Origin: Spirochaetota bacterium | Lineage (GTDB): Bacteria > Spirochaetota > UBA4802 > UBA5550 | NCBI GenBank assembly: GCA_003246895.1 | Contig: QKCL01000015.1 | Coordinates: 20,795 to 84,794, forward strand | DNA: 64,000 bases | Direction: 5' to 3' | Shown here: positions 1 to 64,000 of the stretch, piece after piece | How positions within the stretch are numbered: position 1 is the first letter of the stretch | How the letters are laid out: every line of letters starts with the position of its first letter | The notes under the pieces: generated by a model | What the model was told of the DNA's origin: nothing | What the model saw: only the letters and a program-made list of their open reading frames with translations | Database searches by the model: none | Position numbers and translations under genes: made by a program

Positions 1-1093
1 TTATATGAAAAATACCTCCAACCATGGCCATTTTACCGAATGCCTTGAATGCAGCACCTCCGTCACCTTTCGCAAAGACCGCGATTCCCACTCCCACACC
101 AAGAAGCATATATCCGGTCTGTGATACCGCATGAAATGCCATGAGCCTTCTCACATCGTGCTGAATCAGGGCCATGGTTACACCGATGAACATTGAAAGA
201 ACACCAAGAACTATGACTATCCATCCAAGTGTCTCATAATTGATCTTACCTGCTCCTGATGAGGATGGACCGAAAAGAGAAAACGTGAACCGGAACATGG
301 CGCAGAGTGTAACCATTCCCGAAGCCTTGAGCATGGCCGATATGGAAGCCGGAGCCTCGGCGTATGTATCAGGAACCCACATGTGCATTGGAACCGAACC
401 GGCTTTCATGGCCATTGCCACTATAATGAAAAGCATTGCCACCTTGTCCAGATATGAATGTGCAAGCACTGAATTTATATACTGAATATTGAATGAACCA
501 TACTGGGCATAACAGATTCCTACACCAAATAGAAAAAATGTAGTGGCAATGGTACTGATAAGAATGTACTTGTACCCGGCATATGGAGCATGCTTCCTGT
601 ATGTCCTGTATGCGACAAGCGCGGCACCTGAAATTGATGATATTTCAAGAAAAACAAAAAAGTTGAAAAGGTCATTTGTAAAACTCATTCCCATGAGACC
701 GGCAGTAAACAGAAGAAACAATGTGCTGAAGTAGGACTTCCTTTTGTCCTCCTTTACTGTTCCGGTTGAAAAAAGAAATGTAGTAAGAGTTACAACACCC
801 ACAATTATGCCTGTGAAAAGTGAAAATGAGTCTATTTTTAAAACAATACGCACTGGAAAACTGATTCCCGGCTGCGTAAACTGTGACGGATCTGAAGCAC
901 CCATTGTATAGTAAATAGTCTTTCCCTGTAAAGCAACATCAGGAACAAGCATAAAGAGAAGTCCGTTCAAAACCAGCAATATGGTTATGATCACGAGATT
1001 TCTAAGCTTGAATCCGGCAAAACCGGTAACCGGCTGCAGGAAAGCGGCAATGAGCGGCAAGGTTATTATTAACACTGGTATATGGTTAGTCAT
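1..1093 (-). CDS. mrpD: Partial Mrp/Mbh antiporter-like subunit (MrpD/NuoL-M-N family); the gene runs off the window edge, so the C-terminus is missing
   Basis: The minus-strand frame is open from ATG (revcomp of 1091-1093) past position 1. It encodes a polytopic membrane protein and lies last in a mrpEFGBBCD-ordered operon. The start overlaps the mrpC stop. Confidence 0.55.
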   Translation of the reverse strand, partial: MTNHIPVLIITLPLIAAFLQPVTGFAGFKLRNLVIITILLVLNGLLFMLVPDVALQGKTIYYTMGASDPSQFTQPGISFPVRIVLKIDSFSLFTGIIVGVVTLTTFLFSTGTVKEDKRKSYFSTLFLLFTAGLMGMSFTNDLFNFFVFLEISSISGAALVAYRTYRKHAPYAGYKYILISTIATTFFLFGVGICYAQYGSFNIQYINSVLAHSYLDKVAMLFIIVAMAMKAGSVPMHMWVPDTYAEAPASISAMLKASGMVTLCAMFRFTFSLFGPSSSGAGKINYETLGWIVIVLGVLSMFIGVTMALIQHDVRRLMAFHAVSQTGYMLLGVGVGIAVFAKGDGGAAFKAFGKMAMVGGIFHI

Positions 1094-1445
1094 GATCTTC
1101 AACACCCTTTAACTTTCTGATATCAAGTGTTCCATTGTTTTTATATGTAATAACTGCAAGCACGAGCATCAGTGCAGTTGTGGCAAATCCGATTACAATG
1201 TTTGTAAGTATGAGAGCCTGCGGAGAAGGCAGAACCATTCGCAGTTCCTGAAGTGCAGGCGCCAGAGTGAATATGGGAGCAGTGCTGTCGGGCCTGTATG
1301 CCAGAGTAATAAAAAACAGATTAACAGAACTCTCTGCAATATTAAGCGCAATAACAAGTTTGATCAGGTTTCTCTTGTAGATTACCGAAGTTATACTCAG
1401 AATCAGCAATGAAACCACTGTGACATATAGAAATATACTTAACAC
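1086..1445 (-). CDS. mrpC: Na+/H+ antiporter subunit C (MnhC/MrpC, NuoK-like)
   Basis: A 119-aa protein with three TM segments; its position in the operon fits MrpC. Confidence 0.6.
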   Translation of the reverse strand: MLSIFLYVTVVSLLILSITSVIYKRNLIKLVIALNIAESSVNLFFITLAYRPDSTAPIFTLAPALQELRMVLPSPQALILTNIVIGFATTALMLVLAVITYKNNGTLDIRKLKGVEDHD

Positions 1446-2284
1446 TTATGCCCCCCCTTTTGAGAACCCCTTGCATTGAGTGCCCTGCTAAGCAGGACCA
1501 GTATTATGCTGATACCGCAGAAAACCTCTATACCAACAGCAGTACTCAATATTGGAAGAATTCCGCCCGAATTCAGGAATCCGGGATTAGTTCCAAGAGG
1601 AATAACCTTCCCGAGAAATGATCCGTCATTATTTGCAAGAAAATTATGGAGAAATGAGATTCCCATGCCTGCAAAACCTGTTACTATGAATACAGTCAGC
1701 CCCAGTGATTCGAAGAATGAGAAGAGTTTGTAGGTTTTCTGCAGGTTTCTTACTACAAATGAGCTTATGACAAGAAGTGCAGTTCCGGTAGCCATAACAG
1801 CTCCTCCCTGAAAACCGCCGCCTGGAGAAAGATGACCGTGTATAACAAGATAGGCACCAAAAGCCATAATAATCGGCAGCATAAGAACCGTTCCTATGGA
1901 AACAATGCGTGTCATACCAGCCGGGAACCCGTCGCTGTCAGTAAGAACTGTTTCTTCAAGGTCTTTTCCCTTTATTATGCTGAACAGAAGCATTGATATG
2001 CTTGTCACAACCAGAAAAAGCACCGCAGCCTCACCCAAGGTGTCAAATCCCCTGTAGTCGAAAACAACACTGGTAACTATATTGTTTGATCCGGTCTCCA
2101 TCTGGCCGTTTCTGAGGTAATAATCATCCATTGTACTGATATTTGCAGTATCTGTTTTTTCACTGCTTCTCTGGGAAAACACATTGCTGTTCCCAGCCGG
2201 ATCACCGGGCAGATGAAGCTTTCCGATGCCTGTAAACATGAAACCGGCTATTATAAACATGGCAAGAAGACTTACAAGTTTCAT
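1439..2284 (-). CDS. mrpB: Na+/H+ antiporter subunit B (MnhB/MrpB)
   Basis: A 281-aa polytopic membrane protein with a GFDTLGEA-type MnhB region. It overlaps its neighbours by 4-7 nt, as expected for translational coupling. Confidence 0.55.
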   Translation of the reverse strand: MKLVSLLAMFIIAGFMFTGIGKLHLPGDPAGNSNVFSQRSSEKTDTANISTMDDYYLRNGQMETGSNNIVTSVVFDYRGFDTLGEAAVLFLVVTSISMLLFSIIKGKDLEETVLTDSDGFPAGMTRIVSIGTVLMLPIIMAFGAYLVIHGHLSPGGGFQGGAVMATGTALLVISSFVVRNLQKTYKLFSFFESLGLTVFIVTGFAGMGISFLHNFLANNDGSFLGKVIPLGTNPGFLNSGGILPILSTAVGIEVFCGISIILVLLSRALNARGSQKGGHKC

Positions 2285-2526
2285 TCCTCTCTCCTCCTTG
2301 TCATGCGGATAGCTATTACAAAAATACAGACCGTAAGAGCTGCACCGATTGATGCCTCGGCAATTGCCACGTCAGGTGCATCCAGCATAAAATAAATTAC
2401 AGTCATCACAAGGCCAAATACCGCATAACTAACCACTGCAGCCATAAGATCCCTGAAGAGAATGCTAAGTACAGCTGTTATGAGTATAACAGCACAGAGA
2501 ATTGACAAAACAACGGAAAATGTCAT
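2281..2526 (-). CDS. Small membrane subunit, MnhB N-terminal-domain-like (MbhD/E-like)
   Basis: An 81-aa protein with two TM segments, sitting between mrpG and mrpB as in Mbh-type modules. Confidence 0.4.
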   Translation of the reverse strand: MTFSVVLSILCAVILITAVLSILFRDLMAAVVSYAVFGLVMTVIYFMLDAPDVAIAEASIGAALTVCIFVIAIRMTRRREE

Positions 2527-2921
2527 TGCTCCTCCTTTAATACTTCATCACTTTTGTTCGTATCATTATCATTTACAGAAATATCATGTGAAGGTGAATT
2601 ATACTCATCCACCTCAGCCATTGCAGGTTTAATTCCTGCCAGCATGGCAGCCCTTGCAATTGCATGTGCACTGATGGGGTTTGTAAAAATAATCAGCATA
2701 ACTGCAATGAGAGCATGTATAATTATCATAAACTCACTGTCGTCTATTTCAGGCAGAAACCCCACAATAATACCCGATACCACAAGAAGGCTTCCCAGAG
2801 TTGTGGCCTTTGTTCCTGCATGAAGTCTTGTATATACATCGGGGAACCTCAATAGACCGATAACACTTATGACACAGACAAAAATTCCCAAGCCAAGCAG
2901 AATGTCAGACAGAATACTCAT
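2523..2921 (-). CDS. mrpG: Na+/H+ antiporter subunit G (MnhG/MrpG)
   Basis: It carries the LLRFPDVYTRLHAGTKATTLG motif typical of MnhG/PhaG. Confidence 0.65.
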   Translation of the reverse strand: MSILSDILLGLGIFVCVISVIGLLRFPDVYTRLHAGTKATTLGSLLVVSGIIVGFLPEIDDSEFMIIIHALIAVMLIIFTNPISAHAIARAAMLAGIKPAMAEVDEYNSPSHDISVNDNDTNKSDEVLKEEQ

Positions 2922-3184
2922 CTTCTTTCTCTCTCCTCCCTGATATATCTGGCAATGTACAGAGTCCCGACAAATGAAAGGATTCCATACACAATTCCAA
3001 TGTCTATATAAAGCGGTTTTCTGTAATGGGCCCCGAGAACAATCATTGCAATGATAACAAGCGTATTGATCACATCAAGAGCTACAACCCTCTCGGGAAT
3101 ATTTTTTCCTGCAAAGACCCTTATAACTGCGATGAGAATCAGTGCAGACAGCGCCACCGCGGCATAACCAAGGTACAGATTCAT
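2918..3184 (-). CDS. mrpF: Na+/H+ antiporter subunit F (MnhF/MrpF)
   Basis: An 88-aa protein with a RVFAGKNIPERVVALDVI-type MnhF motif. Confidence 0.6.
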   Translation of the reverse strand: MNLYLGYAAVALSALILIAVIRVFAGKNIPERVVALDVINTLVIIAMIVLGAHYRKPLYIDIGIVYGILSFVGTLYIARYIREERERR

Positions 3185-3202
3185 ACTCTTCTCCTGCCTA
3201 TT

Positions 3203-3733
3203 CTAAAATATTTTTCTTAACCAGTAGTATATAAATGGAGCAACCTCTTTAGGGGCAAATCCCTTTCCTGTACTTTTCTGCCATGAAAGACAGTGAACAT
3301 ATATGGAATGAGAATCATTACTTTCATCAAGTTCAATGGACAGGGTTCCCGGAGAAAGCGTAATGGAATTCGCCAGGAAAAAAGTTCCCAGAGATCCCTT
3401 AAAATCAGTGTCGAGTTTAACAATAGCTGGTTTGATCCGGCCCGTAATAACCCTGTAGGTCACCTCAATGTTGGCATAGACAAGCCCGATCAAAAACGGT
3501 ATAAGAAGATAAATTAAAAATGCAAACCATCTGAAAGGATTGGCAATCTGTGCAGTTACCGTAGACGGGACAAAACGCCATGATAGAAAGGCTATAAAAA
3601 GACTTACTGCCAGTGCTACAGCTATCTCTTCCAGAGACCATATCAGAATAAAACTCCCTGATCCTGCTGTAAGCAGGAGATATGAGCAGAAGGACAAAAT
3701 TGTATAAAAAACAAATGCCATATTAACCACCAT
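3203..3733 (-). CDS. mrpE: Na+/H+ antiporter subunit E (MnhE/MrpE)
   Basis: It has a SPGTLSIELDE-like MnhE signature and is the first gene of the operon on the minus strand. Confidence 0.55.
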   Translation of the reverse strand: MVVNMAFVFYTILSFCSYLLLTAGSGSFILIWSLEEIAVALAVSLFIAFLSWRFVPSTVTAQIANPFRWFAFLIYLLIPFLIGLVYANIEVTYRVITGRIKPAIVKLDTDFKGSLGTFFLANSITLSPGTLSIELDESNDSHSIYVHCLSWQKSTGKGFAPKEVAPFIYYWLRKIF

Positions 3734-4087
3734 TCAAGTTGATATTATTAACTATTTAAAATTTAAATAACTCACTTGCTAACTTTGAAAATCAACATGG
3801 ACGTTCTGTTCGCAATATAAAAATTTGAACTCACCTATTATTTAACCTGAACTAAACTTTCACATTGCATTTTTGCACTATATACAATTGTGTAATGAAC
3901 ACACGATACAAAAATGTGACAAATCCTCCATGCTGAGACAAAAATAAAAAAGGGCATTCTCCGGAATAGAGATTCAATGAGCTAATATCTTTACACATAA
4001 AAAATCAGGTTTACAAGAAAAAAAAACAGATTCTGAAAAAAATGTACATTTTTGATACTTTAAGCAACACAAGATCAAAATCCAGGG

Positions 4088-5443
4088 CTAAAATCTGTTC
4101 TTCCAGTAATCATTCTTAAATACCCTGAAGCATGCATCCACAACATCCGGGTCGAAACTAGTGCCCTTATAGAGATTTATTTCATTCAATGCCGCTTCAA
4201 GTCCAAGAGATGCCCTGTATGGCCTGTGAGAGGCCATGGCTTCAACAACGTCTGCAACTGAGAGTATTTTGCTTTCCAGAAGAATTTCGTTCCCCTTCAG
4301 TCCATATGGATAGCCGGTACCGTCAATCTTTTCGTGGTGCTGTACAACAATATCAGCAATGGGCCATGGAAAATCTATATTTTTGATAATATCCCTTCCC
4401 ATTCTGGGATGAGACTTTATGAGATTGAATTCATCGTCACTAATTTTACCGGGCTTGCTCAGTATCTCTGCTGGTATGGCAATTTTACCCAAATCATGTA
4501 TCTGACCGGCAAGACGTATTCCCTCGACAACCTCACGTGGAAGAGACATCTCCTCTGCGATTGCCACTGCAATATGTGCAACATTCTGCTGGTGACCAGC
4601 TGTATATGGGTCTCTTGTTTCTACTACAGTTGACATCGCCTCTATCGTCCCATAAAGAATTCTGGAAAGGGCATCAAGATTTTCCTTTATCCTGTTCTCG
4701 AATTCAACCTGCTGCGTTATATCCTTTATGACCAGCACTGCGCCGTTAACTCTCCCGCTGCTCTCCCTTATGGGTGTTGATGTAAAGTCAATTGGTATTT
4801 TTTTCCCGGTTCTGACTGTCAGGTAATTACTGAACTCAGAATAGACTATTCCCATTGGTATGGGAATTCCTCCATCACTTCTCGGATCACTTCCTATTTT
4901 GACAATCTCTCCGACCTTTCTATTCAGGATATTTCTCTTCTCTATTTCAAGAAGCCTCTCTGCAGCTTCATTTATATAACCTATAATTCCGTTTTCCTCA
5001 ATTACAAGCACTGCATCGAGAATGTTGTTGAGAACAGTTGAAACCCTTACTTCGTTATCCTTTATTTTTCTTTCCATTGAATGTCTCACAAGGGCCATTT
5101 CAATGGCTGCCCGAAGATCCTTCTTGTCAAAGGGCTTTATTATATATCCGTAGGCATTGCTTTCCTTTGCCCTGTTTATTGTTGAAATATCCGATGATGA
5201 CGTTATATACACAAATGGAATCTGATCCCTGTTTTCTATACGGTTTGCTGATTCAATACCATCAAGTTTACCTTCAAGATTTATATCCATAAGAACAATA
5301 TGCGGCTTATCCCTGTTAATTATTTCCACGGCCTCCTCACCGGTTGCCACCGCTGCTACAAGATTATAGCCCAGGCCAAGAATATATCTCTGAACAAGTG
5401 TTGATGTTATCCTGTCATCCTCCACGAGCAAAACTTTATACAT
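4088..5443 (-). CDS. Response regulator with REC, PAS and HD-GYP domains (c-di-GMP phosphodiesterase type)
   Basis: The N-terminal REC domain (LLVEDD...LMDINL) is followed by a PAS-like middle region. The HD-GYP motifs are HDLGKIAIP and HHEKIDGTGYPYGL. Confidence 0.75.
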   Translation of the reverse strand: MYKVLLVEDDRITSTLVQRYILGLGYNLVAAVATGEEAVEIINRDKPHIVLMDINLEGKLDGIESANRIENRDQIPFVYITSSSDISTINRAKESNAYGYIIKPFDKKDLRAAIEMALVRHSMERKIKDNEVRVSTVLNNILDAVLVIEENGIIGYINEAAERLLEIEKRNILNRKVGEIVKIGSDPRSDGGIPIPMGIVYSEFSNYLTVRTGKKIPIDFTSTPIRESSGRVNGAVLVIKDITQQVEFENRIKENLDALSRILYGTIEAMSTVVETRDPYTAGHQQNVAHIAVAIAEEMSLPREVVEGIRLAGQIHDLGKIAIPAEILSKPGKISDDEFNLIKSHPRMGRDIIKNIDFPWPIADIVVQHHEKIDGTGYPYGLKGNEILLESKILSVADVVEAMASHRPYRASLGLEAALNEINLYKGTSFDPDVVDACFRVFKNDYWKNRF

Positions 5444-5669
5444 TACATGCTTCCTTCATTCAAATTCATAGATTAGTGCCTTTTAGTAAGTTATAAATAT
5501 TTCTCCGCTGTTTCAAGTCCCGTAAAACCGGAAAAACAATAATTAGAATAAAAATTTCGGATAAATTTGCAAAGAAAATAAACTCCTAAAAAGAGTAGTA
5601 ATTCAAAAAAAGATAGACATATACAATCATGGGTTTTCAATGTTAATGTTCTGATTTGGAGGTTTATTA

Positions 5670-8600
5670 ATGTATAGTTTAGGAATAAATATCGGATCAT
5701 CCAGCATCAAGGTTGTGCTCATGGATGAGGAAAAAGTTCTCTGGAACAGGGTTGTAGCCCACGAGGGCGACTTTTTAAACACATTAAAGAACGTAATTTC
5801 CTATGATGAAATTCCTTCAGATACTAAGGTTCTTGTGACGGGGACAGAGGGACGCTATCTGGTTAACGCCAACAATGTAATAGAATCAATTTGTATTGAA
5901 GAGGCCATCAGGGATCTTAATCTTAATGTAAATGCCGCAGTTTCTCTCGGGGGAGAAAACTTTATTGTTTATACAACAGATGAGAACGGAAAAATAATTA
6001 CAAGTTTTTCAGGAAACAAATGTGCATCGGGCACAGGTGAGTTTTTCAAACAGCAGCTCGGACGTATGGATATGACGCTTGATGACATCGCCAATGTCAA
6101 AGAAACAGCAAGAGTTTACTCTCTGGCCGCAAGATGCTCTGTTTTCATGAAAAGTGACTGCACGCACAAGCTTAACAAGGGTGAGGCCACCAAGGATGAT
6201 ATAGTCCTTTCTCTGAGTGATGTAATGGCCACAAAGGTTGCGGACTTTCTGAAGCGTGCAAAAATACAAAGCGGAAGAGTACTTCTTTTCGGAGGAGTAA
6301 CAAACAACAGGTTCATTCTGAAATTCATAAAGGAAAAGCTGCCAGAGCTTGAAATAGTAGTTCCTGGAGAAGCCAATTTTATTGAGGCCTACGGTGCAGC
6401 ACTTATGGCTAAGACATCGGGATCTATGCTCCCTGAAGAGAAAAAACTCTTCAAAAAACACAGCATAGGTTTTGGAAGATATCCCAGTCTTCAATCTGCA
6501 CTTGGAAAGGTTAAATATATTGAACCTCAACGCGGAAAGATTAAACCGGGCGGAGAATACATTCTCGGTATTGATGGCGGTTCCACAACCACAAAGGTTG
6601 CACTCATTGACATTGAAACAGATGAAATTGTTGCAGATCACTATGGCCGTACACACGGAGACCCGGTACAGGCTCTGAAAAACTGCCTTATTGAGGTCAA
6701 AAAGCAGATCAGGGAACAGATCGGCGATGAAAAGATAAACATTACACTGGCATCTACAACAGGTTCCTCACGTGAAATTCTCGGTGTATTCATTGAGAGC
6801 CCTGCAATTTATAATGAAATAATAGCCCATGCCACAGGTACAACATTCTTCCAGGAGGATATTGATACAATTTTTGAAATAGGCGGACAGGACGCCAAGT
6901 ACGTCTACCTGAAGAACAAGGTACCAATTGACTATGCCATGAACGAGGCCTGTTCAGCAGGAACTGGTTCTTTCCTCGAGGAATCTGCAGCAGGAGACCT
7001 CAACATCAAGGATGTAAGGGAAATCGGAGATATAGCCCTGAAAGCGGAAGAGCCTCTAAAATTTGGGGAACACTGCTCTGCTTTCATTAACTCTGATATA
7101 AGAAAGGCCATCCAGTATGGAGCAACAAAAGAGGATATCACTGCAGGAATTATTTCATCTATTGTTTCAAACTACCTGAACCGTGTTGTGGGCAACAGAT
7201 CGGTAGGCCAGAGCATAGTACTGCAGGGAGGTGTTGCGAAGAACAAGGCTGTGCCTCTGGCATTTGCCATGCTCCTTGGCAAAAACATAACAGTACCTCC
7301 AAGCCCTGAACTTCTCGGATGCTTCGGAGTTGGAATCCTTGCTAAACAGAAATACCAGGACGGGCTTCTTGAAAAACAATCCTTTGATATAGACAAAATT
7401 CTCGACACAAACATTGTACACGAGCGGGAATTCTCCTGCAAGGCATGCGACAACATGTGCCCGATAAAAGTACTCAATGTCAACGGACATAAATACATGT
7501 TCGGCGGGAGATGCAACAAGTATGCAAATTCCAGAAACCGCAAGGAAGTTGATGAGAAACAGATATTCAACTATGTGGACAGAAGAGAAGAACTCATGTT
7601 CAGGGAAACGGCTCCTGCCGGAGATACATTTATCCAGAAAAAGGATTTTGTAGTCGGAATTCCAAAGGCATTTTCAGTATATACACTCTGGCCATTCTAT
7701 TCATGGTTTTTCCATACACTTGGAATAAAAACTGTACTCTCCACTGATATCAAGCAGGAGGGTATTGCAAAGGTAGAAAGTGCCTACTGTTTCCCTGCGG
7801 AAATTGCTCACGGTGCAGTACAGGATATAATAGACAAGGGAGTGGATTACATCTTCGTTCCGCATTTCAGGGATATGCCAAGCCATGTGAATGATGTACA
7901 CGCAAACTTCTGCCCGATCACACAGAGTCTGCCGTACTACATCAAAAAATCATTCACGGGATTTCCTGAGGAGAAAGTCCTTGCTCCAATTATCACATTC
8001 AAATACGGAAAGAACAAGGCTCTGGAAGATCTATACGCTCTTTCTTCACAGCTTGGAGTTACAAGATCTGAAATCAGGGAAGCATTCAATATAGCACATG
8101 CAAAACAGGAAGAGTTCTTCGCCACATACCACAAGGAAGGGGTAGAGGCCCTTGAACAGGCGCGAAAGGCTGACAGGCCAGTGATAGCAGTTCTGGGAAG
8201 GCCATACAACTCCTTCACAAAAGACGCAAACATGGGAATCCCCAGAAAATTTACAAGCCGGGGATACTCTGTAATTCCATTTGACATGCTCCCATATGAA
8301 GGAGCAGACATATACGACAACATGTACTGGTTCTACGGACAGCAGGACATGAAGGCGGCTTCGCTGCTCAAAAATGAGGAGAATGTTTACGTAACCTATA
8401 TTTCAAACTTCTCCTGCGCTCCAGACTCATTCATGCTCCATTACGTAAAATGGATCATGGGAACAAAACCATTCCTCATTCTGGAACTGGATTCACACTC
8501 TGCAGATGCAGGTGTTGATACAAGAATTGAGGCGTTCCTGGATATTATTGAAGGATACAGGCTGAAGTTCTCAGGAGCGGATGAAGAGAGATACGACAAC

Positions 8601-9980
8601 GGACTCAGGTTCATCAACAACGGCAAAGACCCTCTTCATGTACAGGACATTATAAACAACAGAAGAATTGATATTTTCGGAAACAAAAATGTGAAGCTTC
8701 TTCTCTCCAACATGGGAAGGCTTTCGGTTGAACTTCTCGCAGCCTCACTGAGAGGTATCGGAATAAATTCAGAAGCAATGCCTCTTCCCGATGTATACAC
8801 TCTCCAGGCAGCAAGAAGCTATATGTCAGGCAAGGAATGTCTTCCTTCACAGCTTGTTCTTGGAGCTGCTCTTCAGTACCTGAACTCGGACAAATACAGA
8901 AAGGATGAAACATACCTTTTATTTGTTCCTACAACAACCGGCCCGTGCCGTACAGGGCAGTACTACATATTCTATGAAAACCTTTTCAGAGACCTGAGAA
9001 TAGACAACGTTGTTGTAATCACACTGGACTCTGAAAATTCATACAACGAACTCGGCCAGACTTTCTCAAAAAGCGCCTGGTGGGGAGTCATCGCAGCGGA
9101 TTACATGAAGGATGTTGAAACAGCATTGAGAACATGTGCAGTTGATCCGTCAACGGCCATCGCCAAATACGATGAGCTATGGCAGGACCTAGTTGACATC
9201 GCAGAAGAGAATCCCAAAAAGATGATTCCGGCACTTAAAAAGATTGCTTCAGAAATTTCAAAGATTCCTCTTAAACAGGATGTGAAGGATACACCGAAGG
9301 TTCTGGTTGTAGGAGAGATCTATGTAAGACGGGATGACTTTGCAGTTGATGAACTGGTTCGTCTCATGAGCAAAAAAGGAATCATCGCAAAGGTTTCTGC
9401 AGTAAGTGAATGGATCTACTACACAGACCATGTCAGAAAACACGAACTCATGAAAAGGTATAATCTCCTGCCATGGTACAAAAAACCCTTCTCCAAAGAG
9501 ATGAGGGAGAGAATCGTATGGAAAATTGAAGCCATGTGGAAACACAGTGTGGATAAAAAAGTCAAGGACGCGCTTTCCGCGACAAGACTTATCCCGGGCG
9601 CCCCGCACAACATGACTGAGATCATGGAGAATGCAGAGAAACACTTTGTATCAATGGACCTTGATTCCGAGATTACAATCTCAAGCGGTGTCGCTTCAAC
9701 AGCAATGATGGAAGACTACTCAGGTGTAGTAAACATATCTCCTTTTGCATGCCTCATCGGCCGTGTAATTGAAGGGTTGATCACTCCATGGAGCAGGGAC
9801 AGAAATTATCCGGTCATGTCAGTTGAAATTGACGGAGCAGTTCTGCCTCCAAACATCATCAGCAAACTTGATATTTTCATGCTCAATGTACTTAGATTCA
9901 GGCAGAATCCGGAAAGCCTTAATCTGGTCGAGGAGAATGAGAAATCAGACGATTCAATGTGCAGAAAAATAGTTAAATAG
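5670..9980 (+). CDS. Giant CoA-substrate-specific enzyme activase / 2-hydroxyacyl-CoA dehydratase-like fusion protein (two BadF/BcrA-type ATPase domains plus an HGD-D-like domain)
   Basis: The 1436-aa ORF has two acetate/sugar-kinase-fold ATPase repeats (GINIGSSSIKVV... and GIDGGSTTTKVAL...) with CASGTGEF and CSAGTGSF motifs. A Cys-rich CKACDNMCP segment follows. Confidence 0.65.
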   Translation: MYSLGINIGSSSIKVVLMDEEKVLWNRVVAHEGDFLNTLKNVISYDEIPSDTKVLVTGTEGRYLVNANNVIESICIEEAIRDLNLNVNAAVSLGGENFIVYTTDENGKIITSFSGNKCASGTGEFFKQQLGRMDMTLDDIANVKETARVYSLAARCSVFMKSDCTHKLNKGEATKDDIVLSLSDVMATKVADFLKRAKIQSGRVLLFGGVTNNRFILKFIKEKLPELEIVVPGEANFIEAYGAALMAKTSGSMLPEEKKLFKKHSIGFGRYPSLQSALGKVKYIEPQRGKIKPGGEYILGIDGGSTTTKVALIDIETDEIVADHYGRTHGDPVQALKNCLIEVKKQIREQIGDEKINITLASTTGSSREILGVFIESPAIYNEIIAHATGTTFFQEDIDTIFEIGGQDAKYVYLKNKVPIDYAMNEACSAGTGSFLEESAAGDLNIKDVREIGDIALKAEEPLKFGEHCSAFINSDIRKAIQYGATKEDITAGIISSIVSNYLNRVVGNRSVGQSIVLQGGVAKNKAVPLAFAMLLGKNITVPPSPELLGCFGVGILAKQKYQDGLLEKQSFDIDKILDTNIVHEREFSCKACDNMCPIKVLNVNGHKYMFGGRCNKYANSRNRKEVDEKQIFNYVDRREELMFRETAPAGDTFIQKKDFVVGIPKAFSVYTLWPFYSWFFHTLGIKTVLSTDIKQEGIAKVESAYCFPAEIAHGAVQDIIDKGVDYIFVPHFRDMPSHVNDVHANFCPITQSLPYYIKKSFTGFPEEKVLAPIITFKYGKNKALEDLYALSSQLGVTRSEIREAFNIAHAKQEEFFATYHKEGVEALEQARKADRPVIAVLGRPYNSFTKDANMGIPRKFTSRGYSVIPFDMLPYEGADIYDNMYWFYGQQDMKAASLLKNEENVYVTYISNFSCAPDSFMLHYVKWIMGTKPFLILELDSHSADAGVDTRIEAFLDIIEGYRLKFSGADEERYDNGLRFINNGKDPLHVQDIINNRRIDIFGNKNVKLLLSNMGRLSVELLAASLRGIGINSEAMPLPDVYTLQAARSYMSGKECLPSQLVLGAALQYLNSDKYRKDETYLLFVPTTTGPCRTGQYYIFYENLFRDLRIDNVVVITLDSENSYNELGQTFSKSAWWGVIAADYMKDVETALRTCAVDPSTAIAKYDELWQDLVDIAEENPKKMIPALKKIASEISKIPLKQDVKDTPKVLVVGEIYVRRDDFAVDELVRLMSKKGIIAKVSAVSEWIYYTDHVRKHELMKRYNLLPWYKKPFSKEMRERIVWKIEAMWKHSVDKKVKDALSATRLIPGAPHNMTEIMENAEKHFVSMDLDSEITISSGVASTAMMEDYSGVVNISPFACLIGRVIEGLITPWSRDRNYPVMSVEIDGAVLPPNIISKLDIFMLNVLRFRQNPESLNLVEENEKSDDSMCRKIVK

Positions 9981-10001
9981 ATAAAAGAAACATAATCTAA
10001 T

Positions 10002-10033
10002 AAAAAAGGGATACCAATGTATCCCTTTTTTAT
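10002..10033 (+). terminator. Rho-independent terminator after the activase gene
   Basis: The sequence is AAAAAGGGATAC-caatg-GTATCCCTTTTTTATT. Confidence 0.7.
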
Positions 10034-10392
10034 TATCCGGTAAATTCAGCACTGCTCAACTTTCCTGAAATATCTGTACTCTGGCACCTGGAAAATTCAG
10101 GGTGTATAGCAGGCTATAATCTTCCTGCCCGGAACACTGAGGGCAATTACATTCTCCGATACTTTTTTATATCTGTCTTCTTTCATATCTATGTCTCTGG
10201 CACCATCACTGCTGATAACTGTATTTTATCTTTTATCGCGATAAATATTAAACTGTTTTGCGTATTTCAGATTTATTCTTATACCAAAATTTTATGTTTT
10301 CTTTCTTCTGTACAATTTATCAAAAATACAACGGTAAATATAGCAAAAAAATAGTATAGTTGATATTATATCAGTAACACATTTTTCCACAC

Positions 10393-10424
10393 AAAAAAGG
10401 GCTGCTATAAAGCAGCCCTTTTTT
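10393..10424. terminator. Bidirectional hairpin terminator; it serves the FecR-like gene on the minus strand
   Basis: The sequence AAAAAAGGGCTGC-tataa-GCAGCCCTTTTTT has A/T runs on both sides. Confidence 0.7.
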
Positions 10425-10449
10425 ACATCGGCTATAAAAAGAGATCATT

Positions 10450-11493
10450 TTACTCGTTCTTTTTGAACATGTTCTTTTTATAGTCCTCCAGATTTTTGAA
10501 GATATTAGACTTATCTTCCTGATATTTGTTCATGATTTTCTCGTAGGCTTCTTTATATTGTGCCTTTATTTTTTGCACTGCTTCATAGCTTTTCTGTTGT
10601 TCACTTCTTACATTCTCAGATTTATCTGCTATTTTTTCAAATCTTTCAGATATATCTTTTCCCTCATAATCCCTTGAAAGATTTCTCATATTCATATTCG
10701 ATGCTTCATTCATCATCATGTTATTTTCAATTTTATCTTCAGCTTGTTCAATAGCTTCACCAGATTTTTTCACATCCTCTTCGGACTTCATTTTTTTTAT
10801 ATTATTTTCAAGGCCGGAAAGATTCTCATTCGATTCCTTGACAGAATCCTCCCACGAATTTATCTGTTTTTCATAACGCTCAGCCTGCTGATCAATATTC
10901 TTTGCGATATCGCTGTTTCTGTTTTTTTCCCAGGAAGATATTGAACCACGGGTTTTTACTCTCTCAGGCATTTCAGAGACCTTTGTCTCAACTGAATAGC
11001 CGGGTTTAAGGTCGACGTTGCCATAACTGTTATCTATAGCCAATCTTCCCTGAGAAAGATCAATCTTCGTATCTCCTCCCTTGCTCACAGCAATATTAAA
11101 TCTTGTTCCTCTAACACCGGCAACTGTTGTGGGTGTATAGAGTTTGTGTTTACCCTTTTTGAGCTTCACAAATTTTCCGCTTATCTGACCGGAAACAATA
11201 GAGACCCCCTCTGAATCCTTTACATTTTCACTCCCGATTTTTACAACAGTATTTGGTTTAATACTGACTTTACTCTTATCGGAATATAGAAGATCAACAA
11301 TGGCTCCACGGCCTGTTTTAATTACATCTCCGTTCCCTACTTTATCCCCCATTGCCAGCTTAACAGTTTTACCACCCCTTACCAAATTTACATCTCCAAG
11401 GAAAAAAGAAACTGTCATACTATATGCAAATACAGGTATAAATAGAAGAAAGGCTGCTATTATAAAAAAGAATCTTACCCTGTTTTTCATCAA
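10450..11493 (-). CDS. Secreted FecR-domain protein with a long charged coiled-coil C-terminal region
   Basis: It has a signal peptide and an N-terminal FecR-like beta region (GDVIKTGRGAIVDL...). Its C-terminal 170 aa are rich in K, E and N. Confidence 0.45.
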   Translation of the reverse strand: MMKNRVRFFFIIAAFLLFIPVFAYSMTVSFFLGDVNLVRGGKTVKLAMGDKVGNGDVIKTGRGAIVDLLYSDKSKVSIKPNTVVKIGSENVKDSEGVSIVSGQISGKFVKLKKGKHKLYTPTTVAGVRGTRFNIAVSKGGDTKIDLSQGRLAIDNSYGNVDLKPGYSVETKVSEMPERVKTRGSISSWEKNRNSDIAKNIDQQAERYEKQINSWEDSVKESNENLSGLENNIKKMKSEEDVKKSGEAIEQAEDKIENNMMMNEASNMNMRNLSRDYEGKDISERFEKIADKSENVRSEQQKSYEAVQKIKAQYKEAYEKIMNKYQEDKSNIFKNLEDYKKNMFKKNE

Positions 11494-11596
11494 TAAGCTC
11501 CAATATTGTATTTATTTGATTATACATTAAGCCTTCTGAAATTACAACTATTTTATAGACTTAATCGCAGTCATATCACCAATAAAGAATGTTTTA

Positions 11597-11965
11597 TCAC
11601 TTCAAAGATAGACCCTTTATTATTATTTCAGCAGTTCCAATATTAGTCGCAAGCGGAATATTATGAACATCACAAATTCTCATAAGCATATTAATATCAG
11701 GGTCATGGGGGTGTTTCCCAAGGGGGTCTCTTAAAAAAATTACAGCTTCAATTTTACCCTCTACAACATCAGAGGCAATCTGCGCATCACCACCGAGCGG
11801 ACCTGATTGAACTCTCCTCACCTGGAGCCCGGCTTTTTCAATATGACTTCCTGTAGTTCCTGTTGCGACCAGATCATACTGTGACAGGAAATCCCAGTGA
11901 TCCTTCACAAATGCAACCATCTCCGCCTTTTTCCCATCATGGGCTATAAGTGCGATCTGCCTCAT
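11597..11965 (-). CDS. mgsA: Methylglyoxal synthase
   Basis: A 122-aa protein with [17 protein letters not shown] and [13 protein letters not shown] motifs. Confidence 0.85.
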
Positions 11966-12079
11966 TTTTCCCTCCTTAATTTGACAATTATCTTTATAAG
12001 GCTTTAGCTTTTATTATCAATTATTATTTATCAATTATTATTTGACACAATGATCCCAAAAAGTTGTTAAAAGAGAGAT

Positions 12080-13303
12080 ATGAGCAAGAAATATGATGTA
12101 ATAATAATCGGAGCCGGGCCGGCAGGACTGTTTGCAGGGCTATCTATTAATGGAAAAAAATTTAAAACCCTTATAATTGAAAAGAAACAGACTCCCGGCA
12201 AGAAACTGCTACTATCCGGTGGCGGACAATGCAATTTCACAAACTCATCTGAAATCAGGGAATTCAACGTCAGATATAATAACAAAAATTTTGTCACTCC
12301 CTCCCTCCGATCCTTCAGCAACAATGATCTGATCGACTTTTTAGATAAAAAATGTTTTAAATCCCTTATCAGGGATGACGGCAAGGTTTTTCCTGAAAGT
12401 GCCAGAGCTTCTGACTTAGCAGACCTTTTCGTGAGGCTCAATATTGAAAACGGTGTAGATATTATCTCTGGCACCGATGTTAAATCTGTTTCAAGAGATG
12501 AGGAATGCTTTAACATTACAACCTCTGGCACCTCCTATAATTCACGATATCTCATAATCGCTACCGGTGGAAAATCATATCCCCAGACCGGTTCAGACGG
12601 CACCGGATTTAAACTTGCGGAGATGCTCGGACATTCAATAACTGTATTAAAACCGTCTCTGGCACCTGTTTTCATTAAAAACCATAAACTCATGGAATTA
12701 TCGGGTATCTCATTTAACAATGCAAAAATTGATCTGTACAGGAACAACACCAAAACCGGATCCTTTACCGGAGAACTCCTGATCACACACAAAGGCTTTT
12801 CCGGTCCCGCAATATTAAACAACAGCAGATATATGGAAAATCTTGACCTTCTTAAAATTTCATTTACCGGAAAAAATTTTGAAGAAACTGACCAGATTCT
12901 TCAGGCAGGAAGAAACAATAGTGGAAAACAAAGTGTTAAAAAATTTTTACAGATTTTAAATATTCCCGAAAGGCTTATACTGTTTATTCTGAATACATTA
13001 GAAATAAGCCCTGGAGCCCAGGTTTCGCAGCTTTCAAGAGAACAAAGAATATCTCTGGCACGTTATCTGTCAGAATACCCATCAATAATTAATATGGTTG
13101 GAGATTTCTCCAGCGCAATGGCTACATCAGGAGGAGTTTTGACTTCTGAAATAAACAAAAAAACAATGGAATCCAGAATATGCCCCGGTTTATATTTCGC
13201 AGGTGAAGTACTTGATATTGACGGAGATACCGGCGGATACAACATTCAGTGGGCCATATCATCAGGCAGGCTTGCTGCAATGTCAATTTCAGGAACAGGA
13301 TAA
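12080..13303 (+). CDS. HI0933-family FAD-dependent flavoprotein (aminoacetone oxidase / BaiN-like)
   Basis: An N-terminal YDVIIIGAGPAGLFAG Rossmann motif and a C-terminal GEVLDIDGDTGGYN motif; length 407 aa. Confidence 0.7.
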   Translation: MSKKYDVIIIGAGPAGLFAGLSINGKKFKTLIIEKKQTPGKKLLLSGGGQCNFTNSSEIREFNVRYNNKNFVTPSLRSFSNNDLIDFLDKKCFKSLIRDDGKVFPESARASDLADLFVRLNIENGVDIISGTDVKSVSRDEECFNITTSGTSYNSRYLIIATGGKSYPQTGSDGTGFKLAEMLGHSITVLKPSLAPVFIKNHKLMELSGISFNNAKIDLYRNNTKTGSFTGELLITHKGFSGPAILNNSRYMENLDLLKISFTGKNFEETDQILQAGRNNSGKQSVKKFLQILNIPERLILFILNTLEISPGAQVSQLSREQRISLARYLSEYPSIINMVGDFSSAMATSGGVLTSEINKKTMESRICPGLYFAGEVLDIDGDTGGYNIQWAISSGRLAAMSISGTG

Positions 13304-13410
13304 AGCGGTCTCTGGCACCAAATCTCCACTTCTCTCCGACCGCGTTCTCTGGCACCAGACTCAAAAACAGTCTATAATTTCCCAAATTATTAACTTTCTC
13401 TGGCACCCTG
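13300..13410 (+). repeat. Three direct copies of TCTCTGGCACC in about 100 bp, immediately upstream of the RAYT gene
   Basis: The copies are GGTCTCTGGCACCAAA, CGTTCTCTGGCACCAGA and CTTTCTCTGGCACCCTG, at about 13305, 13339 and 13394. Confidence 0.7.
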
Positions 13411-13474
13411 CAAAAATATTTCTCCAAAACTTAGTTAGAAAGCGTAAAACAATAAACAGAATTTAAAAAGACTT

Positions 13475-14083
13475 ATGGGACGAAAGCACAGAGAAACAAT
13501 AACAGGCGCAACATATCATATTTTTTCACGCTGCATTTCGAGACTTGATCTCTTGAAAAGCAGCTGGATAAAGGATCTATTTCTGCAGGTCATTTCCGAA
13601 ACACAGGAAAAATATGAATTTGAACTGAATACCGTCATTATACTGGACAATCATTTTCACATGGTAATCAGAACCACCTCTTCCTGTGACACAATTTCAC
13701 TGATCATGCAGAGAATAAAATCTGTTTTTGCAAGGAGATATAACAAAATTCATTCAAGAACCGGACCTTTCTGGAACGAACGCTTTGGACATAAAATAGT
13801 AGAAAAAGCTAAAGATATCGTCAAATACACTATTCACCTGCTCTGGTATGCCGCATACAACAGTGTCCGTAAAGGAACAGTTACTGACCCTAGAAATTAT
13901 AAATACAGTTCAATAAATGCCTATCTAGACAAAACCTTCAAATTCCCTCTCAAAATAACGCGTCACAAAATATTCAAGAATTTAGGACGGACATTTAAGG
14001 AACGGACAGAAAAATTTTTAGAGTATGAGAGCATTTACAAAGAATATTTGTCAAAAAAGACTTTAAGTGACCTTAAATTTTAG
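13475..14083 (+). CDS. tnpA: IS200/IS605-like Y1 (HuH) transposase of the REP-associated tyrosine transposase (RAYT) type
   Basis: A 202-aa protein with a HuH motif (NHFHMVIRT) and conserved YHIFSR and FWNERF blocks, with Tyr-containing helices near the C-terminus. Confidence 0.65.
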   Translation: MGRKHRETITGATYHIFSRCISRLDLLKSSWIKDLFLQVISETQEKYEFELNTVIILDNHFHMVIRTTSSCDTISLIMQRIKSVFARRYNKIHSRTGPFWNERFGHKIVEKAKDIVKYTIHLLWYAAYNSVRKGTVTDPRNYKYSSINAYLDKTFKFPLKITRHKIFKNLGRTFKERTEKFLEYESIYKEYLSKKTLSDLKF

Positions 14084-14402
14084 AAATACACTCATGTCTA
14101 CAGACCAGGCCCTCCCACTACTTCGCTTATTATTGCACCATATCTGAGTCCATTGGCTATGATGTCTGGCCTCAATTTTGTAATAACAGGAGTTGCTTCT
14201 TTAGGACCTTTTAATGTTATGACATATGGACTGCAGTTTGCCTGATTTCAGTTATGAAGGAGACAGGCATGGATGCCTTATGCAAAACTATTAAGAACAT
14301 TCCGTTATGCTTTTTGCAGGCAGTCATCGTGTCTGCACTGCCTTCGATTTCATGATGAAAAGGAGGCGGCTGACACACCCACCTATATCTTACTGCAAAC
14401 CT

Positions 14403-16367
14403 CTAGTTTTCAAAAATCCCCATGAGTTCCCTGTAACTGCGTGAAAGGGACGGCAGGTCCCTTACCCTTACCCCGTCGGGGAGTGATTCAAGAAATGATG
14501 AACCGTACCCCTTTGAAAGAATGCGCGGGTCAAGTACTGCAACTATCCCCTTGTCTGTTTCATTTCTGATGAGGCGGCCCGCACCCTGTTTCATCTTTAT
14601 GACGGCTTCGGGTATCTGAAGATCAAAGAATGAATTCTTCCCCTGCTGTTCAACCTTTTCTATGCGGGCCTTCATTATTGGAGTGTCCGGAACCGAAAAT
14701 GGAAGCCTGGTAATTATTACACCCTTGAGAAGGTCGCCGGGCAGGTCTATCCCCTGCCAGAACGAGTGGGTCCCCATTAGAACTGATCCCCTGTTTGCAA
14801 TGTATGCGGAGATTGCACCTGATGCGCTGAGTTCATCCTGGGAGAATATTCTGTTCTCTATGTTTCTCTGAAGAAGATGTTTTACTGTACGGAGCAGGCT
14901 GTATGATGTGAAGAGCACAAGACAGTTGCCGTCTACTATTCGTATTATCTCCGCTATTACGGACGAGATTTTTTCAGGGAATGATAAGCTGTTGGGCTCA
15001 GGGAGTTCCCGGTCTGTGTAGAGGAGCATCTGTTTTTTGTAGTCAAAGGGTGACTTCAGCATGATGGCCTTCCCCCGGCTGAAACCGACGCGGCCCGAGA
15101 AATAGGAGAAGTCATTCTTAACAGAAAGAGTGGCAGAGATGAACACAGATGATTCATAGAATGAGTATACCTCACTCTGCATTATTTCGTTTATGTTCAC
15201 GGGCCTTGCAATGGCCCTGACATTGCCCAGAAGTTCATCCGAGCTTCTCTCTATCCAGTAGACAAAGGAATCACGGTTCAGGTCCAGAAAGAATTTCAGG
15301 GCCTCTGTATATGCGGTGATCTTGTTCTTTGCAGGTTCAAATTCCAGAACTGTATCCTCTTCGTCAAAGTCATTTTCTGCCCGTACAATGAGTTCAAGGA
15401 ACTGGGACAGGAGCGACAGAAATTTCTGCCCCATGTTGACTTTATGGGTGATGCGCAGAACATTGTTCTTTTCAGGGAACAGGTCACGGAGCTGTTCAAA
15501 GAATTTCTGGCCCTCTTTAAGTATCTTGTCTATGAAGTTTATGGCTTCCTGCTGTGTTATTGTGTCCTTGAATGAATAGACGAGGCCGAACTTCCCCTTC
15601 ACATGGAATCTTGACATTATGTTTGCCAGGAGTTTGTGGTCTATGCTGAATCCAAGCTGACCCGAAGCGATTGTTTCAACCGAGTGTGCCTCATCAAAGA
15701 GTACAGCTTCCGTCACGGGCAGGTATGCCTTGCCTGATGCGACATTTGAAAAGAACAGGTAGTGGTTCATGACCAGAATATCAGACTGAGACCATTCCCT
15801 CTTTGCAGCCTGAAAGGGGCACTGTCTGGAATAGGGACATTTCTGGTGGCTGCATGCGTCGGGGTCACGGTTTATCTCCTCCCAGAACTCTCCGGGGCAC
15901 CCTGTGTCAAAGAATGTGAATATGCGCATTTCAGTGAATAGTCTGGAGATCTTTTTCACAAATATCATGTTTCCCTGGCTGAACTGGCCCTTTTTCACTG
16001 CCTTTTCAAAACGCCTTCTGCATGGGTAGTTGGAGCTTCCTAGGCAGAGTGAATATTTGAAATCAAGTCCAAGCTCCTCCTGGCATATCTTCTGCACTAT
16101 GGGCAGGTCCTTGTCCAGGAGCTGTTTCTGGAGCGCCTTGGTTTCAGTGGATATGGCTACACGCTTCCCCTTTGAGAGACTGTAGAGTATGGCCGGAAAA
16201 AGGTATGCCATGCTCTTGCCTGTACCGGTCCCTGCCTCAACGATTCCGTTTTCCGAAGATTCAAGGCGGTCCAGTATGAATTGTGCCATTCTGAGCTGGC
16301 TCTCCCTGTACCTGTATGAGGGCAGGTTCCGGTCGAGTGAGCCTGATGTTTTAAAGATATTGTCCAT
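14403..16367 (-). CDS. dinG: ATP-dependent DNA helicase, DinG/Rad3 (XPD-like) family
   Basis: A Walker A motif (AGTGTGKS), a DEAH-like FDEAHS box and an Fe-S Cys cluster (C...CPYSRQCPF), followed by a C-terminal helicase-C_2 region. Confidence 0.7.
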   Translation of the reverse strand: MDNIFKTSGSLDRNLPSYRYRESQLRMAQFILDRLESSENGIVEAGTGTGKSMAYLFPAILYSLSKGKRVAISTETKALQKQLLDKDLPIVQKICQEELGLDFKYSLCLGSSNYPCRRRFEKAVKKGQFSQGNMIFVKKISRLFTEMRIFTFFDTGCPGEFWEEINRDPDACSHQKCPYSRQCPFQAAKREWSQSDILVMNHYLFFSNVASGKAYLPVTEAVLFDEAHSVETIASGQLGFSIDHKLLANIMSRFHVKGKFGLVYSFKDTITQQEAINFIDKILKEGQKFFEQLRDLFPEKNNVLRITHKVNMGQKFLSLLSQFLELIVRAENDFDEEDTVLEFEPAKNKITAYTEALKFFLDLNRDSFVYWIERSSDELLGNVRAIARPVNINEIMQSEVYSFYESSVFISATLSVKNDFSYFSGRVGFSRGKAIMLKSPFDYKKQMLLYTDRELPEPNSLSFPEKISSVIAEIIRIVDGNCLVLFTSYSLLRTVKHLLQRNIENRIFSQDELSASGAISAYIANRGSVLMGTHSFWQGIDLPGDLLKGVIITRLPFSVPDTPIMKARIEKVEQQGKNSFFDLQIPEAVIKMKQGAGRLIRNETDKGIVAVLDPRILSKGYGSSFLESLPDGVRVRDLPSLSRSYRELMGIFEN

Positions 16368-16396
16368 TAAGGATGAATCGTGCCTTCCTGAAAATT

Positions 16397-16867
16397 TTAT
16401 CTCTTTGTATTTCTCCTGATAAATTCAGCAAGGCCTTTTTTGATTATTATGAACAGTACAATAAATATGATGAGGGCAATGACAGGGAAAAGATATGCCA
16501 GAATGTTCGGGTTATCCATGAACCGGTCGATCTCCTTCCCGAACTTCTCTTTTATTGTTATTACAATGGAGGAGATTATTACTATTGCCACGTATAAAAA
16601 GCTGAATGGGCCGGTTTTTCTGTTCTCCTCCTGTTCTGTATTATTTTCATCTTTCTTTACGGGAATGTCTGAAATACCCTTGGGGGAGGCCTTTCCGTTC
16701 TCATTCCGGGTTGGAAAAATTTCATTCATCTCAGGAAATCTCTCCTTCAGAGAACCTTTTCCCGGAGCATTGAGTCCTCCGCAGTTGCCGCAGAGCACCC
16801 GTTTTGCGCCTTCAGGAGCGCTGAGACTGTTTCCGCAGTATCTGCAGTTAAAATCTATTATCCTCAT
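16397..16867 (-). CDS. Membrane protein with an N-terminal zinc ribbon
   Basis: CRYCGN...CGNCGG pairs, then a TM helix. It lies upstream of the dinG-like gene in the same orientation. Confidence 0.35.
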   Translation of the reverse strand: MRIIDFNCRYCGNSLSAPEGAKRVLCGNCGGLNAPGKGSLKERFPEMNEIFPTRNENGKASPKGISDIPVKKDENNTEQEENRKTGPFSFLYVAIVIISSIVITIKEKFGKEIDRFMDNPNILAYLFPVIALIIFIVLFIIIKKGLAEFIRRNTKR

Positions 16868-16967
16868 AATTTACCACCCCGTTGTTCTGACTGTTTTAAT
16901 ATATTAAATACAGATTCCATTGCCAACCCTGAATGGGGGATAATTTTTTATTGATAAAATCGGTTTC

Positions 16968-18704
16968 ATGAGTATTATAATTTTATTCATATTCAGGAGT
17001 ATTCTTTTGAAATCTTATCTCTCCACAAAAAAAATCATATTTACAGCAGCGGCACTGTTTCTGTTTCAGTGCTCTCTTTTTGCAGACACAGTAAATGATC
17101 AGGAAAAGGCTGCTGGGATTATTACTCTGGCACCGGCACTCTTTACCTTAATTGTTGCGGTAATTTCCAGAAGGGCGGTTCTTTCAGTGGCTGCCGGGGC
17201 ATTTCTGGCTTCTGTTATTTTTCAGTTCAGGTCTGCCGGGGTTCTTCTTGCTCTGCCCTTCGGGATATCGGGCCTCATGTCCGGTATTGTCAGGGCAGTT
17301 GCCGATCCATGGAACTGCGGGCTTCTCTTTTTCTTCCTCTCCATGGGAGGGCTCTATTCGGTTCTGAGCAAATCTGGCGGTTTAAGCGCAATTGCTGCAT
17401 ATATGGAGACCAGATCAAGGTCACAGAGTTCTGCACAGGTATTTGCTTTTCTCATGGGATTCATCACATTCTTCGAGGAATTTGCAAGCCCCATGATAAC
17501 AGGTACGGTAATGGCAAGGGCTTTTGACCGCATGAAAATTTCCAGGGAGAGGCTGGCATTCATCGCCGACTCAATGTCCGTTCCCCTCACGGGCATTATG
17601 ATATTCTCCACATGGACAATGTACGAGATGGGTGTCATATACGCGGCGGGGGAGTCAATGAAAACCGGATTTGATGTAATGACTCTCTTTATAAAGACAC
17701 TGCCCTACAAGATCTATCCTATTCTCATGATTGTCTTTACATTTGTATCGTGCAGGTCTCTGAGGGATTTCGGGCCCATGAAGAGGGTTCAGATCAGGTG
17801 CGCTGAATCAATGCCTGGAGAAGAGCCTGAAAACACGGAAAACGCTGAAGAGAGCACCGGACCTCTTCAGGATCAGTGCACAGTTCCACGTATGTCATCT
17901 CTCTTCATACCGGTTGGATTTTTTATTGCAGCTTCACTTGCAGGGCTCATTATGGGAGGCATTAATAATATAAGCAAGTCGGGTGAAATCTCCTCTGTTT
18001 TTTCAAGGAGAGGGATAGTGCACGTCATGGGCTCTGCAGATGTCACCATTGTACTTTTTCAGGCGTCCCTGTTTACGCTTCTTGTTTCGGTTATACTAAT
18101 GCATCTCAGGGGTATTATGAACCCGTCCAGGGCTTTCTCATACTGGGTCAGGGGTGTGAAGTCGGTTCTTCCTGCAGCTCTTCTGCTTGTTGTTTCATGG
18201 GTATTTGTCAATATCATGAAAGACCTGGGTACGGTTGAGTACACTGGAAGAATGATGATAAACTTTTCAGCAGGACCGATGACACCTGTCATGATTTTCA
18301 TGATTTCATTCCTTGCTGTTTTTCTGACAGGCGCACCATTCGGGGCAATGGCCTTCATGCTTCCGGCATCGGTTGCAGTTGCGGTCATGAGCCCTCTCAC
18401 AATTGAGGTGAACCTTCCCCTTTATCTGGGCGCTTCAATGTCCGGTATCATTATGGGGGAACATTCATCGTTTTTTTCGAACAGCACAATACTTTCATCT
18501 GCCGGGGCAAAGTGCAGGCATGTGAATCATTTTATTACACAGCTTCCCTACTCACTCACAGTGGGGATTATTTCCGCTGTGGCATTTTTTATACCTGCAG
18601 GTTACGGTGTGCCTCTCTGGGTTATTCTGCCCGTATCAGCAGCACTGACCGCAGGTGTGGTACTTATTGCAGGCAGAAGGCCTGAAGGATATGACTATTA
18701 CTGA
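16968..18704 (+). CDS. NhaC-family Na+/H+ antiporter-like membrane transporter
   Basis: A 578-aa polytopic protein with NhaC-like segments (FEEFASPMITGTVMA, SMSVPLTGIMIFSTW). Confidence 0.5.
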   Translation: MSIIILFIFRSILLKSYLSTKKIIFTAAALFLFQCSLFADTVNDQEKAAGIITLAPALFTLIVAVISRRAVLSVAAGAFLASVIFQFRSAGVLLALPFGISGLMSGIVRAVADPWNCGLLFFFLSMGGLYSVLSKSGGLSAIAAYMETRSRSQSSAQVFAFLMGFITFFEEFASPMITGTVMARAFDRMKISRERLAFIADSMSVPLTGIMIFSTWTMYEMGVIYAAGESMKTGFDVMTLFIKTLPYKIYPILMIVFTFVSCRSLRDFGPMKRVQIRCAESMPGEEPENTENAEESTGPLQDQCTVPRMSSLFIPVGFFIAASLAGLIMGGINNISKSGEISSVFSRRGIVHVMGSADVTIVLFQASLFTLLVSVILMHLRGIMNPSRAFSYWVRGVKSVLPAALLLVVSWVFVNIMKDLGTVEYTGRMMINFSAGPMTPVMIFMISFLAVFLTGAPFGAMAFMLPASVAVAVMSPLTIEVNLPLYLGASMSGIIMGEHSSFFSNSTILSSAGAKCRHVNHFITQLPYSLTVGIISAVAFFIPAGYGVPLWVILPVSAALTAGVVLIAGRRPEGYDYY

Positions 18705-18717
18705 CAGGGGGACTCAA

Positions 18718-20595
18718 ATGGACGCATATTTAAGAACACTGGTTGTTGACTCGGCAACGGGATTTTACCGTATAGACAGGTATAAGGTGGGAGATTTTTT
18801 CGGCCCCGTTGACCTGGGTCTCCATCTTTCAAGAAAATACGGAAGCCTGAACATCGGGACAGGGCTTCTTGCAGGTTCAATTTTTCCGGGATCCAGCAGG
18901 CTCATCTTTACCGGATTCTCCCCCTGCTGGAGCGGCTTCTATATCTCCACCATGGGAGGAGCTGGACTTGTTTTCAACAATCTGGGCATAGACATGCTCT
19001 CTCTGACAAACAAGGCCGGAACACCTTCAGTTCTATACCTGAACAGGATACACGGCGAGGAGGTTCAGGTGGAGCTTCATCCTGTAGATATTTCAAGAGT
19101 ATGGAGAGAGGGGAGAAAGGGAATCTATTCCCTGACAGATTATGTCCTTGAAAAGTTCGCGGACAGGTACAGTACAGACCCGAGGATTCTGGTAACAGGC
19201 CCTGCTGCCGCGGCAACCGGCGTGGGAGCGGTTGCATCTGTTCCCATAGCAAAGGGTCAGGTTTCATATGTGGATACATGGGCCGGCCGCGGAGGTTTCG
19301 GTTCAAAGATGTATCAGGAGCACGGCATAGTTGCGGTAATCTACGGCGGTACTTTCATTGACGAGGATTTCCGGGACAGGAAGGTGGCAGATGAATGGTT
19401 TGTAGACAAGTACAACAAGAAACTCGCGGCAAAGGACCTGGAAGCCACAGCCAAATACAGGTTCGAGCCGGATTTTGATACGGGCGGCACATTCGGCGTC
19501 AACTACGCAACTCTTGGCGGAAGAATGATGTCGTTCAACTACAAGAGCATATACATGACAGAGCAGGAGAGGGTTGACATACACGACAGGTTTGTGCGTA
19601 ACCATTACCTGAAACAGTTCAATGAAGAAACGATTAAGACAAAACAGCAGAAGACCTGCGGTGAACCCTGTGTTGCGGTGTGCAAGAAAATGCGGGGAGA
19701 ATATAAAAAGGATTACGAGCCCTACCAGACAATGGGCCCCCTTTCAGGTATTTTCGACCAGAGGGCTGCGGAGAAGCTGAATCACCATGCGGACATGTAC
19801 GGTTTTGACGCCATATCAATCGGCGGTGTCGTGGCATGGATGCTTGAGTGTCTCGATGAAAAGCTGATTAAACCTTCTGATCTTGGAATATCCGACAGGC
19901 TTCCGAAATTCAGTCCTGAAAATTTTGATGTTGTAAATGATTCCATGCACAACGCAGATATTGGTGTGGAGATCCTTGACGCTGTAATTGAAAAGAAGGG
20001 GATTCTGGATCTCTCCACAGGAGCCAGAAAGCTTGCAAGAAGGCTTTCCGGACAGATTGACCAGTCCATCAAGGACAGAATTGTGTCTGTCTCCTTTGCA
20101 AGAAACGGGTGGATGGTTCCCAACCAGTACTGGACACCGGGAGCTCTCTCCCCCATGGCAATAATGGGCAAGTACTTCATGTATTACGGAGAGGATTTTA
20201 TCCCCCCGAGAGAACTGGGGAAAAAGGATGCCGAGAGGTTCAAGGGTGAACTTATTCTCGATAATATGGGCATGTGCAGGTTTCACAGAAAATGGGCGGA
20301 GGAGATGCTTCCTGAAGTAATAGACTCGCTCTTCGGAATGAAAGACCTGTTCCTTGAAAAGGTCTCACGGGCTGCAACACGCATAAACAGCCGTAATTCT
20401 TCGGCATTCTGGGAGTCAGAGAGGAACTTTGATTTTGTTTATGAATTCCTTAAGCGCAAAAAGGAAGTGGATAAAGTTGAGAACCCTGAACTTGACAAGT
20501 GGATCAAGGCATTTGAAGAGAACAAACATGAGGCTGCCCTTGAGTTCTGGTATGAAATCCACAAGGGGATACAGGAGACTCTGAAGGATTATTAG
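18718..20595 (+). CDS. Aldehyde:ferredoxin oxidoreductase (AOR) family protein, divergent
   Basis: AFOR_N-like N-terminus. The GFDAISIGGVVAWMLECLDEKLI block resembles the AOR GLDTIS..IA.AME signature, there is a Cys cluster (CGEPCVAVC), and MGMCRFH sits near the C-terminus. The start was moved to the internal ATG (MDAYLRTL) to avoid the nhaC overlap. Confidence 0.55.
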   Translation: MDAYLRTLVVDSATGFYRIDRYKVGDFFGPVDLGLHLSRKYGSLNIGTGLLAGSIFPGSSRLIFTGFSPCWSGFYISTMGGAGLVFNNLGIDMLSLTNKAGTPSVLYLNRIHGEEVQVELHPVDISRVWREGRKGIYSLTDYVLEKFADRYSTDPRILVTGPAAAATGVGAVASVPIAKGQVSYVDTWAGRGGFGSKMYQEHGIVAVIYGGTFIDEDFRDRKVADEWFVDKYNKKLAAKDLEATAKYRFEPDFDTGGTFGVNYATLGGRMMSFNYKSIYMTEQERVDIHDRFVRNHYLKQFNEETIKTKQQKTCGEPCVAVCKKMRGEYKKDYEPYQTMGPLSGIFDQRAAEKLNHHADMYGFDAISIGGVVAWMLECLDEKLIKPSDLGISDRLPKFSPENFDVVNDSMHNADIGVEILDAVIEKKGILDLSTGARKLARRLSGQIDQSIKDRIVSVSFARNGWMVPNQYWTPGALSPMAIMGKYFMYYGEDFIPPRELGKKDAERFKGELILDNMGMCRFHRKWAEEMLPEVIDSLFGMKDLFLEKVSRAATRINSRNSSAFWESERNFDFVYEFLKRKKEVDKVENPELDKWIKAFEENKHEAALEFWYEIHKGIQETLKDY

Positions 20596-20701
20596 CAGTA
20601 TGATATTTATCCCCTCTGCATGGTGCAGGAGAGGTGCAGGTTATGATGAAAAACCAAAAGATATATTTAATGTGAATCAGCATCCGTGTTCCATTTCAAA
20701 T

Positions 20702-20732
20702 AAAAAAGGCTCCATGAAAGGGAGCCTTTTTT
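20702..20732. terminator. Bidirectional terminator between the AOR gene and the flotillin gene
   Basis: The sequence is AAAAAAGGCTCC-atgaaa-GGGAGCCTTTTTT. Confidence 0.7.
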
Positions 20733-20758
20733 ATTTGAAAGTTTAATTTATAAAAACC

Positions 20759-22369
20759 TTATTCCTCTCCGGTTGCAGTCTCCCCCTCTTCATCTGTGGT
20801 GGCTATTTCTTCCTTTGCAGCTTTGATTTTTCCTTTCACATTATCCAGTGAGGTATTATCCTTCAGTGTTCCGAGAAATTTGGGAAGTTCAATTCCAACC
20901 TGGCTTGCAAGATCCTGGAGCGGAGGCATTGATGTTATGAAGTTCCGTATAAAATTTGATGTGGTACCTCCGTCAGAACCGTTTCCTGAATCCCATACTG
21001 TTATCTTGTCTATTTTAAGGTTGGAGATTGCTTCTACCTGCTTGTCAACCAGTGTCTCCATCTTTTCAAGGAGCATGAGTGTTGCAGCCATTTTTGTGTC
21101 GTTGTTGCAGGCCTTTATGAGCTGGTTGTAACCGTCAGCCTTTGCCTGAATAAGCTCCTTCATGCCCTGTGCTTCGGCATCGTATCTCATGCGTATTGAG
21201 TCTGCTTCACCGCGGGCAAGCCTTCTGTTTTTTTCCGCTTCCGCCTCTGCTGCAATCTCTATTTTTTTCTTTTCTATTTCCTTGCGTACAACCTCTTCCT
21301 TTTCGAGACGAGCAAGTTCTGCCGACCTCTCTGCACTGAGAATCTCCTTTTCGGCCTTTGCCCTTGCAACCTGGCTTCTCTCCTGTGCCTTGGCGTTTTC
21401 TTCTGCAAGTGTTGCATTGTAGCTTGCTATTCTGGCTTTTTCAATGTTTTCCTTCTCAATTGCCGATGCTTCATATTCAGCAACGGACATACGCTTCTCG
21501 ATTTCGGAAGCCTTTATTCCGGTTTCTATCTGTGCATTCTGTGATGCAACTTCAACTTCCTTAAGCTTGTTGGCCTTTGCCTCTTCCGTGGCACTCTCTG
21601 TCTCAAAGTGGGCAATTGCAATTCTCTGGTTTTTCTCAGCCTCCTTGCGCCCCTTTTCAGCCTCTGCAAATTCAAAGGCCACCTGTACTTCACGCTCACG
21701 GTTTGCCTTGGACTCTCCGATGGAACCGTTTCTCTCCTGCTCGGCAACGGCTACCTTTGCCTTGTTTATTGCTTCGGCAGCTGATTTCTTTCCTATGGCC
21801 TCTATATATCCGGACTCGTCTGTGATGTCCTTTATATTTACATTTATGAGCTGAAGGCCTATCTTGTTGAGCTCGGTTGTTACGTTATCATTAACCTGTT
21901 TCAGGAAAAGTTCCCTGTCCTGGTTGATCTCTTCAATATCAAGTGTTGCAATTACAAGTCTCAGCTGTCCAAGTATGATATCCTCTGCAAGCTGCATGAT
22001 CTCATCATATGACATTCCAAGAAGACGTTCTGCGGCATTGAGCATTATCATCTGTTCCGTTGAAATTGCCACAGTAAATGTGCTTGGCGTGTTAATACGG
22101 ATGTTCTGTTTTGAAAGTGCCCCTGACAGGTTGATTTCAATAGTCATGGGCTGGAGGCTCATGTATTTATAATCCTGTATGAGCGGTATTATAAATGTTC
22201 CTCCGCCGTGAATACATTTGGCGCTTCTTCCCCTGCCGACTTTACCGAAGACAACCAGAATCTGGTTCGATGGGCAACGCCTGTATCGGCTTATTGCAAC
22301 AATTATGAGCAGAACAGAAATAAAGGTAATAATCCCGACAAACCCTGTGAAAATATTGAGAAAATCCAT
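20759..22369 (-). CDS. Flotillin (SPFH/band-7 family, FloT-like)
   Basis: An N-terminal TM helix and SPFH domain, then a long Ala/Glu-rich coiled-coil made of EA repeats. Confidence 0.75.
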   Translation of the reverse strand: MDFLNIFTGFVGIITFISVLLIIVAISRYRRCPSNQILVVFGKVGRGRSAKCIHGGGTFIIPLIQDYKYMSLQPMTIEINLSGALSKQNIRINTPSTFTVAISTEQMIMLNAAERLLGMSYDEIMQLAEDIILGQLRLVIATLDIEEINQDRELFLKQVNDNVTTELNKIGLQLINVNIKDITDESGYIEAIGKKSAAEAINKAKVAVAEQERNGSIGESKANREREVQVAFEFAEAEKGRKEAEKNQRIAIAHFETESATEEAKANKLKEVEVASQNAQIETGIKASEIEKRMSVAEYEASAIEKENIEKARIASYNATLAEENAKAQERSQVARAKAEKEILSAERSAELARLEKEEVVRKEIEKKKIEIAAEAEAEKNRRLARGEADSIRMRYDAEAQGMKELIQAKADGYNQLIKACNNDTKMAATLMLLEKMETLVDKQVEAISNLKIDKITVWDSGNGSDGGTTSNFIRNFITSMPPLQDLASQVGIELPKFLGTLKDNTSLDNVKGKIKAAKEEIATTDEEGETATGEE

Positions 22370-22397
22370 TGGCTCTCCTTTTTTATGTTTTATATTT

Positions 22398-23045
22398 TTA
22401 TAGTGAGTCTTCTGTTTTGTAGGGGGCGACCATAATTGTGTTTGTTTTTTTGTCTATGGCGCATACAAGAATCTTTTCACCTGTCTTAAGTTCCCTGTTC
22501 ATTGACATTGCCTCAAGTGTAGCAAGGCGTCCCTGGAGTTCGACCTGTACCTGGCCCCTGCCATTGCCGCTTGACGGGATGTTCATGTAAACTGACCCTG
22601 TATTCCCTATTGCGTTTTTTATCTCCATGTTCCCTGATGATTCGAATTTTTTAAGGTTTTTCAGGAGGAACCATGCGAAGAAAAATGTGACAACACCGGA
22701 AACCAGAGTAATGGCTATGATTGAACCGGGAGAAAATCTTGTGAACCTGTAGCATATTACACCTATCCAGCCTGCTCCCTTAAGGAATGAGAGAACAGTG
22801 TCTATGCTGAAATATCCTGTATCTGCTTCGGCTGAATCACTGCCTTCGGAGATGTCCATGTCTGCTGAGATATCAGCGTCTCCACCGGAAACATCAATGC
22901 CGTCAATTTCTCCTTCTCCTGAATCACTGCCAATAATGGAAAGCAGGAACTTGGATATGAAGAGGAGTGTTGCCGTTATGGCGATGACCCAGTATGCTGC
23001 TTCCAGGTTGCTCTGAATTCCCAGTAATTCTTTGAATGTTTCCAA
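22398..23045 (-). CDS. NfeD/YuaF-like membrane protein, the flotillin partner
   Basis: TM helices plus a C-terminal OB-fold-like region. It lies immediately upstream of the flotillin gene, the canonical arrangement. Confidence 0.5.
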   Translation of the reverse strand: METFKELLGIQSNLEAAYWVIAITATLLFISKFLLSIIGSDSGEGEIDGIDVSGGDADISADMDISEGSDSAEADTGYFSIDTVLSFLKGAGWIGVICYRFTRFSPGSIIAITLVSGVVTFFFAWFLLKNLKKFESSGNMEIKNAIGNTGSVYMNIPSSGNGRGQVQVELQGRLATLEAMSMNRELKTGEKILVCAIDKKTNTIMVAPYKTEDSL

Positions 23046-23254
23046 TGGATACCACCGGTAAATTAAAAATTTAGAGTTTAAAATAGCATAATGTTCTAAA
23101 AAGGCAAGAATAATTTAAGTGAAGCTTTTAAGACCGGGGAATGCTCTCTCAGTAAGGAGAATTAAGCAATCCCTGAATTAAAACTTAAATAAAAGACCGA
23201 AGGTACTTCCATAAAAATACTCCGATCAACGGCTGAAACATATAATTAGCGCCA

Positions 23255-23803
23255 TTAATGTGTATTTGTGTCCTTTTCTGAATGGTCTGATGTTTTTTCA
23301 GAATTTTCACTGTCACCGGACAGGTCTGTATCGCGACTATTTTCCTGACTTTTGAATTCTCCTGAATTTTTAAGGTCGGAGGCATATTTTTTCCCTTTTT
23401 TAAGGAGAGTCATGAATTCCTCTTTCACGGAATCCCCGCTGATTGTATCGAGAGTCTCCCCCCTTGAGTATGCGGAAACCAGAACCCTGCCTATGGCATA
23501 GGTAACTGCTCCGGAAAGTATAATCTGGGATGCCATGCCGATGATTGTGCCGATTCCCGGAAGAAGTTTTATGAAACTGGCACCTGCCCTTGCTGCAGTA
23601 CCTGTCACAAGGGCGGAGAGAAGAGCTCTCCCTTTTATTTCACTGTAATGGCCCGACATTTCAGTTGTCAGGGTTTTGATAAGGTTTAGGTGTACGGCGG
23701 AAACAGCGGCTATGTCCGCAACCGGTACAGGTATGGCTCCGGCTCCCATTGCAGTAAGTACATGTTCTTTTATTATAATGTCAATTTTGTCTGTTTTTTC
23801 CAT
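23255..23803 (-). CDS. Hypothetical protein, DUF697-like (glycine-rich membrane-associated)
   Basis: A 182-aa protein with a G/A-rich amphipathic core and an acidic, Ser-rich tail. Confidence 0.3.
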   Translation of the reverse strand: MEKTDKIDIIIKEHVLTAMGAGAIPVPVADIAAVSAVHLNLIKTLTTEMSGHYSEIKGRALLSALVTGTAARAGASFIKLLPGIGTIIGMASQIILSGAVTYAIGRVLVSAYSRGETLDTISGDSVKEEFMTLLKKGKKYASDLKNSGEFKSQENSRDTDLSGDSENSEKTSDHSEKDTNTH

Positions 23804-23873
23804 TTTATTCCTTGCCTATAATTCTGATATTTTGATAATAAAATCATCTCCTTTAAGGTGAAGGATAATATTT

Positions 23874-24815
23874 ATGTCAGTAATTTTCAATATTCTTTTT
23901 CCCGTAATTTCCATGGTCATACTTGGTTTTTTTATAGGAAGAACAGGAGAGTTCAGCAGGGATTTTTTTGCAGGCTCAAACAGGCTCGTTTACCGTTACG
24001 GGCTTTCTCCTCTCATGTTTATAAAAACCGCATCCATGAGTGTAAAACTCACTGAGGCTGTCCAGTATATTAAATCCATTGTTATTCTCATAACATGTCT
24101 TATTATTATTGCAACTATTGTATCATATATTCTGAAGATGACTTCAAGAATGAGAGGTGCATTTATTCACTGCTCCATGAGGGGTAACTTTGCCTATGTA
24201 GGTCTTCCGGTAATCCTCTATTCATTTTCCGGTTCAGGGAAGGAGAACGAAGCACTAGCCCTTGCGGTGATAATAATGACACCGGGTATTTTCTACCAGA
24301 TTATTACCTCCACTGTGATAATGATAGCAAACAGGGAAGGTACAGGAAACGGTGGTCTGCTGAAAACAGGTAAATCCATAATTTCAGATCCCCTCATTGT
24401 AGGCTGTGCCGCCGGACTCATGATAAACCTGACTGGTCATGAAGTTCCATTTGCAATTGTAAGAACATGTGAATCTCTTGGAAGCATGGCTCTGCCCTTT
24501 GCACTCATAGGGATTGGGGCAACAATAGACCTTGGCCTTCTCAGGGGAGCCATAATTCCTCCGGTAATAGCTGCAGTCATCAAGACATTTATTTCGCCTC
24601 TGGTGATGTTCTTTATAATAAGCTATTTCGGAATAGAATTAACTTCAATGCCCGGTAAGATTCTCATGCTTTTTTCAGCATGTTCAACAGCCGTAAGCAG
24701 TTATATTATAACACTGCAGTATGAGGGTGACGGCAATCTGGCAGGGAGTACAATAATACTTTCTACATTCAGCAGCCTCGTTTCACTTGGGACTGTCATT
24801 TTGATAACAAGTTAA
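23874..24815 (+). CDS. AEC-family (auxin efflux carrier / malate permease-like) transporter
   Basis: A 313-aa protein with 10 TM helices and an N-terminal IFNILFPVI...GFFIGRTG motif. Confidence 0.65.
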   Translation: MSVIFNILFPVISMVILGFFIGRTGEFSRDFFAGSNRLVYRYGLSPLMFIKTASMSVKLTEAVQYIKSIVILITCLIIIATIVSYILKMTSRMRGAFIHCSMRGNFAYVGLPVILYSFSGSGKENEALALAVIIMTPGIFYQIITSTVIMIANREGTGNGGLLKTGKSIISDPLIVGCAAGLMINLTGHEVPFAIVRTCESLGSMALPFALIGIGATIDLGLLRGAIIPPVIAAVIKTFISPLVMFFIISYFGIELTSMPGKILMLFSACSTAVSSYIITLQYEGDGNLAGSTIILSTFSSLVSLGTVILITS

Positions 24816-24879
24816 AAATTTTTACTGACAAATGTCTGAACTGCCGGCAGGTCAGGGAGTACATGCAAAAGGAGACACG

Positions 24880-25821
24880 ATGATTACCATTTTCAACATA
24901 CTGTTCCCCATAATATCCATAATACTGCTTGGATATATTATAGGCAGGACAGGAAATTTCAGGGAAGATTTTTTCCCTGGTGTAAACAGGCTTGTTTACA
25001 GGTACGGACTCGCCCCCATGCTCTTTATCAAGACCGCAACAATGTCAATAGACCTGAGCAATACTTTCAGGTCCATCGGTTCAATACTAATACTGGTAAT
25101 TGTTCTTCTTCTCGTTTCATGGTTTTTCGGCCTTGTTTTCTCCATGCCGGCAAGAATGAAGGGTGCTTTCATTCACTGTACAATCAGGGGAAATTATGCC
25201 TACATCGGGCTTCCCGTTGTTTTCTATGCCTTTTCCCATACCAAATATGCCGAAAGCTCCACGGAAATTGCAATACTCATTTTCACTCCGGCAATTATTC
25301 TTCACAATGTGCTGGCAATACTTGTAATGATTTATTACAGGGAGGAGAAAAACCAGTCCGGGTATATTTTCATTTTCAGGTCTCTCATAAAGGACCCTCT
25401 CATTGTTGCATGCGTACTTGGACTTATAGTAAACCTGGCGCATATAACAATCCCCACAGCCATTGCAAGGACCGGGACTTCTCTGGGCAAGATGGCTCTT
25501 CCCCTTGCCCTTATAGGTATAGGAGCAACAATAGACCCGAAACTGCTGCGGGGAGCTCTTTTCCCTCCCTTTCTGGCTTCATTTCTGAAAACTGTTCTGG
25601 CACCGGCAATCATGTACGGACTGCTTCTTGTTTTCGGAATTTCAATTAATGAGATTTACGGTCAGATTCTCATGCTTCTTTCTGCATGTTCAGTGGGAGT
25701 GAGCACATACATTATTACTGAACAGTACGGCGGTGACACAAAACTTGCGGGGAGTGCGGTGTTCATATCCGCAGTCATGAGTATTTTTTCACTCAGTGCA
25801 ATTCTGCTGATTATTAACTGA
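24880..25821 (+). CDS. AEC-family transporter, a tandem paralogue of the gene before it
   Basis: It shares the same N-terminal motif (MITIFNILFPIISIILLGYIIGRTG). The start is set at the internal ATG, which has a good RBS (AAAGGAGA). Confidence 0.65.
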   Translation: MITIFNILFPIISIILLGYIIGRTGNFREDFFPGVNRLVYRYGLAPMLFIKTATMSIDLSNTFRSIGSILILVIVLLLVSWFFGLVFSMPARMKGAFIHCTIRGNYAYIGLPVVFYAFSHTKYAESSTEIAILIFTPAIILHNVLAILVMIYYREEKNQSGYIFIFRSLIKDPLIVACVLGLIVNLAHITIPTAIARTGTSLGKMALPLALIGIGATIDPKLLRGALFPPFLASFLKTVLAPAIMYGLLLVFGISINEIYGQILMLLSACSVGVSTYIITEQYGGDTKLAGSAVFISAVMSIFSLSAILLIIN

Positions 25822-26422
25822 TCTTTTCTATGACAAAGAAGCCGTACTGTGAAAAGAGGTTGGGAATTAATCTGCGGATTCTGGATTTTTTGCCGCTTGT
25901 GAAACAGAAACCTTTCTCCCTGACTATTCTGAACCTGAATTTTTTTGACATGTTCCTGAAGTCCTTTATTGTGAGCAGGTGAATATTCGGTGATTCATAC
26001 CACTCATAGGGGAGAAGCCTGTTCACGGGCATTCTTCCGAGCAGAAGCAGGCTGAATCTGGTGCTGATGTAGCCGAAGTTCGGGAAACTGAGTATCACTC
26101 TCCTTCCAATTCTGAGAACCTCTTCAATTACATGGTCAGGGCGCTTTGTATTCTGAATGGTCTGGTTTATTATTACGAAGTCAAATGAATTGTCAAGATA
26201 GTCGCTTAACCCTTCGTCGATGTCTCCCTGGTAGCAGTAGAGGCCCTTTTCAACACACATTGTCACACCCTCTTCGGAGATCTCCACACCAGAGCCCTTT
26301 ACATCCTTCTCATCCTGCAGCATTTCAAGGAGAACTCCGTCGCCGCATCCAAGGTCAAGGACCTTTGAACCTTTGTCTATTTCATTGATTACAAGATCGT
26401 ATCCGATTCTCTGGTATTTCAT
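25814..26422 (-). CDS. metW: Methionine biosynthesis protein MetW
   Basis: A SAM-methyltransferase-like motif (VLDLGCGDG); 202 aa; it directly follows metX. Confidence 0.8.
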   Translation of the reverse strand: MKYQRIGYDLVINEIDKGSKVLDLGCGDGVLLEMLQDEKDVKGSGVEISEEGVTMCVEKGLYCYQGDIDEGLSDYLDNSFDFVIINQTIQNTKRPDHVIEEVLRIGRRVILSFPNFGYISTRFSLLLLGRMPVNRLLPYEWYESPNIHLLTIKDFRNMSKKFRFRIVREKGFCFTSGKKSRIRRLIPNLFSQYGFFVIEKIS

Positions 26423-27567
26423 TTGCCTGTACTCTTTTTAAATTCATTTTTAAGAAAACTCGAAATGTTTTTTTCGAGTGTTTTATTTGGCAGGAGAAAG
26501 GCATCATGTCCGTTCTCCGTATCTATTTCATTGAAATTTACATTTTTCCCTGTAATCCTCAGGGCCTGTACAACCTTCTTTGCCTCAGCCGTTGGATAGA
26601 GCCAGTCAGTATTAAAGCTGATAATGAGAAAATTTGCCTTAGCCTTTTCAAATGCTTCAGTGAGCCTGCCGCGGCCGTTGTCGTTGAGATCAAAATAGTC
26701 AATGGCCCTTGTTATATAGATGTATGAGTTCGCATCGAATCTGTCTACGAATTTTACCCCCTGATAGTGAAGGTATGATTCTATGCTGAACTCGGAATCC
26801 ATGTTTTTCTTTGACATGTTGTCACTCTGAAAGTTTCTTCCGAATCTCTCGTGCATGTGTTTTTCGCTCATGTAGGTGATGTGGCCGATCATCCGTGCAA
26901 GTGAGAGTCCGGCACCGGGAAATTTTGAATCGTAGTAGTTGCCGTGATTCCAGTTGGGGTCATTGATTATTGCCTGACGGCCTACTTCATTGAATGCAAT
27001 TCCCTGCGCAGAAAGAGAAGCCGAGGCTGCGATGCAGATACATGAGTTTATCATTTCAGGGAATGTTATGGACCACTGAAGGGCCTGCATCCCGCCCATG
27101 GATCCCCCTGCAACGGCGAGAAGTTTTTCTATGCCCAGATACTTTACAAGGTGGTACTGGGCCCTGACCATATCCTCAATTGTTACGATGGGAAAATCCA
27201 TTCCCCATTGTTTCCCGGTTTCAGGATTAATTGACGCAGGCCCTGTGGAGCCGGAGCAGCCCCCTATTACGTTTGAACATATGAAGAAGTATTTATCTGT
27301 GTCGAATGGTTTCCCCGGGCCGATGTATCCATCCCACCAGCCGGGATTTTTACCTGTAGTGTCATTGCAGCCTGCAGCATGTGCATCTCCTGAAAGAGCA
27401 TGAAGAATGAGCACTGCATTGTTCTTCTCTGAGTTGAGTGTGCCGTATGTCTCATAGGCAAGTGTGACCGGGCCTATACTTCTTCCGCAGAGCAGATTGA
27501 AGCCTCCGTTCTCTGCAAAGGTAAAAAATTCAGTTGTAAGCCCGCCTGGTGAATTTGTTATTTCCAT
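26419..27567 (-). CDS. metX: Homoserine O-acetyltransferase
   Basis: An alpha/beta-hydrolase fold with the nucleophile elbow GGSMGG; 382 aa; in a metXW operon. Confidence 0.85.
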   Translation of the reverse strand: MEITNSPGGLTTEFFTFAENGGFNLLCGRSIGPVTLAYETYGTLNSEKNNAVLILHALSGDAHAAGCNDTTGKNPGWWDGYIGPGKPFDTDKYFFICSNVIGGCSGSTGPASINPETGKQWGMDFPIVTIEDMVRAQYHLVKYLGIEKLLAVAGGSMGGMQALQWSITFPEMINSCICIAASASLSAQGIAFNEVGRQAIINDPNWNHGNYYDSKFPGAGLSLARMIGHITYMSEKHMHERFGRNFQSDNMSKKNMDSEFSIESYLHYQGVKFVDRFDANSYIYITRAIDYFDLNDNGRGRLTEAFEKAKANFLIISFNTDWLYPTAEAKKVVQALRITGKNVNFNEIDTENGHDAFLLPNKTLEKNISSFLKNEFKKSTGK

Positions 27568-27602
27568 TTAAAAACCGCCTTTTGACAGCGGTTTAATTGT
27601 GT

Positions 27603-27720
27603 ATAAAAAAACTGCTGTCTCATCTTCCGGAAAAATTCCGCTGGATTTAGCACCTTTTCATCAGAAGGTTGCCGTGGTTTTTGCGGGCCAGTTCCCTACA
27701 CCACTCTTGATAAGACAAAA
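27603..27720 (-). promoter_or_regulatory. SAM-I (S-box) riboswitch in the metX leader
   Basis: The minus-strand RNA reads CUUAUCAAGAGUGGUGUAGGGAACUGGCCCGCAAAAACCACGGCAACC...AAGGUGCUAAAUCCAGCGGAA...GGAAGAUGAGACAGCAG-UUUUUUU. This matches the conserved SAM-I core blocks. Confidence 0.8.
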
Positions 27721-27775
27721 ATGTAAAATGTTAGTTAACAATAAGAATCCTGGAATTCTTATGTCAATAAAAAAA

Positions 27776-28357
27776 TCATACAAGTATTTTAAGAGCTTCT
27801 TTTATCAATTCTTCAATTGTCATGTTCTCATTGTTTTTAAGAATTTCCGAAACGCATTTTGAAGATTTCTGCTCCTCAAATCCCAGAGCCATGAGTGCCT
27901 CCACTGCATCATTCCCAGCTGAGACATGTTCTTCTCCGGTTCCGGAAAACTGTTCAAGTTTTTTCACCTTCCGTGAAAGTTCAAAGATGAGTTTTTCTGC
28001 CTTGCTTTTCCCTATGCCGGGAATTTTGGTCAAAATCCCTGAGTTCTGGTTTTTTACGGCATCAACAAGCCTTTCAACAGAGAGGCCCGATAGCAGCGAA
28101 ATGGCCATGGCAGGTCCGATTCCGTTTATATTCAGAAGTGTCCTGAACAGATCCCTTTCATGAACAGTTATGAAGCCGAATAGCCTGAACTGGTCTTCCT
28201 TGTGAAGTGTGTGTATATACAAAGAAGTTTCTTTTCTGTTTTCGATTTTTTCAAATGTACTGAAGGGTATGGAAATTTCATATCCAACACCGTTTACGTC
28301 TACTATAATTTCAGTGGGGCTTAATACTTCAACTCTTCCGGTGAGTTTTGCTATCAT
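27776..28357 (-). CDS. ruvA: Holliday junction DNA helicase RuvA
   Basis: The MIAKLTGRVE...DVNGVGYEI N-terminus, a GIG/HhH region and a C-terminal domain; 193 aa. Confidence 0.85.
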   Translation of the reverse strand: MIAKLTGRVEVLSPTEIIVDVNGVGYEISIPFSTFEKIENRKETSLYIHTLHKEDQFRLFGFITVHERDLFRTLLNINGIGPAMAISLLSGLSVERLVDAVKNQNSGILTKIPGIGKSKAEKLIFELSRKVKKLEQFSGTGEEHVSAGNDAVEALMALGFEEQKSSKCVSEILKNNENMTIEELIKEALKILV

Positions 28358-28389
28358 AAAACCATTTCTCCTGGAATTTCTGCATAAAG

Positions 28390-28416
28390 AAAATGGAGGC
28401 TTTCGCCTCCATTTTT
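28390..28416. terminator. Hairpin terminator downstream of guaB
   Basis: The sequence is AAAATGGAGGC-tttc-GCCTCCATTTTT. Confidence 0.6.
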
Positions 28417-28419
28417 CTG

Positions 28420-29898
28420 TTACATATATTTCGGCTCGTTGTATGAGTACATGTCATGGACATGGCCCTCTCTCTGGGCCATTGGGGACCTTATTTCAAA
28501 CCTCAGGTCTCCTGAGTTAAGATATTTATGGAGAGTGTACATATCCTTTATTCCCATATCCTGAAATGAATGCTTCAGACTCTGTATGAGGTATGGGGCA
28601 TAGTCGTTCATCGACCCTTTGTCCAGTACAGCACCGGAAACACCCTGTGCTACGATTATCTTTGCATCCTCTGCAAAGTATCTCTTGTTTGAGGCCATTC
28701 CTCGGTATTTTTTAAGTCTCACTCCATTTTCATAGAAGTATTCTCCGGGAGCTTCATTTGTTCCAGCGAACATTGACCCCATCATTGCAGCAGAAGCACC
28801 GAGGCAGAGAGCCTTTGAAATATGTCCTGTATTGGCGATACCTCCGTCAGCTATGACAGGTATTCCCCTGGTGGCTGAATACCTGGCTGTTCTGTAAACT
28901 GCTGTGGCCTGTGATCTTCCAACAGCCATTGTTGTCTGTGTTGTGCAGATTGATCCTGGTCCCATTCCTATTCTCAGTGCATCTGCGCCTGCATCAATGA
29001 GTGTCCTGCACTGTCCCTCTGTGACCACGTTACCGCCTATTACATCGATCTGCGGATAGTTTTTCTTAATAAATTTGATCATTTCAATCTGATACACTGA
29101 GTTTCCCTGAGCCGAGTCTATGACAACAACATCCACTCCTGCTTCTGAAAGTGCGGCAAGCCTTTCCTTTGCCTCTTCCTTTGTTGAAATTGCGGCACCG
29201 ACTCTGAGCTGCTTCTTGTCGTCCTTGGATGCAAGGGGGAATTCCCTGTTTTTCAGAAGGTCATTTCTGCTCATTAGAGAAACAAGTCTTCCCTGTTTGT
29301 CAACTATCGGGAGTTTCCCCTTCTTTGAACTCCTGAGAATCTGGTTTGCCTGGGAGAGAGTGATGCCTTCTTCTGCAGTGAGGGGCTCCGGAGTCATCAC
29401 ATCCTTTAAAAATTTTGATCTGTCCTTTTCAAAGTCTATGTCACGGTTTGTTACAATTCCCACGAGTTTTGAATTAAGTTTTCCGTCCTCAGTTATGGGG
29501 ATTCCTGAAAAATTGTACTTTGCCTTTATAATGTCTATATCGCTTATTCTGTGATTGGGGGAGAGGACAAGCGGATTTGTGATAAAGCCATTCTCATATC
29601 TCTTTACCTTGCTTACCTCTTCTGCCTGCTTTTCCGGAGAATTGTTATAGTGAATAATACCTATACCTCCCCAGAGCGCCATGCTTATTGCCATTTCAGC
29701 CTCAGTTACTGTATCCATTGGGCTTGAAACAAGAGGGCTTTTTATTTTGATATTTCGTGTAAGATTTGTTTCAAGATTTACGTCATCAGGAGCAAAATCT
29801 ATAAATCCCGGGAGAATGATAAAGTCATTGTATGTATAACCTGTATTTTTTAAAAAGGTTTCCTCTGCTGAAAAACCGTCCATATTTTCCATCTTCAT
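28420..29898 (-). CDS. guaB: Inosine-5'-monophosphate dehydrogenase
   Basis: A TIM barrel with a CBS pair, the catalytic loop GSICTT, and a [13 protein letters not shown] segment. Confidence 0.9.
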
Positions 29899-30034
29899 CT
29901 ACTCCTTAAATTTTATATTATTAAATTATATTCACGGCAAGAATCAAATTCAACTTTTTAAAAAGAATTATACTAATCGACATAAATTTTAATAGAGACA
30001 TTTGTCAAGGATTTGAAAAAAATGTTTCAAATTT

Positions 30035-30787
30035 TTATTTTGTTTTTATGGTAAGATACTCCTCATGTATATGACTCATTGAACTGAAGATGTTGTTTCT
30101 TGCGTTTTTATCAAGACTTTCCATGGAGTCTATTATCTCCCTTATTGCATTTCGTTTTGTCCTGTCTCCGTATGGGCAGCGTTTCAGCTCCTCAGGGTAT
30201 TCCCTGATTTTTGAATATCTTTTAGTGTATTCTTCAGAAATAAGGATGAGGGGCCTGATTGTTTCAACTTCTCCGTCAAACATTTTCAGTTTTGGAGGCA
30301 TGGCGCTGAATGCACCGTTAAAGACAAGATTCATAATGAGTGTCTCATTCACATCATCCCTGTGGTGTCCCAGAGCCAGTTTGTTGCAGCTGAATTTTCT
30401 GATAAAGTCGAACAACTCCTTTCTTCTCTGCCATGAACAGATGAAGCATTTCGATTTTGATTCATCCCGTTTCAGGTCTACTGTAGATTTAATGAGATGG
30501 AAGGGGACATCAAGTTCCATACAGAATTCTGCAAGCCAGGCCGTGTCGGTTACATAATCTATATTTTCAATGTCAACGTGTACTGCATGGAGTTCATATG
30601 TGATGGGGATGCGTTTTCTACGCATTGCAAGAACCTCAAGAAGCACAAGTGAATCCTTTCCACCCGAGAGTCCCACTACGATTCTGTCGTTATTTTCAAT
30701 GAGAGAGTACCTGTTGATAGCTCTGCCGGTGTCACGGTGTACTCTCTCAATAAATTTTTTGTCCGATAGTTCCTTCATTTTATCCAT
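30035..30787 (-). CDS. PP-loop ATPase of the TtcA/tRNA-thiolation family
   Basis: An SGGKDS PP-loop and a downstream Cys pair; 250 aa. Confidence 0.6.
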   Translation of the reverse strand: MDKMKELSDKKFIERVHRDTGRAINRYSLIENNDRIVVGLSGGKDSLVLLEVLAMRRKRIPITYELHAVHVDIENIDYVTDTAWLAEFCMELDVPFHLIKSTVDLKRDESKSKCFICSWQRRKELFDFIRKFSCNKLALGHHRDDVNETLIMNLVFNGAFSAMPPKLKMFDGEVETIRPLILISEEYTKRYSKIREYPEELKRCPYGDRTKRNAIREIIDSMESLDKNARNNIFSSMSHIHEEYLTIKTK

Positions 30788-30847
30788 CCACTTTTTATAT
30801 TGGTAAGCAGTGGATGGATAATTGTCAAGAGAAAGGGTAAGTATTTT

Positions 30848-33800
30848 TTATTTAAGGGCAGCGGTTATTTTATCTCTCAGTTCCAGAATCCCGGAAGTGG
30901 TTTTTGATTTACCCATGCTCTCGGCAAGTTCGGCAAAATCACCATAGAGAGCTGCGATACGGTTCTTTCTCTTTTTGTATTCTGAAGGAGATTTTATAAT
31001 CACATCAGCAGCTTCTTTCATTACCCTTAATGATTCTCCCGATGAAACTGAAAGAGCAAGTGCGCTTCCGTGTCTTTCCATAAAAATGGCCATTCTGATT
31101 TTGGAGAGAACCGCTTCCCATTTCAGGCCGGATTTTACGGAAAGGTCTTCCGCATCCACAAGTATTTCGTATGCCTTTTCAATGTCGCCCAGTTTTTCAC
31201 TGCAGGCCGACATATTCAGGAGAAGTTTAGCCTGCATGCCTGTCTGGCCGTCTGTACCGGCCGGTGAAAATGAAGCTTCAAAGAGCCTTGCCGCTTCACT
31301 GTATAGCCTGAATATGGTGCTGTTTGCAGAGTATCTGTCCGCCGGCTTTTCTGAGCCGGAAGAGGATATGGAGATGATTTCGGCTCTGAGGAAAAGAAGA
31401 GTGGCAAGAGCTGTGTCGAGCCTGTAATATATTCTTGTAGAAGATTCCTTTACCGATAGGCGGAGTGCTTCTGTTTCCTGTTCTGTGATTTTTCTTTTCT
31501 TTGCTTCGGCTTCGTCCCTGAGATCCTTGTACTTTGCCTTGAAGGTACTGTCTTCGTATTCATTCCTGTATTTTTGAATGTCCGATGACAGGGTTTCCAG
31601 AGTTTTAATACTTAAAGTTTCGTTCTTCCCGTTTTCATGGAGCGATGAGTAGAGGTTCACAAGGTTCAGGGTTGTCATGAATATTCCCTGAAGGTTTCCT
31701 GCTTCGAATGCTGTTTTCCTTGCCAGGGTAAAGTATTTCTCTGAATTTGAAATATCGCCGTTTCTAAAATAGTAGAATCCAATATTGTTGAGGCTTCTTA
31801 TCTTTGTTTCCACTGATGTGGATGTACTGTCACTGATGGAATCAACTTTTCTTTTAAGAATGGAGATTGCCTGATCCAGCTTTCCGTTCCGGAGAGCTAT
31901 CTCCTCTTCCATGGAAAGGTTCAGAAGTTTCTTGCTGTCTCTGTCCAGAGGATAGAATATTTTATTGTTTCCGATAACAATGGCATCCGGTCCCAGGTCC
32001 CAGCTGAAGAATGGAAGGAATCCGAACAGTTTCAGTACTGTGCTGTACTTCTTTTTGTCATCGGGGTAATCTTTCAGCAGTCTGTTTGATTCTGCTATGA
32101 GCTCAAGGGCCTTTTTGTCATTTTCTGTTTTATGGTAACAGTAGGCAAGCTCCTGAAGAATACGTGCACTGTCTGTTTTTATTCCGTATTTCTTTGAGAG
32201 ATCCATTATCTTTGTGTACCAGAAAATTGCGTCTTCATATTCACCATTGTACCTGCTGAAAAGTGCAAAGTACTTCATAAAAACCAGCTGTGACCGCGCT
32301 CCTTCAGATCCCTTTTTCAGTGTGCCCTGGTATATTGTATTTGCCCTGACCATTTCATTTCTTGCCTGGCCAATCTCTCCGTTCTGCCAGAGTGAGTATG
32401 AGTAGTGAAAGTGGAACAGAGCCCTTTCTGCGGGGTTGTTGAACTGCTTTTTGTATTTTTCAACGAGCCTGTATGAATCAAGGGCCCTAGTGTAGTTGCT
32501 CAGGAGAAAGTAGTTGTTGGCCATGTTCAGGTGAATGTTGCCTTCATTTTCAGGCCTGGATATTTCATCGTTTGCCGCAAGGGCTTTTTTCAGTATTTCA
32601 ATATTCTCCTCAAAGAGCTCTTCGGGGAAATATTCAGATATCAAAGAATTATACCTGCCGTCAGAAACAGACCTCTGGCGGTCCACAAACTGATATATCC
32701 ATGTTTTCATGAGATATGGGTCAATGAAAGTATCATCGATGAATATGCACCATTCAAGCTGAGCAAGGGATTTTTTGAAGTATTCAAGTGTTTCTTTTAG
32801 TTTTGAATAATCATCGCTTTTCCCGGATTTATTGTATGAATCCATCCCTTTGAGTGCATAGATGTATGCGAGCCCATATAGGTATGGCTTGTTAAAGCCG
32901 TTTCTATAAATATCCTGCATTTTTTCACCGGTTTTTACAAGATTTTCAATGCCTTTTTCCCCATGTAAAGCAATATATGCATCTATATATCGGATCTGGA
33001 CTTCAGGTGAGAAGCGGTCATATATGTCGACATAAATTCTCTTACTATAGATTCCATCTAGCAGAGTCCTGTATGTTTTAAAAGTCTCAACAGCTTTCAT
33101 GAAATTTTTTTCTTCAAACTGTTTGAGTCCTCTCGAATTGTAGCGATCAGTAACGTAAAGGATTCTTCCTTTAAGTTTAGGATCAGAGAATCTTCTTGAA
33201 TACTTATCTATTGAATTGTAAAAAAAACTGTCTGCATAATCAGGGTTGTTAGTCTTATAATATTCACCAAGAATTACAGTTGAATAGTAATAGGTCAGTT
33301 CATTGGGATGTACGATTTTTATTACATTTTGTAGCTCATTTATGGCTTTTTTTGTTTCACCACTCTTCATGAACATAATGCCCAGGGAAAGACCGATCAT
33401 GGGATATATGTTTTTATTTGAACCGTATTCACTTTTCAGTTTTTTAAGGCCTTCCACTGAAAATGCAGCATTCCTGGTATTATACACATAGTCACCCGCA
33501 ATAAATTTGATGAGAGAAATTTTCTGATTGTATTTCCCCTTTTCAAGTATTGTGAAGAAGGAATCTGAAGGTTTCGAATTGAATGAAATCTTTGAGCAAA
33601 AATTGATTTTATTGTGAATGTCCAGAACTCTTTCGTATTCAGGGTAGTCTGAAAGAATCGACATATATATTTTTTTTGCCCCGGAGTAATCCTTTTTTGC
33701 AAAGAGAATATCTCCCATGTCCTCAACTGCGAATGGGGCAAATTTTTCTGATGAATACTTTTTTATGGCAGAAATCTGGGCTGAGACCGATTTCCCCGCA

Positions 33801-35137
33801 CCATGATCCAGTATTATCTGCGCATACCTGTCGCCGTTCTCAACCCGTTTTGAAAGAATACCGGAAATGAATTTTTCATTATCCGTAAGCTTATTCTCTT
33901 TGTAGTAGTTAACAGCATCACCAAGTGCCCGGTCCACATATATTGATGAATTGATCTTTTTGTCATCTCCGTAATAGTGATATACTGCTTCAAGTGACAT
34001 GATGTATCGTTCACTGTCTTCAAATTCGTTGATGAATCTTTCGCAGAGTTCATACTGAAGTTTAGCGTTTACTTTTTTGGGGATAATGCCTGTTTCAGGC
34101 AGGAGATTAAGGTTTATGTTGTTATTCTCAAGGCTTGAGTAGATCAGGACACCGTTAAAATCAGGGGTCTTCAGAACCGGTAGCCACTTTGCCTTGAGGG
34201 ATGATGTTGACTTTCTTGTGAGAGGATATGAAACATTTTTTTTAAGGTTCTTGAAACGTATTATTGCCCTGTCGTTGAGATCAAGCCTTTTGTTGCCGTT
34301 TGTATCGCTCTCAATTGACGTATAAATTATGTTGTTCCCGGCAAAGGACGGATAGAGTTTGATGCTGGTGTCTGCAGTGAGCCTCTTTTCTTTTCCCGTT
34401 TTCAGGTCCATGCTGTAAACTTCACCATTCTGCGAGTCCCTGTAGGATATGAACAGAATACTGCTGCCGTCTGTTGAAAATGACGGATAGACTCCGCCTG
34501 TTTTTGTAAGTTTCTTTTTCCCTGAACCTGTGCTGTCCATTATCCAGATGTTGGACTCTCCGCCGTCTTCAGATGTATATGCAATATATTTACCGTCCCT
34601 GCTCCATGCAGGAGAATAATCCTTAATGTTTTTCACTACGCCGGAAGGGGTTTTCTGCTCTGTCAGGTTTAAGAGTTTTGCCTTTGTGTCCAGAACCGAA
34701 GGCAAAGTAATGGCTGATTTTGTTTTGTTCAGAAGTTCTTCAGGTGAAATATCCATGACAAAAATATCACCTTCCGGGTCTGTTCTGTATGAAACAAAAG
34801 CAAGCTTTTTGCCGTCCGGAGAGATAACAGGGCTTATGTCCTTTGAAGGATGCTCAGTTACCCTTACTGTGGTGATGTCATTCATTGATCTCAGGTATAT
34901 GTCAAAATTCCCGCTCTCTTCATTTGATGTATAAAAGAAATATTTTCCATCCGCAGAGATGTCTCCGTCTGTTTCGATGGACCTGTTTATTGTTATGGGA
35001 GTAGTCTTCCCGATATTGAAACGGAATTCCTTGTACATGATTGCGTCGTAGTTAAAAACCACGCTAGGCCCCTTGGAATCACAGGAGAACAACCAGAGAA
35101 TGAGAAATGCCGGTAAGAATCTAAATAAAATTTTCAT
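30848..35137 (-). CDS. Giant secreted protein: a TolB-like WD40 beta-propeller N-terminus followed by an extended TPR repeat region
   Basis: A signal peptide, then TolB-like repeats (DGKYFFYTS..., SPDGKKLAFVSYR...), then more than 20 TPR-like helical repeats; 1429 aa. Confidence 0.5.
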   Translation of the reverse strand: MKILFRFLPAFLILWLFSCDSKGPSVVFNYDAIMYKEFRFNIGKTTPITINRSIETDGDISADGKYFFYTSNEESGNFDIYLRSMNDITTVRVTEHPSKDISPVISPDGKKLAFVSYRTDPEGDIFVMDISPEELLNKTKSAITLPSVLDTKAKLLNLTEQKTPSGVVKNIKDYSPAWSRDGKYIAYTSEDGGESNIWIMDSTGSGKKKLTKTGGVYPSFSTDGSSILFISYRDSQNGEVYSMDLKTGKEKRLTADTSIKLYPSFAGNNIIYTSIESDTNGNKRLDLNDRAIIRFKNLKKNVSYPLTRKSTSSLKAKWLPVLKTPDFNGVLIYSSLENNNINLNLLPETGIIPKKVNAKLQYELCERFINEFEDSERYIMSLEAVYHYYGDDKKINSSIYVDRALGDAVNYYKENKLTDNEKFISGILSKRVENGDRYAQIILDHGAGKSVSAQISAIKKYSSEKFAPFAVEDMGDILFAKKDYSGAKKIYMSILSDYPEYERVLDIHNKINFCSKISFNSKPSDSFFTILEKGKYNQKISLIKFIAGDYVYNTRNAAFSVEGLKKLKSEYGSNKNIYPMIGLSLGIMFMKSGETKKAINELQNVIKIVHPNELTYYYSTVILGEYYKTNNPDYADSFFYNSIDKYSRRFSDPKLKGRILYVTDRYNSRGLKQFEEKNFMKAVETFKTYRTLLDGIYSKRIYVDIYDRFSPEVQIRYIDAYIALHGEKGIENLVKTGEKMQDIYRNGFNKPYLYGLAYIYALKGMDSYNKSGKSDDYSKLKETLEYFKKSLAQLEWCIFIDDTFIDPYLMKTWIYQFVDRQRSVSDGRYNSLISEYFPEELFEENIEILKKALAANDEISRPENEGNIHLNMANNYFLLSNYTRALDSYRLVEKYKKQFNNPAERALFHFHYSYSLWQNGEIGQARNEMVRANTIYQGTLKKGSEGARSQLVFMKYFALFSRYNGEYEDAIFWYTKIMDLSKKYGIKTDSARILQELAYCYHKTENDKKALELIAESNRLLKDYPDDKKKYSTVLKLFGFLPFFSWDLGPDAIVIGNNKIFYPLDRDSKKLLNLSMEEEIALRNGKLDQAISILKRKVDSISDSTSTSVETKIRSLNNIGFYYFRNGDISNSEKYFTLARKTAFEAGNLQGIFMTTLNLVNLYSSLHENGKNETLSIKTLETLSSDIQKYRNEYEDSTFKAKYKDLRDEAEAKKRKITEQETEALRLSVKESSTRIYYRLDTALATLLFLRAEIISISSSGSEKPADRYSANSTIFRLYSEAARLFEASFSPAGTDGQTGMQAKLLLNMSACSEKLGDIEKAYEILVDAEDLSVKSGLKWEAVLSKIRMAIFMERHGSALALSVSSGESLRVMKEAADVIIKSPSEYKKRKNRIAALYGDFAELAESMGKSKTTSGILELRDKITAALK

Positions 35138-35139
35138 AA

Positions 35140-35721
35140 CTACTTCCTGACCCAGTTCCCTTCGTTATTTTGTATCCAGTCATTCTTCTGTGCAAGAGCC
35201 TGGAGTTCCCTTGAAAATTCCGCGCCGAATGCCGAAGCCTTGGCTTCGTCGGGTTTCCCGCCGGTCAGGGTTGCTCTTGTGAATATTGTTTTTCTGGCTG
35301 AATTCTCGGATTTTATTAGATCCAGCAGCTGATTTTTAAGAAGCCTGTTTGACTCATACTTTTCATTTTTTATGTAGGAGAGGTAGCCTTTGTTAGATTC
35401 TCCCAGTGCGCCGCTGTTTTTATGATCCCTTATTATTGGCAGGTTTTTCTCCCTTATATTCATTGCCTTCAGCATTTCGGAATCTGCTGTTTTCTTGACT
35501 TCAGGCTCGGTTCCTGTGGAGGGCCTTTTCACGGAAGAGACAGCCCATGCATCCTTTTCTATCTCCTCATAATCCCCTATTATCTGCCTTTCTATTACAG
35601 TTTTTTCACCTGTAAGATTTACCTTGGGCGGAACAACGTTCAGGCAGCTTGGGGTTGACGAACATCCCCATATAAAGGGCCCTGCGGCCAGGATAAGGAT
35701 TGCTGAAATTTTCTTTGTCAT
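35140..35721 (-). CDS. Lipoprotein, DUF1318/YdbL-like
   Basis: A lipobox (WGCSS); 193 aa; it lies downstream of, and is translationally coupled to, an AsmA-like gene, as in E. coli ydbH-ynbE-ydbL. Confidence 0.4.
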   Translation of the reverse strand: MTKKISAILILAAGPFIWGCSSTPSCLNVVPPKVNLTGEKTVIERQIIGDYEEIEKDAWAVSSVKRPSTGTEPEVKKTADSEMLKAMNIREKNLPIIRDHKNSGALGESNKGYLSYIKNEKYESNRLLKNQLLDLIKSENSARKTIFTRATLTGGKPDEAKASAFGAEFSRELQALAQKNDWIQNNEGNWVRK

Positions 35722-38700
35722 TTATTTGCCTCTTCATTTTTCAAAATATTTCTAAGGTATTCCTGAACGGTTATCCTGTTGAAGACTACCTCGCTGTTGT
35801 CAACTGTGATGAGTGCACTGAGTATCTTTCTTGAAAGATTAACAGTTGTATATATGAGACCGTTCTTCAGTCGGAAGTCGAAATTTTTTACAAGCATTGA
35901 ATTGTCAACAGCGAACTGCCCGACCTTGCCGAGCTTTGACTGGCCCTTTTCAACACTGAGTCCCTTCATGAGCCTGTTTGCGGTTTTTGTTCCTATCTCG
36001 TAGATGTTTATGTATCCGTCTGCTGTCAGTTCCTTGCCAACATCAAGTCCGCGTCCGGAAAAGTTTGAACTGAAGGAGAGTTCAGCGGATGTTGACTTTT
36101 TAGCCGGGTTTGGGTCATCAAGAAGTGAAAGGTCTATGTTTGTTCCGTCCAGGATGAGATTGAACTCCATGTGCTGGGGCTTAAAGTCTGCAAGATTGAA
36201 AAGCACTGACCTGCCGTACAGCGAGCCCTGCATTATTTCAGCCTTCAGGTCCTGGATCCTGAATACACGATTTCTGAAACTCAGACGGGCATTGAAGTCC
36301 TTCATGTATTCGTAGCTTATATCCCTTGCAGGGTGCTTTGCCTTGAATGATTTTATGGAGAAGTTCGGCTTTGAACTGTATCTGGTTGTTTCTATGATGT
36401 TCTTCTGTGTTACCAGCAGCTGCGAGGATTCATTCTTCTGCTTTTCAAAGTCAAAGCTGAAGGGGAAATTCATGTTGAGCCCGGTCAGATACATTTTTTC
36501 ATTTTTGTTGTATATGTTAAAATCATCAAAACTGAGTTTCCCCTGGGCCGAGCCTGTTGCAAGATCTCCCTTCATGGAAGCGGTAATATCTATTTTGCCC
36601 CGGGACATCCAGGGGCCGAACAGAGACCTGTCTTTGCTGTTGTCAATTTTCAGTGAGAATTTCAGGTCTGAATCAGATATGGGTGCCTTTTTAAGGCCCA
36701 CAGTTCCTGATGCGCTGAGATCCAGGTTCTGGCTCCTGCTTGCCAGTGAAAGATAATTCAGTTTCAGATTTTTTGCAGAGTTGTTCTGAACGATAGATGT
36801 CTTTAATACAAGGTCGTTTATTTTGTAATCGGGCACAGCCGCGTATAGGTTAAGTTTTGCGGCAGCGGCAGCACCGGTGAGGCTGAAGCTTGAATCCATT
36901 TTCAGAGAAACTTTTTCCTTCAATGGTATTCCCGATATGCTTTTTTTCAGCCTCTGGGGCACCATGGAAACGAGCGGTGTTTTGTCGAATTCAAGTTTTG
37001 TAATATCTGCTGAACCCTTCAGGGAAGGAGACAGGCTGACATTGCTCTTCATGGTCATGTGAAGTGCTTTTTTTCCTGTAAGCGGATCTGTGAATCTGAT
37101 GTCCATTCTCGAGAGGTCCACACTTTTAAAATTGTCCGGGCTTGACAGGGATGTTTCAATTTCAAGTGAATTAAGGCCTGACTTGCTCCCCTGGAGCACG
37201 TAGAAAAACCTGTTCAGGGAGATGTCTGTATTCAGTGAAATATAGGAGTTGTTTCTGTGAACACTGTAATGTATTGAAGATGACGGAAGACTGGCTGAAG
37301 TTCCCGGAACCTGCAGGTTTATTCCGGACATTTTCACTGCGCCCACAATGTTCTGCTTGTTGACAGTTCCCCTTACGGTTAAAGGGTAGAGAGAAAGAGC
37401 ACCAGAGAATCGTGTCTTTCTGTCCCCTGTGAAGGAAACATAGTACGGATAGAGGTCGCTGAGGCTGATATTGCTTTCGTTCATTGAAATATCAATGACC
37501 TGATTTTTGGTTACACTCTCAACGGATCCTGAAAGTTTTATCCAGTTTTTGTTTTTGAATGAAAATGAAAAATTGTTTATCACCAGTTTGTCCGTGACCG
37601 GTTTGTAGATGATGTCGTACCTGACAAAGAAATCCAATGGTATAATATGCCTGTTCTTCAGCCTCAGGGGAAGTTTTCTTGTTCCGAAATCCAGCCGGCT
37701 TGCAAAATGGCTTTTGTCACCGTTTTCAAAAATGAGTTTCCACATCATAGTGAGGTCTGGCTGGGTAGACAGTCCGCTTGAAAAGTAGCGTATATCCATG
37801 GAATTGTCGGGATTTAGTTCAATGCGCATGGTTTTTAGTATGTTAACAGCTTCCACCGATAGCGGAACTTTTTTGAAAGGCGGTATGTCTATGAGCACTC
37901 CGAAGGTGAGTCCTGTCATATTTGCGGAGAAATCATTCCCCTTCACAGAGACCTGGAGGTCTTTGAGTTTGAAGTTAAGGAGAAAATCAACTGCAATGGG
38001 AAGATTTATCTCTGTGGATTTTTCTCCCGAACTCTTCTCCTCCTTAATCTCTTCGGGCTTTTCTTTTTTATCCGAAGGCTTCATGAGAGTGGCGAAGTTC
38101 CATTTGTCTCCGCTCTGTTTCAGATAGACCTTGGGGCCGTATATACCGATTTCAGGAAATCTCACAGAACCTGTGAGAATTTTAAAAATATTATATTTTA
38201 AAACAAGCCTGTCTATTGCCACAATTTTTGAATTACCGAAATCTGATCCGTTTCTGATAACAAGATTATCTATTTCAAATCCGCGGTAAATATTGAAACT
38301 CTTTACCTTCAGGTCAAGTGTACCTGTTGACATTCCATTGAAGGTTTTTTTTGCCAGTTCCTGTACTGTGGGGGGAGTAAGATAGTAATTTAGAAATATA
38401 CCTGCGATCATGATTACTGCGATGACGGTAAGCGGAATTCTGATGAAAAGGGTTTTAGCAACCTGAATTGTAATCCTCTTCCACAGGGGCCTCATTTTTT
38501 TCCGGGCCTTCTTCGCCTTTCTTCTCTGACGGTATGTGAGTTTCTCCGGCTTTTCATCTGAAGATTCAGAGTCATTAACCGTGGATGTTTTTTTTGTTTC
38601 GGTAATTTTTTTCTTATCTGTTTTTTCCCTTTTGAATACAGATAGAATCTTTTTAATCAGGCTAAGTTCAGGCATTTCAAAACCCCGGAAGTTGTTAGGA

Positions 38701-38735
38701 TACTGCGGGCACTGCACCAAGCCAGAAGCCCGCAA
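35718..38735 (-). CDS. AsmA-family / YdbH-like large envelope protein
   Basis: A basic N-terminus, a single TM anchor and a beta-rich body of about 900 aa. The real start may be the internal MPELSL... Met. Confidence 0.4.
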   Translation of the reverse strand: MRASGLVQCPQYPNNFRGFEMPELSLIKKILSVFKREKTDKKKITETKKTSTVNDSESSDEKPEKLTYRQRRKAKKARKKMRPLWKRITIQVAKTLFIRIPLTVIAVIMIAGIFLNYYLTPPTVQELAKKTFNGMSTGTLDLKVKSFNIYRGFEIDNLVIRNGSDFGNSKIVAIDRLVLKYNIFKILTGSVRFPEIGIYGPKVYLKQSGDKWNFATLMKPSDKKEKPEEIKEEKSSGEKSTEINLPIAVDFLLNFKLKDLQVSVKGNDFSANMTGLTFGVLIDIPPFKKVPLSVEAVNILKTMRIELNPDNSMDIRYFSSGLSTQPDLTMMWKLIFENGDKSHFASRLDFGTRKLPLRLKNRHIIPLDFFVRYDIIYKPVTDKLVINNFSFSFKNKNWIKLSGSVESVTKNQVIDISMNESNISLSDLYPYYVSFTGDRKTRFSGALSLYPLTVRGTVNKQNIVGAVKMSGINLQVPGTSASLPSSSIHYSVHRNNSYISLNTDISLNRFFYVLQGSKSGLNSLEIETSLSSPDNFKSVDLSRMDIRFTDPLTGKKALHMTMKSNVSLSPSLKGSADITKLEFDKTPLVSMVPQRLKKSISGIPLKEKVSLKMDSSFSLTGAAAAAKLNLYAAVPDYKINDLVLKTSIVQNNSAKNLKLNYLSLASRSQNLDLSASGTVGLKKAPISDSDLKFSLKIDNSKDRSLFGPWMSRGKIDITASMKGDLATGSAQGKLSFDDFNIYNKNEKMYLTGLNMNFPFSFDFEKQKNESSQLLVTQKNIIETTRYSSKPNFSIKSFKAKHPARDISYEYMKDFNARLSFRNRVFRIQDLKAEIMQGSLYGRSVLFNLADFKPQHMEFNLILDGTNIDLSLLDDPNPAKKSTSAELSFSSNFSGRGLDVGKELTADGYINIYEIGTKTANRLMKGLSVEKGQSKLGKVGQFAVDNSMLVKNFDFRLKNGLIYTTVNLSRKILSALITVDNSEVVFNRITVQEYLRNILKNEEANK

Positions 38736-38840
38736 GGGGACATTAAAACGGCAGTTTTAATGTCCCCCTATATTCCTATATAATAAGATATTGCCCGCGG
38801 TAATTTCAAGTAAAACTTTGTATATGTATTGTTAAATTTA

Positions 38841-40772
38841 TCAGAAGTAGAGATTCATTTTAATTTCATAGTTGTGCCATGGATTACTCTTCTCCTCTCC
38901 TTCATTGCCCAAAAATATTTTATTGAATGAGTAATCGCCCATGAGCGACAGCCTGTCTGTTATTTTCAATGCCGCATTTACACCGCATTTAACCTCACTG
39001 CGCTTGTATGACTGAGGTGAGTAAAAATACTGCCCGAAAATTCTGGTCTTAACCGGGCCGGCCTTTGTGATGAATCCGGTTTCACCGCCAAGAAGATAAT
39101 CTGTGTTGTTTTCATATTCTCCGTTGAAATATGTTTCAAGTCCCGCGAAAATGTATATCTGGTTCATGGAGAATATTTTTGTGCTGAGGCCCGTTGCGGC
39201 TTTCATGTAGTATGCAAGATTATCCTGCCCGTCACTATAGGTGTGCTCCATTAAGCCAGTTTTGAAATCCCAGCATGCGCTGAAGTAAAATCTGTCAGAC
39301 GGCGGCAGGGATATCAGATCGAGAATGTCGAATCTCTGGAGTTTCAGTTCTTTTTCATCGTAATAGTATCGACCCTCAAAATTCAGGAACACTATCTGTG
39401 AATTTGTATTAAGTCCCTCATCGGGATCCATGAGGTGATGGCTTGATGTTCTGAAGGAAACAGACGTGTACTGATCCTTTCTGTCGACTCCATGCCCCAG
39501 GGTAAGTCTTGAAGCCCTGTGCGACAGATCCGGTGATACCGGCTGGTTTATGCTGCTTATATTATCCTTCTTCTCAAGTACGCTTCTTTTTTTCAGAGTG
39601 GAGACAAGAACCGACCGGTAAAGCCCGCCTTCTATGTCACCCTTTACGGCCAGAAATTTGAGGTATTCTATCGTAAGGTCGCAGATTACTGTTTTTTTCT
39701 CTTCCGTGATATTCATTGTATCAATAGAGGAGATGTCCTTTTCTCCGGTGCAGATATCCTTTACGAGGATCTGTTCATCCTGTGTGAGCATGGATTTGAG
39801 GTGCTGTATTTTGGCATAGAGTGACGGCCTGAATACCTTGTTTTTCACAAGGCCCAGTTCGCGGGCCGCCCTCAATGTGTCTATGGGTTCAACGCTGTAT
39901 CTGAATTTTTCCGTGATCTGTGTCTCGGGCCGCGCCGCAAGGATAAGATAGAGCAGGTTGAAGGAGCAGTTTTCGTCTATGAAATAATAGTCCGAGTATA
40001 TATCCTCCATCTCCACCACATGCCTTACGAGCCTTTCGATTTCTTCAGGAGAAAGGTTCAGCTCGTACTCCCACATGTCGCGCATTTCTCCGTCACTGTA
40101 TTCCTTTATTTTCTTGTAATACGGGAGATAGGAGTAGTAGCCTTTGTAAAGGCCCAGAAGCCCCTTGAATGCAAAAACAGGCCCGAATGTTTCATCTGTA
40201 ATGGCGGCGTAATTTGCAGCCTTGGCGAGGAGCCTGCCCCCTTTGGAATTTTCCATGATAAGGAGAGTGTGTCCGTACATTGACGCCGGGCTGTTCATGT
40301 ACCCCGCAGGAAAAACCAGAACTATCTTGTCGGGCGAAAGGGTTTTATAGAAATTCTGAAATTTCTCCTCACCGTTGTAGGGCAGTTTGCTGAGATCTAT
40401 GTTCAGCTTTTTTCTGAGCCAGTCGAAGCGCCCGCAGAATTTTGCCGTGGGATGAGTTTTCCCCTTTTGCGGTTCCATGAAAAATGCTTCGATTGTGTAT
40501 TTCAGTTCAGACTTCGGGTCTGTTTTCCCTTTTTTACTGAAAAAAAAACCGGGGTCATCAACAAGGCTTTTATATCCGAAAAGTTCCTTTCTGTAATGGA
40601 GAAGGGCATGCCAGTATATGTCCCTGTGGAGTTTCATGTCCAGGGCCTTTCTGACCAGTTCATCCCGGTATCTGTTTATATCAATGGAGGAGCTGCCGGT
40701 ACCGGAATTCTGCGAATAAAGAGCTGTACCTATTAATAGAAGAAGTACGGCCCTGGAGCCGTACTTCCACAT
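38841..40772 (-). CDS. Hypothetical secreted or lipoprotein (possibly DUF4105-like)
   Basis: The start is set at MWKYGSRAVLLLLIGTALYS (signal peptide). This avoids overlap with the downstream small gene. Confidence 0.3.
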   Translation of the reverse strand: MWKYGSRAVLLLLIGTALYSQNSGTGSSSIDINRYRDELVRKALDMKLHRDIYWHALLHYRKELFGYKSLVDDPGFFFSKKGKTDPKSELKYTIEAFFMEPQKGKTHPTAKFCGRFDWLRKKLNIDLSKLPYNGEEKFQNFYKTLSPDKIVLVFPAGYMNSPASMYGHTLLIMENSKGGRLLAKAANYAAITDETFGPVFAFKGLLGLYKGYYSYLPYYKKIKEYSDGEMRDMWEYELNLSPEEIERLVRHVVEMEDIYSDYYFIDENCSFNLLYLILAARPETQITEKFRYSVEPIDTLRAARELGLVKNKVFRPSLYAKIQHLKSMLTQDEQILVKDICTGEKDISSIDTMNITEEKKTVICDLTIEYLKFLAVKGDIEGGLYRSVLVSTLKKRSVLEKKDNISSINQPVSPDLSHRASRLTLGHGVDRKDQYTSVSFRTSSHHLMDPDEGLNTNSQIVFLNFEGRYYYDEKELKLQRFDILDLISLPPSDRFYFSACWDFKTGLMEHTYSDGQDNLAYYMKAATGLSTKIFSMNQIYIFAGLETYFNGEYENNTDYLLGGETGFITKAGPVKTRIFGQYFYSPQSYKRSEVKCGVNAALKITDRLSLMGDYSFNKIFLGNEGEEKSNPWHNYEIKMNLYF

Positions 40773-40794
40773 TTTCAATATTAAAAATTTCAAA

Positions 40795-41256
40795 TTAGCT
40801 GTTGTAGATATTTTTAATATTAGCAGATACTTCTTTGGATTTGATATCTTTTGAAGTATATATTTTGTCGAAGTTCTTTTGAAGCTTTGCTCTGAAAGCA
40901 GCTTTGTTGTCAACTTTCATGAGGTGAGCAAGTGTGTCTACATATTCACCTTCGCCTTTTGCGATGTCAGTTGCAAGGTTTTCCATGTTTTCTGCAATAT
41001 AGGCATCAACAATGTTTACACCAACAGCCTGACCTTCTTTGTAACCTGAAGTACCAGTTGTGATAGCAAAAGTGCTGCTTCCTGAAGTACCGTTGGTAGT
41101 TACAGCAAGTACTTCGAAAACTTTTCCTTTTTTCCCTTTCAGAAGAACTGAACCGAATCCGCAGCCAACATTGTTTGCGAATACTTCAGAAGCTACAAAA
41201 GAAACACAGATTGCGAAAGCAATTACGAACGACTTTTTCATAAAGAGACCCTCCAT
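40795..41256 (-). CDS. Small secreted protein (DUF3015-like)
   Basis: A signal peptide and a Gly/Ser/Thr-rich core; 153 aa. Confidence 0.3.
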   Translation of the reverse strand: MEGLFMKKSFVIAFAICVSFVASEVFANNVGCGFGSVLLKGKKGKVFEVLAVTTNGTSGSSTFAITTGTSGYKEGQAVGVNIVDAYIAENMENLATDIAKGEGEYVDTLAHLMKVDNKAAFRAKLQKNFDKIYTSKDIKSKEVSANIKNIYNS

Positions 41257-41362
41257 TAATATTTTGATAATAAGTAATCTATTATTTGTAAATTTTCAAT
41301 AAATTCTTCGTAAGAAAAACCCTTAAAAGTGCATTTTTTATTGCTTGCCTTAATTTTATACA

Positions 41363-42583
41363 GTGGCTAAATTTAATTCGATGTACAGAAACCTGAGACT
41401 GTTTATTATAATCTTCTTTTTATCTTTTATCTCATGCTCCGGCGGGTCAGGAGATGTAAATCCCCATGCATATACTCTCCCTGACTGCTACAGAACCCTT
41501 GACGAAATAGATGAATTTATCGACACAACGGCGAATGATTACCCCTCAATCGTTTCTGTGAAGACACTTGGTTACAGCGTGTCCGGAAGGGCAATCAGGT
41601 GTATAATAATCTCCGACAACCCTGACTCTTTTGAAAATGAACCATGTGTGCGTTTGACAGGCGGAATTCACGGAAATGAACCGGTCGGTGTGGAGCTTGT
41701 TCTCAGGTATGCACAATATCTTACGGAAAATTATGCAGCCGACAGCACAGTAAAGGGACTTGTTGACAGCAGATATATTGTCATTGTGCCTGTTCTTAAT
41801 CCTGACGGCTATGTCTCCGGCACCAGATATAACGCAAATTACGTTGACCTTAACCGGAATTTTGACAGCGACTATTATGTTCCCGGGGGAATTTACGGTT
41901 CCGCAGCTTTTTCCGAGCCAGAAAGCCGGGCCATAAGGGATATGATAAGCGACAGGGTGATTCACAGCTCCATTACTTTCCATTCGGGTGAAGTCATTGT
42001 TAACCTTCCATTTGATTACGGCAGGGGGAGTATGGGCGTGCTGCCCGGAGAGAATGATTTCGTAAAATATATGGGCAAGGCATACAGCATGGCCGGAACC
42101 AGTCCATACATATTCAAGGAAAATCCGGATCTATACGATTCAGCCTATGTCGAGGATGGTGTCATAAACGGCGGTGACTGGTATGTAATTACAGGATCTC
42201 TCCAGGACTGGAGCTACCTTGAATACGGATGCCTTGATATTACAGTTGAGGTGGCGCTTTCCGACCCTGAAGATGAAGCTGGACTTGCCGAAGTTTTCAG
42301 CTACAACAGGGACGGCATAACAGCATATATAGAACATTCCGGTTATGGGGTATACGGACGGGTAACAGATTCCGGGGGAAACCCGGTTTCAGGTGTGGAG
42401 GTATATGTTTCGGGCGGGGACCTCATTACAAAAACGGATTTACAGGGGTATTACTTCAAAATTCTTGATGGAGGAGATTATACCCTGAATTTTGTTAAAA
42501 CCGGATATACCTCGGTGTCAGAGACGGTTACTGTCACAACCGGCGGAAGCATTGAACGCAATGTGACCATGAACTCACACTAA
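41363..42583 (+). CDS. M14-family zinc carboxypeptidase with a C-terminal carboxypeptidase-regulatory-like beta domain
   Basis: The zinc-binding region GGIHGNEPVG. The C-terminus (YGRVTDSGGNPVSGVEVYV) looks like a CarboxypepD_reg domain. Confidence 0.7.
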   Translation: MAKFNSMYRNLRLFIIIFFLSFISCSGGSGDVNPHAYTLPDCYRTLDEIDEFIDTTANDYPSIVSVKTLGYSVSGRAIRCIIISDNPDSFENEPCVRLTGGIHGNEPVGVELVLRYAQYLTENYAADSTVKGLVDSRYIVIVPVLNPDGYVSGTRYNANYVDLNRNFDSDYYVPGGIYGSAAFSEPESRAIRDMISDRVIHSSITFHSGEVIVNLPFDYGRGSMGVLPGENDFVKYMGKAYSMAGTSPYIFKENPDLYDSAYVEDGVINGGDWYVITGSLQDWSYLEYGCLDITVEVALSDPEDEAGLAEVFSYNRDGITAYIEHSGYGVYGRVTDSGGNPVSGVEVYVSGGDLITKTDLQGYYFKILDGGDYTLNFVKTGYTSVSETVTVTTGGSIERNVTMNSH

Positions 42584-42646
42584 CAGTGGAATGCCATTTC
42601 CGGTTTCCCAAAGTGAATATCAGTATCTCATAGTGAATATCCCTGC

Positions 42647-42697
42647 CTGATTCTATAAAACCCCGGTCTTAATTAAAATCAAACCTAGGTGAGAGAG
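42647..42697 (+). repeat. Copy 1 of a roughly 48-bp direct repeat that carries an imperfect hairpin
   Basis: The sequence is TTCTATAAAACCCCGGTCTTAATTAAAATCAAACCTAGGTGAGAGAG. Confidence 0.7.
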
Positions 42698-42902
42698 TCC
42701 ATTGGAAATATCCAGAATTTTCAGTATCAGTTCCGGCCGCCTGCTGTCATCCCGGTTTCACGCAGTGAAGACCGGGATCTTATACCTGATGTTCAGGGCT
42801 TGCAAATCAAATTATGGTGAAATATAGTCATGGCTTTTTAGATTTAATATTATCTGCCGTCGTATTAATAATATGCAAAACCAGAATTACTACGTTTATA
42901 TA

Positions 42903-43166
42903 ATGACAAATAAGTATAATTCCGTTTTATATGCAGGAGTAACGAACAATCTGCCCAGAAGAATATACGAACATAAAAATCAAATAACTCAGGGATTTAC
43001 CTTCATTTATAACTGTAAAAAACTGGTCTGATATGAGATTCATCATGATGTCCGTTCTGCCATCAAAAGAGAGAAACAAATTAAAAGGTGGAAGAGGGTC
43101 TATAAACTTAACCTGATATCATTATTAAACCCTGACTGGAAAGATTTATATGAATCTATTCTATAA
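42903..43166 (+). pseudogene. GIY-YIG nuclease family gene (YhbQ/UPF0213-like) broken by one in-frame TGA at codon 43
   Basis: The translation is MTNKYNSVLYAGVTNNLPRRIYEHK...KKLV-TGA-YEIHHDVRSAIKREKQIKRWKRVYKLNLISL. The TGA at 43029-43031 falls where homologues usually have W or Y (LVWYE / LVYYE). Confidence 0.65.
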
Positions 43167-43205
43167 GACCCCGGTCTTGATTAAAATCAAACCGGGGTGA
43201 CAGAA
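43158..43205 (+). repeat. Copy 2 of the 48-bp direct repeat, with a better hairpin
   Basis: TTCTATAAGACCCCGGTCTTGATTAAAATCAAACCGGGGTGACAGAAG. Stem CCCCGGT/ACCGGGG with inner stem TTGATT/AATCAA. Confidence 0.7.
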
Positions 43206-43251
43206 GTACACTCAATAATGTTTATTGTTTTAATAGTAAGGAAAGTAAAAT

Positions 43252-43335
43252 TGCCGTGAGAGGGACTCGAACCCTCACAGGAGTACTCCCACCAGACCCT
43301 GAACCTGGCGCGTCTACCAATTCCGCCATCACGGC
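43252..43335 (-). tRNA. tRNA-Leu (anticodon CAG)
   Basis: Minus-strand RNA: GCCGTGATGGCGGAATTGGTAGACGCGCCAGGTTCAGGGTCTGGTGGGAGTACTCCTGTGAGGGTTCGAGTCCCTCTCACGGCA. 7-bp acceptor stem, D-loop GGAATTGGTAGA, loop TTCAGGG, long variable arm, TPsiC GGTTCGAGTCC. CCA not encoded. Confidence 0.8.
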
Positions 43336-43346
43336 TCTTAAAGAGC

Positions 43347-44081
43347 TTAGTTGTTAGTCGTTTTTTGCGGAGTCTTTTCTACAAAGGCCTTCATGGTTTT
43401 AACATAAACTGTGTCTGTATTAAAATCATCCTCAAAAACTATCGCATTATTGTTTCTGACCTGAATTTTGTCAATCGTAACTTTTGTATTTTTAGTACTT
43501 ATTGCAATACGCCCGCTGTGGTTCTCGGAAGGCATTTTGCCGGTTAGAACCTTTTCTCCGTCAATGTAAAGCAGTACTGTGTCTTTTTCAAAGCGGATAC
43601 TGGCCTTGTATTTTTTTCCATATTTTAGCCTGAATGATTCAGAGGCCAGTTCTTTGATGAAAATGTTGTTCTTTGTGTTGTATTTAAGAGTCTTATCTTT
43701 CATATCTGAGTGTATAAAGCTTGCCCTGTTTATTCCCCAGAAACCACCTGAAAGCTTTATTGAATAGATGTGGTAAAACCATTTTTTATACGGACTCCTC
43801 ACTGCAAAGGAAATTGAAAATTCTGCAGGTGACTCGTGTCTGTCGTGAACGTTAAAATCGAAGTCTATTGATGAATATTCATCAAATGAATTTAATGAGA
43901 TCAGTGAATTGAGATTTAACAGCTCATAGTAGTGCCATGGTGAAATCCATGACTGGTTTTCAGATAAAGCAGAATTTACAATTTCCCACTTCCCGGAAAA
44001 ACGCTGCCATTTATAATCCGCACTATAAAGAGCAGCGTTAATTGCTAAAATAAATAATAAAGTACTTAATAAATATTTCAT
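43347..44081 (-). CDS. Hypothetical secreted protein
   Basis: A signal peptide (MKYLLSTLLFILAINAALYS); no recognisable domain. Confidence 0.35.
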   Translation of the reverse strand: MKYLLSTLLFILAINAALYSADYKWQRFSGKWEIVNSALSENQSWISPWHYYELLNLNSLISLNSFDEYSSIDFDFNVHDRHESPAEFSISFAVRSPYKKWFYHIYSIKLSGGFWGINRASFIHSDMKDKTLKYNTKNNIFIKELASESFRLKYGKKYKASIRFEKDTVLLYIDGEKVLTGKMPSENHSGRIAISTKNTKVTIDKIQVRNNNAIVFEDDFNTDTVYVKTMKAFVEKTPQKTTNN

Positions 44082-44085
44082 GTAC

Positions 44086-44460
44086 TTATTTTGCAGTAGT
44101 TCCATCAAAAGCTAATGTAGCAGAAGTATTTTCTGAAATGGTGGCATCGGTTCCTAAAATGGTAGCATTCTCACTGCCAGTACCTGTTAGATTGATTGTG
44201 GCAGTATCTCCAACATTATCAAGGCATTCTCCATTTCCGGTAAGTACTGATATGCCTTTGTAAGAAGTTTCACTAGAGCCGGAAAGGGTTCCACCCCAGG
44301 TCTGATTTGTACTTGAACCTGATTTCCATTTTATTTCAGAAACAGAGGATGATGTACTGTTTTTCCATCTCAGGTCTGCCTTTGACCCGTCATCATCTCC
44401 GCATGCTGCAAAGAACAGCGCTGATATAAATAGTGTTAGTGTTAACATTTTTGTTTTCAT
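44086..44460 (-). CDS. Hypothetical lipoprotein
   Basis: A lipobox (FFAACGDD) and a Ser/Thr-rich body; 124 aa. Confidence 0.35.
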   Translation of the reverse strand: MKTKMLTLTLFISALFFAACGDDDGSKADLRWKNSTSSSVSEIKWKSGSSTNQTWGGTLSGSSETSYKGISVLTGNGECLDNVGDTATINLTGTGSENATILGTDATISENTSATLAFDGTTAK

Positions 44461-44805
44461 CTTATTTCTCCTTAATTATGCCTTTTTTTGAGGCTGATTT
44501 TTCATTGTTTCAGGTTTTCTGCTGCAGCCGGTTTCAGGTTCTTGTTAAGTACTCCGGCACCTTGCTGCGGCCTTTCTGTTTTTTATCGGTACTCTGGCAC
44601 CAAAAACAGACCGGTAATTAATTAAATGAATCCATACAAAAGAGTCAATAAAAAATTGGGGTCTATACAGAGTATTTGTATGAGTCGAACAGTATAAATT
44701 CAAGGTCTGATGGACATTGTTAAAAGTGGGTAATCCCTATCTAACATCATAAATAAATCCTCCAGTAATATTATTATCGTCTAATACTGAAGATTTACAC
44801 AGTTA

Positions 44806-44920
44806 CTCTGACACTCCCTCAATTTGATGCTCGGGAGTGCCAATTTGACCCAACTGTGCATCGATTTAACCAAACGGTGCGTCGATTTAGGGAGTGTCAG
44901 GAGAGTGTCAGATTTTTTGT
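44806..44920 (+). other. Structured inverted-repeat element: an 11-bp perfect inverted repeat closing about 70 nt, followed by a T-run. A candidate sRNA or MITE-like element.
   Basis: CTGACACTCCC (44808-44818) pairs with GGGAGTGTCAG (44890-44900). Inside are direct repeats TGCATCGATTTA / TGCGTCGATTTA. It is followed by GAGAGTGTCAG and TTTTTT. Confidence 0.4.
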
Positions 44921-45126
44921 ACCCTGGGGCATAATAATGTAGATAGCCTTTGATTCATATTAAATCTGCACTCTACCTTCAAAGTGAATTGCGAATTGAT
45001 TCAAAGCAAGACCCCAATCCAGAACAGGCCTGGTCCATTTTCTGGAGGCCTTATCCAGAGCAAGACAAATTACTTTTACAATCTGCATTGTAATTGCAGT
45101 TTTACAAAACTGCTTAAATACGCTCA

Positions 45127-45150
45127 TTTTCTTTGCTCGCCCAAAGAAAA
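45127..45150. repeat. Hairpin TTTTCTTTG-ctcgcc-CAAAGAAAA, member 1 of a shared hairpin family
   Basis: A 9-bp perfect stem. Confidence 0.5.
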
Positions 45151-45363
45151 CGAGCCAAAAGAAAAGGGCTCTGCCTCAGGCGCCGGCAGGGGCTACCACC
45201 TCACATGCCGGTGAGGCTTACATAAAGAAACCTAAACATTTCATACTCACGATTCTCTTTATATTCTAAACTGGTGGGTCTTTTTGTGTTTCTGGACTGG
45301 TTCTGTTCGGGTTTGTATCGTCGTCCTGACGGACAAACCCGGCTAGGGCGTCCTGCCCAAGCT

Positions 45364-45504
45364 CTATTTATTGCGCTGCTTAACTGTTTTGAAAAAACTA
45401 TTTATGCTATCCTGCAATTGGGCAACCGGTTGACTTAGTCGCACCAACCCATTCTTTACCTCATATTTCATGTGGAACTCTCGGTGTTTTGATTTAACGA
45501 CCAT
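45364..45504 (-). pseudogene. C-terminal remnant paralogous to the 111-aa gene at 45726-46061
   Basis: The remnant reads ...REFHMKYEVKNGLVRL... against ...HKEFLMEYEVKKGFELI... in the intact gene. A TGA lies just upstream, so no full-length ORF remains. Confidence 0.45.
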
Positions 45505-45674
45505 TTCACCAGATTTTTTTCATCTTTTAAAGCCCATTTTTACTAAAAGTAGTCAATCATCCGCTGAAGGCGGATACATCTTTCAGCCAGAGTTTCGAAG
45601 CTATTTCGAAGAAATACTCGAAACTTCTGTGCCATAGCCTCCCGTGGCGACTGAACGGGCGCCCTTTCTTTTCG

Positions 45675-45706
45675 CCTATTTTCTTTGGGCGAACAAAGAA
45701 AATAGG
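45675..45706. repeat. Hairpin CCTATTTTCTTTG-ggcgaa-CAAAGAAAATAGG, member 2; 13-bp stem
   Basis: It shares the core TTTTCTTTG/CAAAGAAAA with the hairpin at 45127. Confidence 0.5.
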
Positions 45707-45725
45707 CACCCCCCGAGCAGCCTGT

Positions 45726-46061
45726 TCAAACTGAATGACTTCTTCCGGGGTGAAACCACATTATTAACTCAAACCCTTTCTTTACCTCATACTCCATAAG
45801 AAACTCTTTGTGCTGTATTATTTTATGTATTACTCTGGAAGGAGCCTGCTCAACTGAACCGTATATTTCTTCTACCTTATGTATGTAGTTTTCAAGTTCC
45901 TTTACCTTAAGGTTAAAGAACTCCCGCTCCATTGCCTTTTCAGGGGATTCATTTAAGGGCGAACCGGAAGCTCTGGTACTGGACGAAGACGAAGTAGTTG
46001 TACCGGATGCAGCCGAAGTGCCCGGTTTGGGAAGGTAATTCCATACTTCTGATAATTTCAT
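45726..46061 (-). CDS. Hypothetical protein
   Basis: A 111-aa protein with a Ser/Thr-rich linker and a helical C-terminus. A decayed paralogue lies about 300 bp away. Confidence 0.3.
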   Translation of the reverse strand: MKLSEVWNYLPKPGTSAASGTTTSSSSSTRASGSPLNESPEKAMEREFFNLKVKELENYIHKVEEIYGSVEQAPSRVIHKIIQHKEFLMEYEVKKGFELIMWFHPGRSHSV

Positions 46062-46143
46062 GTGACGGCAATTCCTTTGTGTTTATTGATTGCCATTTAA
46101 GTTGTCAAGTATTTCATAATACTGTAGGATAGTATCGAATTGT

Positions 46144-46440
46144 TTATTTGATCTTTTTCAATTTATAAAAGCCGTGCAACAAAACGATGAATGAACCAAT
46201 TAAACCTATAGTCGACATTACCATCCCCCCCTTTGGATCCAACATCCCTGTACGCATACTTGGAGGATCTATATAGTTTAAAACAGATATTACAAATAAT
46301 ATCAAACAAACTATACCTGAAACTATCGAAGGTACAATAGAAATATTTATAATCTGTTTTCTTTCAAAATTGATTTCTTCATTCTTGTAATTATAAGATT
46401 TCGATTTTCTAGCATTTAATAATCTATTTTTTTGGCCCAT
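46144..46440 (-). CDS. Hypothetical small membrane protein
   Basis: A 98-aa protein with two TM helices. Confidence 0.3.
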   Translation of the reverse strand: MGQKNRLLNARKSKSYNYKNEEINFERKQIINISIVPSIVSGIVCLILFVISVLNYIDPPSMRTGMLDPKGGMVMSTIGLIGSFIVLLHGFYKLKKIK

Positions 46441-46712
46441 GTATTTGTACTCCCCCCATTTTCAAGAGCTGTTTTAAACAGAAACTATGCTACCTTAATT
46501 ACCGAAGGGTAGTATCTATTTCTTCATCCCTTCCTTCCCATTGCCTGCCATGGTCTCCGGCACACCATTACTTACCATGTATCTCCACCCTTTTTCAAGC
46601 TATTATTTAACCATAACATGAGATCTCTCCTTACACATTTACACAAAATTTTCCATTTAATGTTAATGTTCCCTCCCCTGTTTTTCGTTATATATACAAA
46701 TGGAGGCAACAT

Positions 46713-47159
46713 ATGGCAAGTGTTCAACTTAACCCGGGATTCACTAACTTTTCAGGAAGGATGGGAAACATTGTCCTTTACCGTATAGGCACAGACATCT
46801 TTGCGCGCCGTTACGTTGTTCCCCAAAACCCCGATACTGTAAATCAGAGGGCAAACCGCAGCCTCTTTGCCTCGGCGGTTAAGGCATGGCAATCCCTTCC
46901 CATTGATGAAAAGAACCGTTACAACAGAATCTCTTCAAAGAAAAGAAACTCCCGGAACGGATACTGCCTCTTCATCTCCATGTTCATGAAACAGAACTCT
47001 GTAAATCCGGAAGCCTCCAGCAAACCGGTAAAGGCTCTTCCCTCCGCTATTCCCGGTGTATACAAAGCCTTTACCTTCGATGCCTCTCCGTTAGAGGTTC
47101 GATTCCGCTTCGATACTGCCGGTGTCACGGAAAAGGCTGGCATAATACCAACCGGATAG
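46713..47159 (+). CDS. Hypothetical protein
   Basis: A 148-aa protein with an RBS (GGAGG) 8 nt upstream and no recognisable domain. Confidence 0.3.
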   Translation: MASVQLNPGFTNFSGRMGNIVLYRIGTDIFARRYVVPQNPDTVNQRANRSLFASAVKAWQSLPIDEKNRYNRISSKKRNSRNGYCLFISMFMKQNSVNPEASSKPVKALPSAIPGVYKAFTFDASPLEVRFRFDTAGVTEKAGIIPTG

Positions 47160-47381
47160 TCCATAAATAACAGCATTAATGTAAAAACATCAGACAAAAG
47201 ACAAATCCGCCATCCCGCTACCCGGCCGGAACTCTCTGCACCATTGCACTTCAGGAGATAATTGGAAAAGTTTTCCGGAACATGTCTGTGTCAGGGGGGC
47301 AATTTCTTACCCAACCGGCATGGCTGGGATTTTTAATTCTTAAATATTTTTTTCCGGGGAGCATACTTTACAAAGATTGGT

Positions 47382-48491
47382 TTAAAACTCCTTCAGTTCT
47401 ATTCCGCAGTCTGTGCATGTTCCGCTTTCAGTCCCGTACTGCGCAAAACATTTAGGGCAGTACCCTGCTGAATCATCCCCGTCCCTTTCCGGTACAAGCA
47501 GTTCCGCCTCGTCTATTTCCAGTTCCTTCAGCACTCCCCTGATTCCTTCCAGTTCCATGTCTCGACCGAAGTTCAGCGCTTCCGCTGCCTCTCCTTCACC
47601 CGCACCGTCACTATAGATTACGCCCCTCATTATTTCAGAAAGAAACCGGGGCAATAATTCCCTCTTCAGAACGTAAGCGCCCACTGCAGCGGGGCTCTTT
47701 GTTATGTACCTGTATCTGAAAAAGCTGTTCACGCTTCGAAGCATTGCCGGCGGGTAAAAGGCCATTGAAAAGAGGTTCATGAAATCTTCAAATTTCATCT
47801 CCATGCCTGATCTCTTCTGAAACAGTATAAATGAAAAAAAGGCAGAGTAGTGAATAATTACGTATGCTGTAAGCAGGTAAGGCCATGCAGAAGAAAGGCC
47901 CACCATAATGGCTGCTCCAGGAGATATTATAAAGGCCAGTACAAAGGCCGTGCCAAGCAGCACCCTGAGAAACCCTGACCTTTTCAGGTCACCTTTCAGT
48001 TCTTCGGAAACTGTTCCGTAACTGTACATGTCACTGTAATAATCTTCCAGAAGTTTCTCTCTCTTCCCTGATCCGGATTCTGCAATAGATATGATTCTAT
48101 TCTTCAACTGCAGAGCCTCAGCTGCACTGTGGGTTTTTACTGTAACTGTTTCATTTAAAACGACAGATGTTCCATGGACACCTGCAGTTTTAATGTTTCC
48201 GTAATCTATAAATTCACCCCCGGTACCCTTTGACTTTCCTGTTACAAGAAGCCCTCTCCTGCCGAAAACAACTGGCCTGGACCCGCAGAGAAGAAAGATA
48301 TTCCATGGTGCAACTGTAAATGGTATGAATATGTTTTTCCCTGCAAGGTGAAGAGCCGAGCCTGAGGATGTATATCCCCGCTTTCCGTAAATGCGGGAAT
48401 ATACAATGAAGGCCCCGTGGCCGAATACTGTTGTGCATTCAATGAGGTAGAGAAAAAGAAAAACCAGAAAGAAAGTGTTTTCCGTTATCAT
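47382..48491 (-). CDS. Hypothetical membrane protein with a C-terminal zinc ribbon
   Basis: TM helices and a C-terminal CPKC...CTDC motif; 369 aa. Confidence 0.35.
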   Translation of the reverse strand: MITENTFFLVFLFLYLIECTTVFGHGAFIVYSRIYGKRGYTSSGSALHLAGKNIFIPFTVAPWNIFLLCGSRPVVFGRRGLLVTGKSKGTGGEFIDYGNIKTAGVHGTSVVLNETVTVKTHSAAEALQLKNRIISIAESGSGKREKLLEDYYSDMYSYGTVSEELKGDLKRSGFLRVLLGTAFVLAFIISPGAAIMVGLSSAWPYLLTAYVIIHYSAFFSFILFQKRSGMEMKFEDFMNLFSMAFYPPAMLRSVNSFFRYRYITKSPAAVGAYVLKRELLPRFLSEIMRGVIYSDGAGEGEAAEALNFGRDMELEGIRGVLKELEIDEAELLVPERDGDDSAGYCPKCFAQYGTESGTCTDCGIELKEF

Positions 48492-48499
48492 GGCTTCTG

Positions 48500-49384
48500 T
48501 CAGTTTTCCTCTTTCTCCGGCTGGTTCTCCTGGGCCTCAACGGTTCCGGGCTTCTCCTTTCTGCCGAAAATCTTTTTAAAAAAGGCACCAATTCCAAGAA
48601 CCACAATGAGTATGAGTTTCCAGAACTTCTGCAGAAGGCCTGTCTTTGCCGCTACTGCCAGAGCTCCCCCTGTCATGAGGGCCTTGAGCCCGTATTCGGC
48701 AACCTTGTCCCCCTCCGCAAATTCGGAATATTTGTTTCCGCTGTTAAAGGCATAACCGGTCAGAAGTTTTTTAGATTTTTCAATTACCGGTTTCAGGTTT
48801 TTCGGGTCTGCAACTACTATGACTTCCATGACCCCCTTTCTTCCCAGGTACCTTATGTTGTAGTTTACAACGTCAGCCTTTCCCGACCTGAGAAGTGTGG
48901 CCCATTCGAGATTGTTTGTTTTCTTGTCGTAGGCCGGCCTCTTGTACCACCCCTTTATCTCCATTTCAGGCATGCCCTTCTCGCGTTTTATCTTGTTTGC
49001 CTCTTCATTTGATTTCCTCAGTGAACTGAGAATCGCGTTCGCATCGAGAGAACTCCCCTCGTCATCCTTTATGTAGCCCACTTTTCTGAAGGAGAAGACC
49101 ACGAACCAGTCCCCGCTGTCGGGAGACAGGTAACCAACTTCTGTGTTTGAAGAAATATTGCCGTAGTACTCAAGAATTTTCCTTGTGTTGTCTCCGTCTG
49201 CGAAGAGGTAACCCTTTGGAACCTTAACAGAGGCCACTCCTTCCATGTCAGCTTTTGTGGGCCCCTTGACCCATTTAATTACAGGCTGCTCCTTTTTTTT
49301 CTGATCCTGTGCAGTAAGCGCAGATGGTATAAAACCCGCTGTGACAAAAAACATCGCGCATAATAAGAGTAATGTCCTTTTCAA
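48500..49384 (-). CDS. Hypothetical membrane-anchored protein (DUF2167-like)
   Basis: A signal peptide and a C-terminal TM helix; 294 aa; it forms an operon with the zinc-ribbon gene. Confidence 0.35.
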   Translation of the reverse strand: MKRTLLLLCAMFFVTAGFIPSALTAQDQKKKEQPVIKWVKGPTKADMEGVASVKVPKGYLFADGDNTRKILEYYGNISSNTEVGYLSPDSGDWFVVFSFRKVGYIKDDEGSSLDANAILSSLRKSNEEANKIKREKGMPEMEIKGWYKRPAYDKKTNNLEWATLLRSGKADVVNYNIRYLGRKGVMEVIVVADPKNLKPVIEKSKKLLTGYAFNSGNKYSEFAEGDKVAEYGLKALMTGGALAVAAKTGLLQKFWKLILIVVLGIGAFFKKIFGRKEKPGTVEAQENQPEKEEN

Positions 49385-49438
49385 AATAACCCTCCTGAAA
49401 ATATAATATTGTTTTTATCTATCTTTTTTAAAGCTGTA

Positions 49439-50104
49439 TCATTCAGATCTGGTTCTTCCGGGGATTCTGTCGTGGAAGATTATGAGCAGCACAGAGGGCA
49501 CAACTATGGCTGTCACAAGGAGGGGGCTGGCCATGAGCGCTTCGGGCCTCACTGTGCCTGCCATTACAATTCCCGTAAGCGCACCGCCGAGATGCGCGTC
49601 GTGGCCGATATTTCCGCTGTTTCTGCTCACTCCGTATATTGAAACAACTATGAATATTATTCCGAAAAGCCATGCAGGTATTGGAATGGGAACGAAGAAC
49701 AGGTACACACTCCCGCCGGGTACAAGAAATATGGATGCGAATATTATTCCGCATACTCCGCCCGAAGCGCCCACTGCCCGGTATGAGCTGTTCTTTCTGT
49801 TCATGAGCAGAGCAAGCAGGCTCCCCCCTATGGCGCTGTAGAAATATATATATGCCGTAATTTTGTAGCCGTAGCTGGCCTCTACATACATGGCAAATGA
49901 ATAGAGGCTGAACATGTTGAAAAACAGATGGCCCAGGTTGGCATGAACAAGTATGGAGGTAATGAGCCTGTGGTATTCATGTTTTTTCACCACTCCATGT
50001 GTGGAAAAGAGAAGCGCCTCTGCCAGCCTGTTATTGCTGAATGCGGCAAATGAGACAAGTGATGTTACTGCAACTGTTATGAAGGTAAATGTTTTGTATT
50101 CCAT
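49439..50104 (-). CDS. Rhomboid-family intramembrane serine protease
   Basis: The HANLGHLFFNM motif, the catalytic GASGGVCG and a downstream His. Confidence 0.75.
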   Translation of the reverse strand: MEYKTFTFITVAVTSLVSFAAFSNNRLAEALLFSTHGVVKKHEYHRLITSILVHANLGHLFFNMFSLYSFAMYVEASYGYKITAYIYFYSAIGGSLLALLMNRKNSSYRAVGASGGVCGIIFASIFLVPGGSVYLFFVPIPIPAWLFGIIFIVVSIYGVSRNSGNIGHDAHLGGALTGIVMAGTVRPEALMASPLLVTAIVVPSVLLIIFHDRIPGRTRSE

Positions 50105-50227
50105 GGGAATAAATACTTATGCGGAAATTGAAGAGAGTCAAGCACTATTATTGCCCCCTCCGGGACCGGCGGCCTGCATCAGAAAAGCTTATCTTAACTC
50201 ATTGAATATGATTCAAACTGATTCGTA

Positions 50228-50605
50228 TCAATACCTGATCCGTATTCTGACAGTATCTCCCTGCCTGTGGGCTACAATAATCATTCCTTCAACAAAATCT
50301 ATATTTCTGGAAAATACTGCTTCCACTGTCTTTATGGAATTATTCCCTTCTATATGCCCCGGCCTCAGATAAATGATCCCGCAGAACGGAATTCCCCTTA
50401 AAATGGCATGTGTTCCGAAATCACTGTCGTGCGTTATTATAATTCTGCCGAGTCTGACAGATTTTTCAATTACATCTAAATCCGCAGCACCGGAAAGTCC
50501 TTCATCGTAAACTGAAATAATGTCAAAACCCCCATTCCTGAGATACTTCAATAATTCCGGGTGGACATTTTCATCTGCAAGGAATAAACAGTCCTGAATT
50601 TTCAT
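50228..50605 (-). CDS. DUF5615 (PIN-like, Mut7-C fold) toxin
   Basis: The FLADENV... N-terminus, ITHDSDFG and conserved acidic residues; it overlaps the upstream DUF433 gene by 4 nt. Confidence 0.65.
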   Translation of the reverse strand: MKIQDCLFLADENVHPELLKYLRNGGFDIISVYDEGLSGAADLDVIEKSVRLGRIIITHDSDFGTHAILRGIPFCGIIYLRPGHIEGNNSIKTVEAVFSRNIDFVEGMIIVAHRQGDTVRIRIRY

Positions 50606-50862
50606 GCAGTGACTTTGGCTGTAATGAATATTTCATTTTTCTGTGAATTTGCCGCATATAAAATTGCTTCACGTATACCTTCAACAGGCAGGCCGGGATA
50701 CTGTTCTGAAATTTTATCAACAGAGGCACCTGAAGCTACAAGTTCCATTATATATTCAACACTGATTCGTGAACCTGCAATTATAGGCTTGCCGTTCAAT
50801 ATTTCAGAGTCATAGGTTATATACTGATAAACTCTTTTTTCCATCAAATACCCTCTTTGCAA
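50602..50862 (-). CDS. DUF433 antitoxin-like protein
   Basis: An 86-aa protein with an ILNGKPIIAGSRISVEYIMEL motif. Confidence 0.65.
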   Translation of the reverse strand: MQRGYLMEKRVYQYITYDSEILNGKPIIAGSRISVEYIMELVASGASVDKISEQYPGLPVEGIREAILYAANSQKNEIFITAKVTA

Positions 50863-50983
50863 TATATAAAGTATTTTAATACTTATAAATCTGTTGTCAA
50901 ATTATTATACTTTGTGGAAAGATAAATGTTTCATTTTTACTTATACCCCTCTCCCTCCGGGACAGGCCCGGAGAGGAGAAAAA

Positions 50984-52039
50984 CTACTTTTTAAGATTAA
51001 GAACAGCCCCGCCGAACTGAAAATATTTTTTTATGTAATCCTGTTCCTTCTGGTCAGGGGGATATATAAAATAGCTCTGAAGCTTTCCTTTCACAGGATA
51101 CATCTGCCCTTTCCTGTATTTCAGCGCTTCCTTTTTACATATTCCCTCGAGAATAACTGTCGGGGCTTTGTATCTGGTCCTGCTGTCAGATGTACCGGGG
51201 TTTCCCTCTTTCAGGGGCACATAAAATGTAGCCTTGTATGAACAGTGATTTGTACCGGCGATGTAGCTTGCTGCGCCTCCGTCAACATTTTTGAGATAGA
51301 GTTTTCTGAAGGAGATTTTCTTATTACTGTATGCCTTCATGAACCTGTTCTGCTTCTCCTGTATCATTGCAGTTGTGTCCCCTCCGTTCCCGGAAGTAGA
51401 CTTCACGTAGGCATCAAGGAACTTTATGAACACCTTCTGGTCCGCAGTTGGATCCCCCCCTGTGAGAGATTTCTCCTTTTCCGGGCTTATCTTTGACCTG
51501 AACTCGGACATGCTGCTTGAAGATAGAAGATACTCGGCCCTTTTGCAACTGCTGCTGTCGCCTGAACTGCACTGCCCCTGAATGTACTCCATTCCGTATT
51601 TGAAGAACCTCAGGGCTTTGGATTTATTCTTTGCAAGGCCGGCGGAACCGTTCATGTAATCAAATCCCAGCTGAATAGAAGCCTCTGCTGTATCCATGTC
51701 AGAAGTTTTTGATGCAGCTCTCTCTGCCTTTATCCTGTACTGTCCAGCCATGGCCCTGTTGAGGCTTATCTTGTGGAATTTACCCTGGCTGTGCCATATC
51801 CAGAGCATGCGGCATGCATCTGCATCATTAAGCGAACACGCCTCCCTGTAGTATTTAATGGCCTTTTCATGGTCCTTTGATTTTGTGAAAATATATTTAT
51901 TTCCAAGTTCCCTGCAGCTTTTTCCGTTTTTACCTGAACATTCACTTTCAAGTTCTTCAATGGATTTTGTATCCGGGAATGCGTTTGCAGAGAGGAATGT
52001 GATGAACAACAATGAAACAATAAACCTGAATCTTTTCAT
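50984..52039 (-). CDS. Secreted Sel1/Hcp-like cysteine-rich repeat protein
   Basis: A signal peptide, then C-x-n-C paired Sel1-like repeats (CSGKNGKSC, CSLNDADAC). Confidence 0.45.
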   Translation of the reverse strand: MKRFRFIVSLLFITFLSANAFPDTKSIEELESECSGKNGKSCRELGNKYIFTKSKDHEKAIKYYREACSLNDADACRMLWIWHSQGKFHKISLNRAMAGQYRIKAERAASKTSDMDTAEASIQLGFDYMNGSAGLAKNKSKALRFFKYGMEYIQGQCSSGDSSSCKRAEYLLSSSSMSEFRSKISPEKEKSLTGGDPTADQKVFIKFLDAYVKSTSGNGGDTTAMIQEKQNRFMKAYSNKKISFRKLYLKNVDGGAASYIAGTNHCSYKATFYVPLKEGNPGTSDSRTRYKAPTVILEGICKKEALKYRKGQMYPVKGKLQSYFIYPPDQKEQDYIKKYFQFGGAVLNLKK

Positions 52040-52208
52040 ATGACCGTCCTCTATATTGTATGGCTTACTCTAGCCTGACGGTAAAGTTAGTCAATAAATA
52101 TACAGATGTTTATTCATAATTAAAACATGATTTGCCATGCAGGGAACAAAAGCAGAAAAAATTAGTCACGGGTTGTTCCTTAATATGGAACGATCAAATG
52201 TAAAGCGG

Positions 52209-52883
52209 TCAGATTCTCCAGTCTATTTCTCCCCGTCCCCGGTCCATGAGAAATTCATTTGCCCTTGAGAAATGCCCGGTTCCGAAAAAACCTCTGTATG
52301 CAGATAACGGCGAAGGATGTGCCCCTTTCAAAACAAGGTTTTTTGAAGAATCTATGAGTCTCTCCTTCCTGTGTGCATCTCCGCCCCAGAGAATAAATAC
52401 AACAGGTTCAGACATATTGGATAGTGACTTTATCACACAGTCCGTGAACTCCTCCCATCCCATTCCACGGTGTGAACCTGCATGCCCTGCCCGGACTGTC
52501 ATTACTGTATTCAGAAGTAAAACCCCCTGACGAGCCCAGGGTTCAAGATTTCCGGAACCTGATATTTCAGTACCAAGGCCGCTCCGCAGTTCCCTGAATA
52601 TATTTTTAAGTGAAGGTGGAGGAGCTATTCCTTCCGGCACAGAAAAAGCGAGGCCGTGCGCCTGCCCCTCTCCATGGTACGGGTCCTGCCCCAGTATTAC
52701 AGCGCGTGTTTCTGCAGGAGATGTTAAACTGAATGCATTAAAGACCATCTCTTCGGGGGGATATACAGTGTGGTGCTTTCTCTCGGCAGAGAGAAACTCA
52801 CTCAGTTTTCTGAAACTTTCAGTTTCAAAACACCGGGACAGGAGACTGTACCACTCCTGCCCCATATATTTTTTTATTTCCAC
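52209..52883 (-). CDS. ung: Uracil-DNA glycosylase (family 1)
   Basis: GQDPYHG and HPSPLS motifs. Confidence 0.85.
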   Translation of the reverse strand: MEIKKYMGQEWYSLLSRCFETESFRKLSEFLSAERKHHTVYPPEEMVFNAFSLTSPAETRAVILGQDPYHGEGQAHGLAFSVPEGIAPPPSLKNIFRELRSGLGTEISGSGNLEPWARQGVLLLNTVMTVRAGHAGSHRGMGWEEFTDCVIKSLSNMSEPVVFILWGGDAHRKERLIDSSKNLVLKGAHPSPLSAYRGFFGTGHFSRANEFLMDRGRGEIDWRI

Positions 52884-52888
52884 AAATT

Positions 52889-54130
52889 TTACAGAGCCCT
52901 GTGGCCGATATCTTTTCTGTAGAAGGCTCCGTCGAATTTAATCTTGTCTATTTCGCCGTAAATGTTTCCGGCCGCTTCTTTCAGGGATGAACCGGTCGAG
53001 GTTACATTGAGAACCCTTCCGCCGTTTGTAACTGTTTTTCCGTCTTTGGTGTCAGTTCCGGCATGGAAGACCTGAACATTTTCAGCAACATTTTCGATTC
53101 CTGTGATCTCATCGCCTTTTTTATATGAACCGGGATATCCTCCGGCAGAAACAACTACAGTCATGGCGTGGCTGTCCCTGAATTTAAGGTCCACCCTGTC
53201 GAGACCTCCGTTAACCGAGGCATGAATGAGAGTGCCCAGTTTTGTTTCAAGGAGCGGGAGAACGATCTGTGTTTCCGGGTCTCCGAACCTTGCATTGAAT
53301 TCAAGAACCTTTATGTCATCTCCGTCGATCATTACTCCGGCATAAAGTATTCCCTTGAAAGGAATCCCTTCCTTTCTCATGCCGTCTATGACAGGCTGAA
53401 GGACCTTCTCCTTCACAAACTGAAGCTTTTCAGGCGTAACAACAGGTGCAGGCGCATAGGCTCCCATTCCTCCGGTGTTAGGGCCTTTGTCTCCGTCAAA
53501 AATTCTCTTATGGTCCTGTGCCGCGATCATGGGCAGAACAGTGACTCCGTCCGAAATGCCGAAGATCGACGCCTCTTCACCTTTAAGAAACTCCTCAACA
53601 AAAACCCGTGAATCATCCTTCACATTTTCATCTATAAAGGCTAGGGCCTCTTCCCTGCTTTCCGGTATTCCCACGCCCTTGCCTGCTGCGAGGCCGTCAA
53701 GTTTTATGACCATGGGGTACTTTTCATTTTTCTCTATAAATTCCGTTATGGTTTCCCTGCCAATAAAATCCCAGTGGCCTGCAGTGGGTACTTCATAGGT
53801 TTCCATAATGCGTTTTGCAAACAGTTTGCTCCCCTCAATCATTGCGGCCGCCTTTTTTGGGCCGAATGCGGGAACATTCTTCTCTTCAAGGTAATCAACC
53901 AGTCCCATTACAAGGGGAACCTCTGGGCCTACCACAACCATGTCAATGGACTTATCCTGGCAGAAACTATAGATCCCTTCAAAATCATCCACTGCAATGT
54001 CCACTCTGTACTTTTCATCTATTCCGCCGTTGCCAGGTGCAACATAGACCTCTTCCGCGCTCCCGTCCGAGAGAAGTCTCCAGCTTATGGCGTGTTCCCT
54101 TCCGCCCGATCCAACAACAAGGTATTTCAT
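52889..54130 (-). CDS. purD: Phosphoribosylamine--glycine ligase
   Basis: MKYLVVGSGGREHA N-terminus and an ATP-grasp domain; 413 aa. Confidence 0.9.
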   Translation of the reverse strand: MKYLVVGSGGREHAISWRLLSDGSAEEVYVAPGNGGIDEKYRVDIAVDDFEGIYSFCQDKSIDMVVVGPEVPLVMGLVDYLEEKNVPAFGPKKAAAMIEGSKLFAKRIMETYEVPTAGHWDFIGRETITEFIEKNEKYPMVIKLDGLAAGKGVGIPESREEALAFIDENVKDDSRVFVEEFLKGEEASIFGISDGVTVLPMIAAQDHKRIFDGDKGPNTGGMGAYAPAPVVTPEKLQFVKEKVLQPVIDGMRKEGIPFKGILYAGVMIDGDDIKVLEFNARFGDPETQIVLPLLETKLGTLIHASVNGGLDRVDLKFRDSHAMTVVVSAGGYPGSYKKGDEITGIENVAENVQVFHAGTDTKDGKTVTNGGRVLNVTSTGSSLKEAAGNIYGEIDKIKFDGAFYRKDIGHRAL

Positions 54131-54141
54131 TATATCCCCCT

Positions 54142-55674
54142 TTATCCCTGATCCTTGAGATAACTTTTCAGTTTGTCATATTCTATATTATCAAATTCCC
54201 CAAGGAAATTTTCAATGTCCATGCATATTTTTTTCACTCCGCCCTGAACATCCGACTCCACATTGAGAGGCAGAACAGGGTCGTGAAGAGAAAGCCTTAA
54301 AAGGAACCATCCCCTTTCATCTTCATTTTTCAGGGAGATCCGCACCCCCTCATGATTCACAGGTTCCACTGCCCACTTCTCATGGGAAGCGCCGTACTCC
54401 TTGAGCCTCTCTATGATTGCCTCACCCTGTTTTTTAAAATCCTCATCTTTCAGTGATATTCTGAATTCAAGGGATTCAACAGGCTCCTCAAGATCCGCTA
54501 TGAGTTCAGTAATATCTTCGCCGTCGTTAATCTTCATTCGCGCCATCTTTATGAGAATCTTCACAATTGTATAGGCTCCGTCATCGAGAAAGTAATTCTC
54601 CTTCATTGCACCGTGCCCTGAAGTCTCCATTGCAAGTGCAGAATCCTGACCAAGGCTGTTGAGTCTCACAGATTCATTGATCACATTCTTGTATCCCCTC
54701 TTGAACCTGTGATGAACGCCGCCAAGTTTTTCTATAAAGCTGGAGAGCCCGTCCGATGTAACTGAATCGGTTACAATTGCCGTACCGGGTTTGTCTTCAA
54801 TAACTATTGCAGCCATGAGTGCGATGAGTCTGTTTCTGTTTATAATCTCTCCGCTCCCGGAAACAACGGCCGAACGGTCCACATCCGTATCAAAAATGAT
54901 TCCAAGGTCAGCACCTGAGTCGAGTACAGCCTTCTGAATGCTCTCCATGGCCTCTTCGTTTTCAGGGTTCGGTTCGTGATTCGGAAACTTTCCGTCCGGG
55001 TCAAGAAACACACTTCCCGAAGTATCGGCACCCAGAGGTTTGAGAACCTTTTCCACGAAGAATCCGCCCGCACCGTTCCCCGCATCAACCACAATTTTCA
55101 TGCCGGTCAGAGGCTTCTCAAAATTTTCGTTTGAATATATCCCCTTCCTGATCTCATATACAAGAAATTCCGAGTAAACATCCATGAGGTCCATTTTATC
55201 AAAACCGCTTCCCAGGCTCACTGCAAAGTCCCTTTCCCCGCATGTTTCAAGAATCTTTGTAATATCGGTTTTATCGAGCCCTCCATGGCATGTGAAGAAC
55301 TTGAACCCGTTTCTGTTAAATGGAAGGTGGCTGGCTGTGACCATTACTGCTCCGTCACACCTGAAATCCTCAAATACCGTACTCATAAACATTGCAGGAG
55401 TCGAGGCAATTCCGCAGTCATATCCCCTTGCTCCTGCAGATTCTACACCGGACAAAAAGGCATTGAGAAGTTCCTCTCCCGTAAGCCTTGAATCACGGCC
55501 TGCGGAAATTCTGACTTCAACCGGAGATATACTCTTCCTCTCCGCTACCCACAGGGCAAAGACATGGCCCATTATTGCCGCTTCGGCCACAGTAAGATTT
55601 GCAGCCTCACTTTTGGAAGCTATGGCAACCCCCCTTATATCTGAACCGTTCTGTAGTTTTTTCCAGTTTTTCAT
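54142..55674 (-). CDS. Phosphoglucomutase/phosphomannomutase family protein
   Basis: The active-site loop TASHLP and alpha-D-phosphohexomutase domains I-IV. Confidence 0.8.
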   Translation of the reverse strand: MKNWKKLQNGSDIRGVAIASKSEAANLTVAEAAIMGHVFALWVAERKSISPVEVRISAGRDSRLTGEELLNAFLSGVESAGARGYDCGIASTPAMFMSTVFEDFRCDGAVMVTASHLPFNRNGFKFFTCHGGLDKTDITKILETCGERDFAVSLGSGFDKMDLMDVYSEFLVYEIRKGIYSNENFEKPLTGMKIVVDAGNGAGGFFVEKVLKPLGADTSGSVFLDPDGKFPNHEPNPENEEAMESIQKAVLDSGADLGIIFDTDVDRSAVVSGSGEIINRNRLIALMAAIVIEDKPGTAIVTDSVTSDGLSSFIEKLGGVHHRFKRGYKNVINESVRLNSLGQDSALAMETSGHGAMKENYFLDDGAYTIVKILIKMARMKINDGEDITELIADLEEPVESLEFRISLKDEDFKKQGEAIIERLKEYGASHEKWAVEPVNHEGVRISLKNEDERGWFLLRLSLHDPVLPLNVESDVQGGVKKICMDIENFLGEFDNIEYDKLKSYLKDQG

Positions 55675-55850
55675 AAAAAAATTAATCCAATTTATATTAA
55701 AATTCGTCTCAATCAGGTAGTTGAAACAATTTTTAAAAACAAATAATAACGGATGACAGGTGTGTCAATTAGTTTTAAAATGAGTTATTCCCTGTTTTCA
55801 AAGGGTATTAATCTTTAAAAATATATCGGAGAGTCTGTATTTATAATAAT

Positions 55851-57047
55851 ATGACTGTGTATAATAACATTTTAAAAAGAACTTTCAGATACGGCATTAA
55901 ACTGCTGGGTGAACTCTTTTTCACCAGGAAAAAACTTGCCTCATATAATGCCGAATTCTGGCATTCTGAATTTAAAAAAAACAATTTCCGTACACTTGTC
56001 ATTGCCATGTTCCTCTTTATTGAACAGCTTCTTTACGGCTTTTTCTTCAGCAGACAGGGTTCTGCCGAACAGATAATATTTTTCTTCACCGCGTTTTTCA
56101 TGGTCATATATGTCCTGTCTTCTTTCATGTTCACCAGACACCGTCCAGAAAGAATAACTGTCTTTCACAGAATATACTCCACATCCATTGTCTGGTTCGG
56201 AATGGCAATCGCCTGCCACCGTTTCCTGATAAAAGATTTCACAGACTTTCACCTGCCAACGGTTTACCTTGCAGTCATATATGGAGGAGCTGTAATCTAC
56301 TACATGTCCTACAGGGAAAGCCTTTTTATTTACTCATCATTTGCCGTAATTTCAATCTATCTGACTCCGCTGTTTCACCCGGGCATTACCGGAAATGTAT
56401 ACATGGCTGATATCACATCAAACGCCATGATTGCATGCTTCATCGCATGCCTGAACTACAGCGGCTTCATGAAGGATTTCCTGAACAAGAAGACCATTGA
56501 AGAAAAAAACCTGATCCTCATTGAAAACAACAGACACATTGCAGACATGAACAGCAGGCTCCTTAACATGTCCATGAAAGATCCTCTCACAGATCTCTAC
56601 AACAGGAGAAAAATCGACAGTGTGCTTGAAGCGGAGATAAACAGGACGTGTGACGCAATATACGATTTTTCCATAATAATTCTGGACCTTGACAACTTCA
56701 AGGATATCAATGACATTTACGGCCACACTGCTGGTGATGAGACGCTGAGAGATGTTTCCCGGCTTCTCCTGAAGAACCTGCGGAGCAGGGACATCTGCGC
56801 CAGATGGGGCGGTGAGGAATTCATAATAGTATGCCCGGGCAATGACCTTAACCATGCTGAAGATCTCGCGGAACGGCTCAGGGAAAAAATCGCAAATTAT
56901 TATTTCCCAACGGTGGGTAAGGTTAATGCGAGCTTCGGTGTAGCCTCTTACAGGGAATTTAATGATATTGAAGAATTAATAAAAAATGCCGACTCCAGAC
57001 TCTATGCTGCGAAGAGAAGCGGCAGAAACAGGGTTGTTTCTGCCTGA
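55851..57047 (+). CDS. Membrane-anchored diguanylate cyclase (GGDEF domain)
   Basis: N-terminal TM helices, then C-terminal RWGGEEF and DxLT motifs. Confidence 0.8.
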   Translation: MTVYNNILKRTFRYGIKLLGELFFTRKKLASYNAEFWHSEFKKNNFRTLVIAMFLFIEQLLYGFFFSRQGSAEQIIFFFTAFFMVIYVLSSFMFTRHRPERITVFHRIYSTSIVWFGMAIACHRFLIKDFTDFHLPTVYLAVIYGGAVIYYMSYRESLFIYSSFAVISIYLTPLFHPGITGNVYMADITSNAMIACFIACLNYSGFMKDFLNKKTIEEKNLILIENNRHIADMNSRLLNMSMKDPLTDLYNRRKIDSVLEAEINRTCDAIYDFSIIILDLDNFKDINDIYGHTAGDETLRDVSRLLLKNLRSRDICARWGGEEFIIVCPGNDLNHAEDLAERLREKIANYYFPTVGKVNASFGVASYREFNDIEELIKNADSRLYAAKRSGRNRVVSA

Positions 57048-57133
57048 CTCCAGTATACACCATTTAAACAGACGGCAAACTTTTCCTTTACGATACATTT
57101 TTTTATATATATTTTCTCTATGAGAGGTGATAT

Positions 57134-57484
57134 ATGTCTAAAATATACTTTTATTTTCTGCCTGCAGCGCTTCTAATAATAGCGGGGCTGTTTCTTATTT
57201 TTGTGTCATCCAGAAGACTGGGGTTCCCTTTCGGATACAGGACAAATCTCTCCATGCAGAACCTTGATGTATGGAATTTTTCCAACACATGGCTGGGAAC
57301 CTATATGTTACTCTGCTCTGCAGTTTCTGCAGGCATTGGTTTTCTCTTTCTCAGATTTATCGAATCTGATGCCGGTGTATATATTGTCATTATAATATCA
57401 TCATTTTTCCCGGTAATTGCCTCATATATTACTGGAAGACGAACCTACGAATACTATGACGACAATGGACTGAGAATAAAATGA
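57134..57484 (+). CDS. Small membrane protein, SdpI/YhfL-like
   Basis: A 116-aa protein with three TM helices and a GYRT...W motif. Confidence 0.3.
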   Translation: MSKIYFYFLPAALLIIAGLFLIFVSSRRLGFPFGYRTNLSMQNLDVWNFSNTWLGTYMLLCSAVSAGIGFLFLRFIESDAGVYIVIIISSFFPVIASYITGRRTYEYYDDNGLRIK

Positions 57485-57558
57485 TTCTTTAAAAATATTA
57501 TTTACAAAAAGACGGATATTTTTAGTCTCACTTAAATATCAGGGACAAGGAGCTGGCA

Positions 57559-58587
57559 ATGGCAATAACATACAAGGATTCCGGAGTAGACGTTGAAGGT
57601 GGAAACAGATTCGTAAAGAGAATAGCACCCTTTGTGAAAGATACATTTTCAAAGAATGTAATCACTGAAATCGGAGGTTTCGGCGCTCTTTTTTCCGCTG
57701 ATTTTAAAGAGATGGAGGAGCCTGTACTGGTGTCCGGAACCGACGGAGTCGGGACAAAACTTAAAATCGCCCAGAAAATGGACAAACACGATACCATCGG
57801 AATTGATGCAGTTGCCATGTGCGTAAACGATATTATTACAAGCGGAGCAATGCCCCTCTTCTTCCTTGATTACATTTCATGCGGTAAACTGAAAGAGGAT
57901 GTACTTGTAGACGTTGTAAAGGGAATAGCAGCAGGGTGCAAACAGGGTGAATGCAGCCTCGTCGGCGGAGAAACTGCCGAGCATCCAGGCGTCATGCCAG
58001 ATGACGACTATGACATCGCAGGTTTCTCTGTGGGCGTTGTAGACAAGAAGAACATCATAAACGGTGCAGGAATAACTGCCGGAGATAAAATTATTGCACT
58101 CCCCTCAAGCGGAATACATTCAAACGGCTACTCTCTTGTTCGAAAACTTTTCTTTGAAATAAAAAAATATGACCTGAGCCATAAATTTGATGACCTTGAC
58201 ATGACCCTTGGTGAAACACTGCTCACCCCGACACAGATATATGTAAAGGCCCTGAAACCTGTACTCGGTTACGGGCTGAAAGGTCTCGTGCACATTACCG
58301 GCGGCGGTTTCTACGAAAACATACCGAGAATTCTTCCTGAAAAAGCAGCAGTAAAAATAGAAAAGGCTGCTCTGCCTGTGCACCCGATATTTCGGATTAT
58401 TGAAAGAGAAGGCGGCATTGAGGAGAGGGAGATGTTCACCACTTTCAACATGGGTACAGGCATGATGATATTCACATCTCCTGAGAACTGTGACAATGTA
58501 CTTTCCGAACTGAAAAAAGGGGGCCACAACCCTTCACTCATTGGTGAAGTAACAGAGTTCACGGACCAGAAGGTAACTTTACTTTAA
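57559..58587 (+). CDS. purM: Phosphoribosylformylglycinamidine cyclo-ligase
   Basis: AIR-synthase N- and C-terminal domains, with a YKDSGVDVEGG motif. Confidence 0.9.
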   Translation: MAITYKDSGVDVEGGNRFVKRIAPFVKDTFSKNVITEIGGFGALFSADFKEMEEPVLVSGTDGVGTKLKIAQKMDKHDTIGIDAVAMCVNDIITSGAMPLFFLDYISCGKLKEDVLVDVVKGIAAGCKQGECSLVGGETAEHPGVMPDDDYDIAGFSVGVVDKKNIINGAGITAGDKIIALPSSGIHSNGYSLVRKLFFEIKKYDLSHKFDDLDMTLGETLLTPTQIYVKALKPVLGYGLKGLVHITGGGFYENIPRILPEKAAVKIEKAALPVHPIFRIIEREGGIEEREMFTTFNMGTGMMIFTSPENCDNVLSELKKGGHNPSLIGEVTEFTDQKVTLL

Positions 58588-58656
58588 AAAACTGTTTTTT
58601 CCCCGTAAAATTGCCGATAAAAAACATACCTGATACTTTATAACAGAGGAAATATT

Positions 58657-59397
58657 ATGCACAGGTTTGCGGCAATTTTACTGATACTTTCCCTCTGCTC
58701 TGTACTCTTTGCACAGCAGCAGCCGGGAAACAAAAACAGCAATAATACAACAAATACCACCGGCAACAACACTGCCGGTGATAAAAAGACCCAGGATGAA
58801 AAAACCGCCTCCAAGATTCCTGAAGGGTACGGAGACATCACCTGGGGGACATACCTGTCCGATGCAAAAAGCAAGATAAAGGGCAAACTCACCTACACTG
58901 ACGAAAAGAAGATAATAATTTCAAATGACGGAGAGCTCCAGTACTACTACGGATTCTTCTACGCCGACCCTGCAATGACAACTGAGGAGAAAATTCTCGG
59001 TGAAGAGAAAAAACCAGATAATACAGGAACAGGTTCCGGCACCGGAACAAACACGAATAATATTGCAGGAAACAAGACAGAGCCTGAAAAAAAAGACGAG
59101 GGAAAACTGTTCTATGTATCCCTGAAGTTTCCCTACCTTGCAAAGGATGCTGTTTATGAAAAGATAAAGGCAAAATACGGCGAGCATACAAAGGAAAACC
59201 TCAAGAACAATCAGGGCGCATATATCTGGGATTCCGAAAAGACACTTCTTCTAATGTGGGTGGACAACTATGAAAAAAAACCATTCTCCAGAAGAATAAT
59301 ATTCATGAGCAAGGATGTTGCAAAGGACCTGAACAAATATACAAACGACATGTTCTTCAAGAAAGAACTTGAGCTTATAAAGAAGGTTAATCCCTGA
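58657..59397 (+). CDS. Hypothetical secreted protein with Asn/Thr/Gly-rich low-complexity segments
   Basis: A signal peptide and NTTNTTGNNT / TGTGSGTGTNTNN tracts. Confidence 0.35.
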   Translation: MHRFAAILLILSLCSVLFAQQQPGNKNSNNTTNTTGNNTAGDKKTQDEKTASKIPEGYGDITWGTYLSDAKSKIKGKLTYTDEKKIIISNDGELQYYYGFFYADPAMTTEEKILGEEKKPDNTGTGSGTGTNTNNIAGNKTEPEKKDEGKLFYVSLKFPYLAKDAVYEKIKAKYGEHTKENLKNNQGAYIWDSEKTLLLMWVDNYEKKPFSRRIIFMSKDVAKDLNKYTNDMFFKKELELIKKVNP

Positions 59398-59446
59398 CAG
59401 AAAATATTGAATTTTATTTAGTGATCCAGCTTTTTTTCAGTATAGA

Positions 59447-59473
59447 AACCCCGGCTTTGCCGGGGTTTTTTTA
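59447..59473. terminator. Bidirectional terminator between two convergent genes
   Basis: The sequence is AAACCCCGGC-tttg-CCGGGGTTTTTTT. Confidence 0.7.
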
Positions 59474-59498
59474 TAATTTTCAGGGTACTGTTAATTCT

Positions 59499-60131
59499 TT
59501 AGCTCCATTTTATAAGCAGGAAACTGTTTTTTGTCCTCTTTTTATAAACCTCGAATTTGGTAATACAGCCTTGTCTAATATCAAAAATACATTTAATAAA
59601 GGTATCTTTGTTTTCCCCTTCTATGAGCGCCTCATAATCGGAGGAAATTTCTTTTAAGGAATATTCAATCTTAACCGGATCTGCTTCATTCTTAGAATTA
59701 AAAATATTAATCCATTTTGTACCGGTCTCAGCTTTTTCCTTACTGAAATACAATGGGAAAAAACTCATATTACCATCAAAGGGCTTACCTGTTACTTTGA
59801 TTTTTTGTTCATAAACTATTCGCGGTGGGAAGAAATAGAGAATGAAATTGAAAGGGGTCAGACAGGAGCCCCTATCTTTTGTAATTATGAATTCTGACTT
59901 AAGAGAACTATCATTAATAGATTTATAATTTACAGTTATTATACTTGTATCATTATAAAATTTTTCCAACTGCGATATTATAATGCCAGAATCATTTTCG
60001 GTTAATTGATGAGATATTATACTATACTTTAAGTTCCGATTCTCCTTAAAAGCTAAACTGTATTTTTCATTTGAGAAAACTGTTGTTGAATAAATAAAAT
60101 GAAGCAATAATACCACGAATAAATTCTTCAT
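59499..60131 (-). CDS. Hypothetical secreted protein, in an AT-rich segment
   Basis: A signal peptide; no recognisable domain; locally lower GC. Confidence 0.3.
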   Translation of the reverse strand: MKNLFVVLLLHFIYSTTVFSNEKYSLAFKENRNLKYSIISHQLTENDSGIIISQLEKFYNDTSIITVNYKSINDSSLKSEFIITKDRGSCLTPFNFILYFFPPRIVYEQKIKVTGKPFDGNMSFFPLYFSKEKAETGTKWINIFNSKNEADPVKIEYSLKEISSDYEALIEGENKDTFIKCIFDIRQGCITKFEVYKKRTKNSFLLIKWS

Positions 60132-60291
60132 ATCTACTTTAACCTTTAAGATGATTCTCTGTGAATTAAAACTAATAATAGATTACACAGTTATTACAGT
60201 CACCGCAACAATAATTACCCAAATCCCTTGACACAAATAAATTGTTTGATAAAACAAACTTGTATAATTTATACACGTCTCCGGAGGAATC

Positions 60292-60957
60292 ATGGAACAC
60301 ATAAAATTTGCAGCCATTCAGCACGGCAATATTGATATTTCCAGCGACAAGGGCGTTCAGGACTCAAGGCCCTCCTGTTCACTTCTTCAGCTCGGTTCAA
60401 TGAACATTCTCATTGACCTTGGCCACCCCCAGGAAGATCCTGCTGGAATTATAGAGGAATTAAAATCTGTCGGTCTCACTCCGGCTGACATACAGTATAT
60501 TTTCTTCACCCATCTCCACCCTGACCACATTGGACATAAAAATCTTTTTTCACAGAGCACCTTTGTTTTTCACAAAGACGAGAAGATGGCCTTCGTTTTT
60601 AAAAATGATAAAAAAATTGAACTGTCGGAATCATCAATATTCGGCCTCACAGGAAACTCCCTTGCAGGGCCCATGAAGGCCAGAACAGTACCGGACCTTA
60701 AAAAGCTGGGCAACAGCATTTACTTTCATCACTGTCCGGGGCATACACCTGGATCCATGACAATTTTTATAAATATTGAAAACAAAATACACGCATTTGT
60801 TGGAGACATTTTTCTCAGCGAGGAGTATTTTAAAGAAATGAAACTCCCCGGCTCAACATGGGACGAAGCTCCCATACCGGCACAGATGGAGTTTATCAAG
60901 GCAAACGCAGACATAATTATACCAGGGCACGGCAGGCCCTTTAATGTAAAGAGGTAA
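60292..60957 (+). CDS. MBL-fold metallo-hydrolase
   Basis: An HLHPDH metal-binding motif. Confidence 0.6.
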
Positions 60958-60959
60958 TA

Positions 60960-62936
60960 ATGGGTATCGCATCTGACATAATCATCATAGTAATAGCAGC
61001 TCTCCTTGGAGGCCTTGCGGCAAGGCTTCTGAAACAACCACTCATTCTCGGATACATCATGGCCGGACTCCTTGTGGGCCCATTCAATCCGGTTGTAAAA
61101 CTTCACAATGTACATGAAATTGAAATGCTCGCTGAAATAGGTGTTGCCCTGCTTCTCTTTGCCCTGGGCCTTGAATTTTCACTTAAAGAACTCATGCCAG
61201 TAAAAAAAATAGCTCTAATCGGTACGCCAATACAGATTATACTCACCATGGCATTCGGATTCGGACTTGGTATTCTTCTTGGCTGGGACTACAACAAATC
61301 CATCTGGCTGGGAGGGCTTATTTCAGTCTCAAGTACAATGGTTATTCTGAAAACCCTTTCCAATCAGGGACTCATGGGAACCCTCTCAAGCAGGGTAATG
61401 ATCGGCATGCTCATTGTACAGGATCTGGCTGTTGTACCTCTCATGATTATACTTCCCGAAATGAATGACATAGAGAAGGGCCTTCCTGTTCTGGGACTTG
61501 CTGCCCTGAAGGCTGCAGGTTTTCTTGCAGCCATGATAATTCTAGGCACAAGGCTCATTCCCCTGATTCTGAAATATGTGGTGAGCCTTCAATCCAGAGA
61601 ATTCTTTCTTCTTACAATTACAGCCATTGGCCTTGGAATAGGTTTCGGCACATACCAGTTCGGGCTGTCATTCGCATTCGGGGCATTTATCGCAGGCATG
61701 GTCATGAGTGAATCCGATTACGGATACCAGGCCCTGAATGATATTATACCTCTCAGGGACATATTCGGAGTTCTCTTTTTCACATCAGTCGGCATGCTCC
61801 TTGATCCGATATTTCTCATGAAAAACATAAAGCTCATACTTCTCCTTGTTCTGGCTGTTACTCTTGGCAAAGGGATAATCATGGGAACCCTGAGCCGTAT
61901 TTTCGGATACGGAAATGTGATTCCCCTTGCCCTGGCTTTTACCATGTTTCAGATAGGAGAATTTTCCTTTGTAATTGCAAGACTCGGATTAAATACAGGG
62001 TCAATAGACAGGGACCTCTATTCACTTACCCTGTCCACTGCAATCTCCACCATGCTCATTACGCCTGTGCTGTCGGGACTCACAACTCCGGCATACTCCT
62101 TCATGAAAAAACGCTTTAAAAAGGAAGTACTTCAGAGCGTGAACATTCCCGAAACGGGTCTCCTTGAACATGTTGTCATTGCCGGAGGGGGACAGATGTC
62201 CAGACACATTGCCTCCATTCTGGAAAAACTGAAAATCTCCTTCATTATAATAGAAGACAACTACAGGTCATTTGAAAAGGCCAAGAAGGCCGGCTACCCT
62301 GTAATTTTCGGAGACGCATCACAGGAGATTGTGCTCGAAGCCGCCGAAGTTGCCAACGCAAAACTTCTGGTAAATACCATATCTTCAATGCTCCTTTCAA
62401 CGGAAATTGTTAAAAATGTGAAGGAGATTAATCCGGACCTGCACATTGTTTCGCAGGCACTTAACAGGGAGCACATGGATGAACTCTACGCTCAGGGCGT
62501 GTACGAAGTTGTTCAGCCTGAACTTGAAGCGGGCCTTGAACTGACGCGCCAGGCCCTGCTCCACCTTGAACTCCCTGTAATAATGATTCATGAACTCACA
62601 GATACACTCCGTAAAGAACACTATGCCCAGGACGGAGAAAAGGATGAGGCCTACAGGGCTCTGGCTCAGCTCAACCAGACCTCACAGTGTGTTGCCGTAA
62701 CATGGCTTCCCATTGAAGACGAAAGCCGGGCCATTGGAAAATCGCTTGATGCACTGCAGATAAGACAGAAAACCGGCCTCTCTGTAATTGCTGTTCTCCG
62801 GGGGGCTGAACTTACAACAAACCCTGACCCTGAATTTATTTTTCAGGCCCATGACCTCATTGCTGTAATTCCGGGCTTTAATGATTTAATTGAAATGAGG
62901 AGCATTATATCCAAAAAAATTCAAAATCAGGCTTAG
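60960..62936 (+). CDS. CPA2-family cation:proton antiporter with C-terminal TrkA-N and TrkA-C domains
   Basis: A 13-TM KefB-like N-terminus, then a Rossmann TrkA-N region ([11 protein letters not shown]) and a TrkA-C region. Confidence 0.75.
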
Positions 62937-64000
62937 ACATCAAGACAGATTATACAGATGTCATCATCAAATTTATCACTGCCGTTGCAGTCTATGAGTT
63001 TCTCATAAAGGTTATCTATATACCTTTTTGATGAAAGGTATGATGTTGAAATCAGATAGCTTCTGAAATTTTTATCTTCCATTTCTCTTGTAATCTTGCA
63101 TGACCCCATATTCTCAACGAGCCCGTCTGTAAAGAGAAGAAATTTGGATCCCTCTTCAAAGCTGATCTCATCATTCACATATTCCTTGTTGTATTTTGAA
63201 AGTTCCTCGTTGCTGAATATGGCAAGTGGTACACTTTTCCCTCCGGAGAGTACTTCCACATCATAATCGTTTATTATAAAAGGATGGTCGTGGCCTGCAT
63301 TGGAATATACCATACTTCTGGACTGAGAGTTATAGATACAGTAAAATGCTGTAATGAAATTTCCTCCGGTATTGTTAAAGAGGATGCCGTTAAGATGCTT
63401 CATGAGCATGGCAGGGTTCTTTCTGAATGATCCGGATTCCAGTATGAGGCTTTTTATCATTGATGTTACAAAAGCCGCTGCAATTCCATGCCCAGATACA
63501 TCACTGATAAAAATGCCTATTTCATTTGAATCCCTGAAGTTTATAAAGTCATAGAAATCTCCCCCCACCAGATCCATGGGTTTGTAGAGCGCATTAAGGT
63601 TCACAGAGGGACTGTCATGAGGGATGAGCTGTCTCTGTATTTTCCTGGCCATTACTAGTTCATTTTCAATTGATTCTGTCCTTTCCCTGAGCTGAAAGAT
63701 ATGATCCAGATTGCTGTTAAGTTTTTCAGTGAGTTTTTTTACGGACTTGTGGGACTCAAGGTTTCGCAGAGACATCAAAACTGACTGCAGAAAAATAAAA
63801 ATCAGCAATCCCACGGGCAGAATATATGTGGAATCCACAAGAAGCCAGTATGTGAGCATATCATTTACTGAAGCGATAATTACTACAATAAATGCACTTA
63901 CCATTATTACTGAACCCCTTGAATCATTTTTCAGGGCTGAAAAAATAATTTTAAAAATATAGAGTGCTATTAATAGAATTGATGCATGATATATCTTATG
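62933..64000 (-). CDS. PP2C/SpoIIE-family serine/threonine phosphatase with a membrane-spanning N-terminus; partial, the N-terminus runs off the window
   Basis: GGDFYDF and DVSGHG motifs. The ORF stays open upstream of the first Met, to position 64000. Confidence 0.7.

Follow-up and report, generated by a model that had tools for sequence, protein, structure and literature searches.

A conserved 10-nucleotide motif as the probable core of a repeat family associated with a Y1/HUH gene in Spirochaetota

We analyzed a 64-kb stretch of spirochaete DNA (referred to here as the window), of which CTCTGGCACC is the commonest 10-mer. This motif is probably the conserved core of a repeat family of the Y1/HUH gene at 13475-14083, which together would form a REPtron/TIRtron-like system in Spirochaetota. 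The original suggestion of a RAYT-associated repeat that spread at the DNA level, one of several offered, was supported, in that the motif tracked Y1 genes across approximately 70 loci from several phyla and was absent from a relative lacking the Y1 gene.

Exact CTCTGGCACC was present in the window in 10 copies, all on the + strand (starting at 10079, 10195, 12466, 12523, 12657, 13310, 13347, 13398, 17125, and 44592), compared with 0.06 copies expected from 100 dinucleotide shuffles, none of which reached a count of 10. Its reverse complement had no exact occurrence in the window. Nine of the 10 copies fell in the 7 kb around the Y1/HUH gene, as had been predicted for the top strand; the predicted sites were correct, but the exact positions were 0 to 6 nt off. 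With respect to the further copies that had been listed, 44590 was an exact copy (at 44592), while 25598 proved to be the one-mismatch copy TTCTGGCACC at 25595. Similarly, the variants placed at 41815 and 44553 were found (CTCCGGCACC, the latter at 44552), while that placed at 46548 was the two-mismatch CTCCGGCACA at 46553. The near-copy at 13053 was indeed a one-mismatch copy, CTCTGGCACG. The chance level for one-mismatch copies was approximately 1.3 per strand in the window (shuffle mean for both strands, 2.6). Alignment of the flanks revealed no longer consensus: the conserved extent of the window motif was approximately 11 nt at most ([T/A]CTCTGGCACC), and sequences past this point were unrelated.

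The gene at 13475..14083 (+ strand; one copy in the window) encodes a 202-aa predicted single-strand DNA nuclease-transposase of the RAYT/TIRYT type (Pfam Y1_Tnp, E = 7.7e-13). The protein belongs to the Y1/HUH TnpA superfamily (PF01797), with the HuH motif and a catalytic tyrosine in the Y1_Tnp domain. The HuH motif was intact, and H60, H62, the catalytic Y125, and N129 were invariant in a cross-phylum alignment (A1); because these catalytic residues are conserved, the protein is probably an active nuclease. The best-scoring NCBIfam family was REP_Tyr_transpos (NF047646), although the score (77.9 bits) was just under the cut-off of 80, and the score against the IS200 model (32.7) was below its cut-off of 55. 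The nearest solved structure was that of E. coli TnpA-REP (4ER8; E = 7.5e-7). The catalytic tyrosine lay in the motif Y125-AAY-N129-S, and the C-terminal 75 aa had no match to a helix-turn-helix (HTH) domain, even at E <= 1. No motif copy was detected between the Y1 stop codon and the next gene, even with up to two mismatches allowed; thus, the gene lacks the bracketing repeats of a typical REPtron or TIRtron.

Three direct copies (13310, 13347, and 13398) form a proximal cluster (13310..13407, + strand) and precede the Y1 start codon at 13475 by 165, 128, and 77 nt, respectively, which agrees with the three copies noted just upstream of the RAYT-type gene. The 77-nt copy sits where the family typically has one (-75 to -190 in relatives). 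Between this copy and the start codon is CGTAAAAC (13443..13450, + strand), the counterpart of a CGTW box present in 41 of 42 Y1 loci, 25 to 69 nt after the motif (mode, 30 to 34) and 25 to 59 nt, mostly 30 to 49 nt, from the ATG. A candidate sigma-70-like promoter of the Y1 gene (13349..13378, + strand; CTGGCA, 18-nt spacer, TATAAT; 10/12 in the consensus scan) has its -35-like hexamer within the second upstream copy (13347); it is a pattern match only, and such matches were no more numerous in this region than in shuffles.

Three exact copies (12466, 12523, and 12657; 12466..12666, + strand) lie within the HI0933-family flavoprotein gene, where, as predicted, they are read in two frames (S-G-T, S-G-T, and S-L-A[-P]). 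Sites 1 and 2 (12466 and 12523) fall in variable segments of the protein; site 3 (12657) encodes a conserved PSLAP, with synonymous codons that differ from those of the orthologue. The comparison with orthologues revealed unrelated codons at the motif sites and no indels at these copies, which arose via substitution. The prediction that neither codons nor a peptide underlie the pattern was upheld: such an explanation is excluded because the motif occurs in two frames and also between genes and because the orthologue codons are unrelated. The same gene contains the one-mismatch copy CTCTGGCACG (13053..13062, + strand; read as S-L-A-R) and, 58 nt upstream of the 12466 copy, a one-mismatch inverted copy (CTCTGGCACT on the - strand, 12398..12407). 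The centroid DNA fold pairs the inverted copy with the 12466 copy, with a z-score of only -2.0, and the inverted copy may be a chance match.

The window was compared with a syntenic relative (L204 and L205), whose neighboring proteins are 45 to 96% identical to those of the window. The relative has no Y1 gene and had no exact CTCTGGCACC in 37 kb, compared with 10 in the matching stretches of the window; the motif was absent from the same intergenic sites. Motif copies were present at all four synteny breaks between the two. One break is the 370-nt spacer between two convergent terminators (hairpins at 9998-10035 and 10393-10424) that holds two direct copies (10079 and 10195; 10079..10204, + strand), where the relative has a Peripla_BP_2 gene. 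The copy at 17125..17134 (+ strand), 157 nt into a Na+/H+ antiporter gene, is beside another break; the antiporter and AFOR genes are not in the relative. A distal pair composed of CTCCGGCACC (44552) and exact CTCTGGCACC (44592) (44552..44601, + strand) lies at the left end of 2.25 kb of ORF-poor DNA, which takes the place of the relative's alkaline phosphatase gene. A small inverted-repeat element at 44806..44900 has 16-nt arms (44808-44823 and 44885-44900; 94% complementary) with the variant CTCTGACACT at its ends; this variant and its position suggest that the element belongs to the motif family. Faster evolution of the flavoprotein gene beside Y1 was considered and rejected: the window protein (48.5% identity) is no further from outgroups than that of the relative (45.9%).

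In a pattern-only scan of 185,579 public genomes (motif-N20-50-motif, with no protein information used), Y1 homologues were encoded at loci from four phyla, with Y1-bearing loci from Spirochaetota/Treponema (L112, L118, and L110), Planctomycetaceae (L036), Aliidiomarina (L092), and Acidobacteriaceae (L115). At the Acidobacteriaceae locus, each Y1 gene is preceded by motif copies at a distance of 45 nt, and inverted copies are present directly 3' of the genes. A Planctomycetota locus (L105) had a weak, partial Y1 match (E = 4e-4; 83 aa). Many of the 120 scan loci were unrelated tandem repeats, coding or noncoding, that happened to contain the 10-mer. In termite-gut Treponema metagenome-assembled genomes (MAGs), the same repeat unit was present in many dispersed tandem arrays, which suggests proliferation. 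A literature search for the motif strings returned primer sequences only.

The reverse test used 80 metagenomic loci (70 distinct) picked by Y1 homology; the profile scan was based on a spirochaete-only alignment (A2). The closest Y1 relatives (57 to 65% identity) had exact CTCTGGCACC on the gene strand, 90 to 400 nt upstream. Those that were more distant had CTCTGACCCC or CTCTGACACC at -75 to -105, and many of these also had either direct copies approximately 200 nt downstream or an inverted one at the stop codon. The motif sequence varied with the Y1 subfamily. At approximately 15 homologous loci, an upstream copy near -80 was accompanied by an inverted one at the stop codon. The suggested proximity of copies to RAYT genes was evident from the density of the family motif CTCTG[GA]C[AC]CC at the 70 loci, which was 2.6/kb within 400 nt of Y1, 0.33/kb at 0.4 to 3 kb, and 0.09/kb beyond (143, 66, and 29 copies, respectively; permuted means, 0.18, 1.7, and 2.8). 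Permuted motifs occurred at 0.003 to 0.008/kb at the same loci, and the family motif was approximately 10 times above the permuted controls even at >3 kb. Copies were present on both flanks of the Y1 genes, thinning with distance. Besides Y1, no conserved neighbor was found at the 80 loci, except for a weak FecR-like match (32% identity; L161).

Structure tests agreed with the earlier remark that, unlike classical REPs, most copies are not palindromic. No inverted repeats were found at motif copies in the window, and DNA folds of six motif regions gave no consistent hairpin; with z-scores of +0.6 to -2.0 and no common fold, a hairpin or REP structure at the copies was rejected. In the window, every exact copy is direct, and the Y1 gene has no inverted one on its 3' side; at other loci, the orientation was mixed. 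The majority orientation had no clear relation to GC skew (rho = -0.41; p = 0.19; sign test, 6:6; n = 12 loci), and intragenic copies had no transcription-strand bias (21 sense versus 24 antisense).

REPs are imperfect palindromes of 20 to 40 nt with a 5' GT[AG]G head, and hundreds of them are dispersed between genes. The window system resembles REPtrons (RAYT/TnpA-REP with REP/BIME/REPIN, as in E. coli and Pseudomonas; 4ER8) in its protein superfamily and nearest solved structure, in that the gene is tied to its own coevolving repeat family clustered around it, and in the inverted dimers of some relatives (L122, L124, and L092). It differs from them in that only approximately 10 to 11 nt are conserved, without GTAG or a hairpin, and the copies are concentrated by the gene; inverted repeats on both sides of the gene are lacking in the window but present at many homologous loci. 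With the IS200/IS605 family (IS608 and ISDra2), it would share Y1 HUH chemistry on single-stranded DNA and short specific sequences at ends and target, but there are no identical multicopy elements, subterminal hairpins, or tnpB.

On sequence grounds, the closer known class is the TIRtron/TIRYT (Di Nocera et al. 2013, PMC3733652), which roughly corresponds to TnpAY1 subclass 2.1 (Quentin et al. 2018, PMC6006769). The core sequence GGGGWSAS is common to the repeats that flank TIRYT genes (PMC3733652; PMC6006769). When reverse complemented, the family motif (GGGGTCAGAG / GGGGTCAG) fits this core, the window core GGTGCCAG deviates from it at two of eight positions (3 and 5), and an intermediate, GGTGTCAG, deviates at position 3 only. 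The family is therefore read as this known kind rather than as a canonical palindromic GTAG-REP. Further likenesses are a RAYT-like Y1/HUH gene, probably in single or low copy, and short non-REP repeats that flank it, are single, dimeric, or clustered, and are probably only moderately abundant; in addition, TIRtrons are known from Acidobacteria and Planctomycetes, where the exact 10-mer also adjoins Y1 genes. However, terminal inverted repeats bracketing the gene are found at the approximately 15 homologous loci and L115, not in the window, where all copies are direct and none is 3' of the gene. Subclass 2.1 proteins have a C-terminal HTH tail (Bac_DnaA_C, HTH_23, or HTH_28), Y-x3-NP, and a median length of 238 aa (PMC6006769), whereas the window protein has no detected HTH domain, Y125-AAY-N129-S, and 202 aa. 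Neither PMC3733652 nor PMC6006769 describes the Spirochaetota lineage or reports copy decay into neighboring coding genes.

By analogy with E. coli TnpA-REP and IS608 TnpA, we infer that the motif is the site of DNA cleavage and rejoining by the Y1 protein. It would recognize the motif on single-stranded DNA, and Tyr125 would cut beside or inside it, as those enzymes do at their own sites. Against this analogy, characterized Y1 enzymes read a hairpin and a guide sequence, whereas here only approximately 10 to 11 nt are conserved and the copies have no accompanying hairpin. Rejoining of the ends by the Y1 protein would allow short motif-bearing units to multiply and would also favor insertions and deletions at motif sites, and an A/T-rich tract past the proximal copy may aid DNA melting. 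The enzyme may prefer DNA near its own gene, which would explain the concentration of copies within a few kilobases. A recombination target, another option raised by the original prediction, would fit these data as a by-product of the Y1 system. Judged from the alignments, the indel-free intragenic copies are not accounted for by a mobile unit that simply inserted. A tentative extension, which we consider unlikely, is that the enzyme and its 10-nt site remodel their own neighborhood in cis, with copies seeded by substitution-type conversion and segments between copies gained, lost, or exchanged. Exact copies could then be seeded into adjacent housekeeping genes, for example by short single-stranded products annealing at the replication fork, and the motif at every synteny break with the Y1-less relative would be accounted for. 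If this is true, the system would serve to shuffle genes locally and would not be a selfish repeat that disperses.

A regulatory role was weighed against the repeat-family reading. The motif could be a double-stranded operator or promoter element bound by the Y1 protein or another regulator, with the other copies as extra or decoy sites, given that the start codon is preceded at a fixed position by the proximal copy, which is followed by a T-run and the conserved CGTW box at 41 of 42 loci, that CTGGCA / CTGACA within the motif resembles a -35 hexamer, with a promoter score obtained for one copy, and that some TIRYT proteins have HTH tails (PMC6006769). We regard this as quite unlikely: copies are also present 3' of the gene, within housekeeping genes nearby, and in extended tandem arrays distant from any Y1 gene, the window protein has no detected HTH domain, and the conserved catalytic residues argue for a nuclease. 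There is a still smaller chance that the motif is a hotspot or target for other recombination systems, with the Y1 gene among the things that landed there. The copies at four of four synteny breaks would fit such a hotspot, as would REP sequences being IS targets, as reported in PMC8450116, but the variant follows the Y1 subfamily, the position relative to the Y1 start is fixed at approximately 70 loci in unrelated contexts, and the corresponding intergenic sites of the Y1-less relative are free of the motif.

It is highly improbable that the motif is a genome-wide signal unrelated to Y1, such as an uptake sequence, a Chi- or KOPS-like site, or a sigma-54 -24 box (TGGCAC). Like the uptake sequences of Neisseria (DUS) and Pasteurellaceae (USS), it is of 10-mer scale and enters genes via substitution where the protein tolerates it; it is also strand biased in the window and contains TGGCAC. 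Uptake sequences, however, are even across the genome and tied to no gene, whereas here nine of 10 copies lie in 7 kb of the 64-kb window, density falls with distance from Y1 at 70 loci, and the syntenic relative lacks the motif. The option of an uptake or recognition sequence in the original prediction does not fit this steep decay or the change of motif between Y1 subfamilies. In addition, CTCTGACCCC of the relatives lacks TGGCAC, and orientation is mixed elsewhere. A sigma-54 promoter (TGGCAC-N5-TTGC, with GG and GC 10 nt apart) was rejected, as the GC spacing was right in only one of 10 copies. The 10-mer does occur in coding tandem repeats of unrelated genomes (L095 and L106), but we see virtually no prospect that the window pattern is due to chance or is a by-product of coding repeats, with 10 copies seen versus 0.06 expected and copies between genes and in two frames with unrelated flanks; the shuffle counts, the zero reverse complements, and the density decay at Y1 loci refute it.

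The locus represents, with good support, a class that is already known rather than a novel type of system, but it sits in an undescribed spirochaete lineage and has some unusual local features: approximately 10 to 11 nt conserved, direct-only copies, indel-free intragenic copies, and the motif at all four breaks. TIRYT-type Y1 proteins are widespread, and to our knowledge, neither a substrate nor a function of these proteins has been demonstrated. The main subclass is given without an associated repeat by Quentin et al. 2018 (PMC6006769). In the family described here, the candidate recognition sequence is sharply defined at 10 nt and is shared by Spirochaetota, Acidobacteria, Planctomycetota, and Gammaproteobacteria, so that an assay of binding and cleavage could be designed with little difficulty. 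Confirmation of the distance decay, the indel-free copies, and the match between breaks and motifs in more closely related genome pairs would reveal how enzymes of this type shape the surrounding DNA.

The 64-kb window contains 10 copies of the 10-mer CTCTGGCACC, all of them on the + strand. No other 10-mer of the window is as frequent, and the reverse complement of CTCTGGCACC has no copies in the same 64 kb. Given that dinucleotide shuffles predicted 0.06 copies, the over-represented, + strand-only 10-mer of the original prediction is real. Nine of the copies fall within 10079-17134 and the remaining one is at 44592; one-mismatch copies are present at 13053, 25595, 41815, and 44552 (+ strand). 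The coordinates first proposed for the copies were right to within 6 nt, but the variant placed at 46548 carries two mismatches. T or A is preferred immediately before the copies, and a comparison of their flanks revealed no relatedness beyond this preference. Single-stranded DNA folds of six motif regions yielded no hairpin in common and none that was unusually stable.

Most of the copies surround a gene for a Y1_Tnp protein of 202 aa (13475-14083, +), a RAYT/TIRYT-type Y1/HUH single-strand DNA nuclease. The gene is preceded by genes for a BcrAD/DUF2229 activase (5670-9980, +), a FecR-domain protein (10450-11493, -), an MGS-like protein (11597-11965, -), and an HI0933-family flavoprotein (12080-13303, +), and followed by those for a DinG/YoaA-like helicase (14403-16367, -), a 156-aa ORF (orf156; 16397-16867, -), and an Na+/H+ antiporter (16968-18704, +). 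The Y1 protein retains its catalytic tyrosine and both histidines of the HuH motif. It scored 77.9 bits on the NCBI REP-associated tyrosine transposase model, slightly under the cutoff of 80, and 32.7 bits on the IS200 model (cutoff, 55); its nearest solved structure is E. coli TnpA-REP (4ER8). Three CTCTGGCACC copies are located 165, 128, and 77 nt upstream of the Y1 start codon, and the flavoprotein gene holds three exact copies and one near-copy. Another copy lies 157 nt inside the antiporter gene. Two more occupy the 370-nt spacer that separates BcrAD from FecR, between two terminator-like perfect hairpins (9998-10035, 17-bp stem; 10393-10424, 14-bp stem); this spacer contains no ORF and no Rfam match. 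Elsewhere, a second strand-skewed oligomer, CCGGTTTCAGG, was found at 21895 to 48797 (on the + strand, 4 exact copies and 6 with one mismatch; on the - strand, 3; 0.87 expected), scattered and unrelated to the Y1 motif. Ordinary features include a SAM riboswitch (27617-27716, -; 84.6 bits) upstream of the gene at 26419-27567 and a tRNA-Leu(CAG) gene (43252-43335, -).

A profile of the spirochaete Y1 family, whose proteins are ~196 aa long, retrieved 80 metagenomic loci (70 distinct), with homologues at 44 to 65% identity. Nearly all of the closest relatives (57 to 65% identity) have exact CTCTGGCACC copies 90 to 400 nt upstream on the gene strand, interspersed with CTCTGACACC and, in some cases, inverted copies. 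In more distant relatives, GCTCTGACCCC or CTCTGACACC occurs at -75 to -105. Many homologous loci carry an inverted motif copy at the Y1 stop codon (i.e., the classical bracketed layout), and others carry direct copies ~200 nt downstream of Y1. Downstream of the proximal motif copy, a T-run precedes the start codon in 32 of 42 loci (13408-13474 in the window, and its counterpart in the homologous loci, L122 to L201), and a CGTW box is present ~30 to 49 nt before the ATG in 41 of 42. The distances of both elements between the proximal motif and the start codon are nearly fixed, and they are possibly a promoter, a cleavage site, or a DNA-melting element. We also counted the family motif CTCTG[GA]C[AC]CC on both strands and, as a control, averaged the counts of permuted motifs that keep its composition. 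There were 143 copies (permuted, 0.18) within 400 nt of Y1, 66 (1.7) at 0.4 to 3 kb, and 29 (2.8) beyond 3 kb. These distance-binned counts indicate that the local cluster in the window is typical of the family.

The same association was recovered from the DNA pattern. A scan of 185,579 species (one genome each) for two motif copies 20 to 50 nt apart, which used no protein information, returned at least 120 loci. Among those listed, tblastn with the window Y1 protein detected homologues in seven, from a Spirochaetota MAG (49% identity), two Treponema MAGs, a Planctomycetaceae MAG, Aliidiomarina shirensis, and an Acidobacteriaceae MAG (counted twice). An eighth locus, from Planctomycetota (L105), matched weakly and only in part (83 aa; E = 4e-4). 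By our own reckoning, chance would place well under one Y1 gene in the ~0.9 Mb of scan-locus DNA. The Acidobacteriaceae locus (L115:1757-3314) has two tandem Y1 genes, each with the exact 10-mer 45 nt upstream and an inverted copy immediately on its 3' side. Two further Y1 loci (L179 and L183), with near-identical upstream regions, share the contig Ga0208695_1000028; this pair and the Acidobacteriaceae tandem duplicate indicate that the Y1 gene is not always single copy.

Seventeen of the listed scan loci came from four termite-gut Treponema MAGs, in which units of GTCTCTG[GA]CACC are strung together into long, degenerate tandem arrays that have periods of 15 to 62 nt and reach ~1.2 kb (L014:1800-2300; L082:5780-6990, -; L024:3590-3900; L118:6270-6440). 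Over the 8 kb covered for each locus, most of these arrays are not accompanied by a Y1 gene. Many other listed loci are tandem repeats of unrelated kinds in which the 10-mer is incidental, and in L095 and L106 it occurs by coincidence in what are apparently coding-sequence repeats. Exact 10-mer arrays with short spacers were seen in Acidobacteriota, delta-proteobacterial, and Myxococcota MAGs (L098:4836-4941, L009:6195-6480, L055:2260-2480, and L076:7781-7953), with coding status judged by eye only.

We compared the window with a 105-kb contig from a related organism that carries the closest flavoprotein homologue (L204/L205). This relative shares synteny with the window at ~1-23 kb and 31-47 kb (neighboring proteins, 45 to 96% identical) and has no Y1 gene. 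Across 37 kb, it contains no exact CTCTGGCACC and a single CTCTGACACC, compared with 10 exact CTCTGGCACC copies and one inverted CTCTGACACC in the matching stretches of the window. Gene content differs at four places, and the window has motif copies at all four. A gene for a periplasmic binding protein stands between BcrAD and FecR in the relative, at the position of two motif copies in the window; between the flavoprotein and the helicase, the relative has five genes, as opposed to three motif copies plus the Y1 gene in the window. The antiporter and AFOR genes are found between orf156 and flotillin in the window but not in the relative, with the motif copy 157 nt into the former. Between the ORFs o128 and o150, an alkaline phosphatase gene of the relative corresponds to a 2.25-kb ORF-poor stretch (44461-46712) that begins with the 44552/44592 motif pair. 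This stretch includes a 21-nt tandem repeat (44843-44889) and an inverted-repeat element of ~100 nt, which has its arms at 44808-44823 and 44885-44900 and carries CTCTGACACT at its ends; the small ORFs of the stretch gave no significant Pfam match (best E = 0.007, below the curated cutoff). We estimate at ~0.006 the chance that three intergenic clusters would all fall in the four breaks, given ~22 intergenic regions compared.

The flavoproteins of the two genomes (window 12080-13303 and L204:10001-11221) are 54% identical, compared with 72 to 89% for most neighboring proteins and 45% for orf156. In a relative-rate check, the window flavoprotein was not excessively diverged, and the low identity possibly reflects xenologous replacement in either genome. 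The window also has homologues (55 to 58% identity; 49475-50104 and 50987-52039, -) of the Rhomboid and Sel1 genes that, in the relative, lie between the flavoprotein and the helicase, the position of Y1 in the window; these may be relocated genes or paralogues.

Among the copies more than 400 nt from Y1 genes, 51 of 96 fall within stop-to-stop ORFs of at least 150 aa, which is below the 89% coding background but far above the ~4 expected by chance (our estimate, from permuted-motif means multiplied by the coding fraction). Host genes checked, with clear Pfam domains, encode methionine synthase, a radical SAM enzyme, a CN hydrolase, and a molybdopterin oxidoreductase. When the window flavoprotein gene was aligned with 15 homologues, none of its four motif sites showed an insertion. 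Two of these sites are in variable protein segments, and one codes for a conserved P-S-L-A-P (TCT CTG GCA CCT in the window; TCA CTT GCT CCT in the syntenic orthologue). Insertion of a mobile unit does not account for these copies, and this is the main unexplained point.

Among known systems, RAYT-like genes flanked by inverted repeats rather than REPs, many of which share GGGGWSAS, have been named TIRYT/TIRtron; these repeat families are moderately abundant and occur as dimers or clusters (Di Nocera et al. 2013, PMC3733652). TIRYT corresponds to TnpAY1 subclass 2.1, for which no REPs were reported (Quentin et al. 2018, PMC6006769). When reverse-complemented, the family motif reads GGGGTCAGAG and matches GGGGWSAS; the window variant, GGTGCCAGAG, departs from that core at two positions, with GGTGTCAGAG as an intermediate form. 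No C-terminal HTH like that of subclass 2.1 could be detected in the window Y1 protein. Unlike REPs, the motif copies lack a GT[AG]G head and a 20- to 40-nt palindrome, and IS200 features are absent here. Full-text literature searches with the motif strings returned unrelated papers only.

The motif is linked to the Y1 gene both statistically and comparatively, and the original prediction, which put a REP-like or RAYT-associated repeat first among its examples, was right in kind. By analogy with TnpA-REP and IS608 TnpA, the Y1 protein would cut single-stranded DNA specifically at the motif via Tyr125 and then rejoin it. Such cutting and rejoining could multiply short units, as in the termite treponeme arrays, and favor insertions and deletions at motif sites, and preferential action near its own gene would produce the decay of copies with distance. 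Neither a replication-strand bias nor a transcription-strand bias of the copies was demonstrable. The main rival explanation, that the proximal copies are purely regulatory and bound as double strand, leaves the 3' copies, the intragenic copies, and the arrays unaccounted for. We conclude that this system adds a new member, from a spirochaete, to the known RAYT/TIRYT class of a gene plus its repeat, one with a motif core that is unusually short, nonpalindromic, and conserved across phyla. Its indel-free intragenic copies, the all-direct orientation of the motif copies in the window, and the presence of motif copies at every synteny break are the features worth pursuing.

Follow-up and report, generated by a model that had tools for sequence, protein, structure and literature searches.

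What is a short, transposase-like HuH gene doing in a Spirochaetota chromosome when it is preceded by three direct repeats of a plain 11-mer and not by the hairpins of a REP or an insertion sequence, and are those repeats a property of the gene, of a mobile element, or of the host? Within the window (the whole 64-kb stretch of DNA analysed here) and in homologous loci, we find that the repeat belongs to a family of short motifs that accompany genes of this kind; comparative evidence makes it probable that the encoded Y1 protein is a catalytically intact single-strand DNA nuclease/ligase, that the motif is its cognate site, and that the sites form a local cluster around the resident gene.

The window has one copy of the gene, which is intact, and its product matches Pfam Y1_Tnp (E 7.7e-13) with no further Pfam domain in its 202 residues. 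An earlier note, made from the letters alone, had read HFHMV as a HuH motif and placed the protein among RAYTs, and both readings hold: HFHMV occupies residues 60-64 (13652-13666; H60/H62 codons at 13652-13660), and the protein scores 77.9 bits against NCBIfam REP_Tyr_transpos, just under the cut-off of 80 for that model, but 32.7 bits against transpos_IS200, below the cut-off of 55. E. coli TnpA_REP (4ER8) is the best PDB match both by sequence and by fold (Foldseek top match 4er8_A, E 3e-9, TM 0.73; AF2 model pLDDT 92.8), and the candidate catalytic Tyr125 (codon 13847-13849), whose absence would have told against the note, aligns with catalytic Tyr115 of 4ER8; H60, H62, Y125, and N129 are invariant among 24 homologues. 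The tyrosine motif, W-Y125-A-A-Y-N-S in the window and Y.AYNP in the family (where P130 is usual, S in the window protein), is of the Y---N(P/S) and not the Y---Q type; the HuH motif, N59-H-F-H62, has the NH[VYF]H form given in Table 1 of PMC6006769; the proximal tail carries a Ser-Ser motif at Y144-S145-S146 (KYSS; family KY[SG][ST]); and the C-terminal tail is modelled by AF2 as a single long helix (residues 174-200). These comparisons support assignment as a RAYT-type, TnpA_REP-like HuH enzyme rather than an IS200 transposase. The protein belongs to a small, well conserved Spirochaetota clade of 84 representative clusters (E<=1e-30), and the next-closest proteins outside it combine Y1_Tnp with Bac_DnaA_C, the "TIRYT" or subclass 2.1 arrangement.

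The three upstream repeats within 170 bp reported previously are exact copies of TCTCTGGCACC, and this non-palindromic direct 11-mer does recur in nearby coding sequence, both in an HI0933-like flavoprotein gene (12080-13303) and in a membrane-protein gene downstream (Table 1). Allowing one mismatch, the window contains 13 occurrences where 0.85 would be expected, a count reached in 0 of 100 shuffles; for CTGGCACC there are 12 occurrences, always on the + strand, where 1.3 would be expected. Of the 13 near-exact copies, ten, all on the + strand, fall between 10078 and 17134, a stretch amounting to 11% of the window (binomial P=5.5e-8); the remaining three lie outside this 7-kb cluster, where the exact 10-mer CTCTGGCACC occurs just once, the window form of the motif being T-n-n-CTCTGGCACC. 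The copy at 17124, in the next + strand gene and 3 kb past the Y1 stop, is the sole copy with at most one mismatch downstream of the Y1 gene within the cluster, the others beginning at 41.8 kb. TRF finds no tandem array upstream of the Y1 gene, and no known RNA family reaches the Rfam threshold between 9900 and 14500.

Table 1. Features of the Y1 locus and copies of the motif, in window coordinates.
Feature	Position	Strand	Remarks
Motif copy, 1 mismatch, outlying	10078..10088	+	intergenic spacer 9981-10449
Motif copy, exact, outlying	10194..10204	+	intergenic spacer 9981-10449
Motif copy, exact, in HI0933-like flavoprotein gene	12465..12475	+	codes I-S-G-T
Motif copy, 1 mismatch, in HI0933-like gene	12522..12532	+	codes T-S-G-T
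Motif copy, exact, in HI0933-like gene	12656..12666	+	codes S-L-A-P
Motif copy, 1 mismatch, in HI0933-like gene	13052..13062	+	codes S-L-A-R
Motif copy 1, TCTCTGGCACC exact	13309..13319	+	5 nt past stop of HI0933-like gene
Motif copy 2, TCTCTGGCACC exact	13346..13356	+	CTGGCA overlaps -35 of promoter-like site
Motif copy 3, TCTCTGGCACC exact	13397..13407	+	77 nt 5' of ATG
GCGTAAAAC, degenerate counterpart of conserved TCGTATA(W)(W) box	13440..13448	+	ATG-anchored upstream alignment, folds
Y1 HuH nuclease/transposase homologue gene (TnpA_REP-like)	13475..14083	+	intact ORF, 202 aa
Hairpin GGCAGT-n12-ACTGCC	14320..14345	+	absent from minimum-energy fold
Motif copy, 1 mismatch, outlying, in membrane-protein gene	17124..17134	+	gene 16968-18704; codes T-L-A-P

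Motifs of one family, [A/G/T]CTCTG[A/G]C[A/C]CC, accompany the Y1 gene in about 80 homologous loci whose neighbouring genes are unrelated, and most of the 20-kb loci have the motif as their most frequent non-trivial 9-mer. A same-strand copy lies approximately 80 nt before the ATG, the position of window copy 3, in about 50 of 83 loci, and a second copy stands either inverted 3-57 nt past the stop or direct about 190-370 nt past it; in about 23 loci the pair consists of GCTCTGACCCC on the same strand approximately 80 nt before the ATG and inverted 3-57 nt past the stop. The commonest variant in the clade is CTCTGACCCC, the variant tracks the protein clade, each genome has essentially one variant, and the motif is a non-palindromic 10-12-mer with no conserved flanks. 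Intergenic copies form direct arrays 18-60 nt apart, and adjacent pairs are direct in 126 cases versus inverted in 50, some of the inverted doublets (e.g. L068, L075, L070) being able to fold like REPINs. Both strands of the motif are found on both sides of Y1 genes, and no clear orientation or sense-strand rule emerges for the surrounding copies (68 sense and 98 antisense in genes). A metagenome scan for motif pairs gave 120 matches, six or seven of them with Y1 genes and most on contigs that were short or unrelated (protein repeats and a 14-nt microsatellite among them); a literature search for the motif strings returned just unrelated primer sequences.

How did the motif enter genes? In-frame insertion of 12 nt was considered and rejected, there being no gap at any tested site: none at the four motif sites of the HI0933-like protein relative to PDB homologues or to 9 orthologues, and none at the site in trpE of L050. 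A syntenic locus, L204, served as control for motif content. It carries the closest orthologue of the flanking gene (54% identical), and five different genes stand where the window has the Y1 gene; it contains 1 motif copy in 17 kb and none in its HI0933-like orthologue. At the site of the 12465 copy the L204 orthologue has unrelated DNA; at 12656 both genes encode PSLAPVF, and the codons spell the motif in the window alone (TCTCTGGCACC versus TCACTTGCTCC in L204). Sequence alignment thus shows that the copies inside the HI0933-like and TrpE genes arose by base substitution without indels, and the absence of indels also means that they are not insertion footprints.

Once present, the sites are retained. 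Between orthologous loci at 77-81% DNA identity, 5 of 6 motif sites are intact in L046 versus L020, and 4 of 4 in L046 versus L053, against an expectation of about 0.4 (P about 1e-6). Conservation of site positions across these three genomes, including one site inside a coding sequence, and the synonymous positions fixed to the motif in the HI0933-like gene of the window are what would be expected had the system been fully domesticated, with enzyme and nearby sites kept for a local function and the copies in genes produced by ordinary positive and purifying selection; the intact Y1 gene, its well conserved clade, and its single copy in the window agree with this. (Single-strand DNA processing at forks, local recombination, and control of neighbouring transcripts are examples of such functions.) However, clustering of 526 neighbouring ORFs showed that, apart from generic ABC ATPases and cases of orthologous synteny, no family recurs, and hence that a local function would have no evident shared target; the position of the Y1 gene differs between lineages, and the gene is multicopy and recently copied in some of them; and full domestication gives no reason why the sites should lie solely beside the enzyme's own gene. 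We regard it as an unlikely explanation of the whole, though one to be taken seriously.

Could the gene instead represent an ordinary, autonomous IS200/IS605-type insertion sequence, with the repeats as ends or targets and the surrounding copies as footprints or remnants of earlier insertions? Several genomes hold 3-5 Y1 paralogues, and in some genomes other than that of the window there are Y1 copies that are 96-99% identical. L064 and L065 are 99% identical over 950 bp, and L031 and L034 over 867 bp; in both pairs identity starts at one motif copy and ends exactly after another, and the near-identical copies L062/L064/L065 and L025/L038 likewise end at the motif. End motifs on the same strand would fit single-strand excision, and the copied cassettes show neither terminal inverted repeats of the classical type nor target duplications. 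Yet the protein lies nearer TnpA_REP than IS200 and has the wrong tyrosine motif for an IS200 enzyme (PMC6006769); the subterminal hairpins that would have marked an ordinary IS were sought in both flanks and not found; the window has a single gene copy, with no right-hand motif within 3 kb and no inverted copy downstream; the gene-borne copies lack indels; and gene and motifs remain in place in orthologous loci at 77-81% identity, which implies long vertical residence. The density of surrounding motif is 0.37 per kb for recent paralogues and 0.72 per kb for the others, a difference that is not significant (P=0.10). An ordinary IS is therefore improbable as an account of the window gene.

A third possibility reverses the direction of cause: the motif would be a host feature, such as the site of a host DNA-binding protein or an architectural signal, and Y1 genes would insert where it is dense. 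Conserved positions and a single variant per genome are as expected of host sites, and L136/L146 show a dense cluster (10-12 copies over about 7 kb) with no Y1 gene in the 14 kb examined, suggesting that clusters may not always need an adjacent gene. But pooled over 51 loci with unrelated neighbours, motif density peaks at the Y1 gene and falls on both sides, from 9/kb within 200 bp upstream through about 1/kb at 1-3 kb to about 0.1/kb at 4-8 kb, against a chance level of 0.008/kb (by context, 3.7/kb in intergenic and 0.42/kb in coding DNA). Moreover, i) the syntenic gene-less locus L204 lacks the motif in the orthologous gene; ii) distant Y1 homologues (26-29% identity) on high-GC contigs also adjoin CTCTGGCACC arrays; iii) paralogue boundaries fall at the motif; and iv) this consensus also flanks TIRYT genes of other phyla (PMC3733652). 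A purely host origin of the motif accordingly seems to us a poor prospect.

Least credible, and hardly worth entertaining, are chance, which is excluded by the shuffles and by recurrence in about 80 loci, and sigma-54 promoters (consensus TGGCAC-N5-TTGC), whose -24 element is matched by CTGGCAC, but which we rejected since no window copy has a correctly spaced GC at -12, most loci of the family carry TGACCC or TGAGCA in place of TGGCAC, and many copies lie inside genes on either strand.

A different promoter-like site, CTGGCA-18-TATAAT, does lie upstream of the Y1 gene at 13349-13378. Across the family a TCGTATA(W)(W) box is found about 45 nt before the ATG and is probably the -10 region; its window counterpart is degenerate. 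The window gene is also without the GGAG ribosome-binding site of most homologues, and together with the degenerate box and the missing right-hand motif this suggests that the window copy may be poorly expressed. In IS200 a part of the leader further upstream can base-pair with the ribosome-binding site. Many homologous loci can likewise pair a CCTCC-like stretch with the ribosome-binding site (mean z just -0.5), but the window copy has no such pairing. The earlier note saw no classical REP hairpins, in agreement with a lack of significant structure in the 180 nt upstream (z=-0.97) and of flanking hairpins in a repeat search. It did point to a hairpin downstream; the inverted repeat is there as described, but the minimum-energy fold omits it, the 319-nt spacer downstream is no more stably folded than its shuffles (z=-1.04), and it plays no part in the Y1/motif system.

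We return to the reading we prefer, a Y1 enzyme with the motif as its site. Because motif and protein covary and paralogue boundaries fall at the motif, the motif is linked to the protein as its likely cognate site, which the protein would bind and cut as single-stranded DNA. Copies of the motif bracket the gene, with the probable promoter of the gene just inside the left copy; end copies that share a strand delimit a cassette, recently copied within some genomes, an arrangement that fits the cutting and rejoining of one strand at a pair of motif copies, like the "peel and paste" of IS200/IS605. Around resident genes the motif accumulates as a local cluster with a radius of about 4 kb, presumably because the enzyme acts mainly near its own gene or because selection favours such sites, and in coding sequences single copies are written by base substitution and then kept in place. 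The window gene, with three same-strand motif copies to its left but no copy within 3 kb to its right, is most likely a resident that is no longer mobile, although its enzyme may still act on nearby motifs. We wish to distinguish from this a more specific proposal, which we hold to be speculative and rather doubtful: that the enzyme, or repair or replication triggered by it on nearby single-stranded DNA, converts near-matches lying within a few kilobases of its gene into perfect motifs by templated substitution without insertions.

How does this system compare with those already known? The earlier note considered a repeat of this type unusual for a RAYT; the repeat is real and specific to the family, but hairpin-less relatives of RAYTs have been described before, as TIRYT/TIRtron or subclass 2.1. 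TIRYT genes have inverted repeats with a shared GGGGWSAS on their flanks, and some of these repeats make up families occurring as dimers or clusters (Di Nocera et al. 2013, PMC3733652); subclass 2.1, without REP, corresponds to TIRYT (Quentin et al. 2018, PMC6006769). The Spirochaetota clade is alike in i) a RAYT-like Y1 HuH domain with NH(F/V/Y)H, a class 2 tyrosine motif, and a Ser-Ser in the tail; ii) the lack of GTAG-headed REP hairpins; iii) short flanking repeats, the commonest form in the clade, GGGGTCAGAG, fitting GGGGWSAS when compared by consensus, as does GGGGTCAG, taken from the reverse complement of CTCTGACCCC; and iv) modest repeat families in pairs or clusters, with few divergent copies per genome. 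It differs in having a single long helix as its tail and no C-terminal HTH (Bac_DnaA_C, HTH_23, or HTH_28), W-N instead of W-E/Q, and neighbouring repeats that are more often direct than inverted; the window copy has no inverted partner and a variant, GGTGCCAG, that fits GGGGWSAS at 6/8 positions. The available text of PMC3733652 and PMC6006769 makes no mention of a distance-decaying cluster, of gene copies made by substitution, or of positional conservation; within that scope, motif decay over about 4 kb, substitution-made gene copies absent from a gene-less syntenic locus, and positional conservation appear to be new features.

With RAYT/TnpA_REP proteins (E. coli YafM, 4ER8; Pseudomonas RAYTs) the system shares the aligned catalytic Tyr and HuH, single or low copy number, a gene flanked by its own repeat family, and covariation of repeat and protein. 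REPs, however, are imperfect palindromes of 20-40 nt with a GT[AG]G head, extragenic and genome-wide, whereas the Y1 motif is a bare 10-12-mer that has no hairpin of its own and is concentrated within about 4 kb of the gene. Inside genes REPs are in-frame insertions (PMC3733652, PMC6006769), in contrast to the indel-free Y1 motif. IS200/IS605 elements (IS608, ISDra2) have the same Y1 HuH fold and neither classical terminal inverted repeats nor target duplications, and some Y1 family members resemble them as copied cassettes bounded by two same-strand sites; but the Y1 locus has no subterminal hairpins, no tnpB, no Y---Q, and a score below the IS200 cut-off, and its gene is a long-term resident at one locus in the lineages compared. 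It counts against our preferred reading that characterised Y1 enzymes recognise hairpins, whereas the present motif is non-palindromic, with all window copies direct and without significant folding. The upstream array also recalls the iterons of HuH Rep genes (rolling-circle plasmids, CRESS-DNA viruses) in its direct repeats tens of nt apart and its overlap with a promoter, a resemblance only: the Y1 protein is on a transposase-like branch, the locus is chromosomal with no nick-site hairpin, and its copies are spread over kilobases, neighbouring genes included.

How REPs disseminate has been described as poorly understood (PMC8266576), and whether RAYT-type repeats still form de novo was left as a question (PMC3733652). 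For such questions the Y1 clade offers unusually readable material, with a very short motif and copies that can be dated against orthologous loci, and it extends the poorly studied TIRYT group to Spirochaetota with a candidate DNA site. Copies made by substitution in housekeeping genes run contrary to the way such repeats are supposed to spread. Should the enzyme make the local cluster, repeats would be seen to arise by a new route and a single-strand DNA enzyme to have a cis-acting range; should selection maintain the cluster, the implication would be that domesticated Y1 nucleases have a local function not recognised so far; and if templated writing were true, the result would be a self-reinforcing site cluster that reaches into housekeeping genes and is distinct from REP/REPIN transposition.

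The Y1 gene is an intact 202-aa ORF, present once in the window, and residues 60–64 of its product are HFHMV, the HuH motif that the earlier note had read from the sequence alone. The protein matches Pfam Y1_Tnp (E 7.7e-13) and scores 77.9 bits against the NCBI model for REP-associated tyrosine transposases (cut-off 80), but only 32.7 bits against the IS200 model (cut-off 55). H60, H62, Y125, and N129 do not vary across 24 aligned relatives, and the profile of this alignment has E. coli TnpA_REP (4ER8) as its best solved relative, with Tyr125 opposite Tyr115 of 4ER8, which we take to be the catalytic residue, in the YIxxNP helix. The AlphaFold model is confident (pLDDT 92.8), and in a fold search 4ER8 once more comes first (E 3e-9, target-normalised TM 0.73), with the ISDra2 and IS608 transposases ranking behind; by scores, profile, and fold the protein is closer to the RAYT than to the IS200 type. 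The C-terminus of the protein is one long helix, and no Bac_DnaA_C helix-turn-helix domain was found in it.

Searching a large protein collection yielded 129 relatives, mostly 190–200 aa long and 42–68% identical, from uncultivated Spirochaetota; when 1.84 billion representative proteins were scanned in full, no more than 84 clusters fell at E<=1e-30, forming a tight clade within a superfamily of >30,000, and the next-closest proteins are 260–325 aa long, several with both Y1_Tnp and a Bac_DnaA_C helix-turn-helix domain. The closest relative in the genome collection (57% identity; comparison locus L004, record CAXXNW010000006.1) comes from a contig of 996 kb that carries the label Bacteroidales, while every other locus is from Spirochaetota; the assembly may be mis-binned or mislabelled, or the gene may have been transferred.

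Features of the window and of the comparison loci (L-numbers) discussed in the text
Locus	Feature	Position	Strand	Remark
Window	HI0933-like flavoprotein gene	12080–13303	+	left neighbour of Y1 gene
Window	TCTCTGGCACC, exact copies	13309, 13346, 13397		upstream of Y1 gene
Window	Y1 gene	13475–14083	+	
Window	hairpin	14320–14345		
Window	DinG-type helicase gene	14403–16367	-	right neighbour, convergent with Y1 gene
Window	membrane-protein gene	16968–18704		
Window	spacer hairpins	9998–10035, 10393–10424		17-bp and 14-bp stems
Window	second group of motif-like sites	41814–44815		
Window	motif-like site	41814	+	1 mismatch
Window	motif-like site	42514	-	1 mismatch
Window	motif-like site	44551	+	2 mismatches
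Window	motif-like site	44591	+	1 mismatch
Window	motif-like site	44805	+	3 mismatches
L050	motif cluster around Y1 gene	7208–13001		28 copies in 5.8 kb
L023	direct array	6976–7056		period ~20 nt
L034	direct array	12678–12759		period ~20 nt
L015	direct array	20327–20488		period 36–51 nt
L136	CCTCTGGCACC cluster	1711–7590		
L146	CCTCTGGCACC cluster	294–7018		
L143	distant Y1 homologue contig	4873–7832		
L106	distant Y1 homologue contig	987–1306		
L113	distant Y1 homologue contig	6761–12254		
L135	distant Y1 homologue contig	2550–2844		
L191	distant Y1 homologue contig	222–401		
L119	14-nt tandem repeat	1–125		end of 43-kb metagenome contig

The triple direct repeat described upstream of the gene is exact. 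Allowing up to one mismatch, there are 13 copies of the 11-mer in the window versus 0.85 expected, 10 of them falling within 10078–17134 (P=5.5e-8), and its core CTGGCACC occurs 12 times versus 1.3 expected, always on the + strand. Nearby coding sequence does carry the 11-mer, as had been claimed, with four copies inside the flavoprotein gene and one inside the membrane-protein gene. The hairpin that the earlier note placed downstream is present in the sequence but absent from the best fold, and neither flank of the Y1 gene folds better than shuffled sequence; TRF and Rfam returned nothing on the window locus. The window gene has no right-hand motif copy for 3 kb (3-mismatch matches only); its upstream box is degenerate (GCGTAAAAC), and it lacks a clear ribosome-binding site. 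Two perfect GC-poor hairpins with 4-nt loops, set between A and T runs, share a spacer with two outlying motif copies; their Rfam sRNA matches are sub-threshold, and they are probably bidirectional terminators. A second, weak group of motif-like sites ~30 kb from the Y1 gene, with no Y1 homologue there, could be left over from a former residence or could have arisen by chance.

Homologue loci were taken from metagenomes and from a genome set with a single representative for each species (where 296 relatives yielded 80 retained loci), and come mainly from metagenome-assembled genomes. Despite unrelated gene neighbourhoods they share a common upstream plan: a T-run, the motif ([A/G/T]CTCTG[A/G]C[A/C]CC, ~80 nt ahead of the start codon), a second T-run, the conserved box TCGTATA(W)(W) ~45 nt ahead of that codon, and a ribosome-binding site. 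Counting by eye from the table of loci, we find the locus's commonest such 9-mer, exact and on the gene's strand, 65–102 nt before the start in ~50 of 83 loci; past the stop, ~23 loci have an inverted copy at +3 to +57 and another ~25 have a direct one at ~+190 to +370. In most 20-kb loci no non-trivial 9-mer is commoner than the motif; its information is limited to 10–12 nt with flanks that are not conserved, and the variant tracks the protein tree: GCTCTGACCCC in one large clade, ACTCTGAC[A/C]CC in a second, ACTCTGAGCA in a third clade, GCTC[A/T]GAGCC in a fourth, and [T/C]CTCTG[G/A]CACC in the clade with the window protein.

A remote branch of the family uses the core motif too, as judged from high-GC (0.62–0.70) contigs on which distant Y1 homologues (26–29% identity; HuH = HAH, tyrosine region Y-I-L-A-H-G-A-K-E-G-L-V) each adjoin direct arrays of aaaa[A/C]CTCTGGCACC followed by a lineage-specific tail. 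Another contig, L119, has a perfect tandem repeat, (TTCTCTGGCACCTG)n, that shares its core with the window motif. Separately, among the leaders (upstream 65 nt) of most loci from L004 to L083, many, for example those of L045, L043, L078, L074, and L037, can pair the ribosome-binding region with the CGTATA box or a stretch resembling CCTCC, recalling IS200 translational control; this pairing is uneven (z<-1.5 in 28% of loci), and the window copy is without it.

By sequence comparison, the motif copies within genes arose by substitution: the four flavoprotein-gene sites align ungapped with solved homologues and with nine orthologues, and two copies in the conserved C-terminal TrpE block of locus L050 align ungapped with PDB 7bvd. 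The control of choice is L204, a syntenic relative that comes from another metagenome and has no Y1 gene; in common with the window it has the response regulator, BcrAD/DUF2229, FecR, MGS, and HI0933-like genes, and DinG lies further along. It contains a single motif 10-mer over 17 kb, its orthologue of the flavoprotein gene has none, and for the peptide PSLAPVF, present in both proteins, the codons are TCT CTG GCA CC in the window versus TCA CTT GCT CC in L204. Copies in orthologous loci are also retained. L020, L046, and L053 are orthologous loci of three genomes that keep the gene's position at 77–81% DNA identity; 5 of 6 aligned motif sites are intact between L046 and L020 (60-nt flanks 65–83% identical) and 4 of 4 between L046 and L053, against an expectation of ~0.4 for each pair (P about 1e-6), and one retained site lies within coding sequence.

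Pooled over 51 loci, where chance is ~0.008 per kb, motif density drops with distance from the Y1 gene, from 9.0 per kb in the last 200 bp before it to about 2 out to 500 bp, 0.5–1.0 at 0.5–3 kb, 0.3–0.4 at 3–4 kb, and 0.05–0.17 at 4–8 kb. By crude ORF calls, spacers are richest (3.7 per kb), and predicted coding sequence within 5 kb of the gene carries 0.42 copies per kb on either strand. Adjacent copies within 300 nt form 126 direct versus 50 inverted pairs and are mostly 18–60 nt apart, so the window's triple direct repeat is the usual arrangement. The extreme case is L050, with 5 copies in a trpG-trpD fusion, 4 in trpE, 1 in apt, and 10 in an rsmG-like fusion; several inverted pairs there, 42–150 nt apart, lie within coding sequence. 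In three loci (L023, L034, and L015) the motif forms regular direct arrays, as far as 10 kb from the gene, that resemble expanded spacer arrays. L136 and L146, two related metagenome contigs of low GC (0.33), carry 10–12 copies of their motif in ~7 kb, on both strands, within ordinary genes as well as in the gaps between them; the 14 kb fetched contain no Y1 gene or remnant, and since the cluster reaches the locus edge one may lie just outside.

Near-identical Y1 paralogues occur in several genomes. L064 and L065 are 99% identical over 950 bp, from TTACTCTGACCC to exactly after TTTTACTCTGACAC, and in L031 and L034 the matching stretch spans 867 bp, from TTTTTTACTCTGACCCC to GTTACTCTGACAC; the unit that was copied therefore has a motif copy at each end, both on the same strand, and no target duplication. 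There are thus signs of mobility in other genomes and none for the window copy, which has lost, or never had, its right-hand motif copy and is probably a resident.

An IS200-type element and a classical REP-associated RAYT were both rejected as identities of the window gene. Di Nocera et al. (PMC3733652) describe RAYT-like genes flanked by inverted repeats, not REP hairpins, named TIRYT/TIRtrons, whose repeats share the motif GGGGWSAS and in some cases form modest families arranged as dimers or clusters. Quentin et al. (PMC6006769) equate TIRYT with TnpA_Y1 subclass 2.1, whose proteins carry NH[VYF]H, the Y---NP motif of class 2, a Ser-Ser motif, and a helix-turn-helix domain at the C-terminus; the subclass has no REP, and a genome holds about two copies, which are divergent. 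The reverse complement of our clade's commonest motif, GGGGTCAGAG, fits GGGGWSAS, whereas the window variant GGTGCCAG fits at 6 of 8 positions; the window protein has NHFH, Y125..N129, and KYSS, but not the helix-turn-helix domain. From this motif fit and these protein features, with the domain missing, we regard it as a relative of TIRYT/subclass 2.1, not a demonstrated member.

Its covariation with the protein, its constant placement at both gene ends, and the cassette boundaries that fall exactly at it indicate that the motif is most likely the enzyme's site on single-stranded DNA. Two same-strand copies can delimit a unit for excision or copying. Template-switch mutation provides the general background for one candidate means of writing the motif into genes, namely templated correction between imperfect repeats lying close together. 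The local cluster implies either that the enzyme acts mainly near its own site of production, in some way generating and preserving its sites there, or that sites near the gene are under selection.

Follow-up and report, generated by a model that had tools for sequence, protein, structure and literature searches.

Introduction

The gene ssnA encodes a 94-aa protein that consists of a single GIY-YIG domain (cd10448) and is tied to a family of short repeats, the NTS of Neisseria (CGTCATTCCCGCGMAVGCGGGAATCYRG) and its relatives, the SRM (Chenal et al., Nat Commun 2025; PMC11893778). SRM are typically found on both sides of ssnA. At least one SRM lies near 71% of ssnA homologues, and 42% of the homologues have SRM on both sides (PMC11893778). 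The hairpin is bound by SsnA only as single-stranded DNA (ssDNA) and is cut a few nucleotides 5′ of its CGTC/TGTC head (PMC11893778). In N. meningitidis (Nm), DNA that carries NTS transforms less well in the presence of the system, the incoming DNA being trimmed, and nuclease activity is lost in the Y6A, Y17A and E64A mutants of Nm SsnA (PMC11893778). The CGTC-tagged REPs described by Di Nocera et al. in 2013 share this architecture in that they are tagged with CGTC/TGTC, begin their stems with A-T and have short tails, and they include dRS3 of Neisseria and RPE-4/6 of Rickettsia (PMC3733652). No dedicated enzyme or transposase was found for the CGTC-tagged REPs (PMC3733652); the work on Ssn later supplied one (PMC11893778).

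A preliminary description of the window (the whole 64-kb stretch of DNA analysed here) drew attention to a GIY-YIG nuclease gene that contains a single in-frame TGA, is bracketed by direct repeats and lies next to a tRNA-Leu gene. This locus is most probably an ssnA-SRM unit in which a recent TGG-to-TGA mutation at codon 53 has inactivated the nuclease gene. It is a further example of a known system, with no novel element and no recoding.

The nuclease gene

The ssnA homologue, a single-domain GIY-YIG nuclease gene, occupies positions 42873..43166 of the forward strand. Its translation comprises 97 codons with one internal TGA and a terminal TAA at 43164-43166. A GIY-YIG reading frame with a lone in-frame TGA at 43029-43031 had been noted before and is borne out by the translation. 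The frame had been given 87 codons with the TGA at codon 43, which corresponds to a start at ATG 42903, 30 nt too far downstream. This start is rejected because it would cut off the catalytic tyrosine of the GIY motif. ATG 42873 is kept in the orthologue (MQNQNYYVYI vs MQTQNYYVYI), and with this common start the TGA is codon 53.

When the stop is read as W, the protein matches Pfam PF01541 (GIY-YIG) over residues 5-76 with E=6e-17. Domain searches detect the GIY-YIG domain alone and no further domain, and NCBIfam is without a specific model for the protein. A search of 5.8 billion clusters gives 4813 homologues, the best of them 67% identical. The homologues, thousands of proteins of ~95 aa, occur in nearly all bacterial phyla; no second ssnA copy is present within the 64-kb window. 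In the alignment, the residues that are invariant in the family (Y9, Y20, G22, R30, E33, H34, E67 and N86) are all kept in the window protein. The residues Y9, Y20 and E67 are spaced by 11 and 47 residues, exactly as are Y6, Y17 and E64 of Nm SsnA. On sequence grounds, the gene is probably a member of the Ssn family (SsnA, cd10448), an assignment based on residue spacing, the single domain and the association with repeats, with Nm SsnA compared by its published description. The placement in cd10448 is supported indirectly by the homologue set as a whole, which has the repeat association that is the hallmark of Ssn.

The label "YhbQ-like" given to the gene in the preliminary description is imprecise, since the UPF0213 proteins, the sole relatives with solved structures, are only distant profile matches; a single-sequence search of the PDB with the window protein returns no match. 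A free-standing GIY-YIG homing endonuclease was also considered and is ruled out by the single domain, by a TIGR01453 score of 18.7 bits against a cut-off of 56 and by a divergence equal to that of the neighbouring genes.

Hairpin repeats at the locus

Three hairpin copies are found in the 64-kb window, all of them at the ssnA locus. Two of these form the direct repeat that had been reported as 48 bp long. The repeat is real (42650-42696 vs 43158-43204), and two matches were never obtained in shuffles of the window; its length is 47 nt and its copies are 89% identical. The right copy, A2 (43158..43204, reverse strand), has its head TGTCA at 43202-43198 and its stem at 43168-43198. It overlaps the stop codon of ssnA, as had been claimed, the TAA lying in TATAAGAC. 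The left copy, A1 (42650..42696, reverse strand), follows directly after the peptidase M14 gene and is a decayed direct copy of A2 that carries the last ssnA codons (ATTCTATAA).

A third copy, B, was overlooked in the preliminary description. It is inverted relative to the other two, occupies 42741..42784 of the forward strand with its stem at 42749-42778, and was recognised by a pattern match and by the inverted-repeat pairs that it forms with A2. It reads cTGTC-AT-CCCGGTTTCAC-gca-GTGAAgACCGGG-AT-C-ttata, has the loop CACGCAGTG instead of GATTAAAATC and shows compensatory changes in the stem. B lies 88 nt upstream of ssnA with its head pointing away from the gene, and A2 lies across the stop; the TGTC heads of both thus face outward, and A1 and B form a head-to-head pair. 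The stems at this locus have 13 pairs with one bulge, the loops have 3-4 nt and the tail is CTTATA. The hairpins can be aligned with the NTS consensus of N. meningitidis in the head, the palindrome and the C that follows it, B having the form TGTC-AT...AT-C and the reverse complement of A2 the form TGTC-AC...GT-C. Rfam has no family for these hairpins.

Hairpins had been attributed to both direct copies, which holds for the right one only. As ssDNA, A2 folds with -11.8 kcal/mol (z -5.5) and B with -11.3 kcal/mol (z -3.8), whereas A1, in which three stem pairs are broken, attains no more than -1.8 kcal/mol (z +0.7). Two good hairpins in inverted orientation, B and A2, thus enclose the gene. In the Nm repeat, the G of the head matters most for cutting and the C after the palindrome for binding (PMC11893778); in A1 the head G has changed to C and the C after the palindrome to T.

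It is scarcely conceivable that the hairpins are unrelated to the nuclease and serve the peptidase and GIY-YIG genes merely as transcription terminators or as stem-loops that stabilise RNA. One copy does follow each of the two genes, and REPs are generally located downstream of genes (PMC3733652). However, no copy is followed by a T-run, a terminator scan calls none of them, and ssnA is preceded by a copy in inverted orientation. Head and tail, both unpaired, are moreover conserved across phyla and tied to one gene family, and Nm SsnA recognises the motif in ssDNA but not in RNA.

A 20-nt tandem duplication (AAAGTGAATATC / ATAGTGAATATC) is located within 42600-42649, just upstream of A1. It loosely resembles the 3′ end of the ssnA coding sequence (AAAGATTTATATGAATCTATTC) and may be a relic of a longer copy of the end of the gene.

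Hairpins across the Ssn family

The surroundings of the homologous genes were surveyed at 80 loci from species-representative genomes. Nearly all of them have, 3′ of the stop codon, the arrangement GA(T/C)-stem-loop-stem-(A/G)TGACA, with stems that covary from locus to locus. Counts were made on 83 homologous loci (L007-L086, L001, L002 and L006; 402 kb) by a rule consisting of G-A, five perfect pairs and T-GAC, with shuffled sequences as control. This 5-pair rule replaced a strict contiguous-stem detector and an energy-based picker, which under-called hairpins. The 83 loci, which come from many phyla, contain 447 motif sites against 20-34 in the shuffles (~26 expected by chance). The motif is present within 700 nt of the stop codon in 80/83 loci and stands just after the stop in 48; in inverted form it occurs within 150 nt upstream of the start in 58. 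No site lies inside the ORF in any of the 83 loci. The nearest upstream copy is oriented head-outward in 52/69 loci, at a median distance of 35 nt, as is the nearest downstream copy in 42/68 loci, at a median distance of 18 nt. These counts reproduce the published association of ssnA with SRM. A description of the locus as a new REP system with a GIY-YIG enzyme was accordingly set aside, the association having already been published by Chenal et al. 2025 (PMC11893778).

The published search string for SRM, HGTCWYN(0-2)YYVSBRHN(0-5)WNVSBRGN(0-2)RNCYNB, is a heuristic derived from 29 genomes and not a functional definition. It matches none of the three hairpins of the window and nothing in L001 or L002. 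In the 83 loci it gives 24 matches, with one within 1 kb of the gene in 10 loci, and 1-4 matches in the shuffles. The mismatch is treated as a limit of the search string and not as exclusion from the Ssn family. The string appears too narrow for members from the CPR, Chloroflexota, Spirochaetota, Cyanobacteria and Firmicutes.

Some further observations concern the hairpins outside the window. The window stem (CCCGGTCTT...AAACCGGGRTGAC) has >120 exact pattern matches in metagenomes, where about one would be expected. Nearly all of these lie on high-GC contigs from soil or rhizosphere, have the consensus tATGGGT-CCCGGTCTT-cgcc-tgc-ggcg-AAACCGGG-ATGACa and are classic CGTC-type REPs. Two inverted copies, with 62-92 nt between them, are present at 11 of 80 such metagenome loci (L087-L166), and L105 is the only one of the 80 with an ssnA fragment beside the hairpin. 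In Melioribacter roseus P3M-2 (L006, 3600-4760) the ssnA homologue lies inside more than 1 kb of interleaved repeats that extend on both sides; here GTCAT...ATCTCA hairpins alternate with a second family (…GAGTTTGCTTCGTCG…CTCGCAAAGAC…). A c-di-GMP-I-GGC riboswitch (RF03167, 69 bits) is found at L053 (3772-3846), ~1 kb downstream of the ssnA homologue, to which it is probably unrelated.

The in-frame TGA

The TGA at codon 53 (43029..43031, forward strand) stands at a position where all aligned homologues have W or Y, in line with the preliminary description, and where the syntenic orthologue at L001 has W (TGG). Identity to this orthologue is 67.3% before the stop and 65.9% after it. The preliminary description had offered two explanations, a very recent nonsense mutation from TGG to TGA and programmed recoding. 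The change is best read as a recent inactivating TGG-to-TGA mutation of ssnA. The truncated product has 52 aa and is devoid of E67, the counterpart of E64 in Nm SsnA, where the E64A mutant has no nuclease activity (PMC11893778). Exact look-ups of this 52-aa sequence, and of one neighbouring protein, gave no match. Judged from the sequence, ssnA of the window has probably lost its function. The sequence 3′ of the TGA is without sign of decay, so that low-level expression by UGA readthrough might persist. Premature in-frame stops are also found in three other ssnA homologues, L042 (TAG, ~634), L064 (TGA, ~2522) and L071 (TAG, ~2726). They amount to ~4% of the sample of species-representative genomes and fall at differing codons.

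That the TGA arose in sequencing or assembly, or belongs to a minority allele, and that the organism has TGG and an intact, functional ssnA, is unlikely. What would fit such an origin is that the ORF is otherwise intact, with a C-terminal part as conserved as the N-terminal one and with all catalytic residues kept. Against it, the Logan contig SRR7216773_2774157 (run SRR7216773) agrees with the window at every one of 758 nt, the TGA included; the two assemblies were built separately, although possibly from the same reads. A simple assembly error is improbable for this reason. The closest protein among the 5.8 billion clusters is only 67% identical, and no near-identical intact allele of the window protein is present among them.

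UGA is the leakiest of the stop codons in bacteria. A TGA that is decoded, be it by readthrough, by a near-cognate tRNA-Trp or as selenocysteine, would yield full-length SsnA and perhaps keep a harmful nuclease at a low level. The lone stop sits exactly at a W codon with no further lesions, as would be expected in this case, and the leakiness of UGA would allow it. Decoding is nevertheless very unlikely. No stable fold lies directly 3′ of the TGA (-7.0 kcal/mol, z +1.28), W or Y is encoded directly in the orthologue and in all aligned homologues, the premature stops of other homologues fall at different codons and include TAG, and TGA serves as a stop throughout the window. TGA as a sense codon, which had been named as a condition that would overturn the mutation, does not apply to the window: it follows the standard genetic code, with ORFs of up to 1436 aa. 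Selenocysteine insertion or other programmed recoding of UGA is argued against by the z score of the fold and by the W or Y found in place of UGA in the orthologues; there is no SECIS-like structure, and the homologues have W or Y and not Cys.

Synteny, descent and the tRNA gene

The tRNA-Leu(CAG) gene (43252..43335, reverse strand; ARAGORN and Rfam) lies 47 nt beyond the right repeat, as reported earlier, and is a neighbour and not a part of the system. The same arrangement is found at L001, the locus of the best match (P0001), where the peptidase M14 gene is followed by hairpin copies and then by a GIY-YIG gene that is intact and has W at codon 53; a hairpin lies over its stop, and tRNA-Leu(CAG) comes last. 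The peptidase M14 and the downstream 253-aa protein are each 67.4% identical between the window and L001. As ssnA and its neighbours are all ~66-67% identical to L001, the ssnA unit descends vertically, and its stop arose recently. The nearest named relatives of the host are MAGs of Spirochaetota and Leptospirales, with peptidases that are at most 54% identical.

A more distant locus, L210 (GCA_002754885.1), keeps the peptidase, tRNA-Leu(CAG) and two downstream genes. The 329 nt between its peptidase gene and the tRNA hold neither an ssnA remnant nor a GTCAT-type motif. By peptidase identities, the window groups with L001, and L208 with L210. The empty site of L210 together with this grouping shows that the unit appeared or disappeared as a whole, these data being compatible with either direction. 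At 2248-2310 of L210, directly after the peptidase gene, there is a long perfect inverted repeat (GTGCCAGGCACGAAA ... TTTCGTGCCTGGCAC), unrelated to the SRM hairpins.

The preliminary description had regarded the unit as a compact cassette inserted next to a tRNA gene and had expected an empty site with a single repeat copy in relatives. Presence or absence as a block is indeed seen, L210 being empty; the other parts of this view do not hold, as the empty site is free of any repeat copy, the repeats are unlike the tRNA and the unit shows vertical descent. A site-specific integrative cassette that targets tRNA-Leu, with the 47-nt repeats as attL/attR or as a target duplication, would account for direct repeats around a gene beside a tRNA and for a relative with the same flanking genes and tRNA in which the unit is missing. 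It is nonetheless most improbable. The repeats do not overlap the tRNA and no copy marks the empty site. Ten surrounding ORFs were scanned, and no integrase or other mobility gene was found among them, those with Pfam matches being ordinary chromosomal genes. The divergence of ssnA equals that of its neighbours, and similar hairpins flank the homologues in both orientations and in variable number. Among 60 homologous loci, a tRNA within 2.5 kb is found in one (1/60), so that the adjacency to the tRNA is incidental and is ruled out as a trait of the family. A tRNA-targeting integrative element was likewise rejected, with no integrase, with repeats that are unlike the tRNA and 47 nt away from it, and with an empty site that is repeat-free. 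The direct repeats are SsnA-related hairpin motifs (SRM/NTS, CGTC-type REPs) and not att sites or target duplications.

Origin of the repeat copies

The upstream direct copy includes the last ssnA codons both in the window (42650-42696 / 43158-43204) and at L001 (4622-4687 / 5280-5345). Within a genome the two copies are 89% alike, while the loop and the inner stem are wholly different between the window and L001. This likeness within genomes suggests that the copies evolve in concert or have repeatedly been copied locally, as far as can be read from the sequences compared. The L001 copies in the orientation of the direct repeat now fold poorly (z about 0). In the window, A1 and A2 cease to be homologous 2-3 nt past the TGTC head, close to the reported cutting position of SsnA. 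The left repeat might be a fossil of SRM/CGTC-REP copying that starts at the repeat next to ssnA and for which nicks made by SsnA perhaps serve as primers, a proposal that we put forward as doubtful. If it were true, the locus would offer a handle on how SRM/CGTC-REP repeats spread, and the loss of ssnA would explain the decay of the upstream copy.

The ssnA locus and known systems

In the reading favoured here, the locus consists of an Ssn-family nuclease gene that is bracketed by its cognate, oriented hairpins with TGTC heads outward. The unit probably took its place between the genes for peptidase M14 and tRNA-Leu(CAG) before the L001 lineage diverged, and the catalytic glutamate would have been removed recently by the nonsense mutation at codon 53. 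The presumed 48-bp direct repeat would represent two SRM copies, one of them decaying, and the third, inverted copy would complete the usual SRM-ssnA-SRM architecture. By analogy with Nm SsnA, the full-length protein would cleave ssDNA. The locus need no longer be counted among the candidates for recoding of stop codons or for a novel cassette directed at tRNA genes. It provides instead a natural, probable loss-of-function allele of ssnA in a dated context: the orthologue is intact in one relative, and the site is empty in another. The cognate hairpins of this branch of Ssn are longer than the published SRM string allows. A structure-based rule, which finds the motif in 80/83 loci compared with 10/83 for the string, should be useful for cataloguing Ssn-repeat pairs as ssDNA tools.

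UPF0213/YhbQ-type proteins (PDB 1zg2 and 1ywl) are, like the window protein, stand-alone GIY-YIG domains of ~100 aa. Their similarity to it is confined to the profile level, with E=1e-5 and 9e-4, and unlike the window gene they have no known association with hairpin repeats.

The REP/RAYT (REPtron) and IS200/IS605 systems also comprise a small nuclease gene bracketed by inverted hairpins that are recognised as ssDNA. The repeats occur elsewhere as single copies or inverted pairs, and the gene is single-copy and vertically inherited. These systems are built on an HUH/Y1 fold and a GTAG tag, whereas Ssn combines GIY-YIG with CGTC, and Ssn is not known to transpose.

The CGTC-tagged REPs resemble the window hairpins in the unpaired CGTC/TGTC tag, the A-T start of the stem, the short loop and the head-to-head pair, here A1 with B. 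They have stems of 8-9 bp, loops of 4-5 nt, a CCA tail and tens to hundreds of copies per genome. The window hairpins, in contrast, have a longer stem, a loop of 3-4 nt, the tail CTTATA and three copies in 64 kb.

The closest likeness in both gene and repeats is to Ssn/SRM. The protein has ~95 aa, a single GIY-YIG domain and catalytic residues at the same spacing, the gene is arranged in the NTS-ssnA-NTS layout, and the hairpins have the CGTC/TGTC head, the GC-rich palindrome that starts with AT and the C after the palindrome. The window differs from the described systems in the premature TGA of its gene, in the longer stem (13 pairs with one bulge), which the published string does not match, and in its host, an uncultured lineage. 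Unlike SRM-rich genomes, it shows no expansion of the repeats within 64 kb, the three copies being gathered around the one gene that encodes their putative nuclease.

Follow-up and report, generated by a model that had tools for sequence, protein, structure and literature searches.

Genomic Context of the Locus

The stretch of DNA analyzed here, called the window and 64 kb in length, carries a tRNA-Leu(CAG) gene on the minus strand (43252–43335), a lipoprotein gene whose upstream region extends over 44461–44660 (minus strand), and a minus-strand ORF of 111 aa (45726–46061). An ORF scan of the 1.27 kb at 44461–45725 gave nothing longer than 76 aa, and the longest frames merely run across repeats, which confirms the approximately 1.3 kb without a convincing ORF that had been described from the sequence.

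The closest relative is a contig, L243, whose M14 peptidase shows 67% aa identity. In this contig, an alkaline phosphatase gene replaces window positions 44660–46688 between the lipoprotein gene and a 148-aa gene, in agreement with the accessory character attributed to the segment in the original prediction. The upstream region of the lipoprotein gene is partly conserved in L243 (44619–44659 against 13281–13321, 85% identity), and the variable segment starts rightward of it. A decayed alkaline phosphatase gene was considered as the origin of the non-coding stretch, and no trace of one was detected.

The segment had also been assigned to an integration hotspot next to the tRNA. Against this, the tRNA-Leu(CAG) gene and its two adjoining genes are syntenic in L243, and the variable DNA begins 1.3 kb from the tRNA, on its 5′ side. 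No integrase was found among 45 window ORFs (all the largest non-overlapping ones and those adjoining the region), nor was any tRNA-derived (att-like) repeat found in the window. The marks of a tRNA-linked genomic island, namely an integrase, a repeat of the tRNA 3′ end, and a 3′-side insert missing in relatives, are therefore lacking, and the tRNA is not linked to the element described below. In practice, the result for the window itself is modest: the supposed island is an ordinary variable intergenic interval with one apparently dead copy of a repeat.

Two Inverted Modules Delimit a Degenerate Element

Two hairpins lie in the interval, one at 45122–45155 (14 bp, with one A·C mismatch) and one at 45674–45707 (14 bp, perfect). 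Their common core has no third site in the 64 kb, and no match of any kind arose in 100 shuffles (0/100), so that the relatedness noticed originally stands; the two are, however, inverted rather than direct copies, and the repeated unit is longer than the hairpin. Positions 45111–45199 align with 45715–45630, over about 85–90 nt, and a covariance model defines a unit of 54 nt, which matches module A at 45119–45172 (71.3 bits, E = 4e-15) and module B at 45657–45710 (73.7 bits, E = 1.1e-15). The pyrimidine-motif strand is the minus strand in module A and the plus strand in module B, and these are the only two modules in the window.

Module B has the geometry of the family consensus. The 5′ strand of its predicted pseudoknot, CGCC (45660–45663), is followed by a third strand, TTTCTTTT (45665–45672), an outer stem (45674–45678 with 45703–45707), and inner arms (45679–45687 and 45694–45702) that enclose the loop GGCGAA (45688–45693), whose GGCG would pair with 45660–45663. 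In module A, the corresponding parts are the inner arms at 45127–45135 and 45142–45150, the loop at 45136–45141, the tract at 45157–45165, and the pseudoknot partner GGC at 45167–45169; the fourth pseudoknot pair is gone (C45138 versus T45170). Module A is extended by a second small hairpin at 45172–45188, with the stem TGCC/GGCA and the loop TCAGGCGCC, and module B has its counterpart at 45643–45657. A comparison of this small stem in window modules A and B and in loci L091, L100, and L084 reveals covariation (TGCC/GGCA, CGT/ACG, TCGC/GCGA, TCC/GGA, GCCGC/GCGGC).

The two modules are the ends of an element of about 600 bp at 45100–45726, in which they stand 552 nt apart with their tails inward. 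Most copies of the family have a single module; the window copy is one of eight tails-inward pairs, spaced 284–582 nt. In the seven other two-module copies, the arms are 0.6–0.8 identical along their whole length, whereas in the window, arm-to-arm identity is 0.75 and 0.72 over the first 80 nt and then falls to background level. The inverted repeat of 45100–45726 is thus limited to the outer 85–90 nt or so, and the interior is non-palindromic. These comparisons establish 45100–45726 as a single, decayed copy of an interspersed repeat that is non-coding and non-autonomous, and in this respect the decay that had been proposed for the segment is borne out. Because the internal palindrome and one pseudoknot pair have been lost, the window copy is probably inert.

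Consensus and Covariation of the Module

On its pyrimidine strand, the end module of about 54 nt reads 5′-XGCC-Y-UUUCUUUU-N-(5 variable nt + UUUUCUUUG)-GGCX′-NN-(CAAAGAAAA + 5 complementary nt)-3′. Comparison of the copies yields a 14-bp hairpin, a 4-bp pseudoknot between its loop and the flank, and an 8-nt tract in exact register with the purine arm. Three features covary over 85–190 distinct copies: the outer 5-bp stem, the 4-bp pseudoknot, and the register between tract and stem. The inner stem and some of the loop positions were preset in the search patterns, so that their conservation reflects ascertainment. Among 352 regex matches, which include some duplicates and false matches, the outer stem has 5 bp in 184, the linker 1 nt in 210, and the loop 6 nt in 323.

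Each pair of the outer stem has undergone 10–39 two-sided changes, with 99.1% of cells paired, a result equaled in none of 500 shuffles. All four Watson–Crick pairs are found at the variable position of the pseudoknot (U-A 63, G-C 21, C-G 11, A-U 3; 98 of 108 copies), and wholly different pairings also occur (TTGAT/ATCAA, GTG/CAC); the formal count for the pseudoknot is 89.4% paired. The tract follows the stem as well: a stem A3GA4 occurs with a tract A4GA3, a stem A4GA3 with a tract A3GA4, and longer A-runs track likewise. This concordance extends to all 85 copies of fixed geometry, and the parallel register fits 340 of 340 cells, a figure that a slide of one column reduces to 75%. The register has switched separately within Arenibacter-type, Selenomonadales-type, and delta/gamma-type lineages, and the single elements in L130 and L212 combine two modules of unlike register, each obeying its own rule. 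Because the copies share ancestry, these counts exceed the number of independent events. Concerted change of stem, pseudoknot, and third strand in independent lineages is the type of evidence by which RNA structures are established.

The assignment of the folded strand draws mainly on one stem position, topology, and folding energies. The junction pair is G·U 33 times on the pyrimidine strand, which corresponds to A·C on the opposite strand, and the pyrimidine strand folds more stably in 171 of 189 copies. A fold of the other strand, with the purine tract as a minor-groove loop 3, is less likely: it would carry the A·C and fold less well, and a 1-nt linker cannot span the 5-bp outer stem on that strand. 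The possibility that selection acts on base pairing between the tract and the 5′ arm was rejected, because a register-shifted stem would then prefer an unshifted tract. A coding reading was likewise set aside, since the stem covaries and the ORFs that span the module are repeat artefacts.

Taken together, the module fits an H-type pseudoknot with a major-groove helix of eight triples, the triplex being a prediction based only on covariation and topology. A single strand would fold so that the pyrimidine tract forms loop 1 in the deep groove of the hairpin stem, giving seven U(T)·A-U(T) triples and one C+·G-C triple, and the 5-bp outer stem would allow one linker nucleotide to cross the groove. 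The module is a compact object of 54 nt with clear mutational predictions.

Distribution of the Repeat Family

The canonical core occurs at no fewer than 120 loci in species-representative genomes, and a register-shifted variant at no fewer than 120 further metagenome loci. Carriers of the canonical core include Bacteroidota, Thermodesulfobacteriota, Gammaproteobacteria, Selenomonadales, Fusobacterium, Spirochaetota, Gemmatimonadota, and Elusimicrobiota, with isolates among them, and the module is multi-copy and intergenic in at least eight phyla. Some genomes are rich in copies, one MAG having them on more than 20 contigs, and a second copy is present in several of the 8-kb loci.

Several collections gave little or nothing. 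No viral contig matched the module, no similar sequence was present in 5,426 E. coli genomes, and a plasmid collection contributed only two unannotated matches, in Pseudoalteromonas chromids. In Rfam 15, at gathering and permissive thresholds, the window and 17 loci yielded no family, even at E ≤ 10, but only noise matches; this comparison took in SAM-II, preQ1-II, and the self-cleaving ribozymes, none of which was recovered. A search of 8 million papers with the literal sequence produced no match.

Neighboring ORFs were clustered twice and no protein family was common to the loci; ABC ATPases, PAS kinases, and a few tyrosine recombinases emerged, in about the number expected by chance. The flanking genes are co-directional in either sense (24 and 24), convergent (22), or divergent (3), so that divergent intergenic regions are avoided. 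Orientation is unbiased with respect both to flanking genes and to GC skew (74 against 65), which argues against a fixed transcript role and against IS200-like strand-specific insertion; a replication-linked orientation was not seen. Nor do the copies adjoin a Y1 transposase or TnpB, as IS200/IS605 elements would. Since neither a transposase, nor a target-site duplication, nor an empty site was found at the loci examined, it is copy number alone that suggests mobility.

Comparison with Known Systems

The closest known kind is that of the BoxC/PIT/TM_ECO sequences, intrastrand-triplex repeats of E. coli and other Proteobacteria (Hoyne and Maher, 2000, 2002; Holder et al., 2015, PMC4666352), of which the present family is an A/T-rich, pseudoknot-locked, cross-phylum variant. 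In both cases, a single strand carries in succession, with short loops between them, a pyrimidine arm, a purine arm, and a third block that fits the purine arm in triplex register, and the repeats are multi-copy and intergenic, without a consistent neighboring gene or orientation. Inverted pairs and variable loci are also shared. The BoxC/PIT/TM_ECO repeats have been known for some 25 years; they are not known to have been seen folded in cells, and what they do has yet to be settled.

TM_ECO is G/C-rich (CCCTCNCCC-N3-6-GGGNGAGGG-N3-GGGNGAGGG), has been reported in Proteobacteria, and was modeled as a purine-motif DNA triplex, a type reported not to form in RNA; no triplex was detectable in vivo, and the article makes no mention of the term "pseudoknot" (PMC4666352). 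The present module is A/T-rich with a single C/G and does not match the TM_ECO consensus CCCTCNCCC...GGGNGAGGG. It has in addition a 5-bp outer stem and a 4-bp pseudoknot, both of them covarying, shows three-way covariation as evidence for a selected register, and is distributed over at least eight phyla. Because it is A/T-rich and absent from the 5,426 E. coli genomes, we consider it to be of the same kind as TM_ECO and not of the same family.

The telomerase RNA pseudoknot, SAM-II, and preQ1-II are H-type pseudoknots with a major-groove U·A-U triple helix. Like them, the module would combine a short helix, a second helix rich in U and A, a U-rich loop 1 that lies in the deep groove of this second helix and parallels its purine strand, and a short loop 3. 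It differs in that neither its sequence nor covariance models relate it to an Rfam family, in its eight potential triples (more than those RNAs are known to have), and in being dispersed in many copies with no tie to a gene or ligand; in addition, it may act as DNA.

REP/REPIN sequences are similar as short, hairpin-forming intergenic repeats between convergent or co-directional genes, and some copies of the present family, most of which are single, resemble their inverted doublets. REPs are lineage-specific, begin with 5′ GTAG, and flank their own RAYT gene, whereas the present module is cross-phylum and its doublets stand 280–580 nt apart. The window does contain a RAYT-like gene (13475–14083, 202 aa), but no module flanks it, and tblastn found no RAYT in about 240 module loci. 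With MITEs, finally, the family shares its non-autonomous nature, a length of a few hundred bp, many copies and, in the two-module form only, long terminal inverted repeats; however, there is no related transposase-bearing parent, transposase neighbor, or target-site duplication, most copies have one module, and what the copies conserve is a folded structure and not a simple terminal inverted repeat.

Possible Roles of the Folded Module

The best overall explanation, which we regard as probable from these sequence comparisons, is that the window holds a decayed copy of a repeat with pseudoknot-triplex end modules and selfish spread. The element would spread or persist as REP, BoxC, or MITE elements do, the folded module being a structure recognized in single-stranded or transcribed DNA; the likeliest agent of recognition would be an enzyme whose gene lies at another place in the genome. 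Confirmation of the fold would add a bacterial example to the natural long triple helices; it would also give annotators a defined repeat family, which is now unannotated or mistranslated as small ORFs, and could link REP/RAYT-type biology to tertiary DNA/RNA structure. A bolder proposal, which we advance tentatively and consider somewhat doubtful, is that cross-phylum non-coding mobile elements end in a telomerase- or ENE-like triplex pseudoknot whose fold serves an undescribed mechanism of mobilization or RNA stability. If true, this would be the first comparative proof of a selected intrastrand triple helix in bacteria; candidates for the mechanism are an RNA that the triplex protects at its 3′ end and an ssDNA that, once folded, is the substrate of a new enzyme class.

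A role in RNA is one alternative, although an unlikely one. Read-through transcripts would end at, or be trimmed to, the triplex pseudoknot, which would block 3′–5′ exonucleases or insulate neighboring genes, on both strands between genes in the case of two-module copies. REP hairpins, and the ENE/MALAT1 triple helices of eukaryotes, act in this way. Pyrimidine-motif U·A-U triplexes are compatible with RNA, the junction G·U and the better folding of the pyrimidine strand are consistent with it, and copies occur after the end of one or both flanking genes, promoter-only regions being avoided. In Selenomonadales, a −10-like box (TAGGAT/TAGAAT) is conserved beside the module, but on the opposite strand. 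However, one-module copies have no orientation preference relative to the gene reading in (57:34 against 62:37), no U-tract or terminator signature is present, and a load of more than 20 copies in a genome, together with long rods that are lineage-specific, suggests a selfish element and not a regulatory one.

A role in DNA only appears equally improbable. A transient non-B structure (intrastrand triplex, H-DNA, or cruciform) would form during replication or repair and promote rearrangement, as has been proposed for TM_ECO/BoxC, and the covariation would reflect selection for ssDNA foldability, perhaps as a substrate of a RAYT-like HUH transposase. The three-block architecture, the inverted pairs, and the link to variable loci are also described for TM_ECO (PMC4666352), and the window locus is rearranged relative to L243. 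On the pyrimidine strand, the small hairpins within the rods are closed by GNA-type triloops, a kind of loop that is very stable in ssDNA, and the window has its RAYT-like gene. On the other hand, that gene lacks flanking modules, no RAYT was found in about 240 loci, and orientation is uncorrelated with GC skew; for TM_ECO itself, moreover, in vivo detection of a triplex failed (PMC4666352).

Origin of the Window Copy

With the selfish repeat as the preferred reading, the local features of the 111-aa ORF can be considered. Its stop codon (45726–45728) lies directly at, or just within, the element's right edge, and hairpin B ends 18 nt from it, much as described originally. A search of 5.8 billion proteins returned only the ORF itself, which is therefore an ORFan. 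The 3′ part of the ORF (45761–45812) has a direct duplicate of 52 nt at 45435–45486, on the same minus strand with 75% identity, and this duplicate lies within the interior of the two-module element. Its local score of 26 was reached in none of 300 shuffles (mean 12.5, sd 1.4, maximum 19), so the similarity seen in the original prediction is real at the DNA level. Its reading as the remnant of a paralogue gains no support: the remnant peptide comprises only some 15 aa (window-wide tblastn, E = 0.07), and 12 of the 13 nucleotide differences are non-synonymous, giving no sign that it was ever a functional paralogue.

It had been proposed that a small cassette, a gene plus a terminator-like hairpin, was repeatedly inserted or duplicated at a tRNA-Leu hotspot and then decayed. 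The difference from the closest relative, the 52-nt duplicate, and the position of hairpin B after the stop codon are all in line with such a history. However, the modules are inverted whereas the gene fragments are direct, the module family crosses phyla with no associated gene while the ORF is an ORFan, and the synteny of the tRNA region, the 5′-side position, and the failure to find an integrase among the 45 window ORFs or an att-like repeat in the window all oppose it. The cassette model is largely refuted and now very improbable; because the ends of the element are modules of a cross-phylum non-coding repeat, with a predicted pseudoknot/triplex fold, it is not gene-cassette debris by a tRNA. 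Least likely of all, despite the closeness of hairpin B to the 111-aa ORF, is that the hairpins are ordinary intrinsic terminators or cis-regulatory RNAs of adjoining genes, as the stem is A/U-rich rather than G+C-rich, no U-run follows, a terminator scan did not flag them, no Rfam family matched even at the permissive E-value, and the neighboring genes are unrelated across loci.

The same interval contains one further repeat, at 44808–44900, where a 16-bp inverted repeat encloses two 21-nt tandem units; it is present as a single copy and is unrelated to the two-module element.

Arrangement and Decay of the Window Element

The stretch 44461-45725 is non-coding, as the original prediction had stated, with no ORF above 76 aa; it is flanked by two minus-strand reading frames, a lipoprotein gene (44086-44460) and a 111-aa ORF (45726-46061). 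The two related hairpins that it described are equally real: they measure 14 bp each (45122-45155 and 45674-45707), and their shared core has no match elsewhere in the 64 kb and none in any shuffle. They are, however, inverted and not direct repeats, since the longest inverted repeat of the region (45126-45167 with 45662-45703) joins them; when aligned, the two copies resemble each other over about 85-90 nt (45111-45199 versus 45715-45630).

These hairpins belong to a module of about 54 nt, the end unit of a repeat family. By covariance model the window has two such modules and no more: module A (45119-45172, plus in the orientation of the model, 71.3 bits) and module B (45657-45710, minus, 73.7 bits). 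They face each other at a spacing of 552 nt, with the pyrimidine strand on plus for B and on minus for A. Of the module pairs that lie close together, eight, the window's included, are tails-inward with spacings of 284-582 nt, one is direct and none is tails-outward, so that A and B most likely form the ends of a single two-module element. The arms of the seven other tails-inward pairs are complementary over their whole length at 60-80%, whereas in the window complementarity ends after the first ~80 nt. Module A has moreover lost one pseudoknot pair (C45138 versus T45170), and the interior of the element holds a duplicate of part of the 111-aa ORF; the window copy is thus degenerate, which bears out the decay originally proposed. 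This duplicate covers 52 nt (45435-45486 versus 45761-45812, 75% identity), and its local alignment score of 26 was reached by none of 300 shuffles (mean 12.5, maximum 19). The predicted paralogue remnant accordingly holds as DNA similarity but hardly as protein, where it amounts to ~15 residues (window-wide tblastn, E = 0.07).

The same non-coding stretch contains, at 44808-44900, a 16-bp inverted repeat (CTGACACTCCCTCAAT/ATTTAGGGAGTGTCAG) around two 21-nt tandem units, which is single-copy in the window and folds stably (z of about -3).

Distribution and Genomic Setting of the Repeat Family

Relatives of the hairpin were sought by exact pattern in a single genome of each species, which gave at least 120 loci; in this as in all family scans, parts of the motif were kept constant. 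Among the matches listed, the isolates are Flavobacteriia (Aquimarina, Kordia, Gillisia, Salegentibacter, and Arenibacter), and Gallibacterium and Fusobacterium perfoetens are further named carriers. Many of these matches are MAGs, whose taxonomy may be wrong, assigned to Desulfobacterales and Thermodesulfobacteriota, Gammaproteobacteria, Selenomonadales, Spirochaetota, Gemmatimonas, and Elusimicrobiales. The module also occurs on a Pseudoalteromonas chromid. Nothing resembling it was found in 2.9 million viral contigs or in 5,426 E. coli genomes, and Rfam 15 gave no match even at E ≤ 10.

Within one lineage the repeat unit measures 200-450 nt; one end of it is the module, and a rod that is largely self-complementary and peculiar to the lineage comes next. 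Some genomes have many copies (over 20 contigs of one MAG bear the module), and several 8-kb loci carry a second, diverged module copy. The surrounding genes are housekeeping genes, unrelated between loci, and no transposase or other common protein was seen among them. Most copies are located between co-directional (24 and 24) or convergent (22) genes and few between divergent ones (3); relative to flanking genes they have no preferred orientation. The family is non-autonomous and likely propagates as a selfish repeat.

In Gammaproteobacteria, several loci (L047, L075, L018, L130, and others) have an extra G+C-rich REP-like hairpin before the module (e.g., GCGAGCTTCCGCGCTCGC), and the elements are embedded in BIME-like mosaics of other small repeats.

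Covariation of the Hairpin and the Pseudoknot

Family membership, hairpin, and pseudoknot are established by comparison of copies. All five pairs of the outer stem vary freely without losing complementarity, with 10-21 two-sided changes per pair in copies that are not independent of one another; none of 500 shuffles equaled the observed values, and 99.1% of cells are paired in a second alignment. Diverged copies reveal pairing of the final four bases of the loop with four bases past the purine tract, through helices as different as CGCC/GGCG, UGCC/GGCA, UGGC/GCCA, UGUCC/GGACA, CGCUC/GAGCG, GCCGC/GCGGC, and CCCGC/GCGGG; the helix can even differ wholly (e.g., TTGAT/ATCAA). At the variable position, 108 scorable metagenome copies have U-A (63), G-C (21), C-G (11), A-U (3), or a mismatch (10). 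The geometry is conserved: in 352 regex matches, some of them duplicate or false, the outer stem has 5 bp in 184, the linker 1 nt in 210, and the loop 6 nt in 323.

Extra small hairpins lie between hairpin and tract, or within the tract, at three loci (L031, from +24 to +60; L242; L233), and therefore mark sites where the fold tolerates insertions.

Register of the Third Strand

The tract, or third strand of the module, is the mirror of the purine arm. When metagenomes were scanned with the register-shifted stem (TTTCTTTTG/CAAAAGAAA) fixed and the tract left free, almost all loci having a tract, among at least 120, had the shifted one, AAAGAAAA(A). A stem with additional A-U pairs likewise has a tract with additional A's (A3GA5 with A5GA3, A4GA4 with A4GA4). 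Among 85 distinct copies of fixed geometry, the tract was concordant in 52/52 canonical and 33/33 shifted stems; copies in this alignment (A5) were chosen by geometry and not by concordance. Parallel pairing of the tract with the purine arm fits 340/340 cells, against 75% after a one-column slide. The register also switches inside otherwise near-identical elements (L152 versus L113, L123 versus L011).

Pairing between modules could in principle impose such a match. In two metagenome elements with two modules each (L130 and L212), the left and right modules differ in C/G register, each has its own matching tract, and there is no complementarity between the two tracts, which rules this explanation out. 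The three-way register is established at the level of sequence comparison. Because a mirror relation cannot come from copying either strand, the simplest reading is that selection acts on the three-stranded contact.

Proposed Fold and Folding Strand

On the strand with the pyrimidine tract, the pseudoknot strand comes first, then the tract and then the hairpin. Such a strand would form an H-type pseudoknot with the tract as loop 1, which would have to lie parallel to the purine arm in the deep groove of the hairpin stem. The predicted contacts are U.A-U and C+.G-C Hoogsteen triples in exact register, a geometry that derives from the topology and the parallel-register scoring (340/340). At the 5-bp outer stem a single linker nucleotide would have to span the groove, which would account for the fixed length of that stem. 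A deep-groove triple helix on the pyrimidine strand is fairly likely.

The junction pair on this strand is G.U in 33/85 copies, where the other strand would have A.C. Module folding is more stable on the pyrimidine strand in 171/189 copies, and rod folding favors the same strand more weakly (111 versus 79). RNA reportedly does not form purine-motif triplexes (Holder et al., 2015, PMC4666352, introduction); thus, if the fold acts in RNA, the pyrimidine strand is required. The folding molecule may be RNA, which the G.U pairs and U.A-U triples suit, or single-stranded DNA, which is favored by the GNA-type triloops in rods and by the BoxC precedent.

Comparison with Known Triplex Elements

BoxC/PIT/TM_ECO elements, found in more than 260 proteobacterial genomes, are motifs of three blocks rich in G/C (Holder et al., 2015, PMC4666352, following Hoyne and Maher). 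They form triplexes in vitro, also occur as inverted pairs, lack gene association, and lie at unstable loci; A/T-rich motifs were only counted in that study, in which the word "pseudoknot" does not occur. A 2026 review of RNA triple helices has no bacterial repeat element among its entries. The module family shares the architecture and genomic behavior of BoxC/PIT/TM_ECO. However, its sequence is different, it adds the outer stem and the pseudoknot, its taxonomic range is much wider, and its fold is backed by comparative evidence. It is therefore a variant of the same kind.

The Variable Interval and Other Features of the Window

M14 peptidase homologues carry the names Spirochaetota or Leptospirales. 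The window and its closest relative, L243, share the gene order peptidase, GIY-YIG, tRNA-Leu(CAG), 253-aa gene, and lipoprotein gene. In L243, which has no module, an alkaline phosphatase gene replaces window positions 44660-46688 and is followed by the 148-aa gene; the interval after the lipoprotein gene is therefore variable between the two, and no remnant of the phosphatase was found in the window. Variable as it is, the interval is no island at the tRNA: the tRNA-Leu 3' end is directed away from it, the window has no att-like repeat, and no integrase was found among 45 window ORFs scanned, which argues against the proposed hotspot.

The small GIY-YIG gene (42873-43160, plus strand) is a pseudogene with a stop after 52 aa; its L243 counterpart is intact (97 aa). 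A hairpin repeat (GACCCCGG...CCGGGGTGACAG) flanks the pseudogene in direct copies at 42659-42700 and 43167-43205, and analogous repeats surround the intact gene. Another small hairpin repeat (TCCCGGTTT...ACCGGGA, 42750-42777) is also present in L243 (~11316, ~11466, and 15371-15409).

A 202-aa Y1/HUH protein is encoded at 13475-14083 on the plus strand (Pfam Y1_Tnp, E = 7.7e-13); its best NCBIfam match is "REP-associated tyrosine transposase" (RAYT), at 77.9 bits for a cut-off of 80. This gene is not flanked by the module, tblastn gave no homologue in about 240 loci, and as a partner enzyme it is a lead and not a link. The 10-mer CTCYGGCACC occurs 12 times in the window, always on the plus strand (10079, 10195, 12466, 12523, 12657, 13310, 13347, 13398, 17125, 41815, 44552, and 44592), for an expectation of 0.15. 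The RAYT-like gene has three of these sites immediately upstream of it, two others fall within 44461-45725, and several are internal to real genes. The 10-mer may be a RAYT-linked repeat or a polar oligomer of the Chi or KOPS kind. A SAM (S-box) riboswitch is located on the minus strand at 27617-27716 (84.6 bits).
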